A stretch of DNA of 61,592 bases, the filler included. It is 6 parts of 6 records of this genome, joined end to end, with 100 filler letters (N's around TTAATTAATTAA, not from the genome) between each part and the next. Parts side by side here need not be neighbours in the genome. Positions count along the whole stretch, not along the records: positions 32,575 to 44,518 come from SRR2962707_5454; 5 more parts are not named here. One strand, written 5' to 3'. The notes under the pieces were generated by a model that had not been told where the DNA came from, made no database searches, and was given only the letters and a program-made list of their open reading frames with translations. Below, in pieces: positions 1 through 61,592 of the stretch; within the stretch, counting starts at the first letter, position 1; each line of letters opens with the position of its first letter. Both the position numbers and the translations under genes were made by a program.

Positions 1-30
1 TCACAGGTTCGAATCCTGTCGGGTGCGCCA
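1..30 (+). tRNA. 3' end (T-arm, acceptor stem, CCA) of a tRNA, most likely tRNA-Arg(CCG), truncated by window start; alternatively an att-site duplicate
   Basis: TCACAGGTTCGAATCCTGTCGGGTGCGCCA: T-stem CAGG/CCTG around TTCGAAT and terminal CCA. It matches my recollection of the alphaproteobacterial tRNA-Arg(CCG) 3' end; the anticodon is not visible. Confidence 0.8.
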
Positions 31-136
31 CTTATCTGCCTTTTGATTACAAGACCTTATCCAAATACGGTTCCCTTCGGGACTGCTCCTTTCGTGCACC
101 GGTCCCAATCTGGGCGCAACGAAAGGAAATACGCCC

Positions 137-410
137 ATGGCGTCCCTTGGAAAACGCAATGGCAAGTGGCAGGCATGAGTCCGCAATGTTGGCTACAATC
201 CATACTCCCAAAGCTTCCACAATCGAACCGACGCGCAATGCTGGGTACGTCTAACCAAAATCAAGTTTGACCGGCGTGCATTGGCCTTTGATCCCGCAAC
301 TGTCGAAAGGATGAAAGTCGCGGAGCTTCTCACGCGCTAAAGGTACCAGGTGACGCCGCAACAGAGCGGAACCCTAACGAAGCCAAGCGCATAGAGGTAT
401 TCCGACGGGA
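137..410 (+). pseudogene. Decayed tyrosine recombinase/phage integrase N-terminus
   Basis: The frame from ATG137 (RBS GAAAGGA) reads MASLGKRNGKWQA*VRNVGYNPYSQSFHNRTDAQCW...DRRALAFDPATVERMKVAELLTR*RYQVTP. This resembles the arm-binding N-terminus of tRNA-targeting integrases, with in-frame stops and no catalytic domain. End coordinate approximate. Confidence 0.75.
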
Positions 411-558
411 GAAATGGACTGGTTTCTGATGTACACAGAAGTTAGGACCGCCGATCCGGCCTCTCAGGCGATCTTAAGCTTTTATATCAGGCCGCTGCCG
501 GGTAGCGTCTTTTCAAACGCTGACGATGTTATCCGCGTGAGTAATCAAGGCTGCTTCC

Positions 559-1461
559 ATGTCCCGTCTCAATATCGAACAACTGCACACGTTTCTTGAG
601 GTTGTTCGCCTGGGCGGGGTGCGCAAGGCGGCGCAGAGCCTGAACGTCAGCCAACCTGCCGTGAGTTCCAGAATCAAATCGCTCGAGGAAGCGCTGGCGG
701 TGGACCTGTTCTATCGCAGCTCAGGCGGCCTGACCCTGACCAAACGGGGCGAAATGCTGATCCGTTACGCCGAACAGTTCGAACACCTGTGCGAACAGGT
801 GACAGCCAATATCATCGCCCCCGATGCGATCGAGCAACAGTTGCGCCTCGGCGTCGCCGAAACCGTGGCGCAATCCTGGTTGCCAGATTTCGTCTCTGCG
901 CTGCACCACCATTTCCCGAAAGTCGAGATCGAGATCGATGTCGACGTCTCCACCAATCTGCGCGAACGGCTGCTCGACCGCGAGATCGACCTTGCCATTC
1001 TGCTGGGCCCGGTGTCGGAGGCGACAATCGCAAACATCATGCTGCCCGGGTTCGACATGGCCTGGTATGTGGCCGCACAAACCACCAGTCCGGACGGCGA
1101 TGACGCCAGCCTGATCGCGTCTCACCCGGTGATCACCTTTGCCCGCAACACCCGTCCGCACCGCGAGCTCAAGCGCGCCCTGTTCGAAAGGGTGGGACCA
1201 GGCGTGCAGATCTTTACGTCCTCATCGCTGTCAGCGTGTTTCAGGCTGGTTGAGGCCGGGTTGGGTGTGGCGGCACTGCCGCAAATTCTGGGGCGTGACC
1301 TGGTGGCGCGTGGTGCGCTGCGCACCTTCGATCCGGGGTGGTTGCCTTCGCCGCTGCAGTTCACTGCATCCTACCTCGGCGATCCGAAAAGCCATGTCGT
1401 GGAAATCGCGGCGCAGCTGGCACTGGCCACGGCGCAAGACCGAAGCGATCAAAAAACCTGA
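559..1461 (+). CDS. LysR-family transcriptional regulator
   Basis: N-terminal HTH (FLEVVRLGGVRKAAQSLNVSQPAVSSRIKSLEEAL), LysR substrate-binding domain, 300 aa. Confidence 0.95.
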   Translation: MSRLNIEQLHTFLEVVRLGGVRKAAQSLNVSQPAVSSRIKSLEEALAVDLFYRSSGGLTLTKRGEMLIRYAEQFEHLCEQVTANIIAPDAIEQQLRLGVAETVAQSWLPDFVSALHHHFPKVEIEIDVDVSTNLRERLLDREIDLAILLGPVSEATIANIMLPGFDMAWYVAAQTTSPDGDDASLIASHPVITFARNTRPHRELKRALFERVGPGVQIFTSSSLSACFRLVEAGLGVAALPQILGRDLVARGALRTFDPGWLPSPLQFTASYLGDPKSHVVEIAAQLALATAQDRSDQKT

Positions 1462-1463
1462 TC
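1447..1463. promoter_or_regulatory. Putative LysR binding box (T-N11-A dyad) upstream of the hydantoinase operon
   Basis: GATCAAAAAACCTGATC inverted repeat overlapping the lysR stop codon, about 90 bp upstream of the operon start. Confidence 0.55.
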
Positions 1464-1552
1464 ACTCAAGCCAAGAAAATTCGATTTGATTTGATTGATC
1501 TTGCCTGCGACGCTGCCTGCATGACGCCTCTTGCCGGAAGATGTAAAACCTG

Positions 1553-3607
1553 ATGCCAAGCTCCCGTATTACCATTGCCGTCGACATCGGTGGAACCTTC
1601 ACCGACCTGGAGTTCCGCGATTCCAGCACAGGTGCCGCTCACAGCCTGAAATCTCCGACAACCCCTGATAACCCGGCACGCGGGTTGACCGATGCCATCG
1701 CATTGGCAGGCGAGCGGTTCGGCTTCACCACCGCCGATATCGGGCTGATCCTGCATGGCACGACGATTGCCACCAACGCTGTTCTGACCCGCGATCTGCC
1801 CGCCGGCGCGCTGATCACCACTGAAGGCTTCGAGGATGTGCTTGAAATCGGGCGCCATGCCCGCAGCGACATCTATGCCCTGCGCGGCCCCGACCGCAGC
1901 ATCCTGGTCCCCCGCCGTCACCGCTTCGGCGCACCGGGCCGCATTGCCGCGTCAGGCGAGGTCGTGCGCGAGATCGATATGGCGGCGCTGGACACGATGA
2001 TAGACCGCGTGGCTGGTTCCGGCGCCAAGGCCACCGCCATTTGCCTGCTCAACTCCTATGCCAACCCGGCTCAGGAAATCGTTATCCGTGACCGTTTGCT
2101 GGCGCGTTGTCCTGACATGGCCGTGTCCTGCAGCCACGAAGTGTCGCCCGAGATTCGCGAGTTCGAGCGGACGGCAACCACGGTTCTCAATGCTCTGCTG
2201 GTTCCCGTCATCGCTCGCTATGTCACCGCATTGCGCGCACGGTTGACCGAGGCGCAGATCACCGCTCCGGTTTATCTTATCCAGTCCAACGGCGGCGCGA
2301 TCAGCCTTGATGCGGCGGTGCAGGCGCCGGTCAAGCTGCTGCTCTCAGGCCCATCGGGCGGTGTTCTGGCCGCGCAGAAACTGGCCAATACGCTGAAGAC
2401 ACCGGATGTTGTCGGCGTCGATATGGGCGGCACCAGCTATGACGTGGCCGTGGTGGCCGGCGGCGAACGCACGGTTGTCACCCAGGGCGAAATTGACGGG
2501 TTGCCGGTTCGTGTGCCGATGGTCGAAATGAACACAATCGGCGCGGGCGGCGGTTCGATCGCCTTTGTCGACCCTTCGGGCCGGCTGCAGGTGGGGCCGC
2601 GCAGTGCGGGGGCAGTGCCGGGGCCGGTCTGCTACAATCGTGGCGGCACCGAACCGACGGTGACCGATGTGAATCTTATCCTGGGGCGGCTTGATCCAGC
2701 CACATTCCTGGGTGGGCGCTTTGCCCTTGATCTGGACGGCGCGCGCGCCGCATTGCGCGACAGGATCGAACAGCCGCTTTCGCTGACGCCGGATCATGCC
2801 GCGGCCGGCATCCTTGCCGTGGTCAACGCGAAACTTGCCGCCTCGATCAAGTTTTCGCTCTTTGCCAAGGGGCTCGACCCGCGTGATTTTGCGCTGATGA
2901 GTTTTGGCGGAGCAGGCGGCCTGCATGCCATCGAGGTGGCCGAAGAACTCGGCATCACCCAGGTGATCTTTCCGCGCGATCCATCGACTTTTTCGGCCCA
3001 TGGCATCCTGTTTTCCGACATCCAGCACGATCTTTCGCGCACCGAGATTCTGCCGTTGGCGCCCGAAAGCCTGCCGGCCCTCAATGCAATGGCAGACGAT
3101 TTGCGCACACGCGGCAGTGCGCTGCTGGATCAGGATAAAATGCCTGAGGACAAGCGCATCCTCACCCTTACCGCCGATCTGCGCTATCGCGGCCAGGCGT
3201 TTGAGCTGATGACCGCCGTGCCCGAGGGTCCTTTGAGCGTGGAAACCCTTGCGATCTTGCGCGACCGTTTCGAGGACCAGCATCGCCAGCGCTTTTCCTT
3301 CGATGACCCGAAGGAGGCCGTCGAGCTTGTCACCCTGCGGCTGACCGCGATCGGCGTGCTGGGCGATGCGGATTTGCCCGCCGTCGCTTACGCCCTGAGC
3401 GAAACGGCAGCCGTTACCCACCGCCCTGTCCATGTGGACGGCGGCTGGTTCGACACACCGGTGCATCGCCAGCTTTCGCTTGCACCCGGCGCCAGCGTGA
3501 CTGGCCCGGCCATCATCGAACAGGAATACACCACTTTGCTGATCCCCGGCCGCTGGACCCTGACCATGACCGCGACCGGCGACATGACCGCAAGGAAACA
3601 GCCATGA
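1553..3607 (+). CDS. hyuA: Hydantoinase A / oxoprolinase family ATP-binding subunit
   Basis: Motifs DIGGTFTD, HGTTIATN, EIREFER, DMGGTSYD, IGAGGGSIA, AGAVPGPVCY, FGGAGGLHA. Confidence 0.93.
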   Translation: MPSSRITIAVDIGGTFTDLEFRDSSTGAAHSLKSPTTPDNPARGLTDAIALAGERFGFTTADIGLILHGTTIATNAVLTRDLPAGALITTEGFEDVLEIGRHARSDIYALRGPDRSILVPRRHRFGAPGRIAASGEVVREIDMAALDTMIDRVAGSGAKATAICLLNSYANPAQEIVIRDRLLARCPDMAVSCSHEVSPEIREFERTATTVLNALLVPVIARYVTALRARLTEAQITAPVYLIQSNGGAISLDAAVQAPVKLLLSGPSGGVLAAQKLANTLKTPDVVGVDMGGTSYDVAVVAGGERTVVTQGEIDGLPVRVPMVEMNTIGAGGGSIAFVDPSGRLQVGPRSAGAVPGPVCYNRGGTEPTVTDVNLILGRLDPATFLGGRFALDLDGARAALRDRIEQPLSLTPDHAAAGILAVVNAKLAASIKFSLFAKGLDPRDFALMSFGGAGGLHAIEVAEELGITQVIFPRDPSTFSAHGILFSDIQHDLSRTEILPLAPESLPALNAMADDLRTRGSALLDQDKMPEDKRILTLTADLRYRGQAFELMTAVPEGPLSVETLAILRDRFEDQHRQRFSFDDPKEAVELVTLRLTAIGVLGDADLPAVAYALSETAAVTHRPVHVDGGWFDTPVHRQLSLAPGASVTGPAIIEQEYTTLLIPGRWTLTMTATGDMTARKQP

Positions 3608-5232
3608 CCCGCCCCGATCCCGTCCTTTTGGAAATCGTCTCCGCCGCGCTTGTGTCGGTGGCCGAGGAAATGTCGGTCACCGTCTGGCGCACGTCCCGGT
3701 CGACGACCGTGCGCGAGTTGCTCGATTACTCTACCGCCGTGTTTGACGGCCAGGGCCGCAACGTCGCCCAGGCGGCGCGCATGCCGGTGCACCTCAATTC
3801 GATGGAATTGTGCCTGCACCACATCGCTGCCCACCATATTCCGCTCGACGAATGGCGCGACGGGGAAGTGATCGTGACCAACGATCCCTATTGCGGCGGC
3901 CAGCACCTGCCGGATTTCATCGCCTTCAAACCGGTGTTTAAGGACGGTCAGCGCATCGCCATCACCTGTGTGCTGATCCACCATGTCGATGTCGGCGGCG
4001 GTGCCGCGGGCGGCTACAACGCCAAGGCGGTCGAGGTGTTTCAGGAAGGCCTGCGCCTGCCGCCGGTGCGGATCGTGCGCGATGGCAAGATGCAGGAGGA
4101 CCTGTTCGCCACCATCCTGCAAAATGTCCGCGAGCCGGAAACCTTCCGCGGCGATTTTTTGAGCCAGATCGCTGCACTTGATGTCGGCGCGCGGGCGATG
4201 CTGCGGCTGGCCGACCGCTATGGTGTCAAGGCACTCGACGAGATCGGTGCGGCCCTTCTTGATCATGCCGAGCATGAGATGCGCAACGCGCTGGAAGCCT
4301 TGCCCGACGGCACCTACAGCGCCGAGGATTTCGTCGATGGCGACGGGATCGAGGACGGCGTCAAACGGATCTCGGTCGCGCTGACGATCAAGGGCAGCGA
4401 CATCGCGCTGGATTTTACTGGCACGTCCGACCAGGCCAAGGGGCCGATCAACGCCACCATGGCGACCACAACCTCGGCCGTCTATTATGCCGTGATCGCA
4501 GCCTGCGGCGTGACTGCTACGGTTAACGCAGGCTGTTACCGGCCGATTACTGTGACCGCACCCGAGGGATCACTGGTCAATGCCAGTTTCCCCGCGCCGG
4601 TGTCGATGCGGATGCTGCCGGGACACAAGATCGCCACCGCCGTGCTGCGCGCCTTTGCCCAGGTGATGCCGGAGCGCATTCCGGCGAGCTATTACGGCAC
4701 CACCTTCAATCATGCGGTCAATATCCGCCACGGCGACGGCCGCCGTCAGGTCTATTTCGATTCCGAACTGGGCGGCTGGGGCGCGCATCCCGAACGCGAC
4801 GGGCCGAACGGTCTCGCCGCCGGCTTTCACAACGGCCAGAACACCCCGGTCGAAATGATCGAGGCGCTGTTTCCACTGCGCTTCACCCGCTACGGCCTGG
4901 TGCGGGGCTCGGGTGGTGCGGGCCGCATGCGCGGCGGCCTCGGCATCGTGCGCGAATGGGAATTCCTGGCCGAAAGCGGCTTGCTCAACTCGGCCTTTGA
5001 TGCCTTTGAATCCCTGCCCTACGGGCTGGAAGGTGGCGAGCCCGGGCGCGGCGGCAGCCTGAGCGTGACGCGCGATGGCGTGACCACGCCTCTGGCCGCC
5101 AAGACCATCGGTCATGCCCTGCGCCCTGGCGATATTGTGCGGATGGAGACCCCTGGCGGTGGCGGCCATGGCGACCCGGAACTGCGGGACGCGACGGCAA
5201 TCGCCGAGGATCAGGCCGATGGCTATGTCTGA
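3604..5232 (+). CDS. hyuB: Hydantoinase B / oxoprolinase family subunit
   Basis: Motifs NDPYCGGQHLPD, HHVDVGG, FQEGLRLPP, NTPVEMIE, ETPGGGGHG; ATGA overlap with hyuA. Confidence 0.93.
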   Translation: MTRPDPVLLEIVSAALVSVAEEMSVTVWRTSRSTTVRELLDYSTAVFDGQGRNVAQAARMPVHLNSMELCLHHIAAHHIPLDEWRDGEVIVTNDPYCGGQHLPDFIAFKPVFKDGQRIAITCVLIHHVDVGGGAAGGYNAKAVEVFQEGLRLPPVRIVRDGKMQEDLFATILQNVREPETFRGDFLSQIAALDVGARAMLRLADRYGVKALDEIGAALLDHAEHEMRNALEALPDGTYSAEDFVDGDGIEDGVKRISVALTIKGSDIALDFTGTSDQAKGPINATMATTTSAVYYAVIAACGVTATVNAGCYRPITVTAPEGSLVNASFPAPVSMRMLPGHKIATAVLRAFAQVMPERIPASYYGTTFNHAVNIRHGDGRRQVYFDSELGGWGAHPERDGPNGLAAGFHNGQNTPVEMIEALFPLRFTRYGLVRGSGGAGRMRGGLGIVREWEFLAESGLLNSAFDAFESLPYGLEGGEPGRGGSLSVTRDGVTTPLAAKTIGHALRPGDIVRMETPGGGGHGDPELRDATAIAEDQADGYV

Positions 5233-5421
5233 GCTCGGCGACTGCAATGTCAGCGGTGTAAACGATGCCCTGAGCGGCAGCGCAGAAGCGTTTTACCTGA
5301 GCCAAACATTTGGGCGCGGTGAGGTAAGTCCCCGCAGGGATTGCATATTCGGCGCAACATCTGCGAAGGTCTGCAAAGGTCGGCTCTTGCCTGATCGGCT
5401 TTGCATCTTGGGAGACGGGAA

Positions 5422-5997
5422 ATGACCGAACCACTGCCACAACGAGTGTCGCGCTGGCTGGCATGGGTGGCAGGAGCAGTGATCCTGTTTGGCTGTGCGG
5501 TGCCAATCACCATTGACGTTCTGGCGCGGTATTTTCTGAACCGCGGTCTGGTGGAGAGTTTCGAGATTTCGGGCTACGGCCTCGCCGCCTGCATCGGGCT
5601 CGGGCTCGCCTTCACGGTCACCACCAAGGCCCATATCCGGGTCGATTTTATTGTGGCCAAGATGCCGTTTCCTGTGCGCGCCGCCTGTGATCTGCTGGCG
5701 GCTTGCGCGCTCGCCGTGGTGGCGGCGGCGCTGGCCTGGTTTGCCTGGGGCACGGTTTCGCAGTCCTGGGCGATGGGCGCGCGGTCGATGTCTCAGCTGC
5801 AGATCCCCATTGTGATCCCGCAGGGCCTGTGGTGGATCGGGTTGTTCTGGTTTGCCTGCATGGCGGTGCTGGCGCCGATTCAGGCCGTGATCCGCCTTAT
5901 CAAGGGCGATCGTGCCGGGTTCGAGGCGGCGATCGGGTCAGCCGATATCAATGCCGAGATCGATGAAGCCGTGCATGCCGTGGAGGAGCTGCGATGA
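5422..5997 (+). CDS. dctQ: TRAP transporter small permease (DctQ family)
   Basis: 4 TM segments, DVLARY and HIRVD motifs; start set at ATG5422 after GGAGA. Confidence 0.88.
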   Translation: MTEPLPQRVSRWLAWVAGAVILFGCAVPITIDVLARYFLNRGLVESFEISGYGLAACIGLGLAFTVTTKAHIRVDFIVAKMPFPVRAACDLLAACALAVVAAALAWFAWGTVSQSWAMGARSMSQLQIPIVIPQGLWWIGLFWFACMAVLAPIQAVIRLIKGDRAGFEAAIGSADINAEIDEAVHAVEELR

Positions 5998-7301
5998 TCG
6001 GCGCGGCGTTTCTCCTGCTGCTGGTGATGTTGGTGCTCAGCCTGCCTGTGGCAGCAGTTCTGGCCCTAACCGGCTACATCCTTTCTGAAAACTATGCGTT
6101 TTTTCCAATGACGGGTGCAGCGGGTGAACTGGCCTGGAATTCATCCGAAGATTTCATCCTGATCGCAGCGCCGATGTTCATCATGATGGGCGAATTGATG
6201 CACAGATCTGGTGTGTCGGGTCGATTGTTCAACGCGCTGACCCCATGGTTTGCCCGCCTTCCGGGCCGCCTGATGCACACCAACATTGCCGCAAGCGCGG
6301 TCTTTGCCGCAACTTCTGGATCGTCGATCGCCACGGCCGCCACGATCGGCACCGTGGCCATTCCGAACATGGACAAGGGCGGGTATAATCGTCCGTTGTT
6401 TCTGGGTTCCATCGCCGCCGGCGGCACTCTGGGCATTCTCATTCCGCCGTCGATCAACATGATCATCTACGCAGTGCTGACCGACACCTCCGTCGCCGAT
6501 TTGTACGCTGCCGGTTTCATCCCCGGCTTCCTGCTGGCCACGCTGTTTTCCGGCATTGTTCTGGCGCTGGTGCTGTGGCGGCCACATTGGGGTGGACCCA
6601 AGGTGGTTGAGGGATCGCTTTGGCCCGAGCGGCTCAGGGGCCTGCCGCACCTGCTGCCGCCTTTGGGCCTCTTCACGATTGTCGTGGGCAGCATCTATGC
6701 CGGACTTGCTACCCCGACCGAGGCAGCAGCTCTGGGGCTGATCGCCACGGTGATCCTGGTGGCGCTGAACGGCAAGCTGACCCTGCCGGTTTTGCTCACC
6801 GCCTTTGAAGGCACGGTGCGAACCACATGCATGATCATGTTGATCGTGATCGCGGCCTTCTTTCTAAATTTCGTCATGGTTTCCATCGGCCTTGTCGGCG
6901 CGATCACCGATGCGGTGCTGTCGCTCGGCTGGCCGCCTCTGGGTATGCTGCTGGCCATCGTGGTGTTCTACCTGCTGCTGGGCTGTTTCATGGAAACGCT
7001 GTCGATGATGATCGCCACCACCCCGATCATCGTGCCGGTGGTGGTTGGACTGGGCTATTCCCCGGTCTGGTGGGGGGTGGTGTTCGTGATCCTGATCGAG
7101 GCGGCGCTGATCACCCCACCGGTCGGCATGAACCTCTATGTGGTCCAGGCGGTACGCAAGGGCGGCGGCGCGTTTACCGATCTGTTCAAGGGGGCAGCCC
7201 CCTTTCTTGTCGCCATGCTGATCATGATCAGCCTGTTGATTGCCTTTCCGCAGCTGGCGCTCTGGTTGCCCACAATCGTCAATCCAAAAACCGGCGGATA
7301 A
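5994..7301 (+). CDS. dctM: TRAP transporter large permease (DctM family)
   Basis: GSSIATAATIG, GGTLGILIPPS, TPTEAAA, ITPPVGMNL motifs; about 12 TM. Confidence 0.95.
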   Translation: MIGAAFLLLLVMLVLSLPVAAVLALTGYILSENYAFFPMTGAAGELAWNSSEDFILIAAPMFIMMGELMHRSGVSGRLFNALTPWFARLPGRLMHTNIAASAVFAATSGSSIATAATIGTVAIPNMDKGGYNRPLFLGSIAAGGTLGILIPPSINMIIYAVLTDTSVADLYAAGFIPGFLLATLFSGIVLALVLWRPHWGGPKVVEGSLWPERLRGLPHLLPPLGLFTIVVGSIYAGLATPTEAAALGLIATVILVALNGKLTLPVLLTAFEGTVRTTCMIMLIVIAAFFLNFVMVSIGLVGAITDAVLSLGWPPLGMLLAIVVFYLLLGCFMETLSMMIATTPIIVPVVVGLGYSPVWWGVVFVILIEAALITPPVGMNLYVVQAVRKGGGAFTDLFKGAAPFLVAMLIMISLLIAFPQLALWLPTIVNPKTGG

Positions 7302-7324
7302 AGCCGTTTCAACCAAGGGAGACT

Positions 7325-8362
7325 ATGATGAAACTTCTGATGACAACGACGCTCGCGACACTGCTGGCCCTGCCAGCGATAGCCCAAGAGATGCCTGCCA
7401 CCGAATTCAACGTGGTCGGATCCATCGGCAGCCTGTCGATGTACACCGACAAGGAACTTCCGTTCTGGTCCGAAACCGTGCCTGCCGAAACCGGCGGCAA
7501 GATCACCGCCAATGTCAAACCCTTCACCGAACTCGGCTTCAAGGGCGGCGAAATTTTCCGCCTGGTCAGCAACGGCACCTTGCAGATCGCAACCACCGTT
7601 CTGGCCTACAATTCGGGTGAAGTGCCACGCAACGAGGCCACCGATCTGGTCGGCGTGCTCAGCAGTGTTGAACAGCTGGCCGAAGTGGCCGACGCATGGC
7701 GGCCGTCCTATTCCGAATTCCTGGAAAAAGAACACAACATCAAGCTTCTCGGCTTTGGCACTTACCAGGCTCAGGTGATCTATTGCCGCGATGAATTCAC
7801 CTCGCTCGCCGATCTGGCAGGCCGCAAGGTGCGTGCATCCGGCGCCTCGCAGCAGGCCTTCGTCAGCCACCTGGGCGGCTCGCCGCTGTCCATCGCCTTC
7901 GCCGAAGTGCAGCCCTCGCTAGCCAGCGGCGTCGTCGATTGCGCCATCACCGGTGCACTGTCGGGCTACAAGGCCAAATGGCACGAGAGCGCCAAGTTCA
8001 TCTCGCCGATGCCGGTCAATTTCGGCCTTGCGGCACAGCTTGCCAATCTCGACTGGTGGAATGGTCTCGACGCTTCTGTTCAGGACTACCTGACAACAGG
8101 CCTTCGCGGCCTTGAAACCTCGATTTTTGAGCTGGCTGCCACGGAAACCGAAACCGGTCTTGCCTGCAACACCACTGGCCCATGCTCCGAGGGTGAACCG
8201 GCCGGTATGACACTGGTTCCGCTGACTGAAGCTGACGAAGCCCTGCGCGCCGAGGCCGTGAAGGTCGCAATCCTGCCGGCCTTTGCCGAACGCTGCGGCG
8301 CCGAATGCGTATCCGCATGGAATGCAACCATCGGCGGAAAGCTGGGCATCACCATCGAATAA
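7325..8362 (+). CDS. dctP: TRAP transporter substrate-binding protein (DctP family)
   Basis: Signal peptide MMKLLMTTTLATLLALPAIA, DLAGRKVR motif, EVQPSLASGVVDC; real start at 7325 rather than the ORF-track 6827. Confidence 0.9.
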   Translation: MMKLLMTTTLATLLALPAIAQEMPATEFNVVGSIGSLSMYTDKELPFWSETVPAETGGKITANVKPFTELGFKGGEIFRLVSNGTLQIATTVLAYNSGEVPRNEATDLVGVLSSVEQLAEVADAWRPSYSEFLEKEHNIKLLGFGTYQAQVIYCRDEFTSLADLAGRKVRASGASQQAFVSHLGGSPLSIAFAEVQPSLASGVVDCAITGALSGYKAKWHESAKFISPMPVNFGLAAQLANLDWWNGLDASVQDYLTTGLRGLETSIFELAATETETGLACNTTGPCSEGEPAGMTLVPLTEADEALRAEAVKVAILPAFAERCGAECVSAWNATIGGKLGITIE

Positions 8363-8369
8363 GATATCC

Positions 8370-8395
8370 GGGGCGGCCGATCTATCAGCCGCCCC
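8370..8395. terminator. Hairpin between convergent genes, probable terminator
   Basis: GGGGCGGCCGA-TCTA-TCAGCCGCCCC stem just after the dctP stop. Confidence 0.55.
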
Positions 8396-8459
8396 GTTCC
8401 AAACCTTACGGGCATCCCCCGGTTCGCGGCAAGGAGCGCAGACCTTACCACTTAACAGG

Positions 8460-8789
8460 CTAGGTTTCGGTAATTCCGTTCAGATCAGTGCTGTGGGACT
8501 GCAAAAACGCCTTGGTCCCATCTGTAAAATAAGCCTGTGCAATGCCGGGCCCAAGCTTCCTGAGATGAAACGCATGGGTCTGCCCGCTCCTGAACTTCTC
8601 ATAGCGGGTCCAGTAGCTCTCTCCGTCGAATCCGTAAACGCCGGCGTCAACCTCTCCCGATGAAAACCTGGCGGCGCAGCGCCCATCCGAACCGTAATCG
8701 ATGACCGCGAACAGAGTACGGGTCTCCGGCTGAAAGCAGTAAATTTTAAGTCCTTCCAGAAACAGTCTTACGTCGTCAGCATTCATCAT
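8460..8789 (-). CDS. Small hypothetical protein (109 aa)
   Basis: Clean ORF with GAGGTG RBS and globular beta-rich composition; no family recognised. Confidence 0.65.
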   Translation of the reverse strand: MMNADDVRLFLEGLKIYCFQPETRTLFAVIDYGSDGRCAARFSSGEVDAGVYGFDGESYWTRYEKFRSGQTHAFHLRKLGPGIAQAYFTDGTKAFLQSHSTDLNGITET

Positions 8790-8911
8790 ATTTCACCTCA
8801 ATTGAAAAAGTTATGTTGCTGAAAAATGGATGCTTGCAGACAAATGCACCGACACGCAATGCAGGTTCATCGTTCAAGCCAAGCCCTGGGGCGCTTGTCG
8901 CTCTGATCATG

Positions 8912-10276
8912 TCATGTTTGTCCGAGCAGCGGCAGGACCACAATCGCGCGCAGCCCTCCTTCCGCACTATTTTCCAGCGTGACCTGCCCGCCATGGGCGA
9001 TGATGATCGTCCGTGCGATGGAGAGACCCAGGCCCGCGCCACCGGTTTCGAGGCTGCGGCTGTCGTCGCCCCGTGTGAATGGCTGAAACATCGCGTTCTG
9101 ACGTTCAGGCGGAATGCCGGGACCGTTGTCCTCGACGGTGACGATGGCATGTTGCTTGTCTCGCGAGAGCGTGACTTTGGCCTGGTCTCCATAGCGCAAG
9201 GCATTGTCGACAAGATTACCGATGGCCCTGCCAAGACCGACGCGGCGGCCTGCCACCTGGATATTCGAGGTGATTTTACATTCCGCCCCGCGATCAACGC
9301 AAAGCTGTTTGAGCAAAGCTCCCAAATCGAGCGGACTCATCTTTTCAGAGTCTTGTCCCTCCCTGGCATAGCTGACAAGCCCATCGGCCATGACCGTCAT
9401 CTCGTCGAGGGTCCGGATCATGGCGTCGCGTTGCTGCTCATCATCGACCATTTCGGCGCGAATGCGCAGACTGGTCATCGGTGTGCGAAGGTCATGACCT
9501 ACAGCGGCGAGCATCCGCATGCGTTCGGCATCAAACTGGGAAATCTCGGCCTGCATGGCGTTGAAGGCCCGCGCCGCTTCGCGCATTTCCCGCGCCCCTT
9601 CTTCGGGAACCCGCGCGGTGCGGTCGCCCCGCCCGGCAGCCTGGGCTGCCTCGGAAAGCTGACTGAGGGGTTTGGTCAAGCGGCGGGCAAGAACGATGGC
9701 CACGCCAAGCACGGAAAGAAGTGACAAACCCAGTACGGTCAGGAATGGCTGGCTGTCGATGCGGCCGCCGCGCGGCGATGCACCGCTGGTCATCACGTTG
9801 AGCCATTCGGCCTGCCCGTCTCGTGGCGTAAGCGGAATGGTGATGGCCATGACCTGATCGGTTAGAAACCCATCCTTGCGATCGGCGGCACCGGGCGGGG
9901 GTGGACGGTTGATAATTGCTACAATCACATCGTCGCGAGCCAGCGTCTGGGAAAGCCCCTGCGCAATGCTCCTGGAACGACTATCCGTGGTGGTCTCGGT
10001 CAGCAACGGGGCATCTTCCACCCTTACGCGGGCGAAACGCGTCGACGCATCCCGCGCAATCACCCTCCGGACCTGTGCGCTAACAGCCTCCATGGCAGGG
10101 ATAAGCGCTGCGATCCGCTCGATCTCACGCTCTTCGCGGGCCTGCTTGTCAAAACTCTGCTGCTGAAAATTCAGAACGGCGAGCGCAATGAGGTTGGCGA
10201 CAACAATGGCGATCGCCAACAGGAACACAATGCGGGCTGCCAGAGCATCGGGCACCAGACGTTGGAGCAGGTTCAT
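8912..10276 (-). CDS. Sensor histidine kinase (2 TM, HAMP, HisKA, HATPase)
   Basis: H-box VGHDLRTPMT, NLVDNALRYG, EDNGPGIP, GAGLGLSIA; start ATG10276 overlaps the regulator stop (TGATG). Confidence 0.93.
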   Translation of the reverse strand: MNLLQRLVPDALAARIVFLLAIAIVVANLIALAVLNFQQQSFDKQAREEREIERIAALIPAMEAVSAQVRRVIARDASTRFARVRVEDAPLLTETTTDSRSRSIAQGLSQTLARDDVIVAIINRPPPPGAADRKDGFLTDQVMAITIPLTPRDGQAEWLNVMTSGASPRGGRIDSQPFLTVLGLSLLSVLGVAIVLARRLTKPLSQLSEAAQAAGRGDRTARVPEEGAREMREAARAFNAMQAEISQFDAERMRMLAAVGHDLRTPMTSLRIRAEMVDDEQQRDAMIRTLDEMTVMADGLVSYAREGQDSEKMSPLDLGALLKQLCVDRGAECKITSNIQVAGRRVGLGRAIGNLVDNALRYGDQAKVTLSRDKQHAIVTVEDNGPGIPPERQNAMFQPFTRGDDSRSLETGGAGLGLSIARTIIIAHGGQVTLENSAEGGLRAIVVLPLLGQT

Positions 10277-10995
10277 CAGCCGACCTCTGTCACGGTGGCG
10301 ACCAGCCTGTATCCGCCACCCCATTCGGTGATCAGGATGTGCGGCTTTTTCGGGTCCTCTTCGATCTTGCGGCGCAGACGGCTGATCTGGTTGTCGATGG
10401 CACGGTCGTAGGCTTTTGCTTCGCGTCCGGATGTCAGGTCGAGCAGCATGGCGCGGTTGAGCACCATGCGCGGCTGGTCCAGAAAAACACCGAGAAGACG
10501 GTTCTCGGCGGTCGTCAGATCCACGCGCCGGCCATCTTCATGGGTCAGCTTCATGACGTCGGGATCGTGTGTCCAGTTTGCAAAAAACCGACGCTTGCTC
10601 GGAGGTGCGGCCGCTTCGGGCGGCGCCCTGCGCAGGATCGCGCGCGCCCGCGCCAACAGCTCCCGCGGGTTGAAGGGCTTGACGAGATAGTCGTCGGCGC
10701 CCAGTTCGAGGCCGACGATACGATCGGTTTCATCCGCCATGGCCGTCAGCAGCAACACCGGCGGACCATCATGCGCCACCAGCCATCGGCACAGGCTCAA
10801 CCCGTCTTCGCCCGGCATCATGATGTCGAGCACCACAAGGTGAATGGCAGTCTCCGCCAGAATTTCACGCGCCTCGGTGGCGTGCGCGGCAAGCCGTGTC
10901 CGGTATCCCTGCTTGCGCAAGTATTGGCCCAGCGGTTCGCGAATGTCGCGGGCATCGTCGACGATCAGAATTTGCGGCGCGATCGGGTCTGTCAT
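10276..10995 (-). CDS. OmpR-family response regulator
   Basis: ILIVDD, LDIMMPGEDG, GADDYLVKPF, winged-helix DRAIDNQISRLRRKIE...GGGY. Confidence 0.95.
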   Translation of the reverse strand: MTDPIAPQILIVDDARDIREPLGQYLRKQGYRTRLAAHATEAREILAETAIHLVVLDIMMPGEDGLSLCRWLVAHDGPPVLLLTAMADETDRIVGLELGADDYLVKPFNPRELLARARAILRRAPPEAAAPPSKRRFFANWTHDPDVMKLTHEDGRRVDLTTAENRLLGVFLDQPRMVLNRAMLLDLTSGREAKAYDRAIDNQISRLRRKIEEDPKKPHILITEWGGGYRLVATVTEVG

Positions 10996-11237
10996 GACGT
11001 GTCTCCTTAGCCCCACCTGGCGGCCACATTTTCCCTAGTAGCACTCTTTCCCGGGAGACAATCAACCGGCGGACCAGCTGTTTTCCGGTTGTTTTGTCGC
11101 AGAATGTATCAAGCGAACCTCCTGCGACACATGACGACAAAGCGGTGATGGCGCTGACACACATTTCAGCCCAATAGCCCCTAAGTCTGTTTCACCAGGG
11201 CAATGCACGCCCGTTGGAAAACTCGAAAGGATACGAC

Positions 11238-11780
11238 ATGAACACTTCGAAATTCCTCCCCGTCAGCCTTGTTGCAATCATGGTTGTTATGTCCGGACAC
11301 ACCGTCGCAACCGCGCAGACCGCAATGGACAAAGAGATGCAGGCACCTAAAGCCACGCATGTTGATTTTCGTGGCCGCGGCGGCGATCACGAAAAGCGCG
11401 GAGATCGCGGCATGATGCGCCAGATCCTCGAGAAGATTGACGCCGATGCAGACGGCGCGGTGACGCAGGCTGAAATCGACACGTTCCGCTCCGCTGTTGT
11501 GACTGGAGCAGATGCGTCCGGGGATGGCAGCATCTCGCTTGACGAGTTCGAAACGATCTATCTCCAGTTGATCCGCAACAAGATGGTCGACGCCTTCCAG
11601 GACCTTGATGAGGATGGCGATGGCGTGGTGACACAGGCCGAGATGGACAAGCGATTTGGCGATGTCGTCGAGCGGATGGACCGCAATGGAGACGGCAAGC
11701 TGGACCGCGATGACCGGCGTGGACATGACCGCAAGGGACATGGCCGTGACGGGTCCAAACACGGTGACCGCCGCGGCTGA
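11238..11780 (+). CDS. Secreted EF-hand calcium-binding protein
   Basis: Signal peptide; four EF-hand loops DADADGAVTQAE, DASGDGSISLDE, DEDGDGVVTQAE, DRNGDGKLDRDD; H/R/G/D-rich tail. Confidence 0.88.
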   Translation: MNTSKFLPVSLVAIMVVMSGHTVATAQTAMDKEMQAPKATHVDFRGRGGDHEKRGDRGMMRQILEKIDADADGAVTQAEIDTFRSAVVTGADASGDGSISLDEFETIYLQLIRNKMVDAFQDLDEDGDGVVTQAEMDKRFGDVVERMDRNGDGKLDRDDRRGHDRKGHGRDGSKHGDRRG

Positions 11781-12004
11781 CGCGGTAATGGCGAGGGCAT
11801 TAAAGCCCTCGCCGCATTCCGTTATGACCAGAACCGGACTGAGTCTGCCTGCCTGCTGGCTATCCCCATCGGCACAACGCTCAAGCACCCCATTATCACG
11901 GACATGATTTTTGCGCCGCATGATCTGTCAATCAGCGTGACGCCGCGCGAACAAACGGTACGCCGGAAGCCCCCCACGGCGATGATGAAGAGTTAGGATT
12001 TCAG

Positions 12005-13243
12005 ATGCGCAAGATCGTCACATTGATTGTCTCGGTGGTGATACTCGCCGGATCATATTTCATTGCCTTCGGTGTCCCTGCTTCTTTCGGGGTCTATACG
12101 AACTCCCAGACCGAAAGTGGCACGCAACAAACAGGCAAGTCTGCGGGCGGCACGCAGCGTGCCGGCCCCGGTGGCGTGGCTCGTGGCGCCAGAACGACAA
12201 CGGTGGTGCTGACGCCGCTGGAAATGCAGCCCTATGAAGATGTCCTGCGTGCGGTTGGCAGTGCCGATGCATTGCGCAGCGCCACGGTAACCTCGAACGT
12301 TTCGGGTGAGGTAGTGGAAGCCAATCTCGCCGCCAGCCAGGACGTTTCGGCTGGTGACGTGCTTGTGCAGCTTGATGCGCGGACCGAAGTGCTCAATCTG
12401 CAAATCGCCCAGGCCGAACTTGAACAGGCCGTTGACAAGGTTCTGCGCTACGAGAGTCTGGGGAAGACGGGCAACTCGTCGATTACGGGCGTAACCTTGT
12501 CGGAAGCGAAGGTGGCTCAGCGGCTCGCTGAAGCAAATGTCGGCCTTGCCCAGGTCGCCCTGGACAACCGCACGATCCGTGCCCCGATCTCCGGCAAGCT
12601 GGGCTTGGCCGACATCGAAATCGGCGACATTCTATCGGTCGGCAGCACCATCACTACCATTGACGACGCTGAAGCTTTGCTGGTGGTTTTCGAACTGCCC
12701 GAACGCTCCGTCGGTCTGCTCGAAAAGGGCCAGAAGGTCCTGGCAAGCACTCCGACATTCACCGGCCAGGTGTTCGAGGGCGAAATTGTCTCCTTCGACA
12801 GCCGGATCGACAGCGTCACGCGCAGCGTTACGGTGCATGCCCGGATTGAAAACACCGACACGCGGCTGTGGCCGGGCATGACCTTTTCTGTCCGCATCGT
12901 GCATGAGAGCGATCCGCTGGCCGTTCTGCCCTCAACCGCGATCACATGGTCGCGCAGCGGATCAAGCATCTGGATCGACAAGGACGGTGTTGCCGAGCAG
13001 GTCGCTGCAACGATCCTGTTTCGGCGTGACGATCAGGTGTGGATTGAAGCGGATATTGCCCCTGGCACGATGGTCGTATCCGAGGGCGCGCAAAAGCTGC
13101 GGAACGGAGCTGCCATCGTGGCTGCACGGGGATCAGAAGGCGAACCGGCGAGCACGAAACAGGCGACAACGCCAGAAGCTTCAAGACAGAAAATCGGGCG
13201 CGCCGATACAGGACAACCCACCGCGCCGGAGGAGCCGATATGA
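12005..13243 (+). CDS. RND efflux periplasmic adaptor (MFP)
   Basis: N-terminal anchor, lipoyl halves (GDVLVQLD, IRAPISG), IDSVTRS, LWPGM. Confidence 0.93.
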   Translation: MRKIVTLIVSVVILAGSYFIAFGVPASFGVYTNSQTESGTQQTGKSAGGTQRAGPGGVARGARTTTVVLTPLEMQPYEDVLRAVGSADALRSATVTSNVSGEVVEANLAASQDVSAGDVLVQLDARTEVLNLQIAQAELEQAVDKVLRYESLGKTGNSSITGVTLSEAKVAQRLAEANVGLAQVALDNRTIRAPISGKLGLADIEIGDILSVGSTITTIDDAEALLVVFELPERSVGLLEKGQKVLASTPTFTGQVFEGEIVSFDSRIDSVTRSVTVHARIENTDTRLWPGMTFSVRIVHESDPLAVLPSTAITWSRSGSSIWIDKDGVAEQVAATILFRRDDQVWIEADIAPGTMVVSEGAQKLRNGAAIVAARGSEGEPASTKQATTPEASRQKIGRADTGQPTAPEEPI

Positions 13244-16200
13244 CCACTCAGAATCCTGAGAACCGCAGAGCGGGAATGGCTGGCTTTTTCGTTTCCCGTC
13301 CGATTTTCGGTGTGGTCATCAATCTGCTGATCCTGATCGCGGGTCTGGCCGCCCTCGCCTCGGTGGATGTGCGCGAAATGCCGGATGTGGACCAGCCGGT
13401 GCTTTCTATCCGCACCAGCTATGAAGGCGCGGTTCCCCAGACGGTTGACCAGGAAGTGACGCAGGTTCTGGAGGACGCATTGAGCGCCCTTGATGGGCTG
13501 TCCTACATCGAATCGACCTCCACCACCGGCTCAAGCCGTATAACCATCGATCTGTCGGAGGGAACTGACGTTGACGTGGCCGCAAACGAAGCGCGCGAAA
13601 TTGTATCCGCGACGCAGCGCGAACTGCCCGATGACATCGATGATCCGGTGGTGTCAAAAAGCGATAGCAACGCTGACGCCATTATCCGCCTGGCCGTCAT
13701 GGGTGATGCCACGTTCAACGAGTTGAGCCTTCTTGCCGAGGGCATGATCTATGACCGCCTGTCGGTCATTGACGGCATTGCCGAAGTCACCATCCGCGGC
13801 AACCGGGCCAATGAATTCCGCGTCACCCTTGATATTCCTTCGCTGCTGAATCGAGGGCTGACGGTGTCTGATGTCTCCAATGCGCTGGCCGCCTTGCGCG
13901 ACGACACACCGCTTGGCGCGCTCGACGCCACCTCGCAAAGCGTCGCACTGCGTGTCGGAAACGCCGAAGTGACACCCGACAGCGTCGGCCAGGTCTCCAT
14001 CAATTCCACAACCCGGGTCTCCGACGTGGCCTTCGTTCAGGTGGTCCCCGAAGACAGCGATGTGTTTTCCCGCGTCAACGGTCAGACAGCCATCGGACTG
14101 GACATCAGCCGCCAGTCTGTCGGCAACACACTCGAGATCTCGAAAGCGGTACGAACCGCGGTCGAAGAGCTGCGCTCCGAATTGCCCGCGGGCGTAGACA
14201 TCGTCATCACCTCGGATGATGGCGTCTTCATCGAAGGCTCAATCGACGAGGTGGTCAAGTCCATAGGTCTGGCTGCCGCGATTGTGATTGCGGTGATTTT
14301 CGCCTTTCTGCGATCGCCCAGTGCAACCTTGATCCCGGCGGTGACGATTCCCGTAGCCCTGGTGGGCACTGTTGCGGCGATCTGGCTGACCGGATTTTCG
14401 GTCAACACCATCAGTCTTCTGGCGCTGGTTCTGGCCACTGGCATGGTGGTGGACGATGCGATCGTCGTGATCGAGAATATCGTGCGAAAGCGACAGCAGG
14501 GCATGGGCGCCTTTGCCGCCGCGGCAGCCGGCACCAACGAGGTGTTCTTTGCCGTGATATCGACGACGGCAACGCTGGCGGCTGTGTTTATCCCGATCTC
14601 GTTCCTGCCCGGTCAGGCGGGAGGTGTGTTCAGCGAATTTGGCTTTGTGCTGGCTTTCGCCGTCACGCTGTCTTCGATCACAGCACTGACACTGGCCCCC
14701 GTCATGGCTGCATTCGTCGATCCGGGGCGCGCCGGATCGCAAAAACCGGCCAGGCAACAGGGGCGATTGTCCCGTGCATTCGACACGGTGATGGACCGTG
14801 CAATTCGCGCACCGGTGATCGTGCTCGCCGTCGCATGCGGCTTCGCCATTATCGCGGCGGGAGCAGCAACCACCCTCTCCTCCAGCATCACACCCAGCGA
14901 GGACCGTGGTTTTTTCCTGGTTCAGGCGCGTGGCGCACCCGACACCACTCCCGAATACCTCGATACCCAGGTCGCACTGGTCGAGGACATTCTGACGCCT
15001 TATCGGGAGAGCGGCGAAGTCTCTGCCGTGCAGAGCATTATCGGTGTGGGCGGCGGCACAAGCGCCTTCATCATTGTTCGTCTGCCGGATTGGGCCGAAC
15101 GCGACCGCAGCCAGGAAGAGATCGTGACGGAGGTCAGCCGCCAGCTCACCAGTGTACCCGGCGTGCAGGTCAGCGCCCGGTCAACCAACAGCCTGAACAT
15201 CCGTGGCGCGGGGCAAGGCCTGAAGTTCGCTGTCACCGGAACCGATATTTCGGCAATGACTGACGCTGCCGACGCGCTGGTGACGGCCATGTCCGGTGAC
15301 GACAATTTCATCAATCCGCAGCTTTCCAGCGACAGCGTGCAAGCGCAGTACGAAGTTCGGGTGAACGGCGACATGACCGGTGTGTTCGGACTGACGGAAG
15401 CCGAAATCACCGAGACCATAAGCTCGATGGTCCAGGGAAAGGTCGCCGTCACCGTTTTCAAGAACGATGCCGAAACGGATGTCAACGTGGTGCCGGGCGG
15501 CCCGCCGATCAACGATCCGTCGGATCTTGAATCGATCTTTCTGCGGCTCCCCGACGGCGCCTATATTCCGCTCTCGGCAGCCGCGACACTGGTGCCGGTG
15601 GTCAGCCAGTCCGAAATCGAGCGCCAGAACGGATCGCTGGCTGTGTCGGTACAGGCCAATCTCAGTCCCGGTGTCGACCTTGGCACTGCCATGACGCGGC
15701 TGACCGAGATTGCCGCCGATACGCTGCCTGACGGCATGAGCATCACCTTTACGGGGGAAGCCGCAACTCTGAACGACAGCCAGTCCGGCATGTACATGGT
15801 GTTCGGGGTAGCCTTCGTTGTGGTGTTTCTTGTGCTGGCTGCGCAGTTCGAAAGCATCGCCAGCGCAATTGTCATCATGCTGACTGTGCCTTTCGGCCTT
15901 GCCGCAGCTCTGATGGCAATTTCGCTGACGGGCGGATCGCTGAACTACTACAGCCAGATCGGTCTGGTGATGCTGATCGGCGTGATGGCCAAGAACGGCA
16001 TCCTGATCGTCGAGTTTGCCAACCAGTTGCGCGAGGCGGGGCAGGATATCGACAGCGCTATCCGCGATGCGTTGCGCCTGCGCATCAGGCCGGTGATGAT
16101 GACGATGTTGTCGACTGTGTTTGGCGGGTTGCCGCTGATCCTGACCTCAGGCGCAGGTGCGGAGGCGCGGATCGCGGTCGGCTGGGTCATCATCGGCGGA

Positions 16201-16353
16201 CTGGGCTTTGCCACCGTGTTTACACTTTTCCTGACTCCCGTCTTCTATCGTTGGATAGCAGTATGGGGCGCAGAACCCGGCATGGCATCCAAGCGGCTAA
16301 AACGGGAGAACGCGATGGTACTGGAGGCAGGTACGCACGAAAAAATGGCCTGA
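13240..16353 (+). CDS. RND efflux transporter permease (AcrB/AcrD/AcrF family)
   Basis: 1037 aa; proton-relay motifs GMVVDDAIVVIENI, KNGILIVEF, RIRPVMMT. Confidence 0.96.
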   Translation: MTTQNPENRRAGMAGFFVSRPIFGVVINLLILIAGLAALASVDVREMPDVDQPVLSIRTSYEGAVPQTVDQEVTQVLEDALSALDGLSYIESTSTTGSSRITIDLSEGTDVDVAANEAREIVSATQRELPDDIDDPVVSKSDSNADAIIRLAVMGDATFNELSLLAEGMIYDRLSVIDGIAEVTIRGNRANEFRVTLDIPSLLNRGLTVSDVSNALAALRDDTPLGALDATSQSVALRVGNAEVTPDSVGQVSINSTTRVSDVAFVQVVPEDSDVFSRVNGQTAIGLDISRQSVGNTLEISKAVRTAVEELRSELPAGVDIVITSDDGVFIEGSIDEVVKSIGLAAAIVIAVIFAFLRSPSATLIPAVTIPVALVGTVAAIWLTGFSVNTISLLALVLATGMVVDDAIVVIENIVRKRQQGMGAFAAAAAGTNEVFFAVISTTATLAAVFIPISFLPGQAGGVFSEFGFVLAFAVTLSSITALTLAPVMAAFVDPGRAGSQKPARQQGRLSRAFDTVMDRAIRAPVIVLAVACGFAIIAAGAATTLSSSITPSEDRGFFLVQARGAPDTTPEYLDTQVALVEDILTPYRESGEVSAVQSIIGVGGGTSAFIIVRLPDWAERDRSQEEIVTEVSRQLTSVPGVQVSARSTNSLNIRGAGQGLKFAVTGTDISAMTDAADALVTAMSGDDNFINPQLSSDSVQAQYEVRVNGDMTGVFGLTEAEITETISSMVQGKVAVTVFKNDAETDVNVVPGGPPINDPSDLESIFLRLPDGAYIPLSAAATLVPVVSQSEIERQNGSLAVSVQANLSPGVDLGTAMTRLTEIAADTLPDGMSITFTGEAATLNDSQSGMYMVFGVAFVVVFLVLAAQFESIASAIVIMLTVPFGLAAALMAISLTGGSLNYYSQIGLVMLIGVMAKNGILIVEFANQLREAGQDIDSAIRDALRLRIRPVMMTMLSTVFGGLPLILTSGAGAEARIAVGWVIIGGLGFATVFTLFLTPVFYRWIAVWGAEPGMASKRLKRENAMVLEAGTHEKMA

Positions 16354-16507
16354 CATGTCAGCGGAAAATTCACGCGAAACAGCAAATAATGGTTCGAATC
16401 TGATGGCGATGGAACGGGCGTCATCTTGAAGCGCAATCTTGGATCCTGATCGCGTTCTGCGGGCTCAACAGAGCTCGCGTCCGGGTTTTAGCCGAGAGTC
16501 ATTTTGT

Positions 16508-16552
16508 TTCGGTTCTTTTCGTTTGACATTCGATTATGGTTCCTTTTATCCT
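16508..16552 (+). promoter_or_regulatory. Sigma70-like promoter with phased TTCG repeats upstream of the glycerol ABC operon
   Basis: TTGACA (16523-16528), 18-bp spacer, TATCCT (16547-16552); TTCG at 16508, 16518 and 16529. Confidence 0.5.
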
Positions 16553-16665
16553 TACCACATTCGGGAATGCAGGACGTATACTCACCCGCAGCACGCAATG
16601 GCAGCGGCATTGAAAGTGCGTCCGACATGCACTCTGGAGGCGGGGCTTGGGAGGGCTTCTTCTAC

Positions 16666-17742
16666 ATGCTGGAATTGGACAAAGTCTCCAAGATTTCCAA
16701 CGGGGAAACCCATATCAGTGACGTTTCGCTGCGGCTGGAAAGCGGTTCGCTGAACGTGCTTCTGGGGCCGACCTTGTCGGGCAAGACCAGCCTGATGCGG
16801 ATCATGGCCGGGCTCGACCGCCCAACGCACGGGCGCGTGTTGAGTGACGGCAAGGATGTGACCGGACTGGCCGTGCAGAAGCGCAATGTCGCCATGGTCT
16901 ACCAGCAATTCATCAATTACCCGGCAATGACTGTCTATGAGAATATTGCCTCGCCACTTCGGATATCCGGCGCCGACAAGGCGACGATAGCGCGCGAAGT
17001 GGACCGCGCTGCCGAACTGCTCCGGCTTGGCCCTTATCTGCAGCGCACGCCGCTCAATCTGTCCGGTGGCCAACAGCAGCGCACGGCGCTGGCGCGCGCC
17101 ATCGTCAAGAAGGCCGGCCTAGTGCTGCTGGATGAGCCGCTGGCCAATCTCGATTACAAATTGCGCGAGGAACTGCGCGCCGAACTGCCGAAGATCTTCT
17201 CTGAATCCGGCGCCATTTTCGTTTACGCCACAACCGAACCGTCCGAAGCCCTGCTTTTGGGCGGCGCGACGGCGACGCTGAGCCAAGGCCGCATCACCCA
17301 GTTCGGCCCGACGGTCGATGTGTTCCGCGATCCGGTCAATCTGGTGACCGCGCAGACTTTCTCCGATCCACCGATGAACCTGCTGCCGATGGAAAAGAAG
17401 CAGGGCAATTTCGTCAAGCAGGGCGTGAAAGACATCCCGGTTCCGGCCTCGCTTTCGCATCTCGCAGACGGGCCCTGCACGCTCGGCTTCCGGCCGCACA
17501 ATCTGTCGCCTGTTGCCGGTGCGGGCACGACGCCGCTTTCGGCCGAGGTGATGGTGACCGAAATCACCGGATCGGAAAGCTATGTCCATCTCATTCATGA
17601 AGACCAGCGCTGGGTGATGCTGACCAAGGGCATCCACGACATCGACGCCGGCAAGATGCTGGACGTGCATCTCGATACGGCTCACCTGCTGGTGTTCGAC
17701 CGAAATGGGCGCACAGTTCGCGCCCAAAAAGTGGGGGCGTGA
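16666..17742 (+). CDS. glpS: Glycerol-type ABC transporter ATP-binding protein
   Basis: GPTLSGKT Walker A, LSGGQQQR, LLDEPLANLD, YATTEP; start set at ATG16666 after GGAGGG. Confidence 0.85.
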   Translation: MLELDKVSKISNGETHISDVSLRLESGSLNVLLGPTLSGKTSLMRIMAGLDRPTHGRVLSDGKDVTGLAVQKRNVAMVYQQFINYPAMTVYENIASPLRISGADKATIAREVDRAAELLRLGPYLQRTPLNLSGGQQQRTALARAIVKKAGLVLLDEPLANLDYKLREELRAELPKIFSESGAIFVYATTEPSEALLLGGATATLSQGRITQFGPTVDVFRDPVNLVTAQTFSDPPMNLLPMEKKQGNFVKQGVKDIPVPASLSHLADGPCTLGFRPHNLSPVAGAGTTPLSAEVMVTEITGSESYVHLIHEDQRWVMLTKGIHDIDAGKMLDVHLDTAHLLVFDRNGRTVRAQKVGA

Positions 17743-17751
17743 GGAAAAACC

Positions 17752-18822
17752 ATGGCCCGCATTGATCTCGACCATATCCGCCACGCCTACATGGCCAACC
17801 CTTCCCGCGACGAGGACTATGCGCTGCGCGAAGTGCATCATTCCTGGGATGATGGTGGCGCCTATGCGCTGCTCGGGCCGTCTGGCTGCGGCAAGACCAC
17901 GCTGCTCAACATCATTTCAGGCCTGCTGACGCCGTCCGAAGGCAAGATCCTTTTCGATGGCAAGGACGTCACCGGCCTGCAGCCGGAAGAGCGCAACATT
18001 GCCCAGGTATTCCAGTTCCCGGTCGTCTACGACACCATGACGGTGGCCGACAATCTGGCCTTCCCGCTGCGCAATCGCGGCATGGCCGAAGCCGACGTCC
18101 AGGCCCGGGTTGCCGAAGTGCTGGAGATGATCGATCTCGTCGAGATCGCCAACCGCAAGGCGCGCGGCCTGACAGCCGATCTCAAGCAGAAAATCTCGCT
18201 CGGCCGCGGCCTGGTGCGCGCCGATGTCAACGCCATCCTGTTCGACGAGCCGCTGACGGTGATCGATCCGCACATGAAATGGCAGCTGCGCTCGCAGCTG
18301 AAGCTGCTGCACCGCCGCTTCGGCCACACCATGGTCTATGTCACCCACGACCAGACCGAGGCACTGACCTTTGCCGACAAGGTGGTGGTGATGTATGGCG
18401 GCGAAATCGTCCAGATCGGCACGCCGCAGGAACTGTTCGAGCGCCCGAGCCACACCTTTGTCGGCTATTTCATTGGCTCGCCGGGCATGAATGTGCTGCC
18501 GGTCGCACTCGACGGCGCGCGGGCGCAACTGGGACAGCAGTCGATCACCCTGCCCGGCGCCGCGAACCTGACCAACGGCAAGCGCACCGAACTGGGGATC
18601 CGCCCTGAATTCGTGCAGCTCGGCACCACGGGCATGCCGGTCAGCGTGCGTATGGTCGAGGATATCGGGCGGCACAAGATCGTCCGCGCCATGATCGAGG
18701 GTCATGAACTGGCGATCGTGCTGGATGAGGATTCATCCGTACCCGCCGATCCGCATGTCACCTTCGATCCCGCCGGAATCAACATTTACGCCGACGACTG
18801 GCGCGTAAAGCTGGGAGGCTGA
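17752..18822 (+). CDS. glpT: Glycerol-type ABC transporter ATP-binding protein
   Basis: GPSGCGKT, degenerate signature GLTADLKQK, FDEPLTVIDPH, YVTHDQ. Confidence 0.85.
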   Translation: MARIDLDHIRHAYMANPSRDEDYALREVHHSWDDGGAYALLGPSGCGKTTLLNIISGLLTPSEGKILFDGKDVTGLQPEERNIAQVFQFPVVYDTMTVADNLAFPLRNRGMAEADVQARVAEVLEMIDLVEIANRKARGLTADLKQKISLGRGLVRADVNAILFDEPLTVIDPHMKWQLRSQLKLLHRRFGHTMVYVTHDQTEALTFADKVVVMYGGEIVQIGTPQELFERPSHTFVGYFIGSPGMNVLPVALDGARAQLGQQSITLPGAANLTNGKRTELGIRPEFVQLGTTGMPVSVRMVEDIGRHKIVRAMIEGHELAIVLDEDSSVPADPHVTFDPAGINIYADDWRVKLGG

Positions 18823-18823
18823 G

Positions 18824-19690
<867 letters not shown>

Positions 19691-19703
19691 GGGAGAGCGA
19701 AGC

Positions 19704-20576
19704 ATGACAATTTCCGACAACGCCACCTCGCAAACCAGTCTCGACGCCACAGCCGCAATGGCGCGGCGGACGCGGCGGTCAAACGCAATCGCGCGTTTTT
19801 CCTTCCTGGTTCCGGTGATCTATATCCTCCTGCTGATGTTGCCTATCTACTGGCTCATGAACATGAGCTTCAAGACCAACACCGAGATCCTCGGCGCGTT
19901 CTCGCTCTGGCCCCGCGACCCGACGATTGCCAATTACACCGTCATCTTTACCGACCCATCCTGGTACAAGGGCTACATCAATTCGATCATATATGTGGTG
20001 ATGAACATGGTGATCTCGGTCGGTGTGGCGCTGCCTGCGGCCTATGCCTTCTCGCGTTACCGGTTTCTTGGCGACAAGCACCTTTTCTTCTGGCTGCTGA
20101 CCAACCGTATGGCGCCGCCGGCGGTTTTCGCGCTGCCTTTTTTCCAGCTCTATTCCGCCTTCGGGCTGATCGACACGCACATTGCAGTGGCGCTGGCGCA
20201 TTGCCTGTTCAACGTGCCGCTGGCGATCTGGATTCTGGAAGGTTTCATGTCGGGCGTACCCAAGGAGATTGACGAGACGGCGTATATCGACGGCTATTCG
20301 TTCCCACGCTTCTTCATCAAGATATTCACTCCGCTGATCGCCAGCGGAATCGGCGTGGCAGCGTTCTTCTGCTTCATGTTCTCGTGGGTCGAGTTGCTCA
20401 TTGCCCGTACGCTGACTGTCACCGACGCAAAGCCGATTGCCGCCATCATGACCCGCACCGTCTCTGCCTCGGGCATGGACTGGGGCGTGCTGGCCGCAGC
20501 CGGTGTTCTGACCATCATTCCGGGTGCGCTCGTCATCTGGTTTGTCCGCAACTACATCGCCAAGGGCTTTGCCCTG
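19704..20576 (+). CDS. glpQ: Glycerol-type ABC transporter permease, truncated at contig end
   Basis: EIDETAYIDG loop, 6 TM, ends VRNYIAKGFAL at the gap. Confidence 0.85.
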
Positions 20577-20676
20577 NNNNNNNNNNNNNNNNNNNNNNNN
20601 NNNNNNNNNNNNNNNNNNNNTTAATTAATTAANNNNNNNNNNNNNNNNNNNNNNNNNNNNNNNNNNNNNNNNNNNN
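20577..20676. other. Artificial contig spacer
   Basis: N44-TTAATTAATTAA-N44; stops in all frames; identical at every junction. Confidence 0.99.
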
Positions 20677-20677
20677 T

Positions 20678-22993
20678 TCTTCCTCCTCTTCTTCCTCCTC
20701 TTCCTCTTCTTCTTCTGAGGAAGAGGACGGCTGGTCGAACGGCAGTGAGGATGAGCAGCTTGAAGGAGACTACACTGCCGACGAGTATGCCGACAGGCCA
20801 TTCGCGTTTCTCAAAGTGCTGTGCGCGCCCAACACCGGCGAAGGGGTCGCTGCGGCGCTGTGCGGCGCCTGCCGCAGCGGCAGCAGCGAGAAAGACGCTC
20901 CCAACCGCGTCCCAGTGCTGGAGTTCGACCACTCGACTCGGCAGGTGTGGCACAACTCCAGCGCCCGCGGGGTGCGAGCTCGAGGGTCGTGCGCGGAACG
21001 TGACGGCGCCGACTTCTTCACAGTGGCAGTGAGGATACGCGCGGAGCAGCGGGCGGCGCTGGCTGCGAGAGACGACGTGCTGCGGGTCTGCGAGTGCGTG
21101 TGCCCGTTCAACATTGCCCAGGTGGAGCGGAACCTGTTCGCGTCGAAGTCCGCAGACGAGCAGGAGGACGGCGAGCGGTTGCTGCAGGCGTACTTGGAGC
21201 ACCTGACGACCTGGCCAGAGTGCCCCCTGCTGAACAAATTTGCGCCGTTTGCGACGGCGGCGGAGGTCGTGAGAGTGCAGACTCGCCTGCTCGTGCGACG
21301 AGGCAAGTACATCGAGGCCCAGCGGTTTTTTCGGAGGTTTGTGGAGGGCGAGCTCATCCGGTGGGGTCCCTGTGAGACGCACGGCGGTCGTGGCGGTGGT
21401 GAGCACTTGTTTTTGAGGCCACCTCTTTCGGGCCAATTTGTGGAGACTGTGCTTGGCTACTTCACAGACGAAGGTTGGTCCTTAGACGCCCCGCAGCAGG
21501 CGACACCCGATGTCTCTGCTATTTTAGATGTCTACAATTGGCTGATTGCCGATGTCTTGGCTGACAACGACATTCTTCAACTCAAGCTGGTGCGTGTGGT
21601 GTTTGCCGGGCTTCAGCGACAACAAATAGGTCTTCCTGCAGACTCGATTTATTTCTGTGTGAAACGGATTTGTGTGCAGGTTGGATCGCTGTGCAAACAG
21701 CTTTTTTACCGTGGGTGGGTCAAACGAATTGCATGCATTTCGCAGTCCTGCGTTGACGCGAAAGATTCCCTATTGCACTTCATTGCTTTCGTCGACGGCA
21801 AACTCCGCGGCATCTTAACTCAAACGTGCAGCACCGCAGAGGCTGTCACGAATGTAAAGACTTTTGTTGCAAAATGCAAAGCGATGTGACGCGATATGAT
21901 TTGCTTGGCTGACCTATTGACTTGTGGTGCAGGAGGAACCTGCTTTTTACGCATTCGCACTTCGTGTAGCTCTCGCTTACCAAGACATGGACTTCGGATC
22001 GGTGAGGCGCCTCTCCCATAAAATGCGTGAAGTGATCACACTTTGCCCCAATGTCGACGCGCAAGCCAAAATAGAATTGTCAATCATAAGTGCAATGGCC
22101 TATGTGGAGGTGCGCAACATGCATTCTTATGTTGGGCGTATGGCTGATTATCGAAAATCTGCCAAACAGGGCGTGTGAGCCAACTGCTGCATTTTTCTTA
22201 CCCAATTCTGCCGCACGCTGCGTCTCGGACGGATCGTTGCCGGCTTTTCCTCGATTTGGCCTTTCAGGCGCAACTCTGGATTCCTGCAGCCCCGTGCTTT
22301 CTTGAGGCGGCTCGGCATGGGAAAGGTACCCGCTGTGTGCAAGCTGCTTACATGCTGGTGCGTTTTGGCTCAGAGTCCGGCGTGGAGGTTGGTCGGAATG
22401 GTATGCACGGTTGTAAATTCCATCATACTACGTGGAGGAGATCATGCTGTTTCGGGTTGGATGATCGGCAGGCTTACATAAACCTCATGCTCGGTTCCGA
22501 AACCGATAAAGATTTGCCTGCGATGCGCAAGGAGCGCTCGAAAGCGCGGTCTGGAGAACGTATTGCGGTGCAAAAGCTCTTGCGGGAAGGCTGTCAAGCA
22601 GTGAGGCCATTGGCAGCCCTTCATGACGCGTTTGTGGCTCACGATCGCGTCACGTTCGAGAAGGTCTTCAAAGCCATCGTCACTTCGGAGCCTCATACCG
22701 CTCTGAAGCATGATATGCAGCATTTGGCTACGAAAGAATCATCACGTTTGCGTCCAGCCACTCTCCTTGATGTTATGGTGGAGAAAATCTTCGACCGGTT
22801 CTTTGCAGAAATCCTCCGGGAGTACGTATTGTGCCGCATCATTTTTGTTTTGCAGGACTGGCTTATTTGCGCTTGGGTTACCAAGTCCTCTGTGCCCTGC
22901 GAATCTGAAGGTACCTGGAAGCATTTGATTCGATCCCCCTTGCCGAAGTCACGGCTTGGATTGGACTTGGGTCAGACAAGGTGGAAACCTTGA
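20678..22993 (+). CDS. Eukaryotic multi-exon hypothetical protein, 5' partial; exon boundaries unresolved
   Basis: Frame open from the contig start (poly-Ser then EEEDGWSNGSEDEQ...) into ORF 20816-21889, followed by same-strand ORF pieces 21924-22178 and 22175-22993 with GT..AG candidates. Confidence 0.5.
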
Positions 22994-23479
22994 TTCAAGA
23001 TCTCGTGCGATGTGGGCGATCGCCGGGGCGGTTGGACGCGGTTGCGAGAATGTGCGGAGCGTTTTTCGTTTCGTAACGCACTGATTTCTTTTTTTGTATT
23101 GCCGTGCGAGATCGTTTGCAATCAGAGGTTTCGATTTGACTTGTCATAGGTTTCGCAGGAGCCGACGCCCGAAAAAACTACCGATTGGCCACATCAACGT
23201 CGGGACGCTTGTCGCCACAATGCAGGAGGTTCGTGGTCGTCTTCCCAACTTTTGCATCTCGTTCAGCGAGATGTTGCTAAAAACACTTGCTGTTGCAGGC
23301 TGCTTGGGCCTTTCTTGATCCTCAAGACGAAGAATCATCAAGGTTCACAAAATGTCGACTTCACGATATGGATGTGTTTCTGGGACATTCGTAGCGGTGA
23401 AGAAAACTTGTGTAAAGCAAATACATGTAAATGTATTTTGTGGATAGCATTGATATAAGATAAGACACAAGATGGTGGG

Positions 23480-25922
23480 TCATATGGTGGCTCGGTTAGA
23501 ACCTGTTGTTTCAGTGGCAATTTTGATCCCCGACTTTTCGCCAGCTTTGGGGGGTCCTCGAACGCGACGTCGTCTGCGCGATGTTGCCGCCTTTCCTTCC
23601 TCGGCAATTCCAGTTGCTGTTGGCTCTTCAACCGTGTTCTGGGATTCTTTCGGATCAACCACCACAATTGGTTTGGTTGACATGCGGGTTCGCCCTCCTG
23701 CGACTGGTTTTCTGTCATCTTGAGGACTGGCAGTCATGCCCATGCCTGCTCGACCTGGACTTGGTTCATGACTTGGACTACATACCGCATTCGTTTGAAC
23801 AAAAAAAGAAGTCGGAACTGCAGCGCATCGCTTTGCTTCATGCCAAAATTGCACGACAGAAACGGTGAGCTCAGACACTGTCAACCCATGCATCTTCTTA
23901 CCCAGTTCCAGAATGAGCGCCTTCAACTGCGCGGCCTTCTTCCACATTCGCTTCACTGTCAACCTCCACCGGCTCGATTTTGTCTCGCGTGTCGTTCAAT
24001 ACGAATATGGCAATAAAAATTGCAAGGGCAATGAAAACGAACAACAAGCACAATATCAGCGTCACCAGCGCCCACAATGGAATCGCATTCGGATCTGGCG
24101 TTGTCGTGGTGAATGGAGGCGCGAAGCTAGCACTGATGCAAGATTCAAGATCCGGGCTGAGAACAAAGGAAGGACCGCAAAGATTGCAGATGCTACGCCC
24201 CCCATTGTTGTCAGGCAAAGTATACTCATCGTTCCCGCATTGTGAGCACGTGCTTGCTCCGTCCCCGTCCGAGAAGCGTCCTGCAGGGCATGCACTGCAT
24301 GCCGCAAGGGCATGTGGCCATTCTCCCGCAAACGCGCCTGCATCAGTGTAGCCGAAGTTTGTCGCAGCACTGACGGTGCTTGGATAATTGGAGAAGAACC
24401 CAATGGAGCAGAGAGGGCAACTTTCGTTCAATCCTGTCTCGTTTGAGAATGAACCTGTCGGGCAAGGAGTGCAGCTTGATTTTCCCAAGTCTGCGTTGAA
24501 TGTCCCACGAGGGCACAACTGACACTCGAATTCCCCCGGGCCAGCACTCAAAGTACCACGTGGGCAATGGCTGCACTCAGAACTCCCATTGTCAGCTGCA
24601 AACAATCCCGGGGCGCAGGGCATGCATTCTGAAGATCCCGTTTCGTTTGCGAAAGTACCAGAATCGCACGGTTCGCATGCCGAAGCGTTGGAATCAGCGG
24701 CAAAATGGCCAATTGCACATGCTTCGCACACGGAGGTCGAAGATTCACTGGCAGCGCCCACAAAAAATCCCGAACGGCACGCTAGGCAAGCACTTGAAGC
24801 ACTTCCAAACTCAGATCTCGATCCCGGCGGGCAGCCGATACACGACGTCATCCCACGTGTGCCTTGATACTCGCCGACACTGCAATCAGTGCATTCGCTT
24901 GCAGCCGCAGCGGCTGCAAAAGCACCTGCCGGGCAAAGCTGGCACTCGGAAACATTTGCTCCGGGCTCACTATACATTCCAGGGACGCAGTCCAAACAAT
25001 GCGTTTGCGCAGTGGCGTTTTGATACTGTCCTGGCCCACAGCCCGAGCAGCCATCGGCTTCCATGAACGATGCAGAAAATAAGCCTTGCGCACATTCTTG
25101 GCACTGAGTGAGCCCTGCGTCGGACGCAAAGTACCCTGGCACACATCGTTTGCACTGCGAAGTTCCACTGGCGTTTCCTGAGCTGGCGCGCCCGCGTGGA
25201 CACATTTCGCAAGAGCTAGCATTTCCCGTGGACGAGAACTTCCCCGATGCACAGGCCGTGCAGGTACTTGTACCTGGGAAAGCAGCGAAATATCCAGCAA
25301 AACATGCGCTGCATGCCGTGACACCAGAAGCCCCTTCGGTCGCGGAGCCAGGTCGACACGCAGTGCACGCGTCGTTGAAGCTGGAAGAGCCGGTAGACAC
25401 TCCAAAGTAGCCACTGCTGCACGGCGTGCAGGCAGATGTCTGTGCTGCAGTTGAATAGCGGCCGGCTGGGCAATTTTCGCAGGCCGTCGTCCCAGATGAC
25501 GAGTACTGACCAGGCGAGCAGGCAACACACTTGCTCAGTCCGGAGCCTGTGTTGTACTGCCCGCCAGGGCAATCAGTGCAAACACTCTGGTGCTTCTCCG
25601 CAAACGTTCCTTCTGCACAGGATTGGCACTCGGAGACGCCGCTGGTATCCGAGCTGAAGTGCCCTTCCTGGCACTGAATGCACACGGAGACGCCCGGCTG
25701 AGACGAGAATTCTCCCACGGGACAGGCCGCGCATTCTGTTACCGCGGTGCTGCGGTAGCGCCCAGGTTGACAATCTTCGCACACAAGAGCGGCGTTGCAT
25801 GTGGTCCCACTAGGACAGTCTGCGGTCGTGGTACATCCAGCCGCAAGCACTCCAGCCCTGCCGTAGAGCGCTACGAGCACCACAGCACAAGTGGAAACTA
25901 GCCGACTGCACATTGACACCAT
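23480..25922 (-). CDS. Type I membrane protein with tandem Cys-rich GCC2/GCC3 (ephrin-receptor-like) repeats; 2 exons (25922-23902, 23777-23480)
   Basis: Signal peptide, many CxxCxxGxY/F repeats, TM LWALVTLILCLLFVFIALAIFIAIFVL; GTAAGA..TAG intron 23901-23778 restores frame into ORF 23480-23962. Confidence 0.8.
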
Positions 25923-26389
25923 GATGGGCAAGATCGCCAATGGATGAACAGGAAACGGAAAGCGCCCAGCTTCGATGTTCAGCCTAGTTTTCGCTTCCCG
26001 CCATCTTGTCGCGTTCTGGGCACCCACACACACACGCACGAACACACTATAACGTCCAGCCTTGAGGCATTTGTCGACAGCGACACCGGCAAAAAGAAAA
26101 AACCACACACGAAATGCTCACAACAGATACTGAGGAAAGGACAGGCAGCGCCAGCTGTCGCCAACGCCACCAGTCAGAGCTGCGTGTCTGTGTATCGGTG
26201 TAGAATATGGGCAATTGTTGCAGGTCCGTCGCTGCTCCGAAACTGGGTGAGTGTTCGAGTGGGTGAGTGCGCGCGCGCGCTGAGTGAGCGCGAGTTTGCA
26301 GCTGTGTGTGCTGCATGCTTGAATTGTGAAGTGCTTGTGTGCGTTGTGAGTGAGCGAGTGAGAGCGGTGTGCCGTTTTCCTTTTGACAT

Positions 26390-26591
26390 GTGAGCAAGTG
26401 TGTTGTGTGCGTGTGGTTCGTGTCTAACGACTGCTTGTGCTTTTGCTTGTGCGCGTGCGTGTGTGTGTGCGAGTGCGTTTGCGTGTGCCTGTGCTTGTGC
26501 ATGTGGTCCCTTTCTGAGTTCGTGCGTGAGCGAGGGAGTGAGTTAATAAGTGAGCGAGGGAGTCGTGAGTTCGTGAGTTCGTGAGTGAGTG
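26390..26591. repeat. GT/GA-rich low-complexity microsatellite-like tract
   Basis: Runs of GTGT, GTGAG and GTGAGTTC at the contig end. Confidence 0.7.
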
Positions 26592-26691
26592 NNNNNNNNN
26601 NNNNNNNNNNNNNNNNNNNNNNNNNNNNNNNNNNNTTAATTAATTAANNNNNNNNNNNNNNNNNNNNNNNNNNNNNNNNNNNNNNNNNNNN
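26592..26691. other. Artificial contig spacer
   Basis: N-TTAATTAATTAA-N. Confidence 0.99.
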
Positions 26692-26721
26692 GCGGGTAAC
26701 AAATTGTTATCCCGCCTTTTT
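26692..26721. terminator. Intrinsic terminator hairpin
   Basis: GCGGG-TAACAA-A-TTGTTA-T-CCCGC followed by CTTTTT; lies just past the stop of the minus-strand DsbA gene. Confidence 0.65.
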
Positions 26722-26740
26722 GTCTTGCCAACTAGAAGCG

Positions 26741-27394
26741 TTAAACGGGCATTTCTTCCTGTCGCGCAAGCCGGATCATCCGTTGTAAAATATCAGGTTC
26801 CTGTGCGCCTGAAAGAGCGTGACGGCTGTTAAACAGGAAACAGGGAACCCCGGTCACACCCATTTGATGGGCTACACGGTTTTCTTGACCGACAAATTCG
26901 CGGTCCATATCACCCGCCAGATACTCCAAAGTTTCCGTACGGTCGCTACCATGGCGCACGGCAATTTCAGCCAACAGCTCATGGTCGCCAATGTCTTGCC
27001 CTTCAAGAAAATAGGCAACAAACAGGTCTTCAACCAACGCATTACCGACAGACGGACGTTCCGCACAAACCTTGTAGATCAGACGATGAGAGTCCGTTGA
27101 ATCCGGTGTGACTTTGATATCTTCAAAGTTGAAATCAATACCAACAGCAGCACCTGCATCTTCAATCGCCTTGTAAACCCGGGTTGCACTGTCAGCCCCG
27201 CCAAATTTCGCCGACAGATACAGTTTGCGGTCTATGCCACCGCTGGGCATGTCCGGGTTCAGCAGGAAAGGGCGCCAATTAATGATCAGATTGTCGAGTT
27301 TCTCACGCGACAATGCCTTTTCCAGACGCTTCTTCCCGATGTAGCACCATGGGCAAATCGTATCGACAATTGCTTCGATCCGGATGGGTGTCAT
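26741..27394 (-). CDS. DsbA-family (FrnE-like) oxidoreductase; start may extend to 27439
   Basis: DTICPWCYIGKKRL, WRPFLLNP, GVTGVPCF, SGAQ. Confidence 0.92.
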   Translation of the reverse strand: MTPIRIEAIVDTICPWCYIGKKRLEKALSREKLDNLIINWRPFLLNPDMPSGGIDRKLYLSAKFGGADSATRVYKAIEDAGAAVGIDFNFEDIKVTPDSTDSHRLIYKVCAERPSVGNALVEDLFVAYFLEGQDIGDHELLAEIAVRHGSDRTETLEYLAGDMDREFVGQENRVAHQMGVTGVPCFLFNSRHALSGAQEPDILQRMIRLARQEEMPV

Positions 27395-27431
27395 TGATGT
27401 TTCGCTTTGTCCGACCTGCCAGTTCACGACG

Positions 27432-28655
27432 TTATCCATTCAAGAAAGAGGTACCTGTTCCAAGCGGTGCAATCCCCAGGTGATCGGCTACTGTTTGCCC
27501 GATATCGGCAAAGGTTTCACGCATCCCCAACGGGCCGGGTGCGATTGCCGGACCAAATGCCAAGATCGGCACAAACTCACGGGTATGATCATTGCCCCGC
27601 CAAGATGGATCACAGCCATGGTCAGCAGTAATGATCACCAGATCACCTGGTTTCAGCACAGCACGAAGTTCCGGGATACGTCTATCAAACTCTTCAAGCG
27701 CGTTTGCATAGCCCGGAACGTCACGACGGTGACCGAATTCCATATCGAAGTCCACCAGGTTGGTGAACACAATACTGTTATCGGGTGCCTCGGCAATTTC
27801 GGTCATCATGGCATCAAAAAGCGCCATATTGCCCGATGCTTTGACCTTTTTCGAAATGCCACGATGGGCATAGATGTCTGCGATCTTGCCAACCGAAATC
27901 ACCTTGCCACCCGTATCACTAAATTGTTCAAGCAGGGTCGGCTTGTGTGGCGGTACTGCGATATCACGACGGTTGGAAGTCCGTTTGAAATCAACCGGGC
28001 TTTCGCCAATGAACGGGCGGGCAATGACGCGGCCGATGTTATACGGCGCTACCAATTTGAACGCGATCTCGCAGACCTCATAAAGGCGGTCCAGACCAAA
28101 ATGCTCTTCATGGGCGGCAATCTGAAACACACTATCGGCCGAGGTATAGCAAATCGGCATTCCGGTCTTGATATGTTCCTGCCCGAGTTCAGCAATGATG
28201 TTGGTACCTGACGCGTGGCAGTTACCCAATATACCCGGCAGTTTTGCCTGTTTGATCAGCTCATCCGTCAGCTCAACCGGGAATGTCGGAACGGTCAGCG
28301 GAAAATAGCCCCAGTCGAAATCAACGGGGACACCGGCAATCTCCCAATGGCCACTTGGGGTATCTTTGCCGCGCGACAGTTCCTTGGCATGACCAAAGGC
28401 ACCAATAATTGCACCACCATGATCCAGTCCCGGTGGAACGCGGCCTGTCGCATCTTTGGCTGCTTCGCCCAGACCAAGTGCCACCATATTGGGAACATTC
28501 AACTCGCCGCTGCGCTGATCACTATCGGCAATTCCATTGGCGCAATGTTCTGCAATATGACCAAGGGTATCTGAACCCTGATCACCGAACTTCGATGCGT
28601 CCGGTGCAGAACCAATTCCGAAACTGTCTGCTACAATGATGATGGCACGTGCCAT
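27432..28655 (-). CDS. deoB: Phosphopentomutase
   Basis: [57 protein letters not shown]. Confidence 0.97.
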
Positions 28656-28714
28656 TGATGTTTTCCTTCAAGCCTGATCTGGCGAATATCTTATCTCGCA
28701 GATAGTCAGTTTTT

Positions 28715-29548
28715 CTAATAGTTGCCAGTCGCAGCAGGTGCATCCCCCGAATTGACGCCACAAGTCGCAAGAAGGGCCGTTAAAACGCCACTTGCCCCAA
28801 AGCGGAAGGTTTCCGGCTTGGCCCAACCATCACCCATAATGCTATCGGCAATTGCAATATAAAGGGCGGCATCTTCGGTGGTTTTAACCCCGCCAGATGC
28901 CTTGAACCCGGCATCAATGCCATCTTCATCACGGGCATCACGAATTGCGTTTAACATGGCAACAGCCGTTTCCGGTGTCGCACCGACCGGTACTTTCCCG
29001 GTAGATGTTTTTACAAAATTCGCACCATGCTTGATCGCAAGGCGGGCTGCTTCGTACACCTTGGTCAGGTCGTCAAATTCGCCACTTTCAAGAATGACTT
29101 TCATCGTCGTCATCGGACCGCAAGCCATTCTGGTTGCATCGACAACTTCAGCTGCAATCGCGCTGTCACCGTTCAGGAACGCTTTGTATGGGAAAACCAG
29201 ATCAATTTCGTCTGCGCCCTTGGCAACGCAGTCAGCGGTTTCATCCCCGACACGCTGCGCATTGGTTCCGCCTTCGGGGAAGTTCACAACCGTGGCAGTT
29301 TTAACACCGCATTGACCCAACGTGCGCCAAGATGTTTCGACAAACGGGGCATAGACGCAAACAGCAGCAGTATTTCCCGCAGGGGTTTGGGCACGCTTGC
29401 AAAGAGCTTCGATGACTTCTGGCGTGTCATCGTCATTCAGACTGGTCAGGTCCAGAACGGAAATGGCACGACGCGCAGTATCGGCGTCGGCCACTGCCTT
29501 TTGTTGGGCAGCAGCAATTACGTCAGAAACGGTTTTCGGGTCGAACAT
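28715..29548 (-). CDS. deoC: Deoxyribose-phosphate aldolase
   Basis: LDLTSL, GADEIDLV, KVILESG, FVKTSTGK, GFKASGGV, FRFGASG. Confidence 0.96.
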   Translation of the reverse strand: MFDPKTVSDVIAAAQQKAVADADTARRAISVLDLTSLNDDDTPEVIEALCKRAQTPAGNTAAVCVYAPFVETSWRTLGQCGVKTATVVNFPEGGTNAQRVGDETADCVAKGADEIDLVFPYKAFLNGDSAIAAEVVDATRMACGPMTTMKVILESGEFDDLTKVYEAARLAIKHGANFVKTSTGKVPVGATPETAVAMLNAIRDARDEDGIDAGFKASGGVKTTEDAALYIAIADSIMGDGWAKPETFRFGASGVLTALLATCGVNSGDAPAATGNY

Positions 29549-29785
29549 CAATGCATCCTAGCAACGCGTCGTGCGCGGTTATTTTGGTAAACGCCGGTAT
29601 CTTATATCGATGCATAACATAGCGGCGAAAGTCGGCTTCAAGACCACAGCTGATCTTGAAAATAAAGACGGATCAATCAACAGCCAAGAAGGTACCCAAC
29701 CTTGACACGGCAATCAATCAATCCGTCCTAAAACACAGTTTCAATCAGAACAGGAAAAACCGGCTCCGAACACTGGAAAGCAAAG

Positions 29786-30925
29786 TTATTTCGACAACAA
29801 TAGCTGTCCTTCACGTCCTGCGATCGGTTTGTCACCTGCAACAGAGCACAGATACCCCCCCGGCACGATCAAGCGCGTTCCAAGTCGGGAATACAGCACA
29901 CCATCAACACTGCTTGAAAACACGGTCTTTTCACCGGTTTCGCAATCAAGCACATATCCAAGTTCTTGGCCTGCTTTGACCTTGGCGCCGGCTTGGGCAC
30001 CAAACACAACCATACCGCCATGTGGCGCCATCACGCGCTCAACACCTGAAAGCGGGGTTGCCTCACATTTTGCTTCGGGCAGGGGGCCGGGATCACCCGA
30101 AATCAACCCGCGGCGCTGCAGAAACTTGAACATATTTGCTGCATCTGGAATGGCATATTCATCATAAACATCACGGTCACCGCGCAATTCAATGGTGGTG
30201 GCTAAGGTCGCCATCGGGATCGGAAATTTGTCGCCATACGCACGGCGGAGCTCGACCCAAGGACGGCTAAACGCCTCGTCAAACGGGTTGTCCCCACTGA
30301 TTTCGGCGATCAGACTGCATTCCGAGCCGATTTGTGCGGACAGATCCGCTGCATCTGGCCAGTTATGATCGCTGATGTAAAGATGCATCGGGGCTTCCCA
30401 ATCACAATGCAGATCCATCACATAATCAGCATCAATCGCAAGTTCCGCCAAGGTAAGACGAAGGTCCTGCAGATCGGTCAACGGGCTTACTTCCTTGCGA
30501 TGTTCCACAATGAGGCGCCGCAATTCAGCACGGATCAGTTTGACATTTTCGTCCGGGTTTTGCCCAAGTTTTCCGTCAACAGCGTCGATCAACGCACCAC
30601 TTAGATCGGGGTAGTGCCGGTTGAAATTCTGACCACTGCGCATCTCAAACCGGCCAAGCGGTTTCATATCGACATATTGCGTAAAACCAATCGGGTTGGC
30701 GAACGGCACGACGACAATCTCGCCGGTGATTTCACCCTTTTCGTCAGATTCTTTTAAAAGTGCTTCAAGATGATGCAGTGTGATGACGCCCGGAAGCTCA
30801 TCGGCGTGCAAGGCAGCCTGGAAATACGCTTTTGGACCTGAACCGGCTTTGCCATAACGGCGAACCGTTAATGCGCGGGATGTGCCCATCTGGGGACGAA
30901 GGAGTTCGATGCGTTCTTCTTGCAT
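29786..30925 (-). CDS. Succinylglutamate desuccinylase/aspartoacylase (M14) family hydrolase
   Basis: QAALHADE, ANPIG, NFNR, DLHCD, TIELRG and a C-terminal biotinyl-like domain; start at ATG30925 after AGGA. Confidence 0.88.
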   Translation of the reverse strand: MQEERIELLRPQMGTSRALTVRRYGKAGSGPKAYFQAALHADELPGVITLHHLEALLKESDEKGEITGEIVVVPFANPIGFTQYVDMKPLGRFEMRSGQNFNRHYPDLSGALIDAVDGKLGQNPDENVKLIRAELRRLIVEHRKEVSPLTDLQDLRLTLAELAIDADYVMDLHCDWEAPMHLYISDHNWPDAADLSAQIGSECSLIAEISGDNPFDEAFSRPWVELRRAYGDKFPIPMATLATTIELRGDRDVYDEYAIPDAANMFKFLQRRGLISGDPGPLPEAKCEATPLSGVERVMAPHGGMVVFGAQAGAKVKAGQELGYVLDCETGEKTVFSSSVDGVLYSRLGTRLIVPGGYLCSVAGDKPIAGREGQLLLSK

Positions 30926-31042
30926 GGTGGTATCCTGGAAAGTGGTGGCGTGGGGCAAAGAAGCCCGGCTGGATCAAAGCATGTCGCAACAGTTTTGCGG
31001 ATGCCTATCGCCAAGATACCGGGCTGCTTTCGTATTCTAGTC

Positions 31043-31786
31043 TTATGCGGAGGCTGGTTTGGCAGCCCCTGGCGCTTTGTCTTTACGGCGTTCGTTCCGG
31101 CGCAAATAACGCTCAACACTCTTAAAGCCGAATGTCAGGGTATAGACGATGATCAAATAGATCACGCCGGCAGAAATAAACGCTTCATAGGGCAGGGCCG
31201 TTCGCGCGACAATTTTGCGCGCTGCACCGGTCAATTCCATCATGGTGACGGTAGATGCGAGCGAGGTGGCCTTAAGCGTAAAGATCACATCATTGGTGTA
31301 AGCGGGCCAGATCATTTGCCACATCCGTGGGAAAATGATGCGGCGATATGTCGTCCATGATGACATGCCGCAAGCACGTGCAGCTTCCAACTCGCCACTC
31401 GGCACGTTCTGAATCCCACCACGCATGATTTCTGCAACATAGGCGGCCGTGTTCAAAACAAAGGTCAGCAGGCAATACCAATAAGGATTGCGCAAATAGA
31501 CCCAGCTCCAGTGGTCCTGAATGCCATCAATGTTCGAGACGAGCTGACCGACGCCATAATACATCATGAACAGCTGACCGATCAGCGGCGTGCCTCGGAA
31601 AACATAGATGAATGTAAACGGAACAGCCTGTATCCAGACTTTTTTGGAAACACGTGCTACCGCAAGCGGGATCGCAAGCAGCGTGCCGAATGTTACTGAA
31701 ATGACCAGTAATTCAGCCGTAAGCAAAAAACCCTGCCAAAGCCACCCATCATATTTCCCAAGAACGTATATCAGATCTTCAAACAT
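31043..31786 (-). CDS. Polar amino acid ABC transporter permease (HisM-like)
   Basis: FRGTPL, LNTAAYVAEIMRGG, GELEAARACGMS, LKATSLAS. Confidence 0.93.
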   Translation of the reverse strand: MFEDLIYVLGKYDGWLWQGFLLTAELLVISVTFGTLLAIPLAVARVSKKVWIQAVPFTFIYVFRGTPLIGQLFMMYYGVGQLVSNIDGIQDHWSWVYLRNPYWYCLLTFVLNTAAYVAEIMRGGIQNVPSGELEAARACGMSSWTTYRRIIFPRMWQMIWPAYTNDVIFTLKATSLASTVTMMELTGAARKIVARTALPYEAFISAGVIYLIIVYTLTFGFKSVERYLRRNERRKDKAPGAAKPASA

Positions 31787-31789
31787 CTC

Positions 31790-32474
31790 TTACGCCCTCG
31801 CAATTCCGCGGGCAGCCCGCTTTTCAAGATGATTGAAGACAATCAGCGAAACCGTTGTAAATGCAAGGAACATCAACATCGCAACCAGATAGAAGGTAAA
31901 GGGTGCTTTTTCTGTCCCGGCACCAATGGCCGCTTTGCGCATGATTTCTTCGACACCAACCACAGAAATAAGGGCGGTGTCCTTGATCAGGACCTGAAAC
32001 AGGTTGTTAAGCCCCGGAAGGGCAAACCGCCAGAGTTGCGGCAACTTAATACGGATGAAAATCTGACGTGGGCTCATGCCACATGCCGTGGCGGCTTCGA
32101 TTTGGCCAAGCGGAATGGATTGCATAGCCGCACGGAACACTTCGGATGCGAAAGCACCTTGAACCAAGGCCAGTGCGGCAACGCCGGACCAGAAGGCCGG
32201 GATATCAACACGGGTTTCTTCACCCGAAATCAATTCAGCAAGGTTTTGAACGGCGATTGTTCCGCCAAAATAGATCAATAAAATAACAAGAAGCTCAGGA
32301 ATGCCCCGAATAAGAACGGTGTAGCTTTCCCCAATAAGGCGCAATGTTCGATAACGGGAAAGCTTGGCTGATGCGCCCAGCAAACCGATGATAATCATGA
32401 ATGGCAAGACGGTTAGGCAAAGTTGAACTGTAACCAGTCCCCCCTCAAGCATTTGCCAGCCGCGGCCGTATAAA
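31790..32474 (-). CDS. Polar amino acid ABC transporter permease (HisQ-like), 5' partial
   Basis: IRGIPEL, GQIEAATACGMS, IKDTALISVVG; frame open to the contig edge. Confidence 0.92.
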
Positions 32475-32574
32475 NNNNNNNNNNNNNNNNNNNNNNNNNN
32501 NNNNNNNNNNNNNNNNNNTTAATTAATTAANNNNNNNNNNNNNNNNNNNNNNNNNNNNNNNNNNNNNNNNNNNN
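32475..32574. other. Artificial contig spacer
   Basis: N-TTAATTAATTAA-N. Confidence 0.99.
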
Positions 32575-32749
32575 TTTTCATAGATTAACCATCAACCTAA
32601 GAGCATATCATCTATTGTTATTAATAAATGACATGATGAAATTAACCATTTGTGAAACTTCTAAATCTCAAATACAGAAGGGATCAGGGATGAATTAAAT
32701 GTAAGTATCTGACAGTCTTTGTGTTATAAAGAAGGGACAGGAATTGATT

Positions 32750-32787
32750 TACCCAATTCTAGGTAGTAGAATACCCAAAAATGGGTA
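32750..32787. promoter_or_regulatory. Tandem 16-bp palindromes, putative NarL/LuxR-type operator pair
   Basis: TACCCA-ATTC-TAGGTA (32750-32765) and TACCCA-AAAA-TGGGTA (32772-32787), 22 bp apart; same motif at 36204. Confidence 0.65.
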
Positions 32788-32791
32788 TTGG

Positions 32792-33451
32792 CTAAATGGC
32801 AGCAATCCCATTCTGAAATGCGAACTTCACCAGGCCAACCGCGTTTTTCGCCTTGGTTTTTTTCATGAGGTTCTTCCGATGGGTGTGAACAGTTTGCTCA
32901 CTCAAAAACAATTTCTCACCAATTTCCTTCATAGTCAGTTCCTGACAGATAAGCTGGAGGATCTCAATTTCCCGAGGACTGATATCAGCTCGTCTGGCGA
33001 CACCTTTATCCAATCCATCCTTTTGAACTTTTTTATGCAACGCTTTAGAGACAAGCTGATTGTAATAGAAGTCATTATTTACTACAGAAACGATTGCTTT
33101 GTGAACTTCATCAGGTTCTGCATTTTTAAGAAGGTAACTATGAACGCCTATTTCGATAAGGTCCGAAATAATTTGAAGTGAATCGTGCATAGAGATCATG
33201 ATGATCTTCACCTCCGGATGTTTCGCAGTAATTTTTTTAGAAGCCTCCCACCCATCCATGGTGGGCATTTCCAGATCCAGTAAAATCAAATCGAAATGAT
33301 TCTCGCTGAGTTTTTCCAAAGCTTCCTTCCCATTCTCTGCATCTTCCACATGGCCCACCTCCTCAAAAGACTCAAGAAGCATCATGGTGCCACGACGGAA
33401 TAAGGTATGGTCATCTGTGACCAGAATTTTTAGCTTATCAGGTTGACTCAT
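32792..33451 (-). CDS. NarL/LuxR-family response regulator
   Basis: ILVTDDH, LLDLEMPTMDG, YLLKNA, HTH ISPREIEIL...TVHTHRKNLMKK. Confidence 0.96.
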   Translation of the reverse strand: MSQPDKLKILVTDDHTLFRRGTMMLLESFEEVGHVEDAENGKEALEKLSENHFDLILLDLEMPTMDGWEASKKITAKHPEVKIIMISMHDSLQIISDLIEIGVHSYLLKNAEPDEVHKAIVSVVNNDFYYNQLVSKALHKKVQKDGLDKGVARRADISPREIEILQLICQELTMKEIGEKLFLSEQTVHTHRKNLMKKTKAKNAVGLVKFAFQNGIAAI

Positions 33452-33472
33452 CTCACTCGGTTGACCCTCAAA

Positions 33473-34240
33473 TTAATCAATCGAAGTGTCTATTACCAAA
33501 TCTACTTTTGCTCCGCCCGTTTTAGGATTAGAAAAAGTAGTTTTAGCGCCTATGGCCTGTGCCCGGTTTTTGATGTTTAGAAGACCAATCCCATCACTTT
33601 TTTTCAATACATCTTCGGGAAAACCTTTGCCATTGTCCGTATATGATATGATGGTATTAGAGTTTTCTCTTTTTATGGAAAGGTCAATCGCATTAGCATC
33701 TGAGTGCTTGATCGAGTTATTCAAAAGCTCCTGTACAATTCGATAAAGCATCAACGAATTTTCCTCTGAGAATTTGGGGTCCTCCCAATGTGAGATGTTG
33801 GTATGTAGTTCTTCTGAATTCACTTTTTCAAAGAGATCTTCAATGGCTTGTTTGAGCCCATATTTTTTTAAGATGATTGGCATCATCTGGTGGGAGATGG
33901 TTCTCACCTGATTTATTGTCTCATCAAGGTGTCCCAACACCGGCTTCAACACGTCTATATCCTTTTTCCGGTTGGCAACCTGTATGTTAAGTTTGATCGT
34001 TGAAAGCATGGCGCCCACACTATCATGCAATTCCGTTCCCAATCTACTTCGTTCTTCCTCTTGTGATTTCAAAGTTGCCGTAAGCATTTCTGACTGGTGC
34101 TTAGTTTCTAGCGATTGTACCTCAAGCTCATTTTCTAGCACTTTCCTACGATAGAGCAGGACAAAGAACACTACAGAAAAAGCCATAAGCATAACACCAA
34201 TGGTTCCGATGATAACAAGCAAGATGACTTTACCTTCCAC
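33473..34240 (-). CDS. Single-TM HisKA_3 histidine kinase with no sensor domain
   Basis: One N-terminal TM, then QEEERSRLGTELHDSVG, YRIVQELLNNSIKHS, DNGKGF, GIGLLNIKNRA; 255 aa, GTG start. Confidence 0.93.
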   Translation of the reverse strand: MEGKVILLVIIGTIGVMLMAFSVVFFVLLYRRKVLENELEVQSLETKHQSEMLTATLKSQEEERSRLGTELHDSVGAMLSTIKLNIQVANRKKDIDVLKPVLGHLDETINQVRTISHQMMPIILKKYGLKQAIEDLFEKVNSEELHTNISHWEDPKFSEENSLMLYRIVQELLNNSIKHSDANAIDLSIKRENSNTIISYTDNGKGFPEDVLKKSDGIGLLNIKNRAQAIGAKTTFSNPKTGGAKVDLVIDTSID

Positions 34241-34260
34241 AGTGACAAATTAAAAATTTA

Positions 34261-34953
34261 TTACTCGAAATCCTTGGATGGATTCAGTAATGGATCATAA
34301 CGATCCATGTGAAGGAGCACTAAAACATAGAAGAGGAGATAGTTTTTTGAAGTGTTTGCTAATAAATTAATTACAGAAATTGGAGTATACTGCTCCGCTG
34401 TAATTCCCAGGTCAAATACCAGATACTTTACAAATAAGTTTTTCAAGAAAGTGAAGGAATAGTATCCAAAGAAAGCAGTGATCAGATAAAAGCTCGGAGC
34501 TTTGGAAAGTTGAACGTTGGATTTATTTAGCAACTTCAAATAGCCTAAAACAGAAAGTGCAATGAATACAACACCTGAAAAGGTTGTTGTTATCACGTTA
34601 TGTTCATAAAAGGAATAGAGGTATATAAATGAAGGGACTGTGAGGACTACAAAAAGAGCAATCAGAAGCTTAATGAGTTTGATCTTCTCCGGAAGAATTT
34701 TCATAAAGCACCATGACATCAAAAAATAGTTCATAATTACCCACCAGTTACTTCCGATGTAGCTGTTTGGATAGAAGTATTTGATGAAAATGTAGATTCC
34801 AAAATCAAAAGAAAATGAAACAAATACGATATAAAAAATAATGGCTTTAACTGTCTTCCATTCTTTGATGAAGAATAGGAAATACAAAACCGCTGGTAGA
34901 CCAGAAAAGCGGTTAACCATATAAAACAAATCCATGAAGTCAGAGGTAGTCAA
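34261..34953 (-). CDS. ~7-TM membrane protein, paralog 2 (putative receptor/sensor subunit)
   Basis: About seven hydrophobic segments; shares SFxxD, PNSYI, NYFLMxWxFxKILP, INLLANTxKN with 35061-35741; start uncertain (TTG or the ATG six codons in). Confidence 0.8.
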   Translation of the reverse strand: MTTSDFMDLFYMVNRFSGLPAVLYFLFFIKEWKTVKAIIFYIVFVSFSFDFGIYIFIKYFYPNSYIGSNWWVIMNYFLMSWCFMKILPEKIKLIKLLIALFVVLTVPSFIYLYSFYEHNVITTTFSGVVFIALSVLGYLKLLNKSNVQLSKAPSFYLITAFFGYYSFTFLKNLFVKYLVFDLGITAEQYTPISVINLLANTSKNYLLFYVLVLLHMDRYDPLLNPSKDFE

Positions 34954-34956
34954 AGC

Positions 34957-35064
34957 TTACTTTTTAGACTCGTAAGCTTTGGAAAAAGCAACCAAAAACC
35001 AAACAACGCCTCCGAAAATAAGCGCCGTTCCATACACCACGATATTTACTATAATATCAATCAT
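34957..35064 (-). CDS. 35-aa single-TM small protein (not in ORF track)
   Basis: MIDIIVNIVVYGTALIFGGVVWFLVAFSKAYESKK; ATGA overlap with the upstream stop; fills the gap to the next gene. Confidence 0.65.
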   Translation of the reverse strand: MIDIIVNIVVYGTALIFGGVVWFLVAFSKAYESKK

Positions 35065-35741
35065 TTGGTTTTGACAGGTTTTATGGTGTCTGGGTGGCCT
35101 TTGTCTATGAGGATAAGCGTGTAGAAGAGAATGAAGTTTTTAGTTGTATTAGCCAGTAAATTAATTATGTGAATTATTCGATAGGCAGTTTTAGATATTT
35201 CTTGATCGAAAATCAAATAATTGTCAAAGATGCTCTGAAGTAGTATTATGCTATGAAAAACAAAAAAGGAAGTAACCATCCAAAAAATAGGTTGACTTTT
35301 TAGTTGACCTGATGGATTTCTGAGAAGCTCGTAATAGGTAATTAAGGACAAGAAGACGAAGCTTAAATCACTTATTAAATACAAAACAGTATTTGGCTCT
35401 AAAAATGAATAAATCCAAAAACTGACAACTGCTGCGCAAGCAAAAACAACGGAAAGCAGTTTTAGAATGTTAATGGATGAGGGTAATATTTTCTTGAAAA
35501 GCCAAAGCATCAAGAAATAATTGAAAATAAGCCAAATGTTGTTGATGATGTAGCTATTAGGAAAGACCAGACGGATAAAGAAATAATTAATATTGTCTGC
35601 TAAAAACGAAAGAAATAAGACAGAAAAGATGATAAAAAAGACACTATTCGTCTTCTTATCTCTTCTGAAGAAAAAGAACAGAAGCCCCGGTATTGCCGAG
35701 GCTCCATTTATTTCTAATAACCAATGATGTAATGTTTCCAA
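35061..35741 (-). CDS. ~7-TM membrane protein, paralog 1 (putative receptor/sensor subunit)
   Basis: About seven hydrophobic segments; clear paralog of 34261-34953. Confidence 0.82.
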   Translation of the reverse strand: METLHHWLLEINGASAIPGLLFFFFRRDKKTNSVFFIIFSVLFLSFLADNINYFFIRLVFPNSYIINNIWLIFNYFLMLWLFKKILPSSINILKLLSVVFACAAVVSFWIYSFLEPNTVLYLISDLSFVFLSLITYYELLRNPSGQLKSQPIFWMVTSFFVFHSIILLQSIFDNYLIFDQEISKTAYRIIHIINLLANTTKNFILFYTLILIDKGHPDTIKPVKTK

Positions 35742-35756
35742 TTTATCTTGTAGAAT

Positions 35757-36116
35757 TTACCCAATACCATCTGGACAAACCGGTGGACATTTTTGTCCGG
35801 AATTTGCCGGATCATCCTCATCTCTTGTATTAATTTTCGCCGCAGCGCCTAAGGACTTCATTTTTTTATCCAGAATATTACCATCAGCATCCGCAGGGAA
35901 AAGCACTAGACACTCTTCATTATTGTCATTCAGTCCTTTAAATATCCAAATGCCATCAGAGCCAGGATAATTACACAGTTTTTCCAGGATATCTCTTCCA
36001 TATAAGTATCCGTTGAGCTCGGCATCCGGGTTCGCCTTTTGATAATCCTTTACCCACTTTTTGGCCTTTGTCTTATCCATCGTACTGCCAATCTTTTTTA
36101 CATCTTTTTTTGCCAT
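35757..36116 (-). CDS. 119-aa soluble protein with C-terminal CPPVC motif (candidate signal precursor)
   Basis: No signal peptide; ...YGRDILEKL...GIWIFKG...LVLFPADADGNIL...NSGQKCPPVCPDGIG; first gene of the operon. Confidence 0.82.
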   Translation of the reverse strand: MAKKDVKKIGSTMDKTKAKKWVKDYQKANPDAELNGYLYGRDILEKLCNYPGSDGIWIFKGLNDNNEECLVLFPADADGNILDKKMKSLGAAAKINTRDEDDPANSGQKCPPVCPDGIG

Positions 36117-36145
36117 GTTATATTAAGGTTTAGTTGGTTTGAAGA

Positions 36146-36176
36146 CAATGGTAGCTTGATCTTCATTTTAATCAAA
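36146..36176 (-). promoter_or_regulatory. Bacteroidota sigma-A-type promoter of the signalling operon
   Basis: Minus strand TTTG (36176-36173), 19-nt spacer, TACCATTG (36153-36146); one mismatch to TAnnTTTG. Confidence 0.65.
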
Positions 36177-36203
36177 GAAGAGTGTAAGAAAAGGAATGAA
36201 AAA

Positions 36204-36219
36204 TACCCAAAAGTGGGTA
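36204..36219. promoter_or_regulatory. 16-bp palindrome, putative operator of the NarL-type regulator
   Basis: TACCCA-AAAG-TGGGTA; resembles the NarL 7-2-7 architecture; equidistant from two divergent -7 boxes. Confidence 0.68.
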
Positions 36220-36269
36220 GGGAGAGAGGGATGAAAAGCCAGAAATTAGATCAAAACTGAAGAAGCAAC

Positions 36270-36277
36270 TATATTTG
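36270..36277 (+). promoter_or_regulatory. Bacteroidota -7 promoter element
   Basis: TATATTTG, a perfect TAnnTTTG, 26 nt upstream of ATG36304. Confidence 0.6.
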
Positions 36278-36303
36278 CTCTCCACTTAAAAATTGATCAA
36301 AAG

Positions 36304-36411
36304 ATGGCAATGCTAGGAATAATTATCGGACTGTTTGTGTTGGCAATTCTTTGCCCATTTATCTTACCAAACAAAGCGGTAAGCAAACACAAAGGAGATC
36401 ACGTAGAGTAA
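36304..36411 (+). CDS. 35-aa single-TM small protein (not in ORF track)
   Basis: MAMLGIIIGLFVLAILCPFILPNKAVSKHKGDHVE; own -7 box and A-rich leader. Confidence 0.6.
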   Translation: MAMLGIIIGLFVLAILCPFILPNKAVSKHKGDHVE

Positions 36412-36418
36412 GAAAAGA

Positions 36419-36547
36419 TTAATTCTTTTTCTGGTTTTCTTTTCGGGCATTTACAAATGCTAACGCGTGAGCAAACGCCACTAAAAAGATCACAATATTT
36501 ACAAAAATGTTAACGCCTTCGGTTACTGCTGGATTCGTTAAGTTCAT
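36419..36547 (-). CDS. 42-aa single-TM small protein (not in ORF track)
   Basis: MNLTNPAVTEGVNIFVNIVIFLVAFAHALAFVNARKENQKKN; hydrophobic core plus basic tail. Confidence 0.5.
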   Translation of the reverse strand: MNLTNPAVTEGVNIFVNIVIFLVAFAHALAFVNARKENQKKN

Positions 36548-36587
36548 CTGTATAGTTTCTTTTGTTTGCGCTTCATTCTTAGAAGCA

Positions 36588-37739
36588 TTATGATGCGAAG
36601 ATAGGTTCTTTCATCGCTTTCAGCAATTTTCTTACATCCAATTCGTCGTTATAAACATTAGGGGATATCCTAATGGCATCTCCTCGTAGACTTACACTCA
36701 CCCGGTGCTTTTTCAATGATTGCTGGAGCAACTCCTGATCTACACTCTTCGGAAGTCGTACACCAAACAAATGATTAGCGCGCCACGCTCCTTCTTCAAT
36801 GATGTAGCCCATTGCTTTCATTTCAGCAATTGCATCAACCATCAAGTCATGCGTGTATTGCTGAATATTTTCAGGGGACCATTTAAGTATCTGTTTGATA
36901 GCCTGATGTAGCATAGGGACCAAAATAAAATTGCTGTGCTCACCCACCTCGTACCTTAAAGCTTGTTCGCGATAGTCCTCTTGATAATTGACTAATTGCG
37001 CAAAGTCTTCACTGTTCTTTCTGTTGATCCAGTTTTCTTCCAAAGGAGTGCCTCCATCGAAAGCGGACCCGTAATAAGCCAGGCCTATCGAATATGGTCC
37101 CAAAAGCCATTTATATCCTGCACAAATAAGTGCATCAGGCCGAATGTCTTTAACGCTAAAAGGTAATGCACCTACCGACTGTGTCCCATCGATGATAAGC
37201 AAGCCACCCACTTCGTCAAGTTTTTCCCGGATCTTTTTCAGTTGAAATAACGTGCCATCAGACCAATGCACATGCCCAATGGCTACAACTCTCGTTTCTT
37301 CGTCAATGGACGCTAAAATTTTTTCATTCCAGCTTTCACCTCTCTTGGCACTGTCTGTAGGTGAAATGACATTAATAGAAATACCTTTTTCTTTTAACTT
37401 CAACCACGGATAAACATTGCTTGGAAATTGTGCTTGTGCCAATAGTATTTCTCCATCTTTGAATGGAATGTTTTGTGTAACGTTCGCTAATCCATAAGAA
37501 GCCGATGGAACAATCACCACCCTATTTGGCTCATCATTGACTATAAGCTTGGAAAAGATTCGTCTCAATTGGTCACTTTCTTTGAAAAAATCTTCTCCTG
37601 AGATTTTTGCCGGATTCCTTTTCTGTTTTAATCCGGCAACTCCGGCCTTTTCCACTTTTTTCATCAGTGGCGACATGTAAGCACAGTTTAGGTATGCGTT
37701 TTTACGTTGGAGCAAAAATTTTTGTCGCTGACATTTCAT
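36588..37739 (-). CDS. Class V PLP-dependent aminotransferase / cysteine desulfurase-like
   Basis: YLNCAYMSP, QFPSN, IDGTQSVG, AGYKWLLGP (PLP lysine), IRISPNVYN. Confidence 0.92.
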   Translation of the reverse strand: MKCQRQKFLLQRKNAYLNCAYMSPLMKKVEKAGVAGLKQKRNPAKISGEDFFKESDQLRRIFSKLIVNDEPNRVVIVPSASYGLANVTQNIPFKDGEILLAQAQFPSNVYPWLKLKEKGISINVISPTDSAKRGESWNEKILASIDEETRVVAIGHVHWSDGTLFQLKKIREKLDEVGGLLIIDGTQSVGALPFSVKDIRPDALICAGYKWLLGPYSIGLAYYGSAFDGGTPLEENWINRKNSEDFAQLVNYQEDYREQALRYEVGEHSNFILVPMLHQAIKQILKWSPENIQQYTHDLMVDAIAEMKAMGYIIEEGAWRANHLFGVRLPKSVDQELLQQSLKKHRVSVSLRGDAIRISPNVYNDELDVRKLLKAMKEPIFAS

Positions 37740-37755
37740 GAGTTATAATTACTAT

Positions 37756-38073
37756 ATGACATTCAAGATATTGGATTCTGAACAAAAGGCAGAGGCTTTT
37801 TTTGAAGATGGTGTACCCAAATTAATCAGAGTGCAAGAAAAGGAGATATGCATAGTACGAAAGGGGAAAAAGTACTATGCGTTTGATAATGCCTGTCCAC
37901 ACATGGGGGCTAAACTCCATCAAGGAAACACCAATCCTTTCTACGAAATTGTATGTCCCCTACACACCTATCGTTTTCACATGAAGACAGGTGAGGAATC
38001 CAATAAAAGATGCAGACCCATGAAAACGTATTATGTCCACTCTAATGAAGGTGGTCTTTTTATTGATTGCTGA
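37756..38073 (+). CDS. Rieske [2Fe-2S] ferredoxin
   Basis: CPHMG...VCPLH ligand boxes; start set at ATG37756 to avoid overlap with the divergent gene. Confidence 0.88.
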   Translation: MTFKILDSEQKAEAFFEDGVPKLIRVQEKEICIVRKGKKYYAFDNACPHMGAKLHQGNTNPFYEIVCPLHTYRFHMKTGEESNKRCRPMKTYYVHSNEGGLFIDC

Positions 38074-38076
38074 GAG

Positions 38077-39273
38077 TTATCCGATTCGGAAGAACTTAAC
38101 TACACCAACTAACCAATCAGCTATACTCTGTGCAACTTCATTTCCTGACCCTCGTCCTACTATATACAGGACAAACAGCACATAAATGCTCAACAATAAG
38201 TAAGATTTACGCTTGCCAAAGTAACTACCGCTTGTAAAGATGATTACTGCCAGTACTGTAAGCAACCAGAGTAAGAACCGTAGCTCACTACTGAGATCCA
38301 CAATCTCAGGAGGCATTTGAATCGGACCATTGATGATGGTGAAAATGAATAGAGGGAAACCTAATGCAAAGCAAATGTCGAAAATGTTGCTACCAAGTGC
38401 GTTTGAGATTGCGTCATCGTACTGCCCTCTTTTGGCATCTTTTATTGAAATGATCGTGTCAGGAAAGCTCGAGGCTGCAGATGCCAAAATGAGCGCAACA
38501 AACATTACCGGAATGTTTAATCCATTAAACTCACCCAGCCCAGCTACCTGGTAGGTATCCGAACCAATCCACTCACAGGCTAAAACCAGGAAGTAACAGA
38601 CAAGCGCAATCGAGATGGTAGAAAAAACCAAAAGAGACCAGGCTCTGCGGTTACTTATGGCATTATTGCCAATAAAGACACGCTCCAGATCAAATGTGAT
38701 GAGTCCCTTTAAGAAAGGACCTTGCGGTTCTTCAGGGCTTTCAAATACATCTTCGTCCAGATGGCCTTCCTCCAGAAGTTCTTCGCGCTCCGATTTTTTC
38801 ATCGTTGCAAACATGTAAACGATGTAAACAACATAAACAAGCATGAGCAACATGCCGTGGTACCAGTATAATGTGGATCCGCTAATCAAAATGAGGAAGA
38901 TCAGTTCAGCAATAATCAATGCAATCCCGTCTCTCAACAAGACTTTTCGCGATACCTCTACTCGCTTGGTCATTTTCATCCCTATCACTGCAAGCACTGC
39001 AACAGCAGGAATTACCATACCATTAAAAATGGCGCTACCTGCCGTGGTTCCAATTCCTCCTGAAAAACCTTCAGCGTCAGTTAGGACAAATAAGAAGAAC
39101 AACGAAGTAAATACCTCCGGCATGGAGCTGGCGATGGCGTTGATAGTTGCACCTCTTACACCTTCAGAGAGATTTCTGCCAATGAATTCAGATGCTGTCA
39201 TAAAGCCGTCTCCGGCTCTCCAGATTATTATGCAACAAAACGTTATTAGGAGTAGGGGGATGATTATGCCCAT
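38077..39273 (-). CDS. Na+/Ca2+ antiporter (CaCA family)
   Basis: Alpha repeats GATINAIASSMPE...GSAIFN and ASSFPD...LGSNIFD. Confidence 0.93.
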   Translation of the reverse strand: MGIIIPLLLITFCCIIIWRAGDGFMTASEFIGRNLSEGVRGATINAIASSMPEVFTSLFFLFVLTDAEGFSGGIGTTAGSAIFNGMVIPAVAVLAVIGMKMTKRVEVSRKVLLRDGIALIIAELIFLILISGSTLYWYHGMLLMLVYVVYIVYMFATMKKSEREELLEEGHLDEDVFESPEEPQGPFLKGLITFDLERVFIGNNAISNRRAWSLLVFSTISIALVCYFLVLACEWIGSDTYQVAGLGEFNGLNIPVMFVALILASAASSFPDTIISIKDAKRGQYDDAISNALGSNIFDICFALGFPLFIFTIINGPIQMPPEIVDLSSELRFLLWLLTVLAVIIFTSGSYFGKRKSYLLLSIYVLFVLYIVGRGSGNEVAQSIADWLVGVVKFFRIG

Positions 39274-39437
39274 GTATATTTTATTCGTTCAGTGTTTAAA
39301 GCGGTGACTCTTTTAGCTGGAGAAGGCCTAAATTAACAAAGATTTCATTCAGGCAAACAAGTTCCACTATCTTTTATCATCAGATAAGTCAACTTCAAAC
39401 TGGTTTTGTCTAATTTTTCGGCTCAAAAGAAGCGTGT

Positions 39438-40199
39438 ATGTATATCAATCTGTCAGGTTTAAACATCCTGGTGACAGGAGCAAGTAGAGGGATAGGCAAA
39501 GCTCTGGCCACCAAATTGGCTGAGGCAGGAGCAACTATAGCAGTGCATTACAACAAAAATGTACGTGAAGCGGAAAACCTTGCTCATATTCTTGGAAATG
39601 AATCAAAAGCGTTCCAAGCGGACTTTTCAAAACCGGATGAGGCGGCCAAATTATTTGAGCGTGTGAGTTTGGAAATGGGAAGCATAGAAATTGTGATAAA
39701 CAATGCAGGCCTGGCCAAGCCGTCCACCATTGACTCAAAGGATGATGAATGGATGAAATCATGGAATGAGACAATGATGGTAAACCTGAATTCTTCTGCG
39801 ATTATTTGCAAGAAGGCCGTTCAGCATTTCATCAGTCGGAAAGCAGCCGGAAGAATCATCAATATTGCTTCTCGTGCGGCTTTTAGAGGAGAAGAAGCCG
39901 AATATATTGCCTATGCAGCGTCAAAAGCAGGCCTGGTTTCATTGACCAGGTCAATTGCCAGATCTTACGGAAAGGAAGGAGTTAAGGCATTTGTGATCGC
40001 TCCCGGCTTTGTGCGAACAGACATGTCACAGGAGTTTATGCAGCAATACGGAGAAGACCATGCAAAGGGGGATTTGGCACTGGAAAGGCTCACCGAGCCA
40101 AAGGACATTGCTCCACTGGTCACTTTTATTGCAAGTGGAATGGCCGATCATGCAACGGGCGCCACTTTCGACATCAATGCGGGAAGCTATTTACACTAA
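39438..40199 (+). CDS. Short-chain dehydrogenase/reductase (FabG-like)
   Basis: TGASRGIG, NNAG, YAASK, APGFVRT. Confidence 0.95.
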   Translation: MYINLSGLNILVTGASRGIGKALATKLAEAGATIAVHYNKNVREAENLAHILGNESKAFQADFSKPDEAAKLFERVSLEMGSIEIVINNAGLAKPSTIDSKDDEWMKSWNETMMVNLNSSAIICKKAVQHFISRKAAGRIINIASRAAFRGEEAEYIAYAASKAGLVSLTRSIARSYGKEGVKAFVIAPGFVRTDMSQEFMQQYGEDHAKGDLALERLTEPKDIAPLVTFIASGMADHATGATFDINAGSYLH

Positions 40200-40260
40200 T
40201 GAGGTTTCATTTTAGGGATTAATTCCTAAATTAGAAGGACGAAACACAACTACAGCGATA

Positions 40261-40680
40261 ATGGAAGACAATATTAAAAACCACCTGAAAGCATTAATCC
40301 AACTTTCGATTATTGATCGTGATTTTGGGGAGCCTGAAAAAACCTATGTTTATACGATTGGAAAAGCAAATCGAGTTCCGGAAAAGGAAATTGACGAGTT
40401 AGTAAAAGAGGTATTAAATACCAAAGAAAATAGCGATGTGAACTTTGAAGGCCTGCTTTCGGAAGAAAGATTCGATTACCTGTACGATGTGATCCAGTTG
40501 ATGAAAATTGATGGGGAAGTCTTTCTAACAGAAATAAGATATTGCGAGGATGTAGCTGAAAAACTTGGCTATGAGAAAAAGGTAGTCAAGAAAATGTCTT
40601 CCAGAATTTATGGAGATCCATCAATCACCGGTAACAGAGAGGCATTAATGAAAGAGGCCAATAAATATTTGAAAAAGTAA
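40261..40680 (+). CDS. TerB-family protein
   Basis: Helical; IDRDFGEPEK and MKIDGEVFLTEI TerB-like acidic motifs. Confidence 0.75.
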   Translation: MEDNIKNHLKALIQLSIIDRDFGEPEKTYVYTIGKANRVPEKEIDELVKEVLNTKENSDVNFEGLLSEERFDYLYDVIQLMKIDGEVFLTEIRYCEDVAEKLGYEKKVVKKMSSRIYGDPSITGNREALMKEANKYLKK

Positions 40681-40694
40681 CCTACTAAGAAATT

Positions 40695-41090
40695 ATGAGC
40701 ATTAAGGCGAAACTAAGTGTGCTGGTTCAGTTAGCGAATATCGATGGTGAATTTGCTGGTGAAGAAAAAGATTTGATTTATATGATTGGCAAGGCCAATG
40801 GTATCAGCGAAGAAGAAATTAATAATATGGTGGAAAGCCCTGAGCCTCTTCCTCCTTTGAGTACCATGTCTGAAGATGATAAGTTCGAATATTTATTTCA
40901 TTTAGTACAGCTTATGAAAATCGACAGCCAGGTGTATTTATCGGAAATTAAGTTTTGCGAAGAGTTGGCAGAAAAGCTGGGCTTCAAGCGAAACGTGATT
41001 TCAGAATTGTCCGCAAGAATTTACAGCGATCCGGCCATAGCCTCGGATGTCGCCTCCCTCAAGCGGGAAGTTAGAAAACACAGACATTGA
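40695..41090 (+). CDS. TerB-family protein (tandem paralog)
   Basis: LANIDGEFAGEEK and LMKIDSQVYLSEIKFCEELAEKLG, aligning with the upstream gene. Confidence 0.78.
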   Translation: MSIKAKLSVLVQLANIDGEFAGEEKDLIYMIGKANGISEEEINNMVESPEPLPPLSTMSEDDKFEYLFHLVQLMKIDSQVYLSEIKFCEELAEKLGFKRNVISELSARIYSDPAIASDVASLKREVRKHRH

Positions 41091-41096
41091 TTTCAG

Positions 41097-41124
41097 ATCC
41101 CGATGAATACCATCGGGATTTTTT
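41097..41124. terminator. Intrinsic terminator between convergent genes
   Basis: ATCCCGATG-AATAC-CATCGGGAT followed by a T tract. Confidence 0.8.
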
Positions 41125-41947
41125 ATGATTCTTTTGGAATAAGCTGTTGATGAGTAATGCCAAAATGATGTTCCAGTTTTGAGAGAAACTCGTCCTCATG
41201 TAAAATGCCCGACTCTTTTGTTTCACCCAAATCCGTAATCTTCAATTTACGATCGGTTAAGGTTACCCGACCATTAGGAAGAAGACGAGTGGCCAGTTTT
41301 TTTTGAGTAAATGGAGATGCAGAGGATGATTGGTGATACTCGCACATTTCCATAAACTGAATGAGCTGCTTTTCCTGAGTGGTAAACCGAAGCTTCGTTT
41401 CATAATAACTTGTATCATTAGAAACTTTTAGAATCAGGTTTTCATCCGGATCTTCCTCAATTTTCCAGTATTTGGTATAGTCCACCTGCACTTCTCCAAC
41501 CTTAATTTTCAATGGATTAACGATTCCATCACCAAAGCCAACATCGGCCAGCCACAAGACATCATCAATCCCAACAACAATTCCCATATGATCAAATGGC
41601 CGTCCAAACGTCATTGTTTCCTGACTAAATACTTCAGCCGAAATGATATGGCAATCAAAACCTAAATTGCTTAGCAGGTGATAGAAAAGGCCGTTTAGTT
41701 CATAGCAAAAGCCACCCCTTCCCCGCTTGACCACCTTATCAAAAATTTTTTTGTAATCCAGTATGATTTTGCTCCGATAGTGAATGTCCAGGTTTTCAAA
41801 CGGGATGTGTATAAGGTGAGCCTTTTGCAGTTCTTTCAGATAGGTCAGTGATGGAGGTTTTTTTTCTAATCCAATTCGCTTCAGGTAAGCACCCACATCT
41901 ATTTTGGATGCTTTAGGGCTGTTTTGGAAAAAGTTTAGCTTTCTCAA
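41123..41947 (-). CDS. Arylamine N-acetyltransferase
   Basis: IPFENL, RGGFCYELN (Cys), DHM (His), ADVGFG (Asp) catalytic triad. Confidence 0.94.
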   Translation of the reverse strand: MRKLNFFQNSPKASKIDVGAYLKRIGLEKKPPSLTYLKELQKAHLIHIPFENLDIHYRSKIILDYKKIFDKVVKRGRGGFCYELNGLFYHLLSNLGFDCHIISAEVFSQETMTFGRPFDHMGIVVGIDDVLWLADVGFGDGIVNPLKIKVGEVQVDYTKYWKIEEDPDENLILKVSNDTSYYETKLRFTTQEKQLIQFMEMCEYHQSSSASPFTQKKLATRLLPNGRVTLTDRKLKITDLGETKESGILHEDEFLSKLEHHFGITHQQLIPKES

Positions 41948-43023
41948 TTTTTAATGTTCAGCTCCTGAGTGAGATTACCAATCATGTTGTTTAATGCTTC
42001 CTGCCATGTGACATCTGCATCCCATTCACCTACATGTACATTTTTTGAAATATTCTGACGTATGTAAAACTTGTAGACGATGGCATCTCTTGGAATGGTT
42101 TTCACACGCGTTTGATCCGGCATGATTGGAATAATAGAGACAAATCCTGTTTCACCCGGAGGCACTTCGTAATCCAGCATTTCTTTTACTATGCCAGCAG
42201 AAGACCGGACAGACCGTAACAAAAACTGATATCGGTTTCTTTTCAAATCATCATCAGACATTGGATCAATGATTTCATACTCATAAGGGTATGATTGTAT
42301 TAGTTGTTCAAGCTGACGGTTTTTCTCAGCAACTTCCTGATTGAATCTTTTGACATTTTCTAACACCTCTGTGTCAGATATGTTGGTAGAATCCAATGGG
42401 CTGAACCGCTCCACTGCGAGTTTACTTCTTCGCAAAATACCAGGATAATTTTTCAACAATGTATTCTCCACAATCGAAAGTCCTTTGAGTACATTGGGCT
42501 TTTCCGGTATCAGAAAATTGGCCAGTTCCTGATCTGCTCTTCGCACTTCTTTTCCAACATTTAACAATAATGTGTAGAGATCTGCTGCTTCCTGATAAAA
42601 GGCATCACCCCCATCTTTGATTAAGCGACTGCTGCCACTGAATGGAGCCATCAAAAACTCAAAACCATTATTTGTCTGACTAATCAAAATAATGTTTTCT
42701 ATTCTTCGCTGATTAAACAACTCTACATAGGCAAGCCGTGCATGGTGGCTTGCAGTGTAATTGATATCACTGAGATAAAAGATGGCATCTATTCCCATGG
42801 TCACGAATGCCTGATGCACTTGTGCGAGGAATTTTTGGGGATCTCCTACGGAGACAAACTCATCGTTCCTTTCAGGAATTGAAAAAATAACAGCGGTACG
42901 CTCACTCCCTAGCTTTTCCGGTACCTTCAGCGTCTTGTTGAAAGAAACATAATCGTACAGCGGGGTTTGACCATAAAGCAAACCCCCAATCATATAAAAT
43001 AGTACCGTAAAAAATCTCTTCAT
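41944..43023 (-). CDS. Secreted hypothetical protein
   Basis: 359 aa; Bacteroidota-style signal peptide followed by Gln (LLYG/QT); ATGA overlap with the NAT gene. Confidence 0.8.
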   Translation of the reverse strand: MKRFFTVLFYMIGGLLYGQTPLYDYVSFNKTLKVPEKLGSERTAVIFSIPERNDEFVSVGDPQKFLAQVHQAFVTMGIDAIFYLSDINYTASHHARLAYVELFNQRRIENIILISQTNNGFEFLMAPFSGSSRLIKDGGDAFYQEAADLYTLLLNVGKEVRRADQELANFLIPEKPNVLKGLSIVENTLLKNYPGILRRSKLAVERFSPLDSTNISDTEVLENVKRFNQEVAEKNRQLEQLIQSYPYEYEIIDPMSDDDLKRNRYQFLLRSVRSSAGIVKEMLDYEVPPGETGFVSIIPIMPDQTRVKTIPRDAIVYKFYIRQNISKNVHVGEWDADVTWQEALNNMIGNLTQELNIKN

Positions 43024-43097
43024 TAGTTGAACACTAAAGTGCTAATTTTATAAGAACTCAACTCTCAAATATCTCAATTTAGTATAACTATATAACT

Positions 43098-43673
43098 ATG
43101 AAAACCCGATGTACCTGGTGTGCCAACTCCTTTGATGAATATGTTCGCTATCATGATGAGGAATGGGGAGTTCCGGTCCATGATGATCAAAAGCATTTTG
43201 AATTCCTGGTATTGGAAAGCGCTCAGGCAGGTTTAAGCTGGGCCACAATTCTTAAGAAAAGGGAAGGATACCGAAAGGCATTTGCCAAATTCGACTACCG
43301 AACAGTAGCGAAATATGGTGAAGGGATGGTTGAGGATCTTTTGCGAGATGCCTCGATCATTCGAAATAAGGCCAAAATAGAAGCAACGATTAATAATGCT
43401 CGCAGATTTATGGAAGTGCAGGGGGAGTTCGGCACTTTCGATAAATACATCTGGCAATTCGTGGGTGGCAGACCAATTGTGAATAGTTGGATAACCATGA
43501 AAGAAGTCCCAGTTACAACAAAAGAGTCAGACGCCTTATCGAAAGATTTAAAAAAGAGAGGGTTTAAGTTTGTCGGCTCCACCACCATGTATGCTCACAT
43601 GCAAGCCATAGGACTGGTTAATGATCATACCACGGATTGCTTCAGGTATGAGGAGTTGAAAAATAAAATTTGA
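43098..43673 (+). CDS. tag: DNA-3-methyladenine glycosylase I
   Basis: RCTW, YHDEEWG, LESAQAGLSW, GFKFVG, NDHTTDC. Confidence 0.96.
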   Translation: MKTRCTWCANSFDEYVRYHDEEWGVPVHDDQKHFEFLVLESAQAGLSWATILKKREGYRKAFAKFDYRTVAKYGEGMVEDLLRDASIIRNKAKIEATINNARRFMEVQGEFGTFDKYIWQFVGGRPIVNSWITMKEVPVTTKESDALSKDLKKRGFKFVGSTTMYAHMQAIGLVNDHTTDCFRYEELKNKI

Positions 43674-43711
43674 CCGACAGTCGATTAAATTTGTGAGCTA
43701 AAGAGTTAGGG

Positions 43712-44518
43712 ATGATTGAGAAACTGGAGGAAATAAAGCATCGATTTGAGGAGGTAGGTCAGCTTATTGTACAACCGGACATTGTCACGGACATGGAGAA
43801 GTATGGCAAGCTGAATAAAGAATACAAGGATCTAGAAAAAATAGTAGTCAAGTATAAGGCATATACTCAGGCCAAAAGCAACATGAAAAATGCTAAAGAG
43901 GTGCTGAGTACAGAAAAGGATCCGGAATTTCGTGAAATGGCGAAAGCCGAAATCGAGGAACTTGAACCGCAAATTGAATCTCTGGAAGAAGAGCTGAAGT
44001 TTATGCTCATTCCTAAAGACCCCAATGACAGCAAAAATGTGATTCTGGAAATTCGTGCTGGCACAGGTGGAGATGAGGCATCTATTTTTGCGGGAGATCT
44101 TTTTAGAATGTACAAATCCTATGCAGAGGACCAAAACTGGTCTTTTTCTATATTGAATTTTAGTGAAGGAAGCGCCGGAGGATACAAGGAAATAGTGGCT
44201 TCTGTAGAAGGAGAGGATGTTTATGCAAAACTAAAATTTGAGTCCGGAGTTCATCGCGTGCAAAGAGTGCCAGCAACTGAATCCCAAGGGAGAGTACATA
44301 CTTCCGCAGCAACTGTTGCTGTTTTGCCAGAGGCAGAAGAGGTGGATGTGGAGCTAAACATGGGAGATATTAGAAAAGATACATTCCGGGCATCTGGTGC
44401 CGGAGGTCAGCACATCAACAAAACAGAATCTGCTGTTCGGTTGACACATATTCCATCTGGTTTGGTAGTAGAGTGTCAAGATGGTCGCTCACAGCATGCC
44501 AACTATGATAAAGCATTG
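43712..44518 (+). CDS. prfA: Peptide chain release factor 1, 3' truncated
   Basis: [29 protein letters not shown] (PxT motif), [16 protein letters not shown] -7 box at 43686. Confidence 0.97.
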
Positions 44519-44618
44519 NNNNNNNNNNNNNNNNNNNNNNNNNNNNNNNNNNNNNNNNNNNNTTAATTAATTAANNNNNNNNNNNNNNNNNNNNNNNNNN
44601 NNNNNNNNNNNNNNNNNN
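44519..44618. other. Artificial contig spacer
   Basis: N-TTAATTAATTAA-N. Confidence 0.99.
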
Positions 44619-44985
44619 CCTCCCTCCCTCTCTCTCTCTCGCTCTCTCATCAGGCTTCCCGCTCACTGCATGTTCTTGGCACGAGCAATGATGTTGGTTT
44701 CGGTTTGCGTTTTTTTTCGCGGTTTGATTTGGGCGAAATTAAGTGCATTTTTTTGTTCGTCGCCATTCGTGCATTTCCGTCACGAAGTCGCGGCTGGGAG
44801 AGCTGCCTACGGAGGCCCGCAGCACCCGCCTGAAAGTGAGAGGCAGCGCCACAAGAAGCGTTTGCCTCCTGCTTGGTTCCATTGCCGGTTTGCCACGAGT
44901 TGGACTTGTTGGCAAGTATTTTGTCCAGGTTTTCCCCTTCTTTCTTTCGTTTTCGTCGTTGATTTGGTGCATTCGTTGATTAAAA

Positions 44986-47900
44986 ATGGCGTCTGAGCTG
45001 GCACGGCAGCTCGGCCTTGTCCGCCCGAAAGATGTTGTGCAAGTGGAGAAGAAAAAGGCCGCGAGTGTGTTGTACTCGTCTCGCGAAGCTGTGCGCGTGT
45101 CACGGGCTCAAGTCCGGGAAATCGCGCACAACGGCTTCATTGAGTTGCTCCACCTTGAGCCGAGACTGCAGGAGTTTGAAGAAACGCTTTTTGGAAAGCC
45201 GACGGTTCAGTTTGACCGAGGCTTGCTTACTGCGGACGAAACTTCTGATGTGGATGAACTCATCGCGCAATTTTTACGGATTATCTCCCCTTTTCTGGAC
45301 CGTCGCGCAGCGTGGAAAGCCGTGGAGCACCTTATCCGCTGCTTTGAAGCGAATATTTACAACGTGGACGCGCTGATGGCTGCGGCACTGCCCTTCCACC
45401 AGACTGAATTCTTTGGTCGCCTCATTGGCACTTGCCACATTGCCGACTCCCGACTTTGGCACTTTCTTGACCGGGCAAAGCGAAACAAGTCCCCGCTTGT
45501 GCGTTCGACGCTGGTGCAGCAGTGCGTGAAGGAAAAACAGCTTGTCGACTTCATCGCCACCGCCACTCAGTCGGCTCTCAAAGAAGGCTATGCCGTGGCA
45601 CGACCGTGTTTGTCATTTGCTGCCGCGCTTTTCCTCGAAGTCCTTCAACGTGTTGACGCAGGTGCGTTTTTTTTGCGTTGTACCTGCCGAACTGCACTGC
45701 AGGGCATTCCCTTCATGGTTGTCTGTGGTGCCGTTTCGATTGACTCGTCACCTACGCTCCGTCCATTTTTTTGACTTCCCGCGCGTAGGCCAAGAAGCGC
45801 TCCTTCGTGCACTGCTTGCATTTTCCTTAGAATGCGTTTCGTTTAAGGGGACAGCAGAAGCCCAATCTGCTGGACTGCTGCTCCTGTGTCAGTTTGCCAG
45901 CCGCCACCCATTGCCCCCAACCGTTTTCGGACAAATTGTGACCCTTGTATGCGATTCCATGCCACGGTTCGTTGGTCAACCAGTGTGCCCCGCGTTCCAT
46001 CGCTTAGCCTGTCACCTGCCGTTTCCGTATCCGTGTTTGCTTGCCTCATTGTGTCTTCTTGTTGTTTGGCTCCGAAACCACCACGGTGTTCATTTTTACC
46101 TGGCAATCAACAGCTCAACGGATCAACGGCAAGCTATTTTTGTTGCCCTAGCTTCCCTGTATCAAGCCCAAGGAGCATCTGGAGCTGTGGCGCCGCAGTT
46201 CCCAGCACCAGCGCTGCAACAGCTCATGCGTATCGCTCAGCAAGACATTGGATCTCTGACGCAGGCTGCTGCCGCGGCTGGGTATAGAATGGTACCATTA
46301 CTGCTTCCACTTGTCAACACGCTCCTAGCGCACATTGATCAACAGCAGGAGGCCGGAACTGCGGATGAAGAACTGCTCAAGTGCGTTGTTTCGTCCATTG
46401 TGCCGTGCAATCGCAAATGTGCATTGTTGTTTGTTGCGTCTGAATGAAGGGTCCCGGTTTTTGGTTGCCGTGCTGCTACGCAGGCCCCTCTCCATCGTGC
46501 ACACACTTGCTCGAAGCCACTTCTTTCCTGCAAGTCGTTCCAACGCCCCAACACCTGCAGTACCCACTGATCCGTTGCCCGCTCCCGTGGCACGTGATTT
46601 GTGCCGTCGCTTTCTCTCCGCCTACTTTGCGTTTTCTCAAAGAGAGCGCGCCACAGCAGGCTCGCTGCCGCTTGAGCAATGTGCGGCTGAGTTCCGCTGT
46701 GTGATGGACCTCTTGGTGGCACGATTTTCGGTGAGTTTCAGGCGTTACGCCCAGCTTTTGTGACAAAAACAGTGTTCTTTGCAAGAACGGCCGTCTTGGC
46801 ATTTACAGTCGTTGGTCATTGTCACGTTGCTTGCTTTTGCAGGAATCATTCGATGCCGGCGTGACAGCGTTCGTGGGCGCTGCAGCGGGGAACAACAGTG
46901 ACTCCCGACATCAGCGCCTCGCTTTCCTGTCGTCACTGCAGTCGCCAATGTATAGCACACTTGCAAATGCGCACGCCGATGGCGATGCCGACACAGCCTC
47001 ACGGCTCACTGTAAGCATGGCTTTGCGGCATGCAAATGCAACCGTCCGGCTCCACGCTGTTGAGGCATTACAGGAACGTTTGCGGCCCAGGAAAAATGAC
47101 GATGAAGTGACCCAACTACAACGTCCCGCCTGCCAAGACCTGTTGCACTTGGGACTCCATGAGACCGACTGCAAAGTGGCCGCACGTTTTTTCGGCAGTC
47201 GATCAATATTCGCGCAAATTGCGGTTGGTGCAGGGTCAAGCAGTGAAATTAAAAGTTGCTTGGCAGCAAGTCTCGAGTCATGGACGTTACGAGGTGTGCA
47301 GAATGTGAATGCACGCGGCAACAGCGCAGTTCCACCAGTGGGGCACGCTGGGGCTTTGCAAATGAGGTCTCGCACGCAGCGTGTTTGCTCTGCGATTCTC
47401 CGCAGACTTCATGATGCGCTCCGCCAGAGCCAAAGTGGCGGCGAGGAAGACGTTCTGAGCGAAGATGAGGCCTGTGAGCACTCGCGCGCAGGGACAGTCA
47501 TCGCATCAGGCACAGACCTTCAAAACCGTATTGTAGCAGCAGTCCTTCCGTTTGTCCCCCTTGACGCAGTTTCCATCGAAACAGCTGCAACTGCTGGTCC
47601 AGCGCTGCAGTGTCTCGCTAACAGCGGTCATCCACTTTTTCGTGATGCGTCCACCGCACTCGAAGCTGCGGCCACTGGAATCGAAGCTGCCCGCGAAGCC
47701 CATAAAGGTTCAGGCAAGCGAGGCAAAGGGAAACAGGCAAATACAGCTTCGATATTGCCGACAGAAGCTTTGGCAGGTGTCAACACAGCACTGTGGTCTG
47801 TTGCTCGTTCACTGGCAACTAGTTTTCTTGTTCTCCCTGACGACCTTCAATTGGAAGAGGCTGACGAGCAGGAACTCGACGCATGTCGTGAGCTGTGGCG

Positions 47901-50900
47901 GGTGCTGTCTTCGCAGCTGAAATGCCCGGTACATCGCAACATTGTGGTGAAGTTGGGTTTGGCAGCTGCGACTATTGTCGCAGAAGCGGATGCCCGCTCT
48001 GATGTCGCCTTGCAGTTTGTCAACCGCACAGTTCAGATAGCATTTGAAGAGCTGGACAATATCTCTGTGTGCGAACACGCGGATCACCTGCGCAACGTGA
48101 GCGCGGGAGAGCCATCCCCTATGGCGAGTGCGGGGTCGGAGGAAGAAGACCAACATCCAACAAATTTGATCGTCCCTAAGTCGGAAGAAGCAGGCGACGC
48201 CGTTGGCCATCACTGGAAACTCGTGGTCTCGTTTCTGCTCGCAGTATGCATGGCTGGTTCGAAGGAGCAAAGTTTTGACGTCCACAGCCTTTCTGAAGTT
48301 CAGTGGCAGGTGCTGCGTGGAAGCTTAGCCGTGTCGTCGTCGGACATTTTTTCTTTGCTGCTCCGTCCAGTCGTGCTGGGTGGAGTGTTTGGTCGCTGTG
48401 GAGCCAGCAGCACTCTTAAGCTTTTGTCCACAATGGCGGTAAGCATACCAGGAAAACGCGCAGCATTGGTCCGAACTCGAGCGTGGCTGCTCTTGAGACA
48501 GTTGTTGGCAGAGGCTGGCGGTGATGCAAACATCAAAAAGAGCGCTGCGAATGATGCTGCAAAAGTGCTCTTCGTAGGTGACGGTGATGCGGCTCGGCAT
48601 GTTGCTTGTTGCAGCATTGCGGCCTTGCTTAGCACCGAAGTTCACGTGCGGAAAACTGCCGTTTTCTGCTTGCAAGCATTGACGGAAATCGCAAATAAAA
48701 TGACTACGCGGCAACGCGCTGCATTGCCTAACCCTGCGGTTCAGCACTTTCTGGCGGCTGTGTCGACTCGACACGCAGAACTTGTGCTTGATGCACAGGG
48801 ATCTGGATCTGGCAGCGAGGGTAGCGGTGCTGGGGACGATGGGTACCTTCTCACTTCCGTTTGCCGTGCCATTGTTGAGAGCGGGCTCTCAGCTCCAGCA
48901 GGCGGAGCATCAAAGTATTTCCAGGATTGCTTGTCATTTCTCGTCGAGGGAGCCAACGCCGTAGCTGAGTCACCAGCTCCGCCATCCGCGGATACGCCTC
49001 GTGGCGTGCGATTGGCAATTGCTCGCCTTCTGAAAGCCCTGCAATCCGCTGCGATGACTCTGGCGGGGCCGAATCAACCTACATCTGGCCGAAAGGGCAT
49101 CAGCTCCGTCGCCCTTGAGTGCCTGGCATGTTTGCGGTCTATTTCGCTGCAACTACTGTTGCGACCGTTGGTGCAACAACTGAAGCAGGGGATCGCCAGT
49201 CGCATCAAGTCAGAGTCGAGTGCCGCCGTCACAAAAAATCTTGATACCTTGTACTACGCCCTGGCCCTTCAGCTGTCTCGGGATTCAGCTGGAGCCCATG
49301 ATGTGGTCGACGAAGAGGCATTGGAGCCATATTTCACGGTTCTGCGATTGCTCGGACAAGACTTTGGCGATGATGGTGGGATCGCTGTGCAAGCAACCCA
49401 GCACTTGGCGCATCGCCTGTTAGGCCTTCTCGGCCCTGCACTGTACAGCTGCCTGACCCCGAGCTCAGTGCAGCAGCTGCTAACCGCTCTCAAAGGGCTG
49501 CTGGCTCAAGGTGATTCACGCCTTCACGATCTTGCCGTCGACGCACTGCGGCGTTTGCCCTTCACAGCTGTGGACTTGGCGCAGAGTTTATTTTCTTGGT
49601 GTAAAAGTGCCGAGAAACTTCGTGGCGTGGCATCATCGCGTCGCCAAGCCTACGCACGCAAAGATCGACATCGGCTGAGCGCAGCGGACCATTGTTTGAA
49701 TCAACTGGTGGTTGAGCTCGACCTGCTTCAGTTGAAAGTTTGTGATTCTGAGGACAGCGTCAGGAGCGCGAAGCCCTCAGACCGGCGGACAGCTGCAGTC
49801 GCTACCCGTAATGACGTCGTGGTGCATGCATTGTACGCTGCATTGGCAGTGCTGCAGGACCACAAGAACGACTCGCTTAAAACGACCACTGCTGCAGCTG
49901 CTGTTGCATCCGCATCTGCGTCGACTTTTTTGCTTGGAGGAGCATCTAATGCTGACTTTGTGACACAACAGTTGCTGGGAACACTTCGAAGGTATGTGCG
50001 TGCAGTCATTGCTGAGGCGCAACGGTTGGAGGAGACGGGCGATGGGCCAGCCGCCAAGACGTTATTGACAAAGGTCGCGTCGCAGGACAACGTACAGCTG
50101 TTGATGGCATGCATTCAGCGGTCGCTGATTGGTGGGAGCGCTGGGGCATCAACTGAAGACGGCGGCGAGGGAGATGAAATCACGGAAAGGAATGCTAAGC
50201 AGCAGGCGCCAACCAGTCTACAAACTACCAACGAAGTTCTGTTGGTGCTGTCCGCAGTCACTGAAGCCGCGCCCGGACAAGTTGTTGCATCGATTCCAGA
50301 AATGCTGGATCAGGTTGCGTCCACTGCCTTGCTCAGCACGAATCGATGGATGTTCCACGTAACCAACCAGGTTCGTTTGAGAATCCCAAACCCAAGGGCT
50401 GTTTTTGTGCAATATACTATGTTTTTGTGCAGTCCTTGAACTGAACGTGTCTTCAACGAACTGTTTGTGGTGTCTTGTTCTCGTGTCTATTTGATGCCGA
50501 AGGTGGTGAGGACAGTCATTCCAGCGTACTTGGCGTCGGTTCAACACGCCAACCAATCAGATGCAACTACGTCTGGGGGCCATGGGGGACCGGTGTCTGT
50601 TGGTCGACTTCAGGGTGTGCTTGTTGGAGCGTACCGTTCGATCCCGCCTCAGAACAAAATTCCATTCTTCAGCAATCTTGCACAAGTCCTTGGCCGCGAG
50701 AATCTACCCTCTCTCGTCTTGTGCTTGTTCAGCGAAATGCTGAATGTACGGCTCGCAAATAGCGACGTCAGTCTTCAAGCAAATGGCACTGCCACGTGTG
50801 TGGAGCTTGTGGCGGATTTGGCCAACGATGCAATGGTGCACAAGCTGTTCTACCACTTCTCACCTCATGCGCAACTGGTGGTTTTGCGCCAATTAATGGC

Positions 50901-53900
50901 AGCTGCAGTGATGATTCTGTACCGCTGCACATCTCCCAGCGATCTAGAGCAGAGTGGAGGGGCTGAAGGTGAAAGTGACGATGAGCAGGAAGACACCGAT
51001 CGCGAAGACTCTGACCGGGTTCTCGTCGATGTGCTGCAAGACTTGCCACGCAAGTATCGTGAATGTTACACAGACGCGTCTGCCGAAGTGAATCTCGAAA
51101 ACTCAAGACCTGGACAGGGGGGTCCTGTGCAAGTCAGTCGGCAGCGGCTTCACGTTGCCTTGCTAATCAACTTTGTGTCGTCGCATTTGTCCGAACGCTC
51201 GTTTTTGCACATGTTGCTCAACCTACGCCGAGGTCGTGGCTCGTCTGTCGGCCGCAAGCGCCAAGTAGTGCAGCGCGATTACCTCCGATTGTGTGAGCAC
51301 CTGTTTCACATCTTGCAAGCCGCGAGCGACGAGGAGATCGAACAGCAGCAGCACCTTCAATTAAATGGCGACAGCGAGGACAACAAGGATGGAACTGTGG
51401 TCGATCTTAAATCCATGGCGTACGGCGTTATGGACAAGCTGAACCAGCTTCTCTCCATCCCGGGTTTCTTGGCCGCCATAGGTGAGCTGCTGATGCACAG
51501 CGATCCTAATATTCGCCGCAAAGCGCTCGATTTATTCAACCAAAAGGTGACGCAGGAAGCAGGGGTATTGTCCCCAGAGGAAGTGGTGCTGTTTCTGGAC
51601 TTCACAGCGCAGCTCCAACGTCTGCTTGACGACGAATTTGCCCAGTGCAAAGCCGCTGATGCACTCGAGCGTAAGACTGCTGCGGCAGAGCGCCGTGCTC
51701 CGAGTGCGTCGGCCTCGTCAGCCACGGTGGCCAATATGCAAGCAGCACTGCTGTCCTTGCATATTCTATCCAGAGCGTTTGCAGAGGCGCATCCGGAGCC
51801 GTTCTTGACGCTTCTCCCAGCTGTGGTTCGCATTGTAGCTGATCCATCGTTTGGTATCCACTGGCGTCCTCATGTGCTTGGCTCTGCACTTGTGTGTCTT
51901 GCGTCGCTCTGTGGAGGGCTTGGCGCGCGAATGTTGCCGTTTTTGCCACAGTTCCTCTCGCGACTTGTGTCAGTGGCAGAAGCTGCTGTCACATTTGTGC
52001 CATCTTCGTTGCAACGCCGGGAGGGTGCCAGTAAAAGTCACGAGCAGGAAGTGGCAGTGCTGGCCCATTCGTCGATGGCGTCACTGTCTGCTGTCGTTGC
52101 CCATCTCCCCCAGTTCATTTCATCCCACCTTGCTCCGTTGCTCGGGATTCTTACCCACCACAGTTTCCTTCATGGAAGTGACATGTCCGACACTGAAGTT
52201 TCGGCCATTAGCACTGCGACGGCAGCCGCGGGACTGGCTGCTGGCCCGAGGCACACCCAGCCGGTGCGCGCCATTCGCAAAAGTCTGTGCACCCTGCTGG
52301 CCCAACGCGTGAATTTTCGACTTCTTCTTCCGGCAGTTAGCTCCGTCTATGCCTCGCTGCGCGAATCAACTTCGGGGAGGGGGAGCAAGTCGTCGTTGGG
52401 CAGCGACAGTGAGTCCGGCGACGACTCAGCTGGTGGAATTTCTGCACTTGCGGAGCGACAGCAGCAGGTTCATGACCTGCGAGCTCGTACGTTGTTGCTT
52501 GTTGATTTTCTGGGTGAGTGCTGGGCCGAGAATTGTCGTAAGGATGCCAGACAGTGGAAACAGCTCGGCGGCCCTGGGGCTGCTGGCACAGGCGGCGCAC
52601 GCAGCGCGCGCGCAGCCCGGCGGGTGTTTATCCAGTCATATTATCCTCGCGTTGCAGGGCTCCTCACGTGCGGCTTCGAGCTCGTGGCCTCATGTTTTGT
52701 GACCGCTGGAGCCGAACCATACTACAGCTGTCGTCGTTTAGTCCTGCTGGGCGATGATGCATTGCGGCCGGATGAAGGCAATCACGAAAGTTTGGACGTT
52801 GCCGCCAGCCTTGAATCAGAGCGCGTGCTTTGCAGCACGGTCAATGACTTCGTTGTCAAACTGACCGAGGGGCAGTTGAAGCCTGTGTTTCTTGGATTGT
52901 GTGATTGGGCGCGACCACGTGACCGCAGTGCAGGCCGGCGCGGTGCTGTGGGGGGTAGTGCACACGGCAGCGATTCAGCTTTCCTCGCTCTTTCGGGAAT
53001 TCCCGACTCTGCCAACATGGCCGCGCGGATTGAAGCTGCTGCGACCCTGGTCCAAGCTGTACGTGATGGATCAGCCAGCTCTACCGCAGACCAGTCTGGC
53101 GATGGCACCACGGGCGGCATCTGCCGTCAATTGCGGAGGAGCATTTCCTTTTGGGGCGCGACAGGGGCATTGTGCCGCAAGTTCAAGTCAATTTTTGTTC
53201 CGTACTTCGAGTATGTGTGGCGTGATGCAGTGGACGTGCTAGCCGCTAGTGACTCGAAGCCTGGTGCTGAGGACGAGAACGCCAACGAGACCGAGTCCAA
53301 CGCATTGGCACTGTTGGCGCCAAAGAAGCGACGAAAGAAAGAGGCAAAGAAATCACGCAAGAAGGCTGCGAACGACGATTCAATCCAGGCAGGGAAATAC
53401 TTGCACGAAACGCTGCAGCTTCGGCGCATGCAGCGCGAGCGTGTGCTGGGTGCCCTTTGCCAGTGTTTTGTGCATAGCCATGCCGGCGATGGTGGAGGAA
53501 ACATCGTCGACAAAGACCATTTTGATGCCATAATGCCAGAACTTGTACGGCAGCTGGATCCGGCCGACAAGGAGAGCACTTTTGTCGTTATTGCCAACGA
53601 TCCGGAAGAGTTCCGTCGCGGGCAAGGTCGTGGCGGCCGCAAATCGAAGCGGCAGCAGCAGCCGCAAGCCAGCGCGCACCTGTTGGAGGGTCGCAGTGCC
53701 ATCATGCGCAGTAGTGCTGCGGCTCTCGGACAGCACCTCGCTGGAACTGAGCCGTTCCTAGCTTACACGCTAGGTGCTGTCGTCCCTTGCCTTGTTCAGT
53801 TGGCTCGTGCTGCAGCAGACGACTCGCTTTGGAAACCGCTGCATTTCAAAGTCTGCATGAAAAGCCGCAGTGACGACTGGCGTGTCCGTTTTGCTGCGCT

Positions 53901-54215
53901 CAAGGTAAGATTTGCTACAAAGAGTGACATGAGCTGTATGCCACGTCGAAGGCAAACATGTTGCCTCACAAACAACGCGCATCCGCTTATCAAACTCAAA
54001 ACCTTTGCTTTTTGTGTGTCATTATTGCCCAGGTGCTGCAACGCTGCTTTGAGGTCATCGGCGAGGAATTTTTAGTGCTGTTACCAGAAACAATTCCGTT
54101 TTTGGCGGAACTGCTCGAGGACGAAAGCCCGCACGTGGAAGCTCTGTGCCGCGCCCTCAAGCAGCAAATTGAAGAACTCAGTGGAGAAGAACTTGACCCA
54201 TACTTGAATGCATGA
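44986..54215 (+). CDS. UTP10: U3 snoRNP protein UTP10/HEATR1, multi-exon
   Basis: N-terminus MASELARQL...ASVLY...KAVEHLIRCF...LPFHQT; BP28CT-like FVVKLTEGQLKPVF, FKSIFVPYF; C-terminus LWKPLH...LLPETIPFLAELLED. Introns include 45662-45788, 46731-46842, 50371-50502 and 53905-54032; others near 45970-46480 are approximate. Confidence 0.9.
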
Positions 54216-54391
54216 TTTTGACAAGCTACGGTGGGGAGACCCAGAACAGAGCCCAGCCGGGTTTTCGTGCAAATAAATTAAAAACTAAGACCAAACATAA
54301 CACGAAAAGCATTGACCCAACGTTTTTCGTCCGTTTGGCCATTCACTTTTCCGCCATCGATTTCTGCGTCTGTCACACCCTTCCAGCGTCT

Positions 54392-55777
54392 CTACATACT
54401 CACCAGGCCCAACAAGTCGTCGATGTTGTCGCTAGCTCCGGCACCTCTGTCAGCGCCAATTATTTCGAAGGATTCTTCATCGGAATGAATCGAGTGATTC
54501 GAGGCACTGCCGCCATCACTGATGACAGTTCCCTCAGAGTCAGAATTATTTTGGTCATCGGCATCATCATCGTTGGTGCTGCCAGCATTTGCGGCTCCTG
54601 CGGGGCTCCGAGCAGCAAACGCCTGAAATACGCGCTTTTTTCGGGATCGTGCGACTGGAAGATCCTCGTCGTCGCTGTCCAGATCTTTCATTGCAGAAGC
54701 AGCTGTAGACGCTTGCCGTCGGAGACCTGTGGCTGCCTGTACACGGTGACAACAACACATTGTCAACAAGCAGTGGATGATCCAAAGTTGCACCCCAAAC
54801 AACAGAGCAGCGAGGCGAAACAAACTTTAAACGATAAGCGCTTTGCCTGGTGTTCTCTCTCATGGAGCATAGCCATGATACGGTCGTGATTCATGTCGTC
54901 AGTTCGATCAGTATCAAGCGCCTATCGAACCATAGGTGTGAGTATGATGAGGCATCCGGTCAAATAAAAGTCTACCGACCACCAAGGAACAGCAAGCGCT
55001 TCAAGCAGTACTAGAACGAACCACCAATTGCATGCCAGCTACGACGCCTGCTTGTTGAATGGGAGATTCCACGAATTCTCGAACCCCACCAGGATGTTCA
55101 ATTTGTATGTTCACAAATTGCCACACAACTGCGCCAATACCACGTGCCACGTTTGCTGGTCGAAGGCGGACGCCGAGCTGTCCAGGCCGCACGGTGACAT
55201 TAATCGTCGTCCCTGCTTTGACTGCTGGTACCACACGGTGGTGATTTGATCCATCTTTGACAGCATTGCGCCGCGCAAAACTCGCGACACCAGAGAAAGA
55301 ACCTTCTCGGGGCAAAGGACGTCTGAAGTGAAGGTCCTTTCGTTCCTGAGCCCGGGTGCGTAAGATATTCATGATGTCATCGTACGGCATCATGGCAACC
55401 TGCACGTCGCCAATGCCAAGCAATTCTGCCCCCACTGCAATGCCAGCGAGCATGACTGGAGACGGATTGCTCGAACTCCGTATGTGAGTCTTTGCTTCCG
55501 CATGGTCAGCACCTGAGCTATGTGGTCCTGGAACGCTCACAAACCCCTTCACGACCGCGCCTGTTTGTGTCTCATCATCCCGAGGCCACAAGCGGAGGCC
55601 TATTGGCCCACCAGGCACAGAAATGGTGCGTACGTGGCGGATGCCCTGCCACTCAGAAGGCAGCGCAGGAGTTCTGAAAAACTTGCTGGCCACAGTCCGA
55701 GCAAGTACGCGGTGAGCTGTCTGAGACAGCCGTCGAGCAGCGGTGACTTTGGCCTTCGGAGAGGAAGTGCGTGGCAT
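54392..55777 (-). CDS. PDZ-like domain protein, multi-exon; boundaries uncertain
   Basis: Two PDZ-like units (VPGGPIGLRL...GAVVKGF...AGIAVGAEL; VRPGQLGVRL...GAVVWQF...AGVVAGMQL), followed by an acidic/Ser-rich exon at about 54392-54730. Confidence 0.55.
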
Positions 55778-56026
55778 TGTTGGTTGCAGGCTGCGCTAGG
55801 TTCTGAAATCACACTGCCGCTTTGGGTCCGAGTGCGCAGCGTGTGGTCGATCCCCGACAGCAGCAGCAGCAGTAACAGCAGCAACAGCAACAAAAGCTGC
55901 CAGAATCACCGACTTGGTTTGGGCTCATGCTTCTGAAGTCGCATCTCGCTCTTCAGGCCAGTGGTGCCCGCCAAAATGAAGTGAGCGCGAAAAAATAAAT
56001 TCACAAAAAAAAAAAAAAAAAAAAAA

Positions 56027-56126
56027 NNNNNNNNNNNNNNNNNNNNNNNNNNNNNNNNNNNNNNNNNNNNTTAATTAATTAANNNNNNNNNNNNNNNNNN
56101 NNNNNNNNNNNNNNNNNNNNNNNNNN
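56027..56126. other. Artificial contig spacer
   Basis: N-TTAATTAATTAA-N. Confidence 0.99.
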
Positions 56127-56128
56127 AG

Positions 56129-59100
56129 CAGCAGCAGCAGCAACAGCAACAGCAGCTTGGCTTCGCCGCTGCAGCCGCCCAGCAACACCACCAAGCAGCA
56201 CATAACGAGGACTACGAGTTACAGCTGGCGCTTGAAATGTCAAAGCGGGAGATGGAAGAAGCCAAAATACAGGAACGTGGGCGGAGACAAATGGCTGCGA
56301 GGCAGCGCGCGAATTATGCCACCTGGCGTGCAGGCTCGAAGCCAGAAGATGCACCTGAGGAGTGGGACATGCAAGTGGCCACTGCTCAGTCCATTGTGAA
56401 AGCGTCGCAGGATGGCAAACTCAGCGAAGACGAACTGGAAGTGTTTACGCCCTGGGCTGAAAAAGTCATTGAAGTTGACAGTCTCTACCGCAAGAAAGAC
56501 AAGTCTTTAACCGACGAGCTGGATGAAAAAATGCAGGAGCTAAATTTATTGCGGCTCAAGGTTGATCTTCTGGTGGCGCAGCAAATGACGCGCGAAAATG
56601 AAAAGCGACGTAATGATCTGAACAAGAAAGTGGAAACCTGGCATGAAGAAATGGTCACAAACTCCAAAGGAAACCAGCAAGACATCATTGATCAGGCAGA
56701 AGCTACACTCGATGATCTGCTTGCACGCGTAGCGGATGTTCACGCTGAGGTGCAGCGTGTTCGAGAGCATTGCTTGTCCGGGATCCCCGCAAAAATATCC
56801 GAGCTTCACTATCAAGAGCTCTATTTTTTTCTGCTCGGATACCTGGACAAAGGACTGATTACGCTCGCTGACGCTGATCAAATCTACGACCGTATCTACG
56901 ACGAAATTGGGTTGGTGAACGCTGATATTGTTCCGAAAATGTTGAAGTTGCTCGTTCTTGAGCGGGAGGAAGAAAAACTTGAGCGGCGAGTCAACACGAT
57001 GTGCGATTCGAACTTGCAGCTCATTGCGTCCCTTCAACAACAAGCTGATGAAGCAGACGAAGAAGAGGAGGAAGAAGGCGATGACCATGAAAATGACAAC
57101 AACGCGACCGGGGGTGCTTTTTACGGCTCCGGTGAAGACGACGAAGACGATGACGACGATGAGGATTCAGATGACGGTAACGACGACGACAGTGATGGTG
57201 CTGAACCGGCAGCCGCAGTGTCTGACGATCTCAAGCTTCGAGCACCTATTCTGAAAGTGCAGTCAGGAGCGATGCATGGTGCGAATGCAGGGTTGGCGCC
57301 GTTGTCAACAAACCCCAAGAGCGACCCACTCGCTGTGGATGGAATCACATCAGTGAGCAAGCGCACCTCAGTAGCAACTGGAGGCGAAGGGAAGCGCGGG
57401 GAAACAAAAGAAGATGACGCCACAGTCGATATGCGTGGTGGAGAACGCATTGGTGGTGCTCCGCGTGAGTCAAAGAGCGGCGGTGTTCCGGTTACAGGGG
57501 ATGAATCCAAGAGCAGCAACCCGAGCACGACAACGTCGCCAGCCCGAAGGACACCGCACAAGCAATCGGATGATGAGTCTAACAAGCTCACCGAAGCGTT
57601 CAAGCGCCGCCAAAAGAAGCTCCAGTCCAAAATGCGAAAGCTAAAGAAAACACGTGATCAGGAGCTGACAGCCCTGGCTATTTCCGGTAAACCGCAAGAT
57701 GAGGTTTCTGCTGCAACGCAAGACATTATTAACACGTATGTCACGTTGACCTTCGCCTCGCGTCATCACAAGCACAGTTCCGATGCTGGGATTCGTGTCA
57801 AATGTCGTGATAATGACGTGCATGTTTGTGCGTATATGTCACAGGTACAAGAAACGACGACGTAAACTGAAGGCAACCATTCAACGGGAAGCAAGGGAGC
57901 ACGCCCAGTCACTGGCCGAAAGAGTTGCTATGACGACAACTGCGTATGAAGTTGCGGCCTCGAAGCAATCAGAAGCAGACAAATCTGCCACCGATCGGCT
58001 CGCAAAGCAAATTGAGGAGAAATTTCGTGTGCAACTGGACCAATCATTGAAAGCGCAGGCGGATAGTCTCGCCGCAAGTCGCCAAACGCTGGCGGCGCGT
58101 ATTGCAGCCCGCAAAGCTGCACAGGCACAGCTGCTGAAAGAGCAACAACTTCTCGCTCAGAACGAAGCACAAGAGACTGAAGTTGCCAAGCGAGCAACCC
58201 TGGAGACACCGAGCGGGGTTCTTTCCACCAATGATGGTCAAGTTGATGATGACGGTCGTATTGCAAAACTCATGGATCAGCTCGAGGTTGAAACTGCGCT
58301 TCTCGAGGAAGAAGCGCGACGGAAAGTTGAGTTCCTGAAAGCAAATCGCCAGAAGCTGGAAGGCGCAATTGGAGGGAAGTCCGGCACGGACATGGAGGAG
58401 GTGCAAGACCTAGCCTTTCTCAAAGTGGAGCACAAGTTCGCCAATAGAGTTCACTCTGCCAAACTGGAACTGCAAAAGCAGGTCATTATCCAGTTGGCTG
58501 CTTCTTTGACCACCTCCGAAGACTCGAGGCTTCCGAGTACAGAACAAGTGGAAGCAGAAAAGAAGTTTGCAAAAGATCTTGTACAATCGCAGGATGTTCG
58601 AGCAGCTGTTGCGAAAATTCAGACAATTCAAGCCACTGCTAACAAAGAAATAGGGGAAGTTGAGCGCGAGATGGAACGAGAAGTCCGACATGCCATGTCA
58701 ATTGCTGCCACGGAAACGCCAGATGATCCTCTCGGGAAGAAGCAGATAGCTCAAATTCGTGCCAAGTATCAAAGCGTCCAAGAGGACATTCAAAAAGCCA
58801 CTGCCACACAGCTTCTTGCAAGTAAGGTCACACTCCAAAAACAGCTTGCACGACGTCGTGAACGATTTGAAAGGCGGCGCAAGAAACAGCAACTCAAATC
58901 TCAGAGCGGATTGTCCGACGGTGAGAAGAGTGAGGAGAAAAGTGGGCCATTGGCGGACCTTCCACCAATGATACAGGGCCGGCCTGTCACAGCGGAGGAG
59001 GAAGTTGCCAAAATCCACGAAACTTTTGCTGCGAAAGAGAATTTGCATCGTCGAGAATTGCAAAGGTACCATTCAAAGTCTAAAGACACCCTCCAACGTT

Positions 59101-59858
59101 TGCTTGCCAAGCGACGGAAGAAGTTGCAAAGTAGTGGAAAGAAGCACAAGAAAGGGCGCAAGCGCGGAATGGGCATTGCGGTCGATGCAGCTCGCTCATC
59201 GGACACCTTAAATGATGAAGTTGAGCCCAAAGTCAGCTTGATGTCGCCGAGTGGTTCTTCGCGGGCAGACCGAAAAAAGATGGCCGAACAACGAAAGCAG
59301 CTCGAGGAAGCTGAAGCGTTGGCAACTCGGAAATCTGAAGAGAGTGCCGCAGATCTCGAGACTATTGACAAGTTGATGGAGCAAACGAAACGCACTGGCC
59401 GGCATCGTGTCGGTGGAAGTCGGAGAGCATTGCGCATGGAAACCGTAAGCGGAGGCAACGCTGAATCAAAAACCAATACCGGAGAAAGCGGTGGCAGTGT
59501 TGTTGTAGGAGATGCAGCGGGTGGTGGCAACGTTGCAGCAGCTGTTCTTGAGGAAGATGTGCTCAATAGTCAAGTCGAATCCCTAGCCCAAAAGGCTCTT
59601 GCTGAACGCAAGAAGCTCAAGTTGTTAGAGCAAATCAGTCGTGCGGCAAGGACCGAAAGTGGATGGGGCTCCCGGCGGCAGGGAAGCAGCGGTGACTCGG
59701 GGAATAGCGCCTTTGACTCGCAGTCAAACGAGCAAGAAACGGAGACCTCAATGGTCGTTCATGATCTGGAGGGGTTTGACAGTGATGACAATGATGAGCC
59801 CGAGTCTACTCTGACGTATCTCGCCAATCTTGCCCACAGGTCGAGCAAAGCATGGTAG
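56129..59858 (+). CDS. Large coiled-coil protein with poly-Q, UIM motif(s) and acidic tract; 5' partial; intron 57736-57844
   Basis: Frame open from the contig start: QQQQ...NEDYELQLALEMSKRE. A GTATGT..CAG intron joins ORF 56237 to ORF 57783 in frame (IINT-YKKRRRK). Confidence 0.75.
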
Positions 59859-59997
59859 ACAGCCACGCAGCCGAACGGCATGCTAGCAGCGATTTTTTAA
59901 AATAAATAGTTGACAACTTATTTCCAGCGTGGAAAACCGGAAATGTTGAATGGATGCCGCTAGGGCCAGGCAGAAGCATGCAAGTCTGGACACTACT

Positions 59998-61019
59998 TTA
60001 GCGGGTGCATGTTGTTGCAAGAAATAGTTGCCCGACGGCTATGGTTGCGTGCCACCTGAATGAAACCATTCAGCAGGTTCAGGTCGAACAATTTTTGTCA
60101 CAGGATCAACACGGTGACAAAACTCCCAGCGGCGCTGAAGCAGGTCAATGTGAATTACTCACATGGCGTGGTATTGGTCGTAGTTGCGCCCTGCATTCGC
60201 AGCTTCACTTCCTTTAAACCAAAAGGCCATCACGAGGATAGCAATCATGATGGCAAATTGCTGACAATCCATATTCAAAATGCATGCTGGAACGGTTGCG
60301 ACGAAAGCCTGCAAAAGAAAGGATTCTTCGACAGTCAACGCAACACAGAGCCGACAGTGGTTGCTAATTGGTGTCACCACCAAATGCCTAGAGTATGAAG
60401 CAATCGCCACCCACTCACCGAGGCAGCCATGATTGCATCCGCAAGAAAGAGCCTCTTCAAAACAAGGACCCCAATTTGGAAAAATGACTGTTGAATCGAA
60501 TTCCATCATGACCAGATCAAGTAATTTTCGCGGCAGCGTTGGCGATTGCAAACAAACCCACGTACCCTGTCCTCCCTGCGGATGTGAAAAGCGAACGAGG
60601 CAGCGCCACTGAGAAGAATTAAGACACCAGCCAGCAACCATCCTTCTGAGAAGTAAAACAGGGCGGCAGGAATCACGAGGAAGTTTGTCCAGACGACACC
60701 GTCTTGCAACCCTCGGCATGTAGCCTTAGAATGGCAGCTGCATGATCGGGCCACTGCCTCGCCAACCTTTGGCAGAGTCGTCCGTTTGCTCGAAAAGTCA
60801 CCGTTCAACATACTGGAGAGTTCGAGGTAAATGTCTGGGAAATGAACAGCGTGCCGGCTAGTGTTAGAACAAACAAACAGCATCATGGGGACAGCCACCT
60901 GCCCGGGACGAAACGAACAGCAGGAGAAAAACTGCGAGATCCGTACCAAGCAGTGACTCAGCTGCCGAGACGATGGAACTCTTTGTGACATCGTAGAGGG
61001 AAGCAACTAGCGTTGGCAT
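59998..61019 (-). CDS. Multi-exon CREST-superfamily (TMEM8/ceramidase/PAQR-like) membrane protein
   Basis: Spliced reading gives ASFAFH (SxxxH), LFLADAIMA (Asp) and YDQYHAM-WH (HxxWH, split by an intron) within TM segments; start codon uncertain. Confidence 0.65.
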
Positions 61020-61563
61020 GGCAGGAAAAATGTTCTGGCCTCTCGAGTAACCTTCACGTTTCACAGCGGCAGAAAAGGACAAAGTGGCTCACCCTTGCTT
61101 CGACATTGTTGCACGCAGTCAGCAGTTGTGTGTGTGTTTTGTGCGTTTTTTTTTTCTTCTTTTTGTCCGCCCCATGTCTCTGGTGCATTGTGTTGTTGTT
61201 CTTTTGCCCGCGCGCGGTTTCCTGAACTGAACTTCGCCTCGCCAACCCCAGGTCGCCCTTTGCTAGGCCACAGGAAACACGAACCTCTCAACCACCCTCA
61301 CTCTCTCGCTATGATGCAAAGCCCACTCACACAGCTGCTCAAACCCTCGCATCCTGACCCACGCACGCGTCTCACAAACCGGACAGCCAACAGCCCCACG
61401 CGACGCGAGTCAGTCACAAGAAGTCAAGAAACACAACAGGAAGGAAGCCGAAAGTGACCAAGCAGGAGCACTGGAAGGTATCAGTGACCAAGAAGATGCG
61501 TGGGCTCCACTACAGTCCTCCCGCAGTCGAGATCATTCATCCGAGGAGCCTCGCTGAGCCGTA

Positions 61564-61592
61564 CTCAGTCACTCACTCAGTCACTCAGTCAC
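61564..61592. repeat. (CTCAGTCA)-type short tandem repeat
   Basis: CTCAGTCACTCACTCAGTCACTCAGTCAC at the window end. Confidence 0.7.

Follow-up and report, generated by a model that had tools for sequence, protein, structure and literature searches.

A conserved four-component module of the Bacteroidota, possibly a split-receptor two-component system with a cognate tail-receptor pair

How does a histidine kinase with no input domain of its own come by its signal, and what do the small genes encoded alongside it contribute? We address this question for an operon found in a stretch of DNA of 61,592 nucleotides, filler included (the whole of which we call the window), that consists of six unrelated contigs (GC 0.40 to 0.61) with N44-TTAATTAATTAA-N44 linkers between them. 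The operon lies on an 11.9-kb, Ekhidna-like contig (32575-44518), whose host is a marine Bacteroidota bacterium and which ends only 217 nt past the regulator stop codon, so that the downstream region is cut off. Its six ORFs are all on the minus strand, with intergenic gaps of -4 to 21 nt (Table 1). The original prediction for this DNA, a peptide-signalling system encoded by a six-gene minus-strand operon with a palindrome before and after it, described these elements correctly and all of them were located in the sequence.

Table 1. Features of the operon contig, numbered along the window
Feature	Position	Strand	Remarks
P119	35757..36116	-	119 aa, ends ...NSGQKCPPVCPDGIG
First 7-TM protein	35061..35741	-	226 aa
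Hypervariable cassette	35142..35833		P119 tail and most of the first 7-TM gene
TM peptide	34957..35064	-	35 aa, single TM
Second 7-TM paralogue	34261..34953	-	230 aa
Sensor-less histidine kinase	33473..34240	-	255 aa, HisKA_3 and HATPase_c (Pfam)
NarL/LuxR-type response regulator	32792..33451	-	219 aa, Response_reg and GerE (Pfam)
Palindrome TACCCAAAAGTGGGTA, proposed regulator binding site	36204..36219		exact TACCCA-N4-TGGGTA
Promoter-like TTTG-N19-TACCATTG	36146..36176	-	upstream of P119
Two tandem palindromes, TACCCAATTCTAGGTA and TACCCAAAAATGGGTA	32750..32787		just past the regulator stop codon
Structured RNA-like element, first ~70 nt	32575..32647	-	cut by the contig end

The kinase begins with a single transmembrane (TM) segment, with nothing before it (~3 residues outside the membrane), and continues with Pfam domains HisKA_3 (residues 63-121) and HATPase_c (162-251), in which H72 lies in ELHD, the N box NNSIKH at 174, DNGKG at 202 and GIGL at 217. 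The TM helix is nearly invariant in 19/19 related kinases, although the whole kinase is only ~70% identical. Its strongest NCBIfam matches include UhpB (E 2.9e-25) and LiaS (E 2.7e-15), both below cutoffs. The regulator matches Response_reg (E 1e-27) and GerE (E 1.2e-16) in Pfam, its residues D13, D14, D59, S87 and K109 sit in canonical motifs, and the UhpA and NarL models are also among the best NCBIfam matches, below cutoffs. Identity to the window's regulator is 87-99% in Ekhidna-titled loci and 79% in locus L016.

In the original prediction, the 7-TM proteins would supply the missing input. Modelled with AlphaFold, the first forms seven long helices (pLDDT 91.9, pTM 0.88) and matches generic GPCR/rhodopsin-like folds only, with a best Foldseek E of 0.047 and a best VIA Z of 15.5, to a designed GPCR-like fold. 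Neither 7-TM protein of the window found a family in Pfam, NCBIfam, PHROGs or PADLOC, nor did 29 members of the 7-TM family in Pfam; together with the equally unmatched small protein, they stand outside the known enzyme and transporter families covered by these searches. There is no Bac_rhodopsin match, and the TM7 lysine occurs only in the Ekhidna clade and in a few other members. The family has no invariant Cys or His able to act as a protease. Conservation is highest in TM6 (0.54) and TM7 (0.51), against 0.34-0.45 in the other helices. A fused 7-TM-kinase was not found among 1.84 billion representatives: of 32 phmmer matches none exceeds 237 aa, and no longer protein scored. The first 7-TM gene is the fastest-evolving of the locus, with a mean pairwise identity of 0.46 versus 0.90 for the regulator, and we propose that its product is the ligand-specific input subunit.

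The small protein, P119, is soluble and has three parts: a conserved body of ~92 aa, then an acidic linker and finally the tail, which ends in NSGQKCPPVCPDGIG. No match was found for it in Pfam, NCBIfam, PHROGs or PADLOC, and from its sequence it is best regarded as the founder of an uncharacterised family whose defining feature is a C-terminal C-P-P-x-C(P). C110, P111, C114 and P115 are invariant across 22 Ekhidna-type sequences; when distant members are included (21 sequences), C-P still never varies and the second Cys hardly does, and the two Cys are the only near-universal residues of the family. The AlphaFold model of P119 is unreliable (pLDDT 43.8). No hydrophobic segment, signal peptide or TM segment was found in P119, and no protease, modifying enzyme or exporter in the operon locus, so that its route to the periplasm is unexplained. 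Read by eye, several homologues have lipoprotein or signal/membrane-anchor N-termini and others have none; the anchored ones suggest a tethered rather than a diffusible partner. Pheromone precursors do not usually have a strongly conserved body of ~90 aa, and the differing predicted location of the homologues is hard to square with one conserved binding geometry; both observations count against the explanation that we favour below.

The arrangement is not peculiar to the window. A 7-TM profile finds members in 45/401 sampled Bacteroidota genomes, always as stand-alone ORFs of ~210-250 aa. Directly after the 7-TM gene, 21 of 25 distant loci encode a 254-283-aa single-TM HisKA_3 kinase and two a PAS-HisKA kinase; a Response_reg regulator comes next in 20 of the 21 HisKA_3-kinase loci (18 with GerE, two cut off by the locus end). 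The ORF directly upstream of the 7-TM gene ends in C-P-x-x-C (or CPPC / CPGSPGC) in 17/25 distant loci, and in 13 of those 17 it matches P119 profiles at E < 0.01. There are also two distant loci in which the 7-TM gene has no adjacent kinase and six without a clear CPxxC partner. The order small protein/7-TM/kinase/regulator, proposed earlier as a check, thus recurs across the Bacteroidota (21/25 distant loci) and is conserved well beyond the Ekhidna-like genus: the module is conserved phylum-wide and has not been characterised before.

'Twin' 7-TM proteins, by comparison, did not hold up as a conserved feature. The second 7-TM protein, 40% identical to the first, occurs in only 5/19 related complete loci besides the window, and its sequences form one clade (support 100/99). 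Between the window and the related locus L001 it is 89% identical, while the first 7-TM protein is only 42% identical and the tail changes, so the second cannot be tail-specific in the way proposed for the first. The 35-aa peptide, whose start overlaps the first 7-TM stop by 4 nt, has a tblastn match in 18/19 complete related loci (the exception is L016) and a mean pairwise identity of 0.73 (16 loci); its one weak NCBIfam match, below cutoff, is to the Ecr small membrane protein (E 0.006). Distant modules lack it, and their 7-TM gene lies directly against the kinase gene. Both genes are embellishments specific to the Ekhidna-like genus.

What, then, might the first 7-TM protein recognise? Comparison of near-identical strains makes the tail of P119 a candidate. 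Between the window and L001, DNA identity is 90-99% in the flanks and 40-50% in a cassette that runs from the last ~25 P119 codons (the tail) across a 15-nt spacer into the first 7-TM gene, of which it takes in roughly 200 codons from the start. Of the 7 differences in P119, at least 5 fall within its last 12 residues. The pairs L010/L017 and L003/L014 repeat this pattern of low identity across the cassette, giving three genome pairs in all. A 19.4-kb metagenome contig (run X5) differs from the flanks of the window at 79 positions in 2566 nt and 34 in 587 nt (~97% identical), and has 683 other letters in place of the window's 692 at 35142-35833. In all three genome pairs and in the metagenome contig one edge of the cassette falls within P119, immediately ahead of the tail. 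Between near-identical strains, tail and first 7-TM protein change as a unit, in one cassette, a kind of swapping that can be read, by analogy, as the signature of agr and comQXPA specificity regions, where Gram-positive bacteria exchange signal and receptor as matched pairs. Sister pairs in the 7-TM tree have tail residues in common (CPPWCP in L008/L014; CPPKCP in L002/L005 and in L011/L015), and tail and 7-TM distances are correlated in a Mantel test (rho 0.45, p 2e-4), also when the P119 body (0.39, p 6e-4) or the regulator (0.41, p 2e-4) is controlled for in partial tests (N = 19 throughout). Since the two coding regions are only ~15 nt apart, this co-variation could reflect co-transfer rather than co-adaptation.

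The DNA around the operon bears on its control. Two exact copies of TACCCA-N4-TGGGTA (32772-32787 and 36204-36219) and one with a single mismatch (32750-32765) make three matches in the window, compared with 0.05 expected, and 0/100 shuffles reached three. The upstream copy lies in the 187 nt that separate P119 from a divergent 35-aa ORF, and a copy with at most 2 mismatches precedes the P119 start by ~100 nt in 22/22 related loci covering the region, with half-sites kept and the 4-nt spacer variable. Exact sites are rare in whole genomes (three in a 3.9-Mb relative, five in a 4.2-Mb relative), and two flank the operon in each. The palindrome may correspond to the consensus of NarL-type sites. 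The promoter-like element, both boxes of which are conserved in 12 aligned loci, presumably fits the Bacteroidota consensus TTTG-N19-21-TAnnTTTG, and the palindrome centre lies ~70 nt upstream of the inferred transcription start, a position before a Bacteroidota-type promoter that is activator-like as judged from the sequence. Past the regulator stop codon, the tandem copies are spaced 22 bp centre to centre; the first is present in 19/19 related loci covering the regulator end and the second is half-conserved in the alignment. Beyond them lies an RNA-like element that is nearly invariant over ~190 nt in 19 loci, ends in a terminator, and has 57 predicted pairs, 10 with compensatory changes. 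It has no match at or near the gathering score of any Rfam family, and may be an output or a 3' extension of the operon.

Our best explanation, held tentatively and with slightly less than even confidence, is that the four-component module is a split-receptor two-component system in which tail and receptor form a cognate pair. The 7-TM protein would recognise the Cys-Pro-Pro-x-Cys tail carried by the small protein whose gene lies immediately upstream, and the single, almost invariant TM helix of the kinase, which lacks an input domain, would receive the signal inside the membrane from this GPCR-like partner, perhaps assisted in Ekhidna by the 35-aa peptide. The phosphorylated NarL-type regulator would then bind the palindrome ~70 nt upstream of the promoter, giving activation and positive feedback, and also the two tandem copies past its own gene, in front of the conserved structured RNA. 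Tail and 7-TM protein would form a matched, strain-specific pair moved as one cassette, with kinase, regulator and small-protein body constant. Self-recognition by a self-made CPPxC peptide or protein, comparable by analogy to the pherotypes of comQXPA and agr, is the reading we prefer, with the same reserve. We infer the contact between 7-TM protein and kinase, the binding of the tail by the 7-TM protein, the activation by the regulator, and whatever export of the tail or signalling from cell to cell there may be. The peptide-signalling interpretation is partly supported: for it speak the gene order, the lack of a known family or fused form, the tail hallmark, the cassette, the co-variation of tail and first 7-TM protein and the palindrome position; the missing export signal of P119, the missing protease and exporter in the locus, the conserved domain of ~90 aa and the genus-specific second 7-TM protein and 35-aa peptide weigh against it. 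As to the CPPVC protein being the ligand, that idea gains from its tail being the hallmark of the family and co-varying with the first 7-TM protein, and its casting as a pheromone precursor loses, since precursors are short and P119 has a conserved domain and no export signal.

The same features could be read otherwise. It is unlikely, though well worth considering, that the small protein is never released and acts in cis as a co-sensor, a regulatory subunit modulating the 7-TM/kinase complex of its own cell, with CPPxC sensing redox state or a thiophilic metal, or reporting envelope stress; RcsF-IgaA, NlpE-CpxA, MgrB-PhoQ and LiaF-LiaS are models for such a role. P119, with no export signal and a conserved, domain-like body, would suit it, homologues with lipoprotein or TM anchors (again by eye) would stay tethered, and the kinase resembles the partner-dependent UhpB and LiaS. 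The two near-universal Cys would suit it too, and the C-x3-C(P) pair is reminiscent of the CxxxC copper/redox motif found in Sco proteins. A housekeeping sensor, however, offers no obvious reason for the wholesale replacement of tail and 7-TM protein between strains with ~97% identical flanks, or for variable tail positions to track the 7-TM clade.

It is improbable that the 7-TM protein alone senses an external small molecule or lipid, P119 being a co-transcribed output, chaperone or kinase-inhibiting feedback protein and the cassette varying with ligand range or with phage or bacteriocin pressure on the 7-TM protein. GPCR/rhodopsin-like folds usually bind small ligands, UhpC-UhpB is a precedent for a separate accessory membrane sensor, and the loci without an adjacent kinase (two) or a clear CPxxC partner (six) are in keeping with it; yet it leaves unexplained both the cassette boundary inside P119, before the tail, and the tail residues that follow the 7-TM clade after control for the P119 body. 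A sharp identity boundary, a conserved N-terminal part, a hypervariable C-terminal end and a variable membrane protein also resemble polymorphic toxin-immunity cassettes, and one could imagine the tail as a toxic, bacteriocin-like peptide and the 7-TM protein as its cognate immunity protein, both regulated by the two-component system. We consider this very improbable: the variable stretch, proline-rich and acidic, measures only ~12-20 residues; the 7-TM proteins are homologous across all alleles, which is not typical of immunity replacement; they are almost constantly partnered by a kinase without its own sensor (21/25 loci); and there is no exporter in the locus and no PADLOC or PHROGs match.

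Known systems share parts of the design. ComQXPA of Bacillus subtilis (ComX pheromone, ComP kinase, ComA regulator) has in ComA a NarL-type regulator, like the one here, and ComP is of the HisKA_3 class; its variable block takes in the pre-peptide together with the membrane-sensor portion of ComP, as the block here takes in tail and 7-TM protein. The present module differs in lacking a ComQ-like isoprenyl transferase (only kinase and regulator have Pfam matches), in having its sensor as a separate polypeptide instead of the kinase N-terminus, in its 119-aa precursor with a conserved body and a CPPxC motif rather than a prenylated Trp, and in belonging to a Gram-negative phylum. In extracts from two papers, comQXPA is described as four adjacent genes on one strand (PMC4008528) and its strains as divided into pherotypes (PMC4408185). 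The staphylococcal agrBDCA is an autoregulated operon that likewise encodes a precursor together with a polytopic membrane protein, a kinase and a regulator. Both the peptide and its membrane partners fall within the hypervariable region of agr. Here, by contrast, the regulator is of GerE and not LytTR type, the kinase HisKA_3 and not of the agr class, no AgrB or AgrD family match was found in Pfam or NCBIfam, and the 7-TM family has no invariant Cys/His for a protease role.

The envelope stress relay RcsF-IgaA-RcsCD-RcsB links a small (lipo)protein with Cys residues to a polytopic inner-membrane protein, a kinase and a regulator of the NarL family, and some small-protein homologues here have lipoprotein-like N-termini by eye; however, no sequence relationship was detected in Pfam or NCBIfam, P119 of the window has no signal peptide, and strain-level cassette swapping is, to our knowledge, not a feature of Rcs. 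UhpC-UhpB-UhpA, LiaF-LiaS-LiaR and BceAB-BceS resemble the module in combining a HisKA_3-class kinase and a NarL-type regulator with input from another membrane protein, LiaF being described in extracts from PMC3543457 and PMC11237479 as an accessory regulator of LiaS. Their partners are an MFS protein, LiaF/Toastrack or an ABC transporter, unlike the new 7-TM family here. We know of no hypervariable ligand cassette in these systems. Sensory rhodopsin II is a stand-alone 7-TM receptor that signals within the membrane to HtrII, a protein with few TM helices, and from there to a histidine kinase. The module would share the stand-alone receptor and the in-membrane transfer to a separate protein with few TM helices, and differs in that its kinase itself carries the TM helix and its receptor has no Bac_rhodopsin match; Foldseek lists the SRII-HtrII complex (7zcm) among the matches of the first 7-TM protein, with a TM-score of 0.52 and E 0.24.

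Where a two-component kinase that carries no sensor of its own receives its input is a general question. For the operon described here, comparative genomics suggests that the missing kinase input is a new family of stand-alone, GPCR-like seven-transmembrane (7-TM) proteins, which occurs in about one in nine sampled Bacteroidota genomes, and that small proteins with a C-terminal Cys-Pro-Pro-x-Cys (CPPxC) tail accompany the 7-TM protein as a second new family. The literature that we searched, which consisted mostly of abstracts, holds no description of such a module. If this reading is correct, the module would be a natural, modular case of coupling between a 7-TM receptor and a histidine kinase, which would be relevant both to the evolution of receptor specificity and to the design of orthogonal signalling channels.

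The six contigs of the 61.6-kb window are joined by linkers of the form N44-TTAATTAATTAA-N44 and range in GC content from 0.40 to 0.61, so that adjacent segments may stem from different organisms; at the last linker, the preceding contig ends in poly-A and the following one opens with (AGC)n. The operon is found on the fourth of them (32575-44518, 11,944 bp, GC 0.40). The genes of this contig share 85-94% identity with those of L001, a locus from an Ekhidna MAG, and synteny extends to 18 further loci, most of them titled Ekhidna, as well as to short fragments. All six minus-strand ORFs described in the original prediction are present, beginning with the 119-aa small protein (P119) and separated by intergenic gaps of -4 to 21 nt, and the neighbouring genes encode, by Pfam, a class-V aminotransferase, a Rieske protein and a Na/Ca exchanger. 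Since the contig ends 217 nt past the stop codon of the regulator, the downstream context was taken from relatives.

Features of the window and of the related loci to which the text refers
Feature	Position	Strand	Remarks
Linkers	20577-20676, 26592-26691, 32475-32574, 44519-44618, 56027-56126		
P119	35757-36116	minus	ORF
First 7-TM	35061-35741	minus	ORF
35-aa TM peptide	34957-35064	minus	ORF
Second 7-TM	34261-34953	minus	ORF; 40% identical to first 7-TM
Kinase	33473-34240	minus	one TM helix, HisKA_3, HATPase_c
Regulator	32792-33451	minus	Response_reg + GerE
Tiny single-TM ORF	36304-36411	plus	35 aa; conserved 79-100%
Tiny single-TM ORF	36419-36547	minus	42 aa; conserved 68-100%
Spacer in place of second 7-TM (examples)	L010:9100-9230, L003:9107-9180		
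Structured RNA-like element	32575-32647	minus	first ~70 nt only; full: L001:11462-11694

Judged by their domains and residues, the kinase and the regulator are a two-component system in which a HisKA_3 kinase is paired with a NarL/LuxR regulator. The kinase matches HisKA_3 (E 2.2e-8) and HATPase_c (E 3.1e-12) in Pfam and has intact H, N and G boxes (H72, NNSIKH at 174, DNGKG at 202 and GIGL at 217), and the regulator matches Response_reg (E 1e-27) and GerE (E 1.2e-16) and has the canonical receiver residues D13, D14, D59, S87 and K109. The N-terminal part of the kinase is a single TM helix and nothing else, and this helix is near-invariant among relatives.

For the remaining four proteins (P119, the two 7-TM proteins and the 35-aa peptide), searches of Pfam, NCBIfam, PHROGs and PADLOC gave nothing apart from one sub-threshold NCBIfam match of the 35-aa peptide. 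The model of the first 7-TM protein has seven helices (pLDDT 91.9, pTM 0.88), the best conserved of which are TM6 and TM7, and the positive-inside rule would place its N-terminus outside and its C-terminus inside. Foldseek returned a best E of 0.047 with rhodopsins and GPCRs intermixed among the matches, and VIA scored a designed GPCR-like fold at Z 15.5, with GPCRs and rhodopsins at Z 11-13, values in a range that is common for helical bundles. The modelled fold appears to match generic 7-TM bundles only, with no family of enzymes or transporters prominent among the matches. A rhodopsin reading, prompted by a near-invariant Lys-Asn in the middle of TM7, was rejected, the Lys not being kept in the wider family: K201 is near-invariant in the Ekhidna clade and is I, A, Y, H, L or another residue in most distant members. 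Microbial and sensory rhodopsins have a conserved retinal-binding Lys in TM7 and match Bac_rhodopsin, whereas none of 29 members of the 7-TM family matched that profile; among the known bacterial 7-TM receptor modules in Pfam, 7TMR-DISM_7TM was touched by one of the 29 (E 2.5), and no Pfam family was matched by more than one member.

Across the phylum the 7-TM profile has matches in 45 of 401 Bacteroidota genomes that were sampled evenly, and each match is a stand-alone ORF of ~210-250 aa. Named family members, all annotated 'hypothetical protein', are found in Ekhidna, Hymenobacter, Mucilaginibacter and Tenacibaculum. Gene order was compared at 25 distant loci, which are the best-scoring subset of the listed matches to the 7-TM profile and comprise the best match in each of 19 genomes together with 6 further copies. 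The gene that follows the 7-TM gene encodes a short single-TM HisKA_3 kinase at 21 of the 25 and a PAS-HisKA kinase at two, with no kinase at the other two; the HisKA_3 kinase is in turn followed by a Response_reg + GerE regulator at 18 of the 21 loci, by a receiver domain cut by the locus end at two and by an ORF without a Pfam match at one (L033). Upstream of the 7-TM gene, the ORF has a C-P-x-x-C end (or CPPC or CPGSPGC) at 17 of the 25 loci and a single-Cys CPP end at two, the motif being absent or unclear at six, and P119 profiles match 13 of these upstream ORFs at E < 0.01. The original prediction had proposed conservation of the order small protein, 7-TM, kinase and regulator as a test of its split-receptor system, and this order is borne out by the distant loci. 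No fused 7-TM-kinase was found among 32 phmmer matches, nor among longer proteins, the latter being weak evidence by the tool's own note. One further locus (L024, Verrucomicrobiae) matched neither the 7-TM nor the small-protein profile and was dropped as spurious.

The model of P119 is unreliable (pLDDT 43.8), a PDB profile search with the small-protein alignment reached E 0.078 at best, which we take as chance, and the ESM Atlas returned unnamed Bacteroidota clusters only. A complex prediction of the first 7-TM protein with P119, run without alignments, gave a score of 0.01 and a mark of 0.34, values that speak neither for nor against binding. P119 has no hydrophobic N-terminus; by eye, some of its homologues have one. 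Within the genus, P119 shows strong conservation over its first ~92 residues, C110, P111, C114 and P115 are invariant, and the residues surrounding the Cys pair vary freely.

This tail forms part of a hypervariable cassette. Mean pairwise identity among 16 related loci falls from 0.92 for the Na/Ca exchanger and 0.90 for the regulator, through 0.73 for both the aminotransferase and the 35-aa peptide, 0.70 for the kinase and 0.64 for P119, to 0.46 for the first 7-TM, the tree of which has long branches and distinct clades that are discordant with the flanking genes. When the window is compared with L001, sliding DNA identity is 90-99% until the last ~50 nt of P119, drops to 40-50% over the first 7-TM gene and recovers in the last ~80 nt of that gene and in the peptide gene; the pairs L010/L017 and L003/L014 show the same pattern. 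A 19.4-kb metagenome contig (run X5) is ~97% identical to the window over 32576-35141 and 35834-36420 and has 683 different letters in place of 35142-35833, and the window's own allele of this cassette was found in three other runs. As read from these alignments, the replaced block is the P119 tail together with the 7-TM as far as TM7. Sister pairs of 7-TM proteins have tail residues in common, and tail distance is correlated with 7-TM distance (Mantel rho 0.45, p 2e-4), also when the P119 body (0.39, p 6e-4), the regulator or the kinase is controlled for, although the two segments that co-vary are physically linked. The boundaries of the cassette coincide with the two segments that would need to match.

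The palindrome TACCCA-N4-TGGGTA, which the original prediction had placed before and after the operon, is indeed found there, in exact form at 36204 and 32772 and with one mismatch at 32750, giving 3 matches in the window against 0.05 expected. In each of the 22 loci that cover the stretch before P119 it lies ~100 nt upstream of that gene, and in 19 of 19 loci it lies just past the regulator stop. Its half-sites are fixed and its spacer variable, which favours a protein binding site over an RNA hairpin. There are three exact palindromes in a 3.9-Mb relative and five in a 4.2-Mb relative, two of which flank the operon in each, and reversed-pattern controls gave 0 and 1 matches, respectively. 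Downstream of the upstream palindrome is a conserved TTTG-N19-TACCATTG, which we take to fit the Bacteroidota promoter consensus; this fit would put the palindrome near -70, an activator-like position, and its 7-2-7 layout presumably resembles that of NarL sites. The other exact palindromes, one in G001 and three in G002 (whole genomes of relatives), lie before unknown proteins or within a gene. Those at L045:3030, L047:2968 and L048:3053 precede ~215-aa helical proteins and a 157-aa membrane protein, among which no mutual relationship was detectable (E 0.074), and a regulon drawn from these sites was set aside as uninformative.

Past the tandem palindromes, the 19 loci have ~150 variable nt and then a near-invariant element of ~190 nt with a terminator, for which 57 pairs are predicted, 10 of them with compensatory changes. 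The element is single-copy in G001, a BLAST search of 200 other genomes of the order sample gave only one 27-nt match, and a search of Rfam gave nothing at or near the gathering score of any family. The element may be either a small RNA under the control of the regulator or a structured 3' UTR.

In the mechanism that we propose, the 7-TM would be the detached input domain of the kinase, the CPPxC tail would be its cognate partner and the operon would be subject to positive autoregulation. We lean towards self-recognition signalling, because the wholesale replacement of ligand and receptor alleles is what pherotype systems show. Strain-specific peptide 'dialects' have been described for Firmicutes and, to our knowledge and in the largely abstract-level literature searched, none for Bacteroidota. 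In its fullest form the proposal is that the operon encodes the first peptide pherotype system of the Bacteroidota, serving kin recognition or quorum sensing: the stand-alone, GPCR-like 7-TM would read a self-made peptide with a Cys-Pro-Pro-x-Cys loop and would signal within the membrane to the kinase that lacks a sensor, strains would swap ligand and receptor together as a single cassette, and a downstream structured RNA under the control of the regulator would be the effector, in the manner of RNAIII. That all of these steps hold jointly we consider rather unlikely. Several features argue against self-recognition, in that P119 of the window appears to be without an export signal, with no protease or exporter nearby, the small protein has a large conserved body, and its homologues differ, by eye, in their predicted location. 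A cis-acting redox, metal or envelope co-sensor, the main rival, would explain the absent export signal, the conserved body and the differing locations alike, but it leaves the cassette unexplained.

By analogy, the module is most like ComQXPA and agr, with their polymorphic peptide-sensor block, and the accessory-sensor kinases of UhpC-UhpB and LiaF-LiaS; it belongs to none of them. In ComQXPA a ComQ isoprenyl transferase is encoded beside the pre-peptide, whereas none is present here, the four proteins other than kinase and regulator having no above-threshold Pfam or NCBIfam family, and the polytopic sensor is fused to the HisKA_3 kinase (ComP), whereas the 7-TM is a separate ORF. The strain-level polymorphism over peptide and sensor that is typical of ComQXPA does have a counterpart in the cassette at 35142-35833, the flanks of which are 90-99% identical. 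The agr systems consist of AgrB, a short AgrD, an agr-class kinase and a LytTR regulator; here the regulator is of the GerE and the kinase of the HisKA_3 type, and neither Pfam nor NCBIfam gave a match to AgrB, AgrD or LytTR. RiPP precursors of the NHLP/Nif11 type combine a leader match, for which NCBIfam includes the NHLP and Nif11 models, with a maturation enzyme or a peptidase-containing exporter; NCBIfam and Pfam gave no family for P119, and no maturation enzyme or exporter was found in the conserved neighbourhood. LiaFSR, finally, has a LiaF-like partner, which carries LiaI-LiaF-TM plus Toastrack/DUF2154 domains (PMC11237479), whereas the 7-TM proteins, the 35-aa peptide and P119 have no such Pfam match.

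Within the genus the order Na/Ca exchanger, Rieske protein, aminotransferase, two tiny TM ORFs and then the operon genes is common to 19 related loci, all of which have P119, 7-TM, 35-aa peptide, kinase and regulator except L016, which is without the peptide. The second 7-TM is found in only 5 of the 19. In loci that do not have it, the 35-aa peptide and kinase genes are separated by a non-coding spacer whose length varies (~30-260 nt) and whose DNA identity is as low as 9-30% among close relatives; this spacer may be a remnant after loss of the second 7-TM gene. The identities tabulated for the two tiny ORFs refer to the 22 related loci and fragments in which these ORFs are included. The plus-strand ORF is oriented divergently to P119, comes with a TATATTTG box of its own and shares with P119 the intergenic region in which the palindrome lies. 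The complete module is also present a second time, in a divergent version, in Ekhidna genomes (L051, G001:C1:3048000-3054000; L052, G002:C9:501500-507500); the small protein of this version has, by eye, a hydrophobic, signal-like start and ends in CPDVC or CPTTC.

What the first reader, a model, noticed from the sequence alone, without database searches (positions are those of the whole stretch)
35757..36116. 119-aa protein with a folded-looking core, a variable linker and a terminal CPPVC motif
Seen in sequence: an alpha/beta-patterned core (AKKWVKDY, GYLYGRDILEKL, GIWIFKG, LVLFPADADGN), a low-complexity linker (KKMKSLGAAAKINTRDEDD), then PANSGQKCPPVCP; there is no Sec signal. Inference: the layout fits a precursor whose tail is released, possibly by self-processing near the Asp/Asn residues, as a disulfide-closed CPPVC ring. 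An alternative is a redox- or metal-sensing CxxxC switch acting on the membrane complex from the cytoplasm.
Basis: partly seen in the sequence, partly recalled or inferred. Interest (0 to 1): 0.75.

Follow-up and report, generated by a model that had tools for sequence, protein, structure and literature searches.

The report
Cysteine-tailed partner of a membrane sensor
This small gene is real and belongs to an unnamed, widespread family of marine and soil Bacteroidota proteins that always sit in front of a seven-helix membrane protein and a signalling kinase, and its cysteine-bearing tail varies between strains together with that membrane protein, as a matched lock and key would.

Summary
It lies on an 11.9-kb Ekhidna-like contig, one of several joined in this window.

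It has no Pfam or NCBIfam family and no solved structural relative. The family is nonetheless large: 197 cluster representatives, and 59 of 401 sampled genomes of the phylum.

Each domain is an alpha/beta core, a variable linker and a tail with the motif [D/E/N]-x-[G/S]-x-P-C-P-P-x-C-P.

In 60 loci from other genomes only three gene families recur:
- this protein;
- an unannotated seven-helix (7TM) membrane protein directly downstream;
- a membrane-anchored histidine kinase without an outer sensor domain, usually with a LuxR-type regulator.

Between near-identical strains, the tail and the first 7TM gene are replaced together as one hypervariable cassette (window 35142-35833). The core, the kinase's membrane helix and the regulator stay conserved.

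Best reading (0.5): an accessory subunit whose Cys-bracketed tail is the specificity element for the 7TM partner that drives the kinase.

Release of the tail as a peptide is neither shown nor excluded. No processing or export genes recur, and tandem lipoprotein relatives carry the motif internally.

The compartment of the signal-less forms and the chemistry of the two cysteines remain open.

The parts
35757..36116 (-). Gene for the 119-aa CPPxC-tail protein. It is the first gene of the cassette and has no signal peptide.
   Evidence: ORF and translation. 26 close homologues. 197 representatives in the full scan. No Pfam or NCBIfam family.
35859..36116 (-). Core alpha/beta domain, residues 1-86. 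It is conserved between strains.
   Evidence: AlphaFold2 pLDDT blocks 80-93 over residues 11-80, with two helices and a beta sheet. Only 2 amino-acid changes against L001 in residues 1-100.
35817..35858 (-). Linker, residues 87-100. It holds the clade-specific SLGAAA and then a variable acidic stretch.
   Evidence: pLDDT below 50 for residues 87-98. S88-A92 (SLGAA) are invariant in the Ekhidna clade; the stretch between them and D101 varies in length and sequence. SLGAAA is absent from distant relatives.
35757..35816 (-). Tail, residues 101-119 plus the stop codon: DDPANSGQKCPPVCPDGIG. The scaffold D/P/C-P-P-x-C-P is invariant and the positions between are hypervariable. The CPPVCP codons are at 35772-35789.
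   Evidence: Alignments. Motif logo. 5 of the 7 differences from L001 fall in the last 12 residues. Codon differences are 5 synonymous and 5 non-synonymous in the tail against 10 and 2 in the core.
35142..35833 (-). Hypervariable cassette: about residues 95-119 of the small protein, the 15-bp spacer, and residues 1-200 of the first 7TM protein.
   Evidence: A 19.4-kb contig of run X3 matches both flanks (79 other letters in 32600-35141, 35 in 35834-37000) but has 683 unrelated letters in place of these 692. No nucleotide match to genome G003 over 35142-35760. A contig of run X4 ends at 35141 and another starts at 35777.
35061..35741 (-). memA, 226 aa. It is a seven-helix membrane protein predicted N-terminus out, C-terminus in, with no known family. 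Its allele is hypervariable.
   Evidence: No Pfam or NCBIfam hit. Only 42% identical to its L001 counterpart while the flanks are 84-99%. An iterated profile links it to the TM proteins next to CPPxC genes in distant genomes. Lys/Arg bias gives the topology.
34261..34953 (-). memB, 230 aa. It is a paralogue of memA (about 40% identity), is conserved between strains, and is present in only some Ekhidna genomes.
   Evidence: 89% identical to L001. A second 7TM gene is seen in L001, L002, L006, L007, L016 and L021 only.
33473..34240 (-). Sensor histidine kinase, 255 aa: one N-terminal membrane helix, then HisKA_3 and HATPase_c, with no extracytoplasmic domain.
   Evidence: Pfam HisKA_3 2.2e-08 and HATPase_c 3.1e-12. 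Residues 1-32 are the most conserved part of the protein in 17 Ekhidna-clade sequences, mean pairwise distance 0.12 against 0.23-0.50 elsewhere.
32792..33451 (-). LuxR/NarL-type response regulator, 219 aa. It is the last gene before the contig end.
   Evidence: Pfam Response_reg 1e-27 and GerE 1.2e-16. 79-99% identical across full-length Ekhidna-clade matches.

Best explanation
The protein is the soluble accessory subunit of a conserved four-part signalling cassette: CPPxC-tail protein, one to three 7TM proteins, a membrane-anchored kinase without an outer sensor domain, and a LuxR-type regulator.

Proposed mechanism:
1. The folded core is the constant body.
2. A flexible acidic linker carries a short tail. 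In the tail an invariant C-P-P-x-C-P scaffold, closed by a disulfide or a metal or simply rigid through the prolines, presents variable side chains.
3. The tail is the specificity element that contacts its cognate 7TM partner.
4. The 7TM protein passes the state on, within the membrane, to the kinase's conserved single helix. The kinase then sets the phosphorylation of the regulator.

Shown here: the family, its motif, the gene linkage, and the joint strain-to-strain replacement of tail and 7TM gene.

Inferred: physical contact of tail and 7TM protein, relay to the kinase helix, and any role of the cysteines in sensing. In the signal-less Ekhidna form the contact would be on the cytoplasmic face.
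For: (1) Gene linkage well beyond shared descent.
- 59 of 401 sampled genomes of the phylum carry the family.
- In 60 fetched loci, with 758 called genes of 80 aa or more, only three families recur. CPPxC is in 57 loci, kinase/regulator in 56 and 7TM in 45 by BLAST clustering. The next family is in 6 loci.
- With a profile, 55 7TM genes lie within -80 to +400 nt downstream of a CPPxC gene on the same strand, for 61 CPPxC genes in all.

(2) The kinase type changes but the pair stays. The pair sits in front of short HisKA_3 kinases and in front of PAS-HisKA kinases, some of them hybrid. All have one or two N-terminal helices and no outer domain.

(3) Tight operon in the window. Gaps are 15 bp from the small gene to memA, 20 bp from memB to the kinase and 21 bp from the kinase to the regulator.

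(4) Joint hypervariability.
- Against L001 the small protein is 112/119 identical, with 5 of 7 changes in the last 12 residues. memA is 42% identical and the flanks are 84-99%.
- The X3 contig swaps exactly 35142-35833.
- The same pattern holds for L010 against L018: core distance 0.07, tail 0.35, 7TM 0.54, regulator 0.02.
- In 17 Ekhidna-clade loci, tail distance tracks 7TM distance after removing flank-gene distance (partial Mantel r=0.42, p=0.0014). The core does not (r=0.007, p=0.47).

(5) The kinase's membrane helix is its most conserved part. That is expected for a specific intramembrane contact.

(6) The 7TM family has no conserved polar residue; only F153 reaches 80% or more. This looks like a receptor or scaffold rather than an enzyme.

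(7) In Ekhidna memA the least conserved segments are the predicted cytoplasmic loops 1 and 3, at 0.25 identity against 0.45 overall. This fits a cytoplasmic, acidic tail meeting basic loops.
Against: - No binding was shown.
- Tail and memA are physically adjacent, so a recombination tract that replaces memA can carry the tail along. The correlation with 7TM distance falls with distance along the gene (tail 0.51, linker 0.36, core 0.23). Synonymous differences are also denser in the tail (5 in 19 codons against 10 in 100). Both are what hitch-hiking predicts.
- The domain occurs with a signal peptide or lipobox (28 of 61 genes) and without one (33 of 61). The 7TM partner has the same predicted topology in both classes, 22 of 24 and 30 of 31. 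One simple docking face cannot serve both unless signal-less forms are exported by an unknown route.
- A third of domain instances lack the Cys pair. Some variants keep only the first Cys.
- AlphaFold2 folds the tail back on the core rather than leaving it free.
- The Mantel test ignores shared ancestry among the 17 loci.
Confidence: 0.5

Rival explanations
1. Pheromone precursor. The core acts as a long leader. The tail is cut off, ring-closed through the two cysteines, leaves the cell, and is sensed by the 7TM protein and kinase. Tail/7TM alleles would define strain-specific communication types.
For: - The variable cassette covering signal tail and receptor but not the regulator mirrors comQXP. 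There comQ, comX and the 5' end of comP are polymorphic and define pherotypes (PMC6334282, passages read).
- Cassette swap seen.
- Invariant scaffold with hypervariable x and flanking residues.
- The cassette uses a HisKA_3 kinase and a LuxR-type regulator. That ComP/ComA are of the same types is recalled, not checked here.
- The tail lies a median of 8 residues from the C-terminus.
Against: - No signal peptide on the window's protein.
- No recurrent protease, ABC exporter or modifying enzyme in 60 loci.
- The 7TM family lacks conserved catalytic-type residues.
- 67 of the 149 distant representatives listed have two domains in tandem. Those read in full carry an internal CPPxC after the first domain.
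- The residues before the GA of SLGAAA do not fit the double-glycine leader pattern. That pattern is recalled, and the residues were read. SLGAAA is also confined to the Ekhidna clade.
- Exported relatives would end in the periplasm of a diderm cell, not outside it.
Confidence: 0.15
2. Thiol or metal switch. The conserved [D/E/N]...C-P-P-x-C-P is itself the sensing site, either a redox-active dithiol/disulfide or a Cu/Zn-type site. Its state changes how the protein acts on the 7TM-kinase complex. The tail's variability is then secondary.
For: - Strong conservation of both Cys, the prolines and an acidic or amide residue at -5 (92% of 194 instances).
- The motif is retained in most signal-less members, where a purely structural disulfide is not expected: 26 of 33 signal-less genes have CP..C.
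- CxxxC sites bind copper in Sco/SenC/PrrC proteins, with two Cys and a distant His. A 118-aa CutF with a putative CxxxC copper motif is described (PMC7558416, passages read).
- That senC/prrC lie inside the regBA/prrBA kinase operons is recalled, not checked here.
Against: - No conserved His or Met partner residue in the alignments.
- Some variants have only the first Cys (CPPYGD..., CPPASD...) but keep the rest of the tail.
- No metal-handling or redox genes recur nearby.
- A fixed chemical sensor does not explain why the residues around the cysteines, and the 7TM gene, are swapped between strains.
Confidence: 0.2
3. Output rather than input. The small protein and the 7TM proteins are the stress-response products controlled by the kinase and regulator, as liaIH is in Lia-type operons. 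They take no part in sensing.
For: It is the first gene of an operon that could be auto-induced. A terminator-like hairpin 52-76 nt after its stop would allow more small-gene transcript than downstream transcript.
Against: - The pair is kept with very different kinases, all of which lack a sensor domain of their own outside the cytoplasm.
- The kinase helix is conserved.
- The hairpin has no covariation support.
- Effectors would not be expected to be swapped as a matched cassette.
Confidence: 0.1

Closest known systems
LiaFSR(-LiaX), VraTSR and GraXSR type three- and four-component systems of Firmicutes
   Same: A kinase with almost no outer domain (HisKA_3 type in Lia and Vra) and a NarL/LuxR-type regulator depends on accessory proteins encoded beside it. 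LiaF is a membrane inhibitor, and LiaX is an additional soluble or surface modulator proposed to act through LiaF and LiaS (PMC10269926, passages read; abstracts of PMC3543457, PMC9380581 and PMC3128592 seen in the listing).
   Different: There is no sequence or family relation. The 7TM protein and the CPPxC protein have no Pfam or NCBIfam hit. The phylum differs. No Cys motif or strain-variable cassette is known to me for Lia.
ComQXPA and agrBDCA pherotype loci
   Same: Four adjacent genes on one strand with a small signal-bearing product, a membrane partner, a kinase and a regulator (PMC4008528, abstract seen in the listing). The signal and receptor part is polymorphic between strains while the regulator is conserved (PMC6334282, passages read).
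   Different: No ComQ-like prenyl transferase or AgrB-like peptidase was found. The 'precursor' is a folded 119-aa protein rather than a peptide of about 50 aa. Many relatives are exported lipoproteins or tandem domains. Release of a peptide is not shown.
Lipoprotein or periplasmic co-sensors of kinases (QseG-QseE; NlpE-CpxA and RcsF recalled)
   Same: A small accessory protein outside the cytoplasm activates a kinase (PMC12691602, abstract seen in the listing). NlpE and RcsF carry functionally important cysteines (recalled).
   Different: Those act directly on a kinase's periplasmic domain or on IgaA. Here the kinases have no such domain and a 7TM protein always stands between. The window's protein has no signal peptide.
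Sco/SenC/PrrC and CutF CxxxC proteins
   Same: The form of the Cys motif is the same. CxxxC binds Cu with two Cys, and CutF is a 118-aa protein with a putative CxxxC copper site (PMC7558416, passages read).
   Different: Sco is a thioredoxin-fold protein with a distant His ligand. There is no Pfam hit to it, and no thioredoxin-fold protein is among the structure-search rows shown. CutF has its motif mid-protein and a Sec signal.

Membership tests
Any curated protein family (Pfam-A, NCBIfam) | Score above the curated cut-off of a family model | tested here: not met
   For the window protein the best Pfam hit is C5-epim_C (E=0.12, 12.3 bits against a cut-off of 23.3). The best NCBIfam hit is PstS (E=0.039, 13 bits against 205). 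16 distant relatives gave nothing above cut-off.
Double-glycine-leader RiPP or bacteriocin precursors (NHLP, Nif11 and similar) | Leader matches the NHLP or Nif11 models; a GG/GA cleavage site; a peptidase-containing ABC exporter nearby | tested here: not met
   No NCBIfam hit. No recurrent exporter or peptidase in 60 loci. SLGAAA occurs only in the Ekhidna clade.
agr-type quorum sensing | AgrB-family membrane peptidase, an AgrD propeptide of about 46 aa, and a LytTR-type regulator | tested here: not met
   The 7TM proteins have no Pfam family and no conserved His or Cys. The regulator is GerE/LuxR type. The protein is 119 aa and folded.
ComQXPA-type quorum sensing | (a) ComQ isoprenyl transferase; (b) HisKA_3 kinase with a LuxR-type regulator; (c) a polymorphic signal-and-receptor block | tested here: inconclusive
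   (a) Not found in the window cassette or as a recurrent neighbour. (b) Met. (c) Met by analogy. Because (a) is missing it is not filed as a member.
Sco/SenC copper chaperones | Thioredoxin fold with CxxxC and a distant His ligand | tested here: not met
   No SCO1-SenC Pfam hit. No conserved His in the alignments. The structure searches listed no thioredoxin-fold match, which alone is inconclusive.
PepSY-like domains | Sequence or fold match to PepSY or YpmB | tested here: inconclusive
   The profile against PDB sequences gave YpmB 2gu3_A at E=0.15 over 44 positions only. No PepSY hit in Pfam at E<=1. The best VIA-align Z is 2.3.
Lia-type three-component system | A HisKA_3 kinase without a sensor domain, a NarL-type regulator, and a LiaF-family membrane protein | tested here: not met
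   The kinase and regulator features are met. LiaS scores only 56.5 bits against a cut-off of 450. The membrane proteins match no family. It may work like such a system but is not a member.

The most novel reading that the evidence does not exclude
Bacteroidota carry a polymorphic, matched ligand-receptor signalling module. The Cys-Pro-Pro-x-Cys-Pro loop at the end of a small folded protein is the cognate signal for a new seven-helix receptor that drives a kinase lacking an outer sensor domain. Tail and receptor alleles are exchanged between strains as one cassette. This would give strain-specific recognition types, a pherotype-like system in a phylum where I know of no peptide- or protein-based one. 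The one search that touched this listed its best 10 of 60 papers, none describing such a system.
Probability: 0.18. Interest if true: 0.9.

Novelty: new variant of a known kind. Interest (0 to 1): 0.72.

Why it matters
Many bacterial kinases have no sensor domain of their own, and how they are fed with information is mostly unknown outside a few Firmicute and enterobacterial cases.

Two unannotated families are involved here, a Cys-tailed soluble domain and a seven-helix membrane protein. Together they form a recurrent input module for such kinases across Bacteroidota. The module is found in 15% of sampled genomes, with up to five matches in one genome.

The strain-level swapping of tail plus receptor gives a direct experimental handle: compare matched and mismatched pairs. 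It also raises the possibility of self/non-self or type-specific signalling in marine Bacteroidota.

At the least, two sizeable 'hypothetical protein' families gain a context and a testable role.

Tried and rejected
- **Complex prediction.** memA with the small protein gave 'no answer' (score 0.01, alignments not used). It is no evidence either way.
- **Structure searches.** Foldseek against the PDB found nothing at E<=0.001, best 0.41. VIA-align over 48,161 chains gave 4 chains at Z>=2, best 2.3. So there is no fold assignment. The 'viral' and 'pdb_via' libraries were not run.
- **PDB sequence profile.** Only YpmB at E=0.15.
- **ESM Atlas.** Only unnamed Bacteroidota clusters, for both the small protein and memA.
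- **Fused forms of memA.** None found among longer proteins. This is weak evidence.
- **Own genome.** None is held for this window.
- **RNA evidence.** No RNA holder is listed, so expression and transcript ends are unknown.
- **Terminator-like hairpin (35681-35705, minus strand).** It is stable in the window (-17.5 kcal/mol), and similar hairpins occur in about half of the Ekhidna loci. In the window's register 53.7% of cells pair, the same as shuffles. RNAalifold finds only 3 pairs at -1.12 kcal/mol. It partly follows from the codons of an S-G-x-P-G motif, so it was dropped as a finding.
- **'Two motifs make one Cys4 site in tandem proteins'.** Weakened, because many tandem proteins keep the motif in only one half.
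- **'Signal-less forms replace the PAS domain of short kinases'.** The correlation is strong but not absolute. Signal-less: 29 short HisKA_3-like, 2 PAS-type, 2 with no kinase seen. Signal-bearing: 16 PAS-type, 6 short, 6 none. Labels come from the best match to four exemplars; Pfam was checked only for the loci.
- **Inverted 7TM topology as the explanation for exported and signal-less partners.** Rejected, because the Lys/Arg bias is the same in both classes.
- **Genes downstream of the regulator.** In L001 and five other loci they show no common output.
- **Earlier findings of this scan.** Nothing.
- **Literature.** 'CPPXC' gave only unrelated polyphosphate-probe papers. A search for accessory membrane proteins of HisKA_3 kinases in Bacteroidetes gave nothing specific.
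Full report
**Setting.** The window is not one piece of DNA. N-runs around a TTAATTAATTAA spacer lie at 32475-32575 and 44519-44618. G+C jumps from 50-63% to about 40% between them. The finding lies on the middle piece, window 32576-44518. That piece is 84-87% identical in DNA to an Ekhidna sp. genome over 32577-35141 and 35761-44518 (names as printed). No whole genome is held for the window.

**The observation.** It cannot be extended upstream. It has no hydrophobic N-terminus.

It is a real gene:
- 26 of 32 candidates scored E<=0.001, at 58-88% identity, named 'hypothetical protein' of Ekhidna where named at all.
- There is one copy in each of three Ekhidna genomes searched.
- 23 genome loci encode relatives.
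- A full HMMER scan gave 197 cluster representatives at E<=1e-3, 41 at 1e-10 and 5 at 1e-30.

No Pfam or NCBIfam model reaches its cut-off for it or for 16 distant relatives. The ESM Atlas returns only unnamed Bacteroidota clusters.

**Anatomy of the domain.** With the 27-row Ekhidna alignment AlphaFold2 gave pLDDT 66.9. With 62 single-domain relatives it gave 81.9 and pTM 0.69.
- Two helices (15-28, 41-48) pack on a sheet (36-38, 55-62, 68-75).
- Residues 87-98 are disordered (pLDDT below 50).
- The tail returns to the sheet as a short strand (108-110), with pLDDT about 76 for residues 101-119.
- The 62 rows were chosen for having CP..C near the end, so invariance of the cysteines in that alignment is by construction.

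Neither Foldseek (best E 0.41) nor VIA-align over 48,161 chains (best Z 2.3) finds a solved relative. A PDB sequence profile gives only YpmB at E=0.15.

**The motif.**
- In the Ekhidna clade C110, P111 and P115 are invariant. P112, C114, D101, P103 and A104 are at 90% or more. S88-A92 (SLGAA) are invariant.
- Among the 149 more distant representatives listed, 120 have CP..C and 97 have CPP.C.
- Of 216 domain instances, 139 have CPxxC (105 of them CPPxC), 9 have another CxnC and 68 have none. The 68 are mostly one half of a two-domain protein or fragments.
- A logo from 194 distinct instances reads as follows: position -5 is D 51%, E 23%, N 18%; -3 is G 42%, S 27%; -1 is P 47%; then C-P; +2 is P 76%; +3 is variable; then C; +5 is P 47%.
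- The last motif lies a median of 8 residues from the C-terminus.
- Many non-Ekhidna members continue with ...S-P/E-L-N-S. Variants without the second Cys keep the first Cys and this ending.

**Relatives with and without export signals.**
- 67 of the 149 listed representatives have two domains in tandem. Those read in full have an internal CPPxC after the first domain.
- By a crude rule, 57 of 149 have a lipobox-like (35) or other hydrophobic (22) N-terminus (sequences read).
- The single-domain forms of about 100-120 aa mostly start directly with the domain.
- In 61 genes from 60 fetched loci, 28 have a signal-type N-terminus and 33 do not.
- On a quick tree the state needs at least 6 changes, against about 20 for shuffled labels. 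Well-supported branches force only one change.
- A signal-less clade (L072a, L073, L078) is nested among exported sisters at short distances, with SH-aLRT 85-91.
- In L072 a signal-less copy and an exported copy flank the same 7TM gene.

**Neighbourhood.** In the window the gene is followed on the same strand by four genes:
- memA, 226 aa, after a 15-bp gap;
- memB, 230 aa;
- a 255-aa kinase with one N-terminal helix, HisKA_3 and HATPase_c;
- a LuxR-type regulator.

All Ekhidna-clade loci with enough sequence (20 of 23) show the same cassette. That alone is shared descent, because the whole 12 kb is syntenic.

The informative test is in distant genomes. A profile search of 401 genomes sampled over the phylum found the family in 59, with up to five matches per genome. 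I fetched 60 loci around the matches.
- Clustering their 758 called genes shows only three recurrent families: CPPxC (57 loci), kinase/regulator (56) and a TM protein of 205-256 aa (45). The next family is in 6 loci.
- An iterated profile started from the window's memA reaches these TM proteins. After one round built from Ekhidna sequences only, 8 distant loci already scored E<=1e-4.
- 55 such genes lie within -80 to +400 nt downstream of a CPPxC gene on the same strand.
- The kinase behind them varies. It is either a short HisKA_3 type with a LuxR regulator, or a PAS-HisKA-HATPase type, often hybrid. It always has one or two N-terminal helices and no outer domain (Pfam for 40 proteins; classes by exemplar match).
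- No protease, ABC exporter or modifying enzyme recurs.

The TM family has no Pfam hit and no well-conserved polar residue; only F153 reaches 80% or more. By Lys/Arg bias it has a seven-helix, N-out C-in topology in the window's two copies, in 22 of 24 partners of exported CPPxC proteins and in 30 of 31 partners of signal-less ones.

**The unexpected part: a strain-variable cassette.**

*Window against L001.* L001 is an Ekhidna genome. The regulator is 99% identical, memB 89%, the kinase 84% and the small protein 94%, but memA only 42%. Five of the seven differences in the small protein lie in the last 12 residues, around the untouched C-P-P-x-C-P: SGQKCPPVCPDGIG against SGSPCPPECPIGFG. At DNA level the match to that genome is lost exactly over 35142-35760.

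*Public marine and estuary metagenome contigs.* A 19.4-kb contig of run X3 follows the window at about 97% on both sides but carries 683 unrelated letters in place of 35142-35833. That interval covers memA residues 1-200 plus about residues 95-119 of the small protein. In run X4 one contig ends at 35141 and another starts at 35777.

*A second pair of close genomes.* L010 against L018 shows the same: core distance 0.07, tail 0.35, 7TM 0.54, kinase 0.15, regulator 0.02.

*Across 17 Ekhidna-clade loci.* Tail distance follows 7TM distance after regressing out the distance of five flanking genes (partial Mantel r=0.42, p=0.0014, 5000 permutations). Core distance does not (r=0.007, p=0.47).

*What stays constant.* The kinase's membrane helix (residues 1-32) is the most conserved stretch of that protein, at 0.12 mean pairwise distance against 0.23-0.50 elsewhere. 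Within memA the least conserved segments are the predicted cytoplasmic loops 1 and 3, at 0.25 identity against 0.45 overall.

**Caveats on the co-variation.**
- Tail and memA are neighbours, so a recombination tract replacing memA may simply run into the end of the small gene.
- The correlation with 7TM distance declines along the gene: tail 0.51, linker 0.36, core 0.23.
- Synonymous differences are also enriched in the tail: 5 synonymous and 5 non-synonymous in 19 codons, against 10 and 2 in 100.
- The Mantel test does not correct for shared ancestry.

What speaks for more than hitch-hiking is this. The scaffold residues are held fixed while the positions between them change. The tract boundary falls inside both genes at the same left end in three independent comparisons (35141).

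**Reading.** The gene pair CPPxC protein plus 7TM protein is an input module for kinases that cannot sense outside the cytoplasm on their own. I take the small protein to be an accessory subunit whose tail contacts its cognate 7TM protein, which in turn talks to the kinase's conserved helix within the membrane.

This is the logic of LiaF/LiaX with LiaS (PMC10269926, passages read) and of QseG with QseE (PMC12691602, abstract seen in the listing). The proteins here are unrelated to those.

The cassette polymorphism recalls comQXP, where comQ, comX and the 5' end of comP are polymorphic (PMC6334282, passages read). Four things count against release:
- the missing export signal and maturation genes;
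- the internal motifs of tandem lipoproteins;
- the lack of catalytic-type residues in the 7TM family;
- the predicted packing of the tail on the core.

A role of the two cysteines and the acidic residue at -5 in redox or metal sensing is plausible. CxxxC binds copper in Sco proteins, and a small CxxxC protein, CutF, is described (PMC7558416, passages read). It is untested, and it does not by itself explain the variability.

**Unexplained.** Exported and signal-less members face a 7TM partner of the same predicted topology. Either signal-less forms act on the other face, or they leave the cytoplasm by an unknown route, or the contact is not what I infer.

**Not obtained.**
- Any binding evidence. 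The one complex job gave no verdict.
- Any RNA data.
- Coordinates of the model, so the geometry of the two cysteines was not inspected.
- The sequence of the 683 replacing letters in X3.

Noticed in passing
window 32475-32575 and 44519-44618: The window is a chain of separate contigs joined by N-runs around a TTAATTAATTAA spacer. G+C is 50-63% on the outer pieces and about 40% on the middle piece. The right-hand piece starts with a CT-rich repeat and carries a 1206-aa Ala/Ser/Leu-rich ORF (46819-50439) that does not look like Ekhidna. The pieces are unlikely to be one organism.
   Followed up: partly
window 35681-35705 (minus strand): A terminator-like hairpin (10 pairs, -17.5 kcal/mol, then a T-run) lies 52-76 nt after the small gene's stop, inside the first helix codons of memA. 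Similar hairpins occur in about half of the Ekhidna loci. There is no covariation support, and it partly follows from the codons of S-G-x-P-G.
   Followed up: yes
L011 5995-6345: A lone CPPxC gene, 66% identical to the window's protein, sits at about 56% G+C in a 68% G+C contig of a MAG labelled Haliangium. It is next to an Lhr-type helicase gene, with no 7TM or kinase gene beside it. This could be gene transfer or a mis-assembly.
   Followed up: partly
L072 6980-8469: One operon carries a signal-less CPPxC gene, a 7TM gene and then a close paralogue of the CPPxC gene with a signal peptide. Both forms therefore coexist around one 7TM gene.
   Followed up: partly
window 33473-34240 (kinase residues 1-32): The kinase's single membrane helix (MEGKVILLVIIGTIGVMLMAFSVVFFVLLYRRK) is nearly invariant across 17 Ekhidna-clade loci, while its ATPase domain differs by 42-50%.
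   Followed up: yes
window 40261-40680 and 40695-41090: Two adjacent paralogous genes (139 and 131 aa, about 40% identical to each other) are 76-100% conserved across the Ekhidna-clade loci. The first, the only one scanned, has no Pfam family.
   Followed up: no
window 36296-36400 (plus strand): In the 470-bp spacer upstream of the small gene a short plus-strand frame starts MAMLGIIIGLFVLAILCPFILPNK..., which would be a tiny hydrophobic peptide. It was neither checked for conservation nor listed at the 40-aa cut-off.
   Followed up: no
L097, L100, L107, L114 (gene after the regulator): In 6 of the 60 loci a protein of about 420 aa clusters as one family. In the four loci named it follows the regulator on the same strand. 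The one member scanned (L100) has no Pfam family. It may be an output or a fifth component in one sub-clade.
   Followed up: partly
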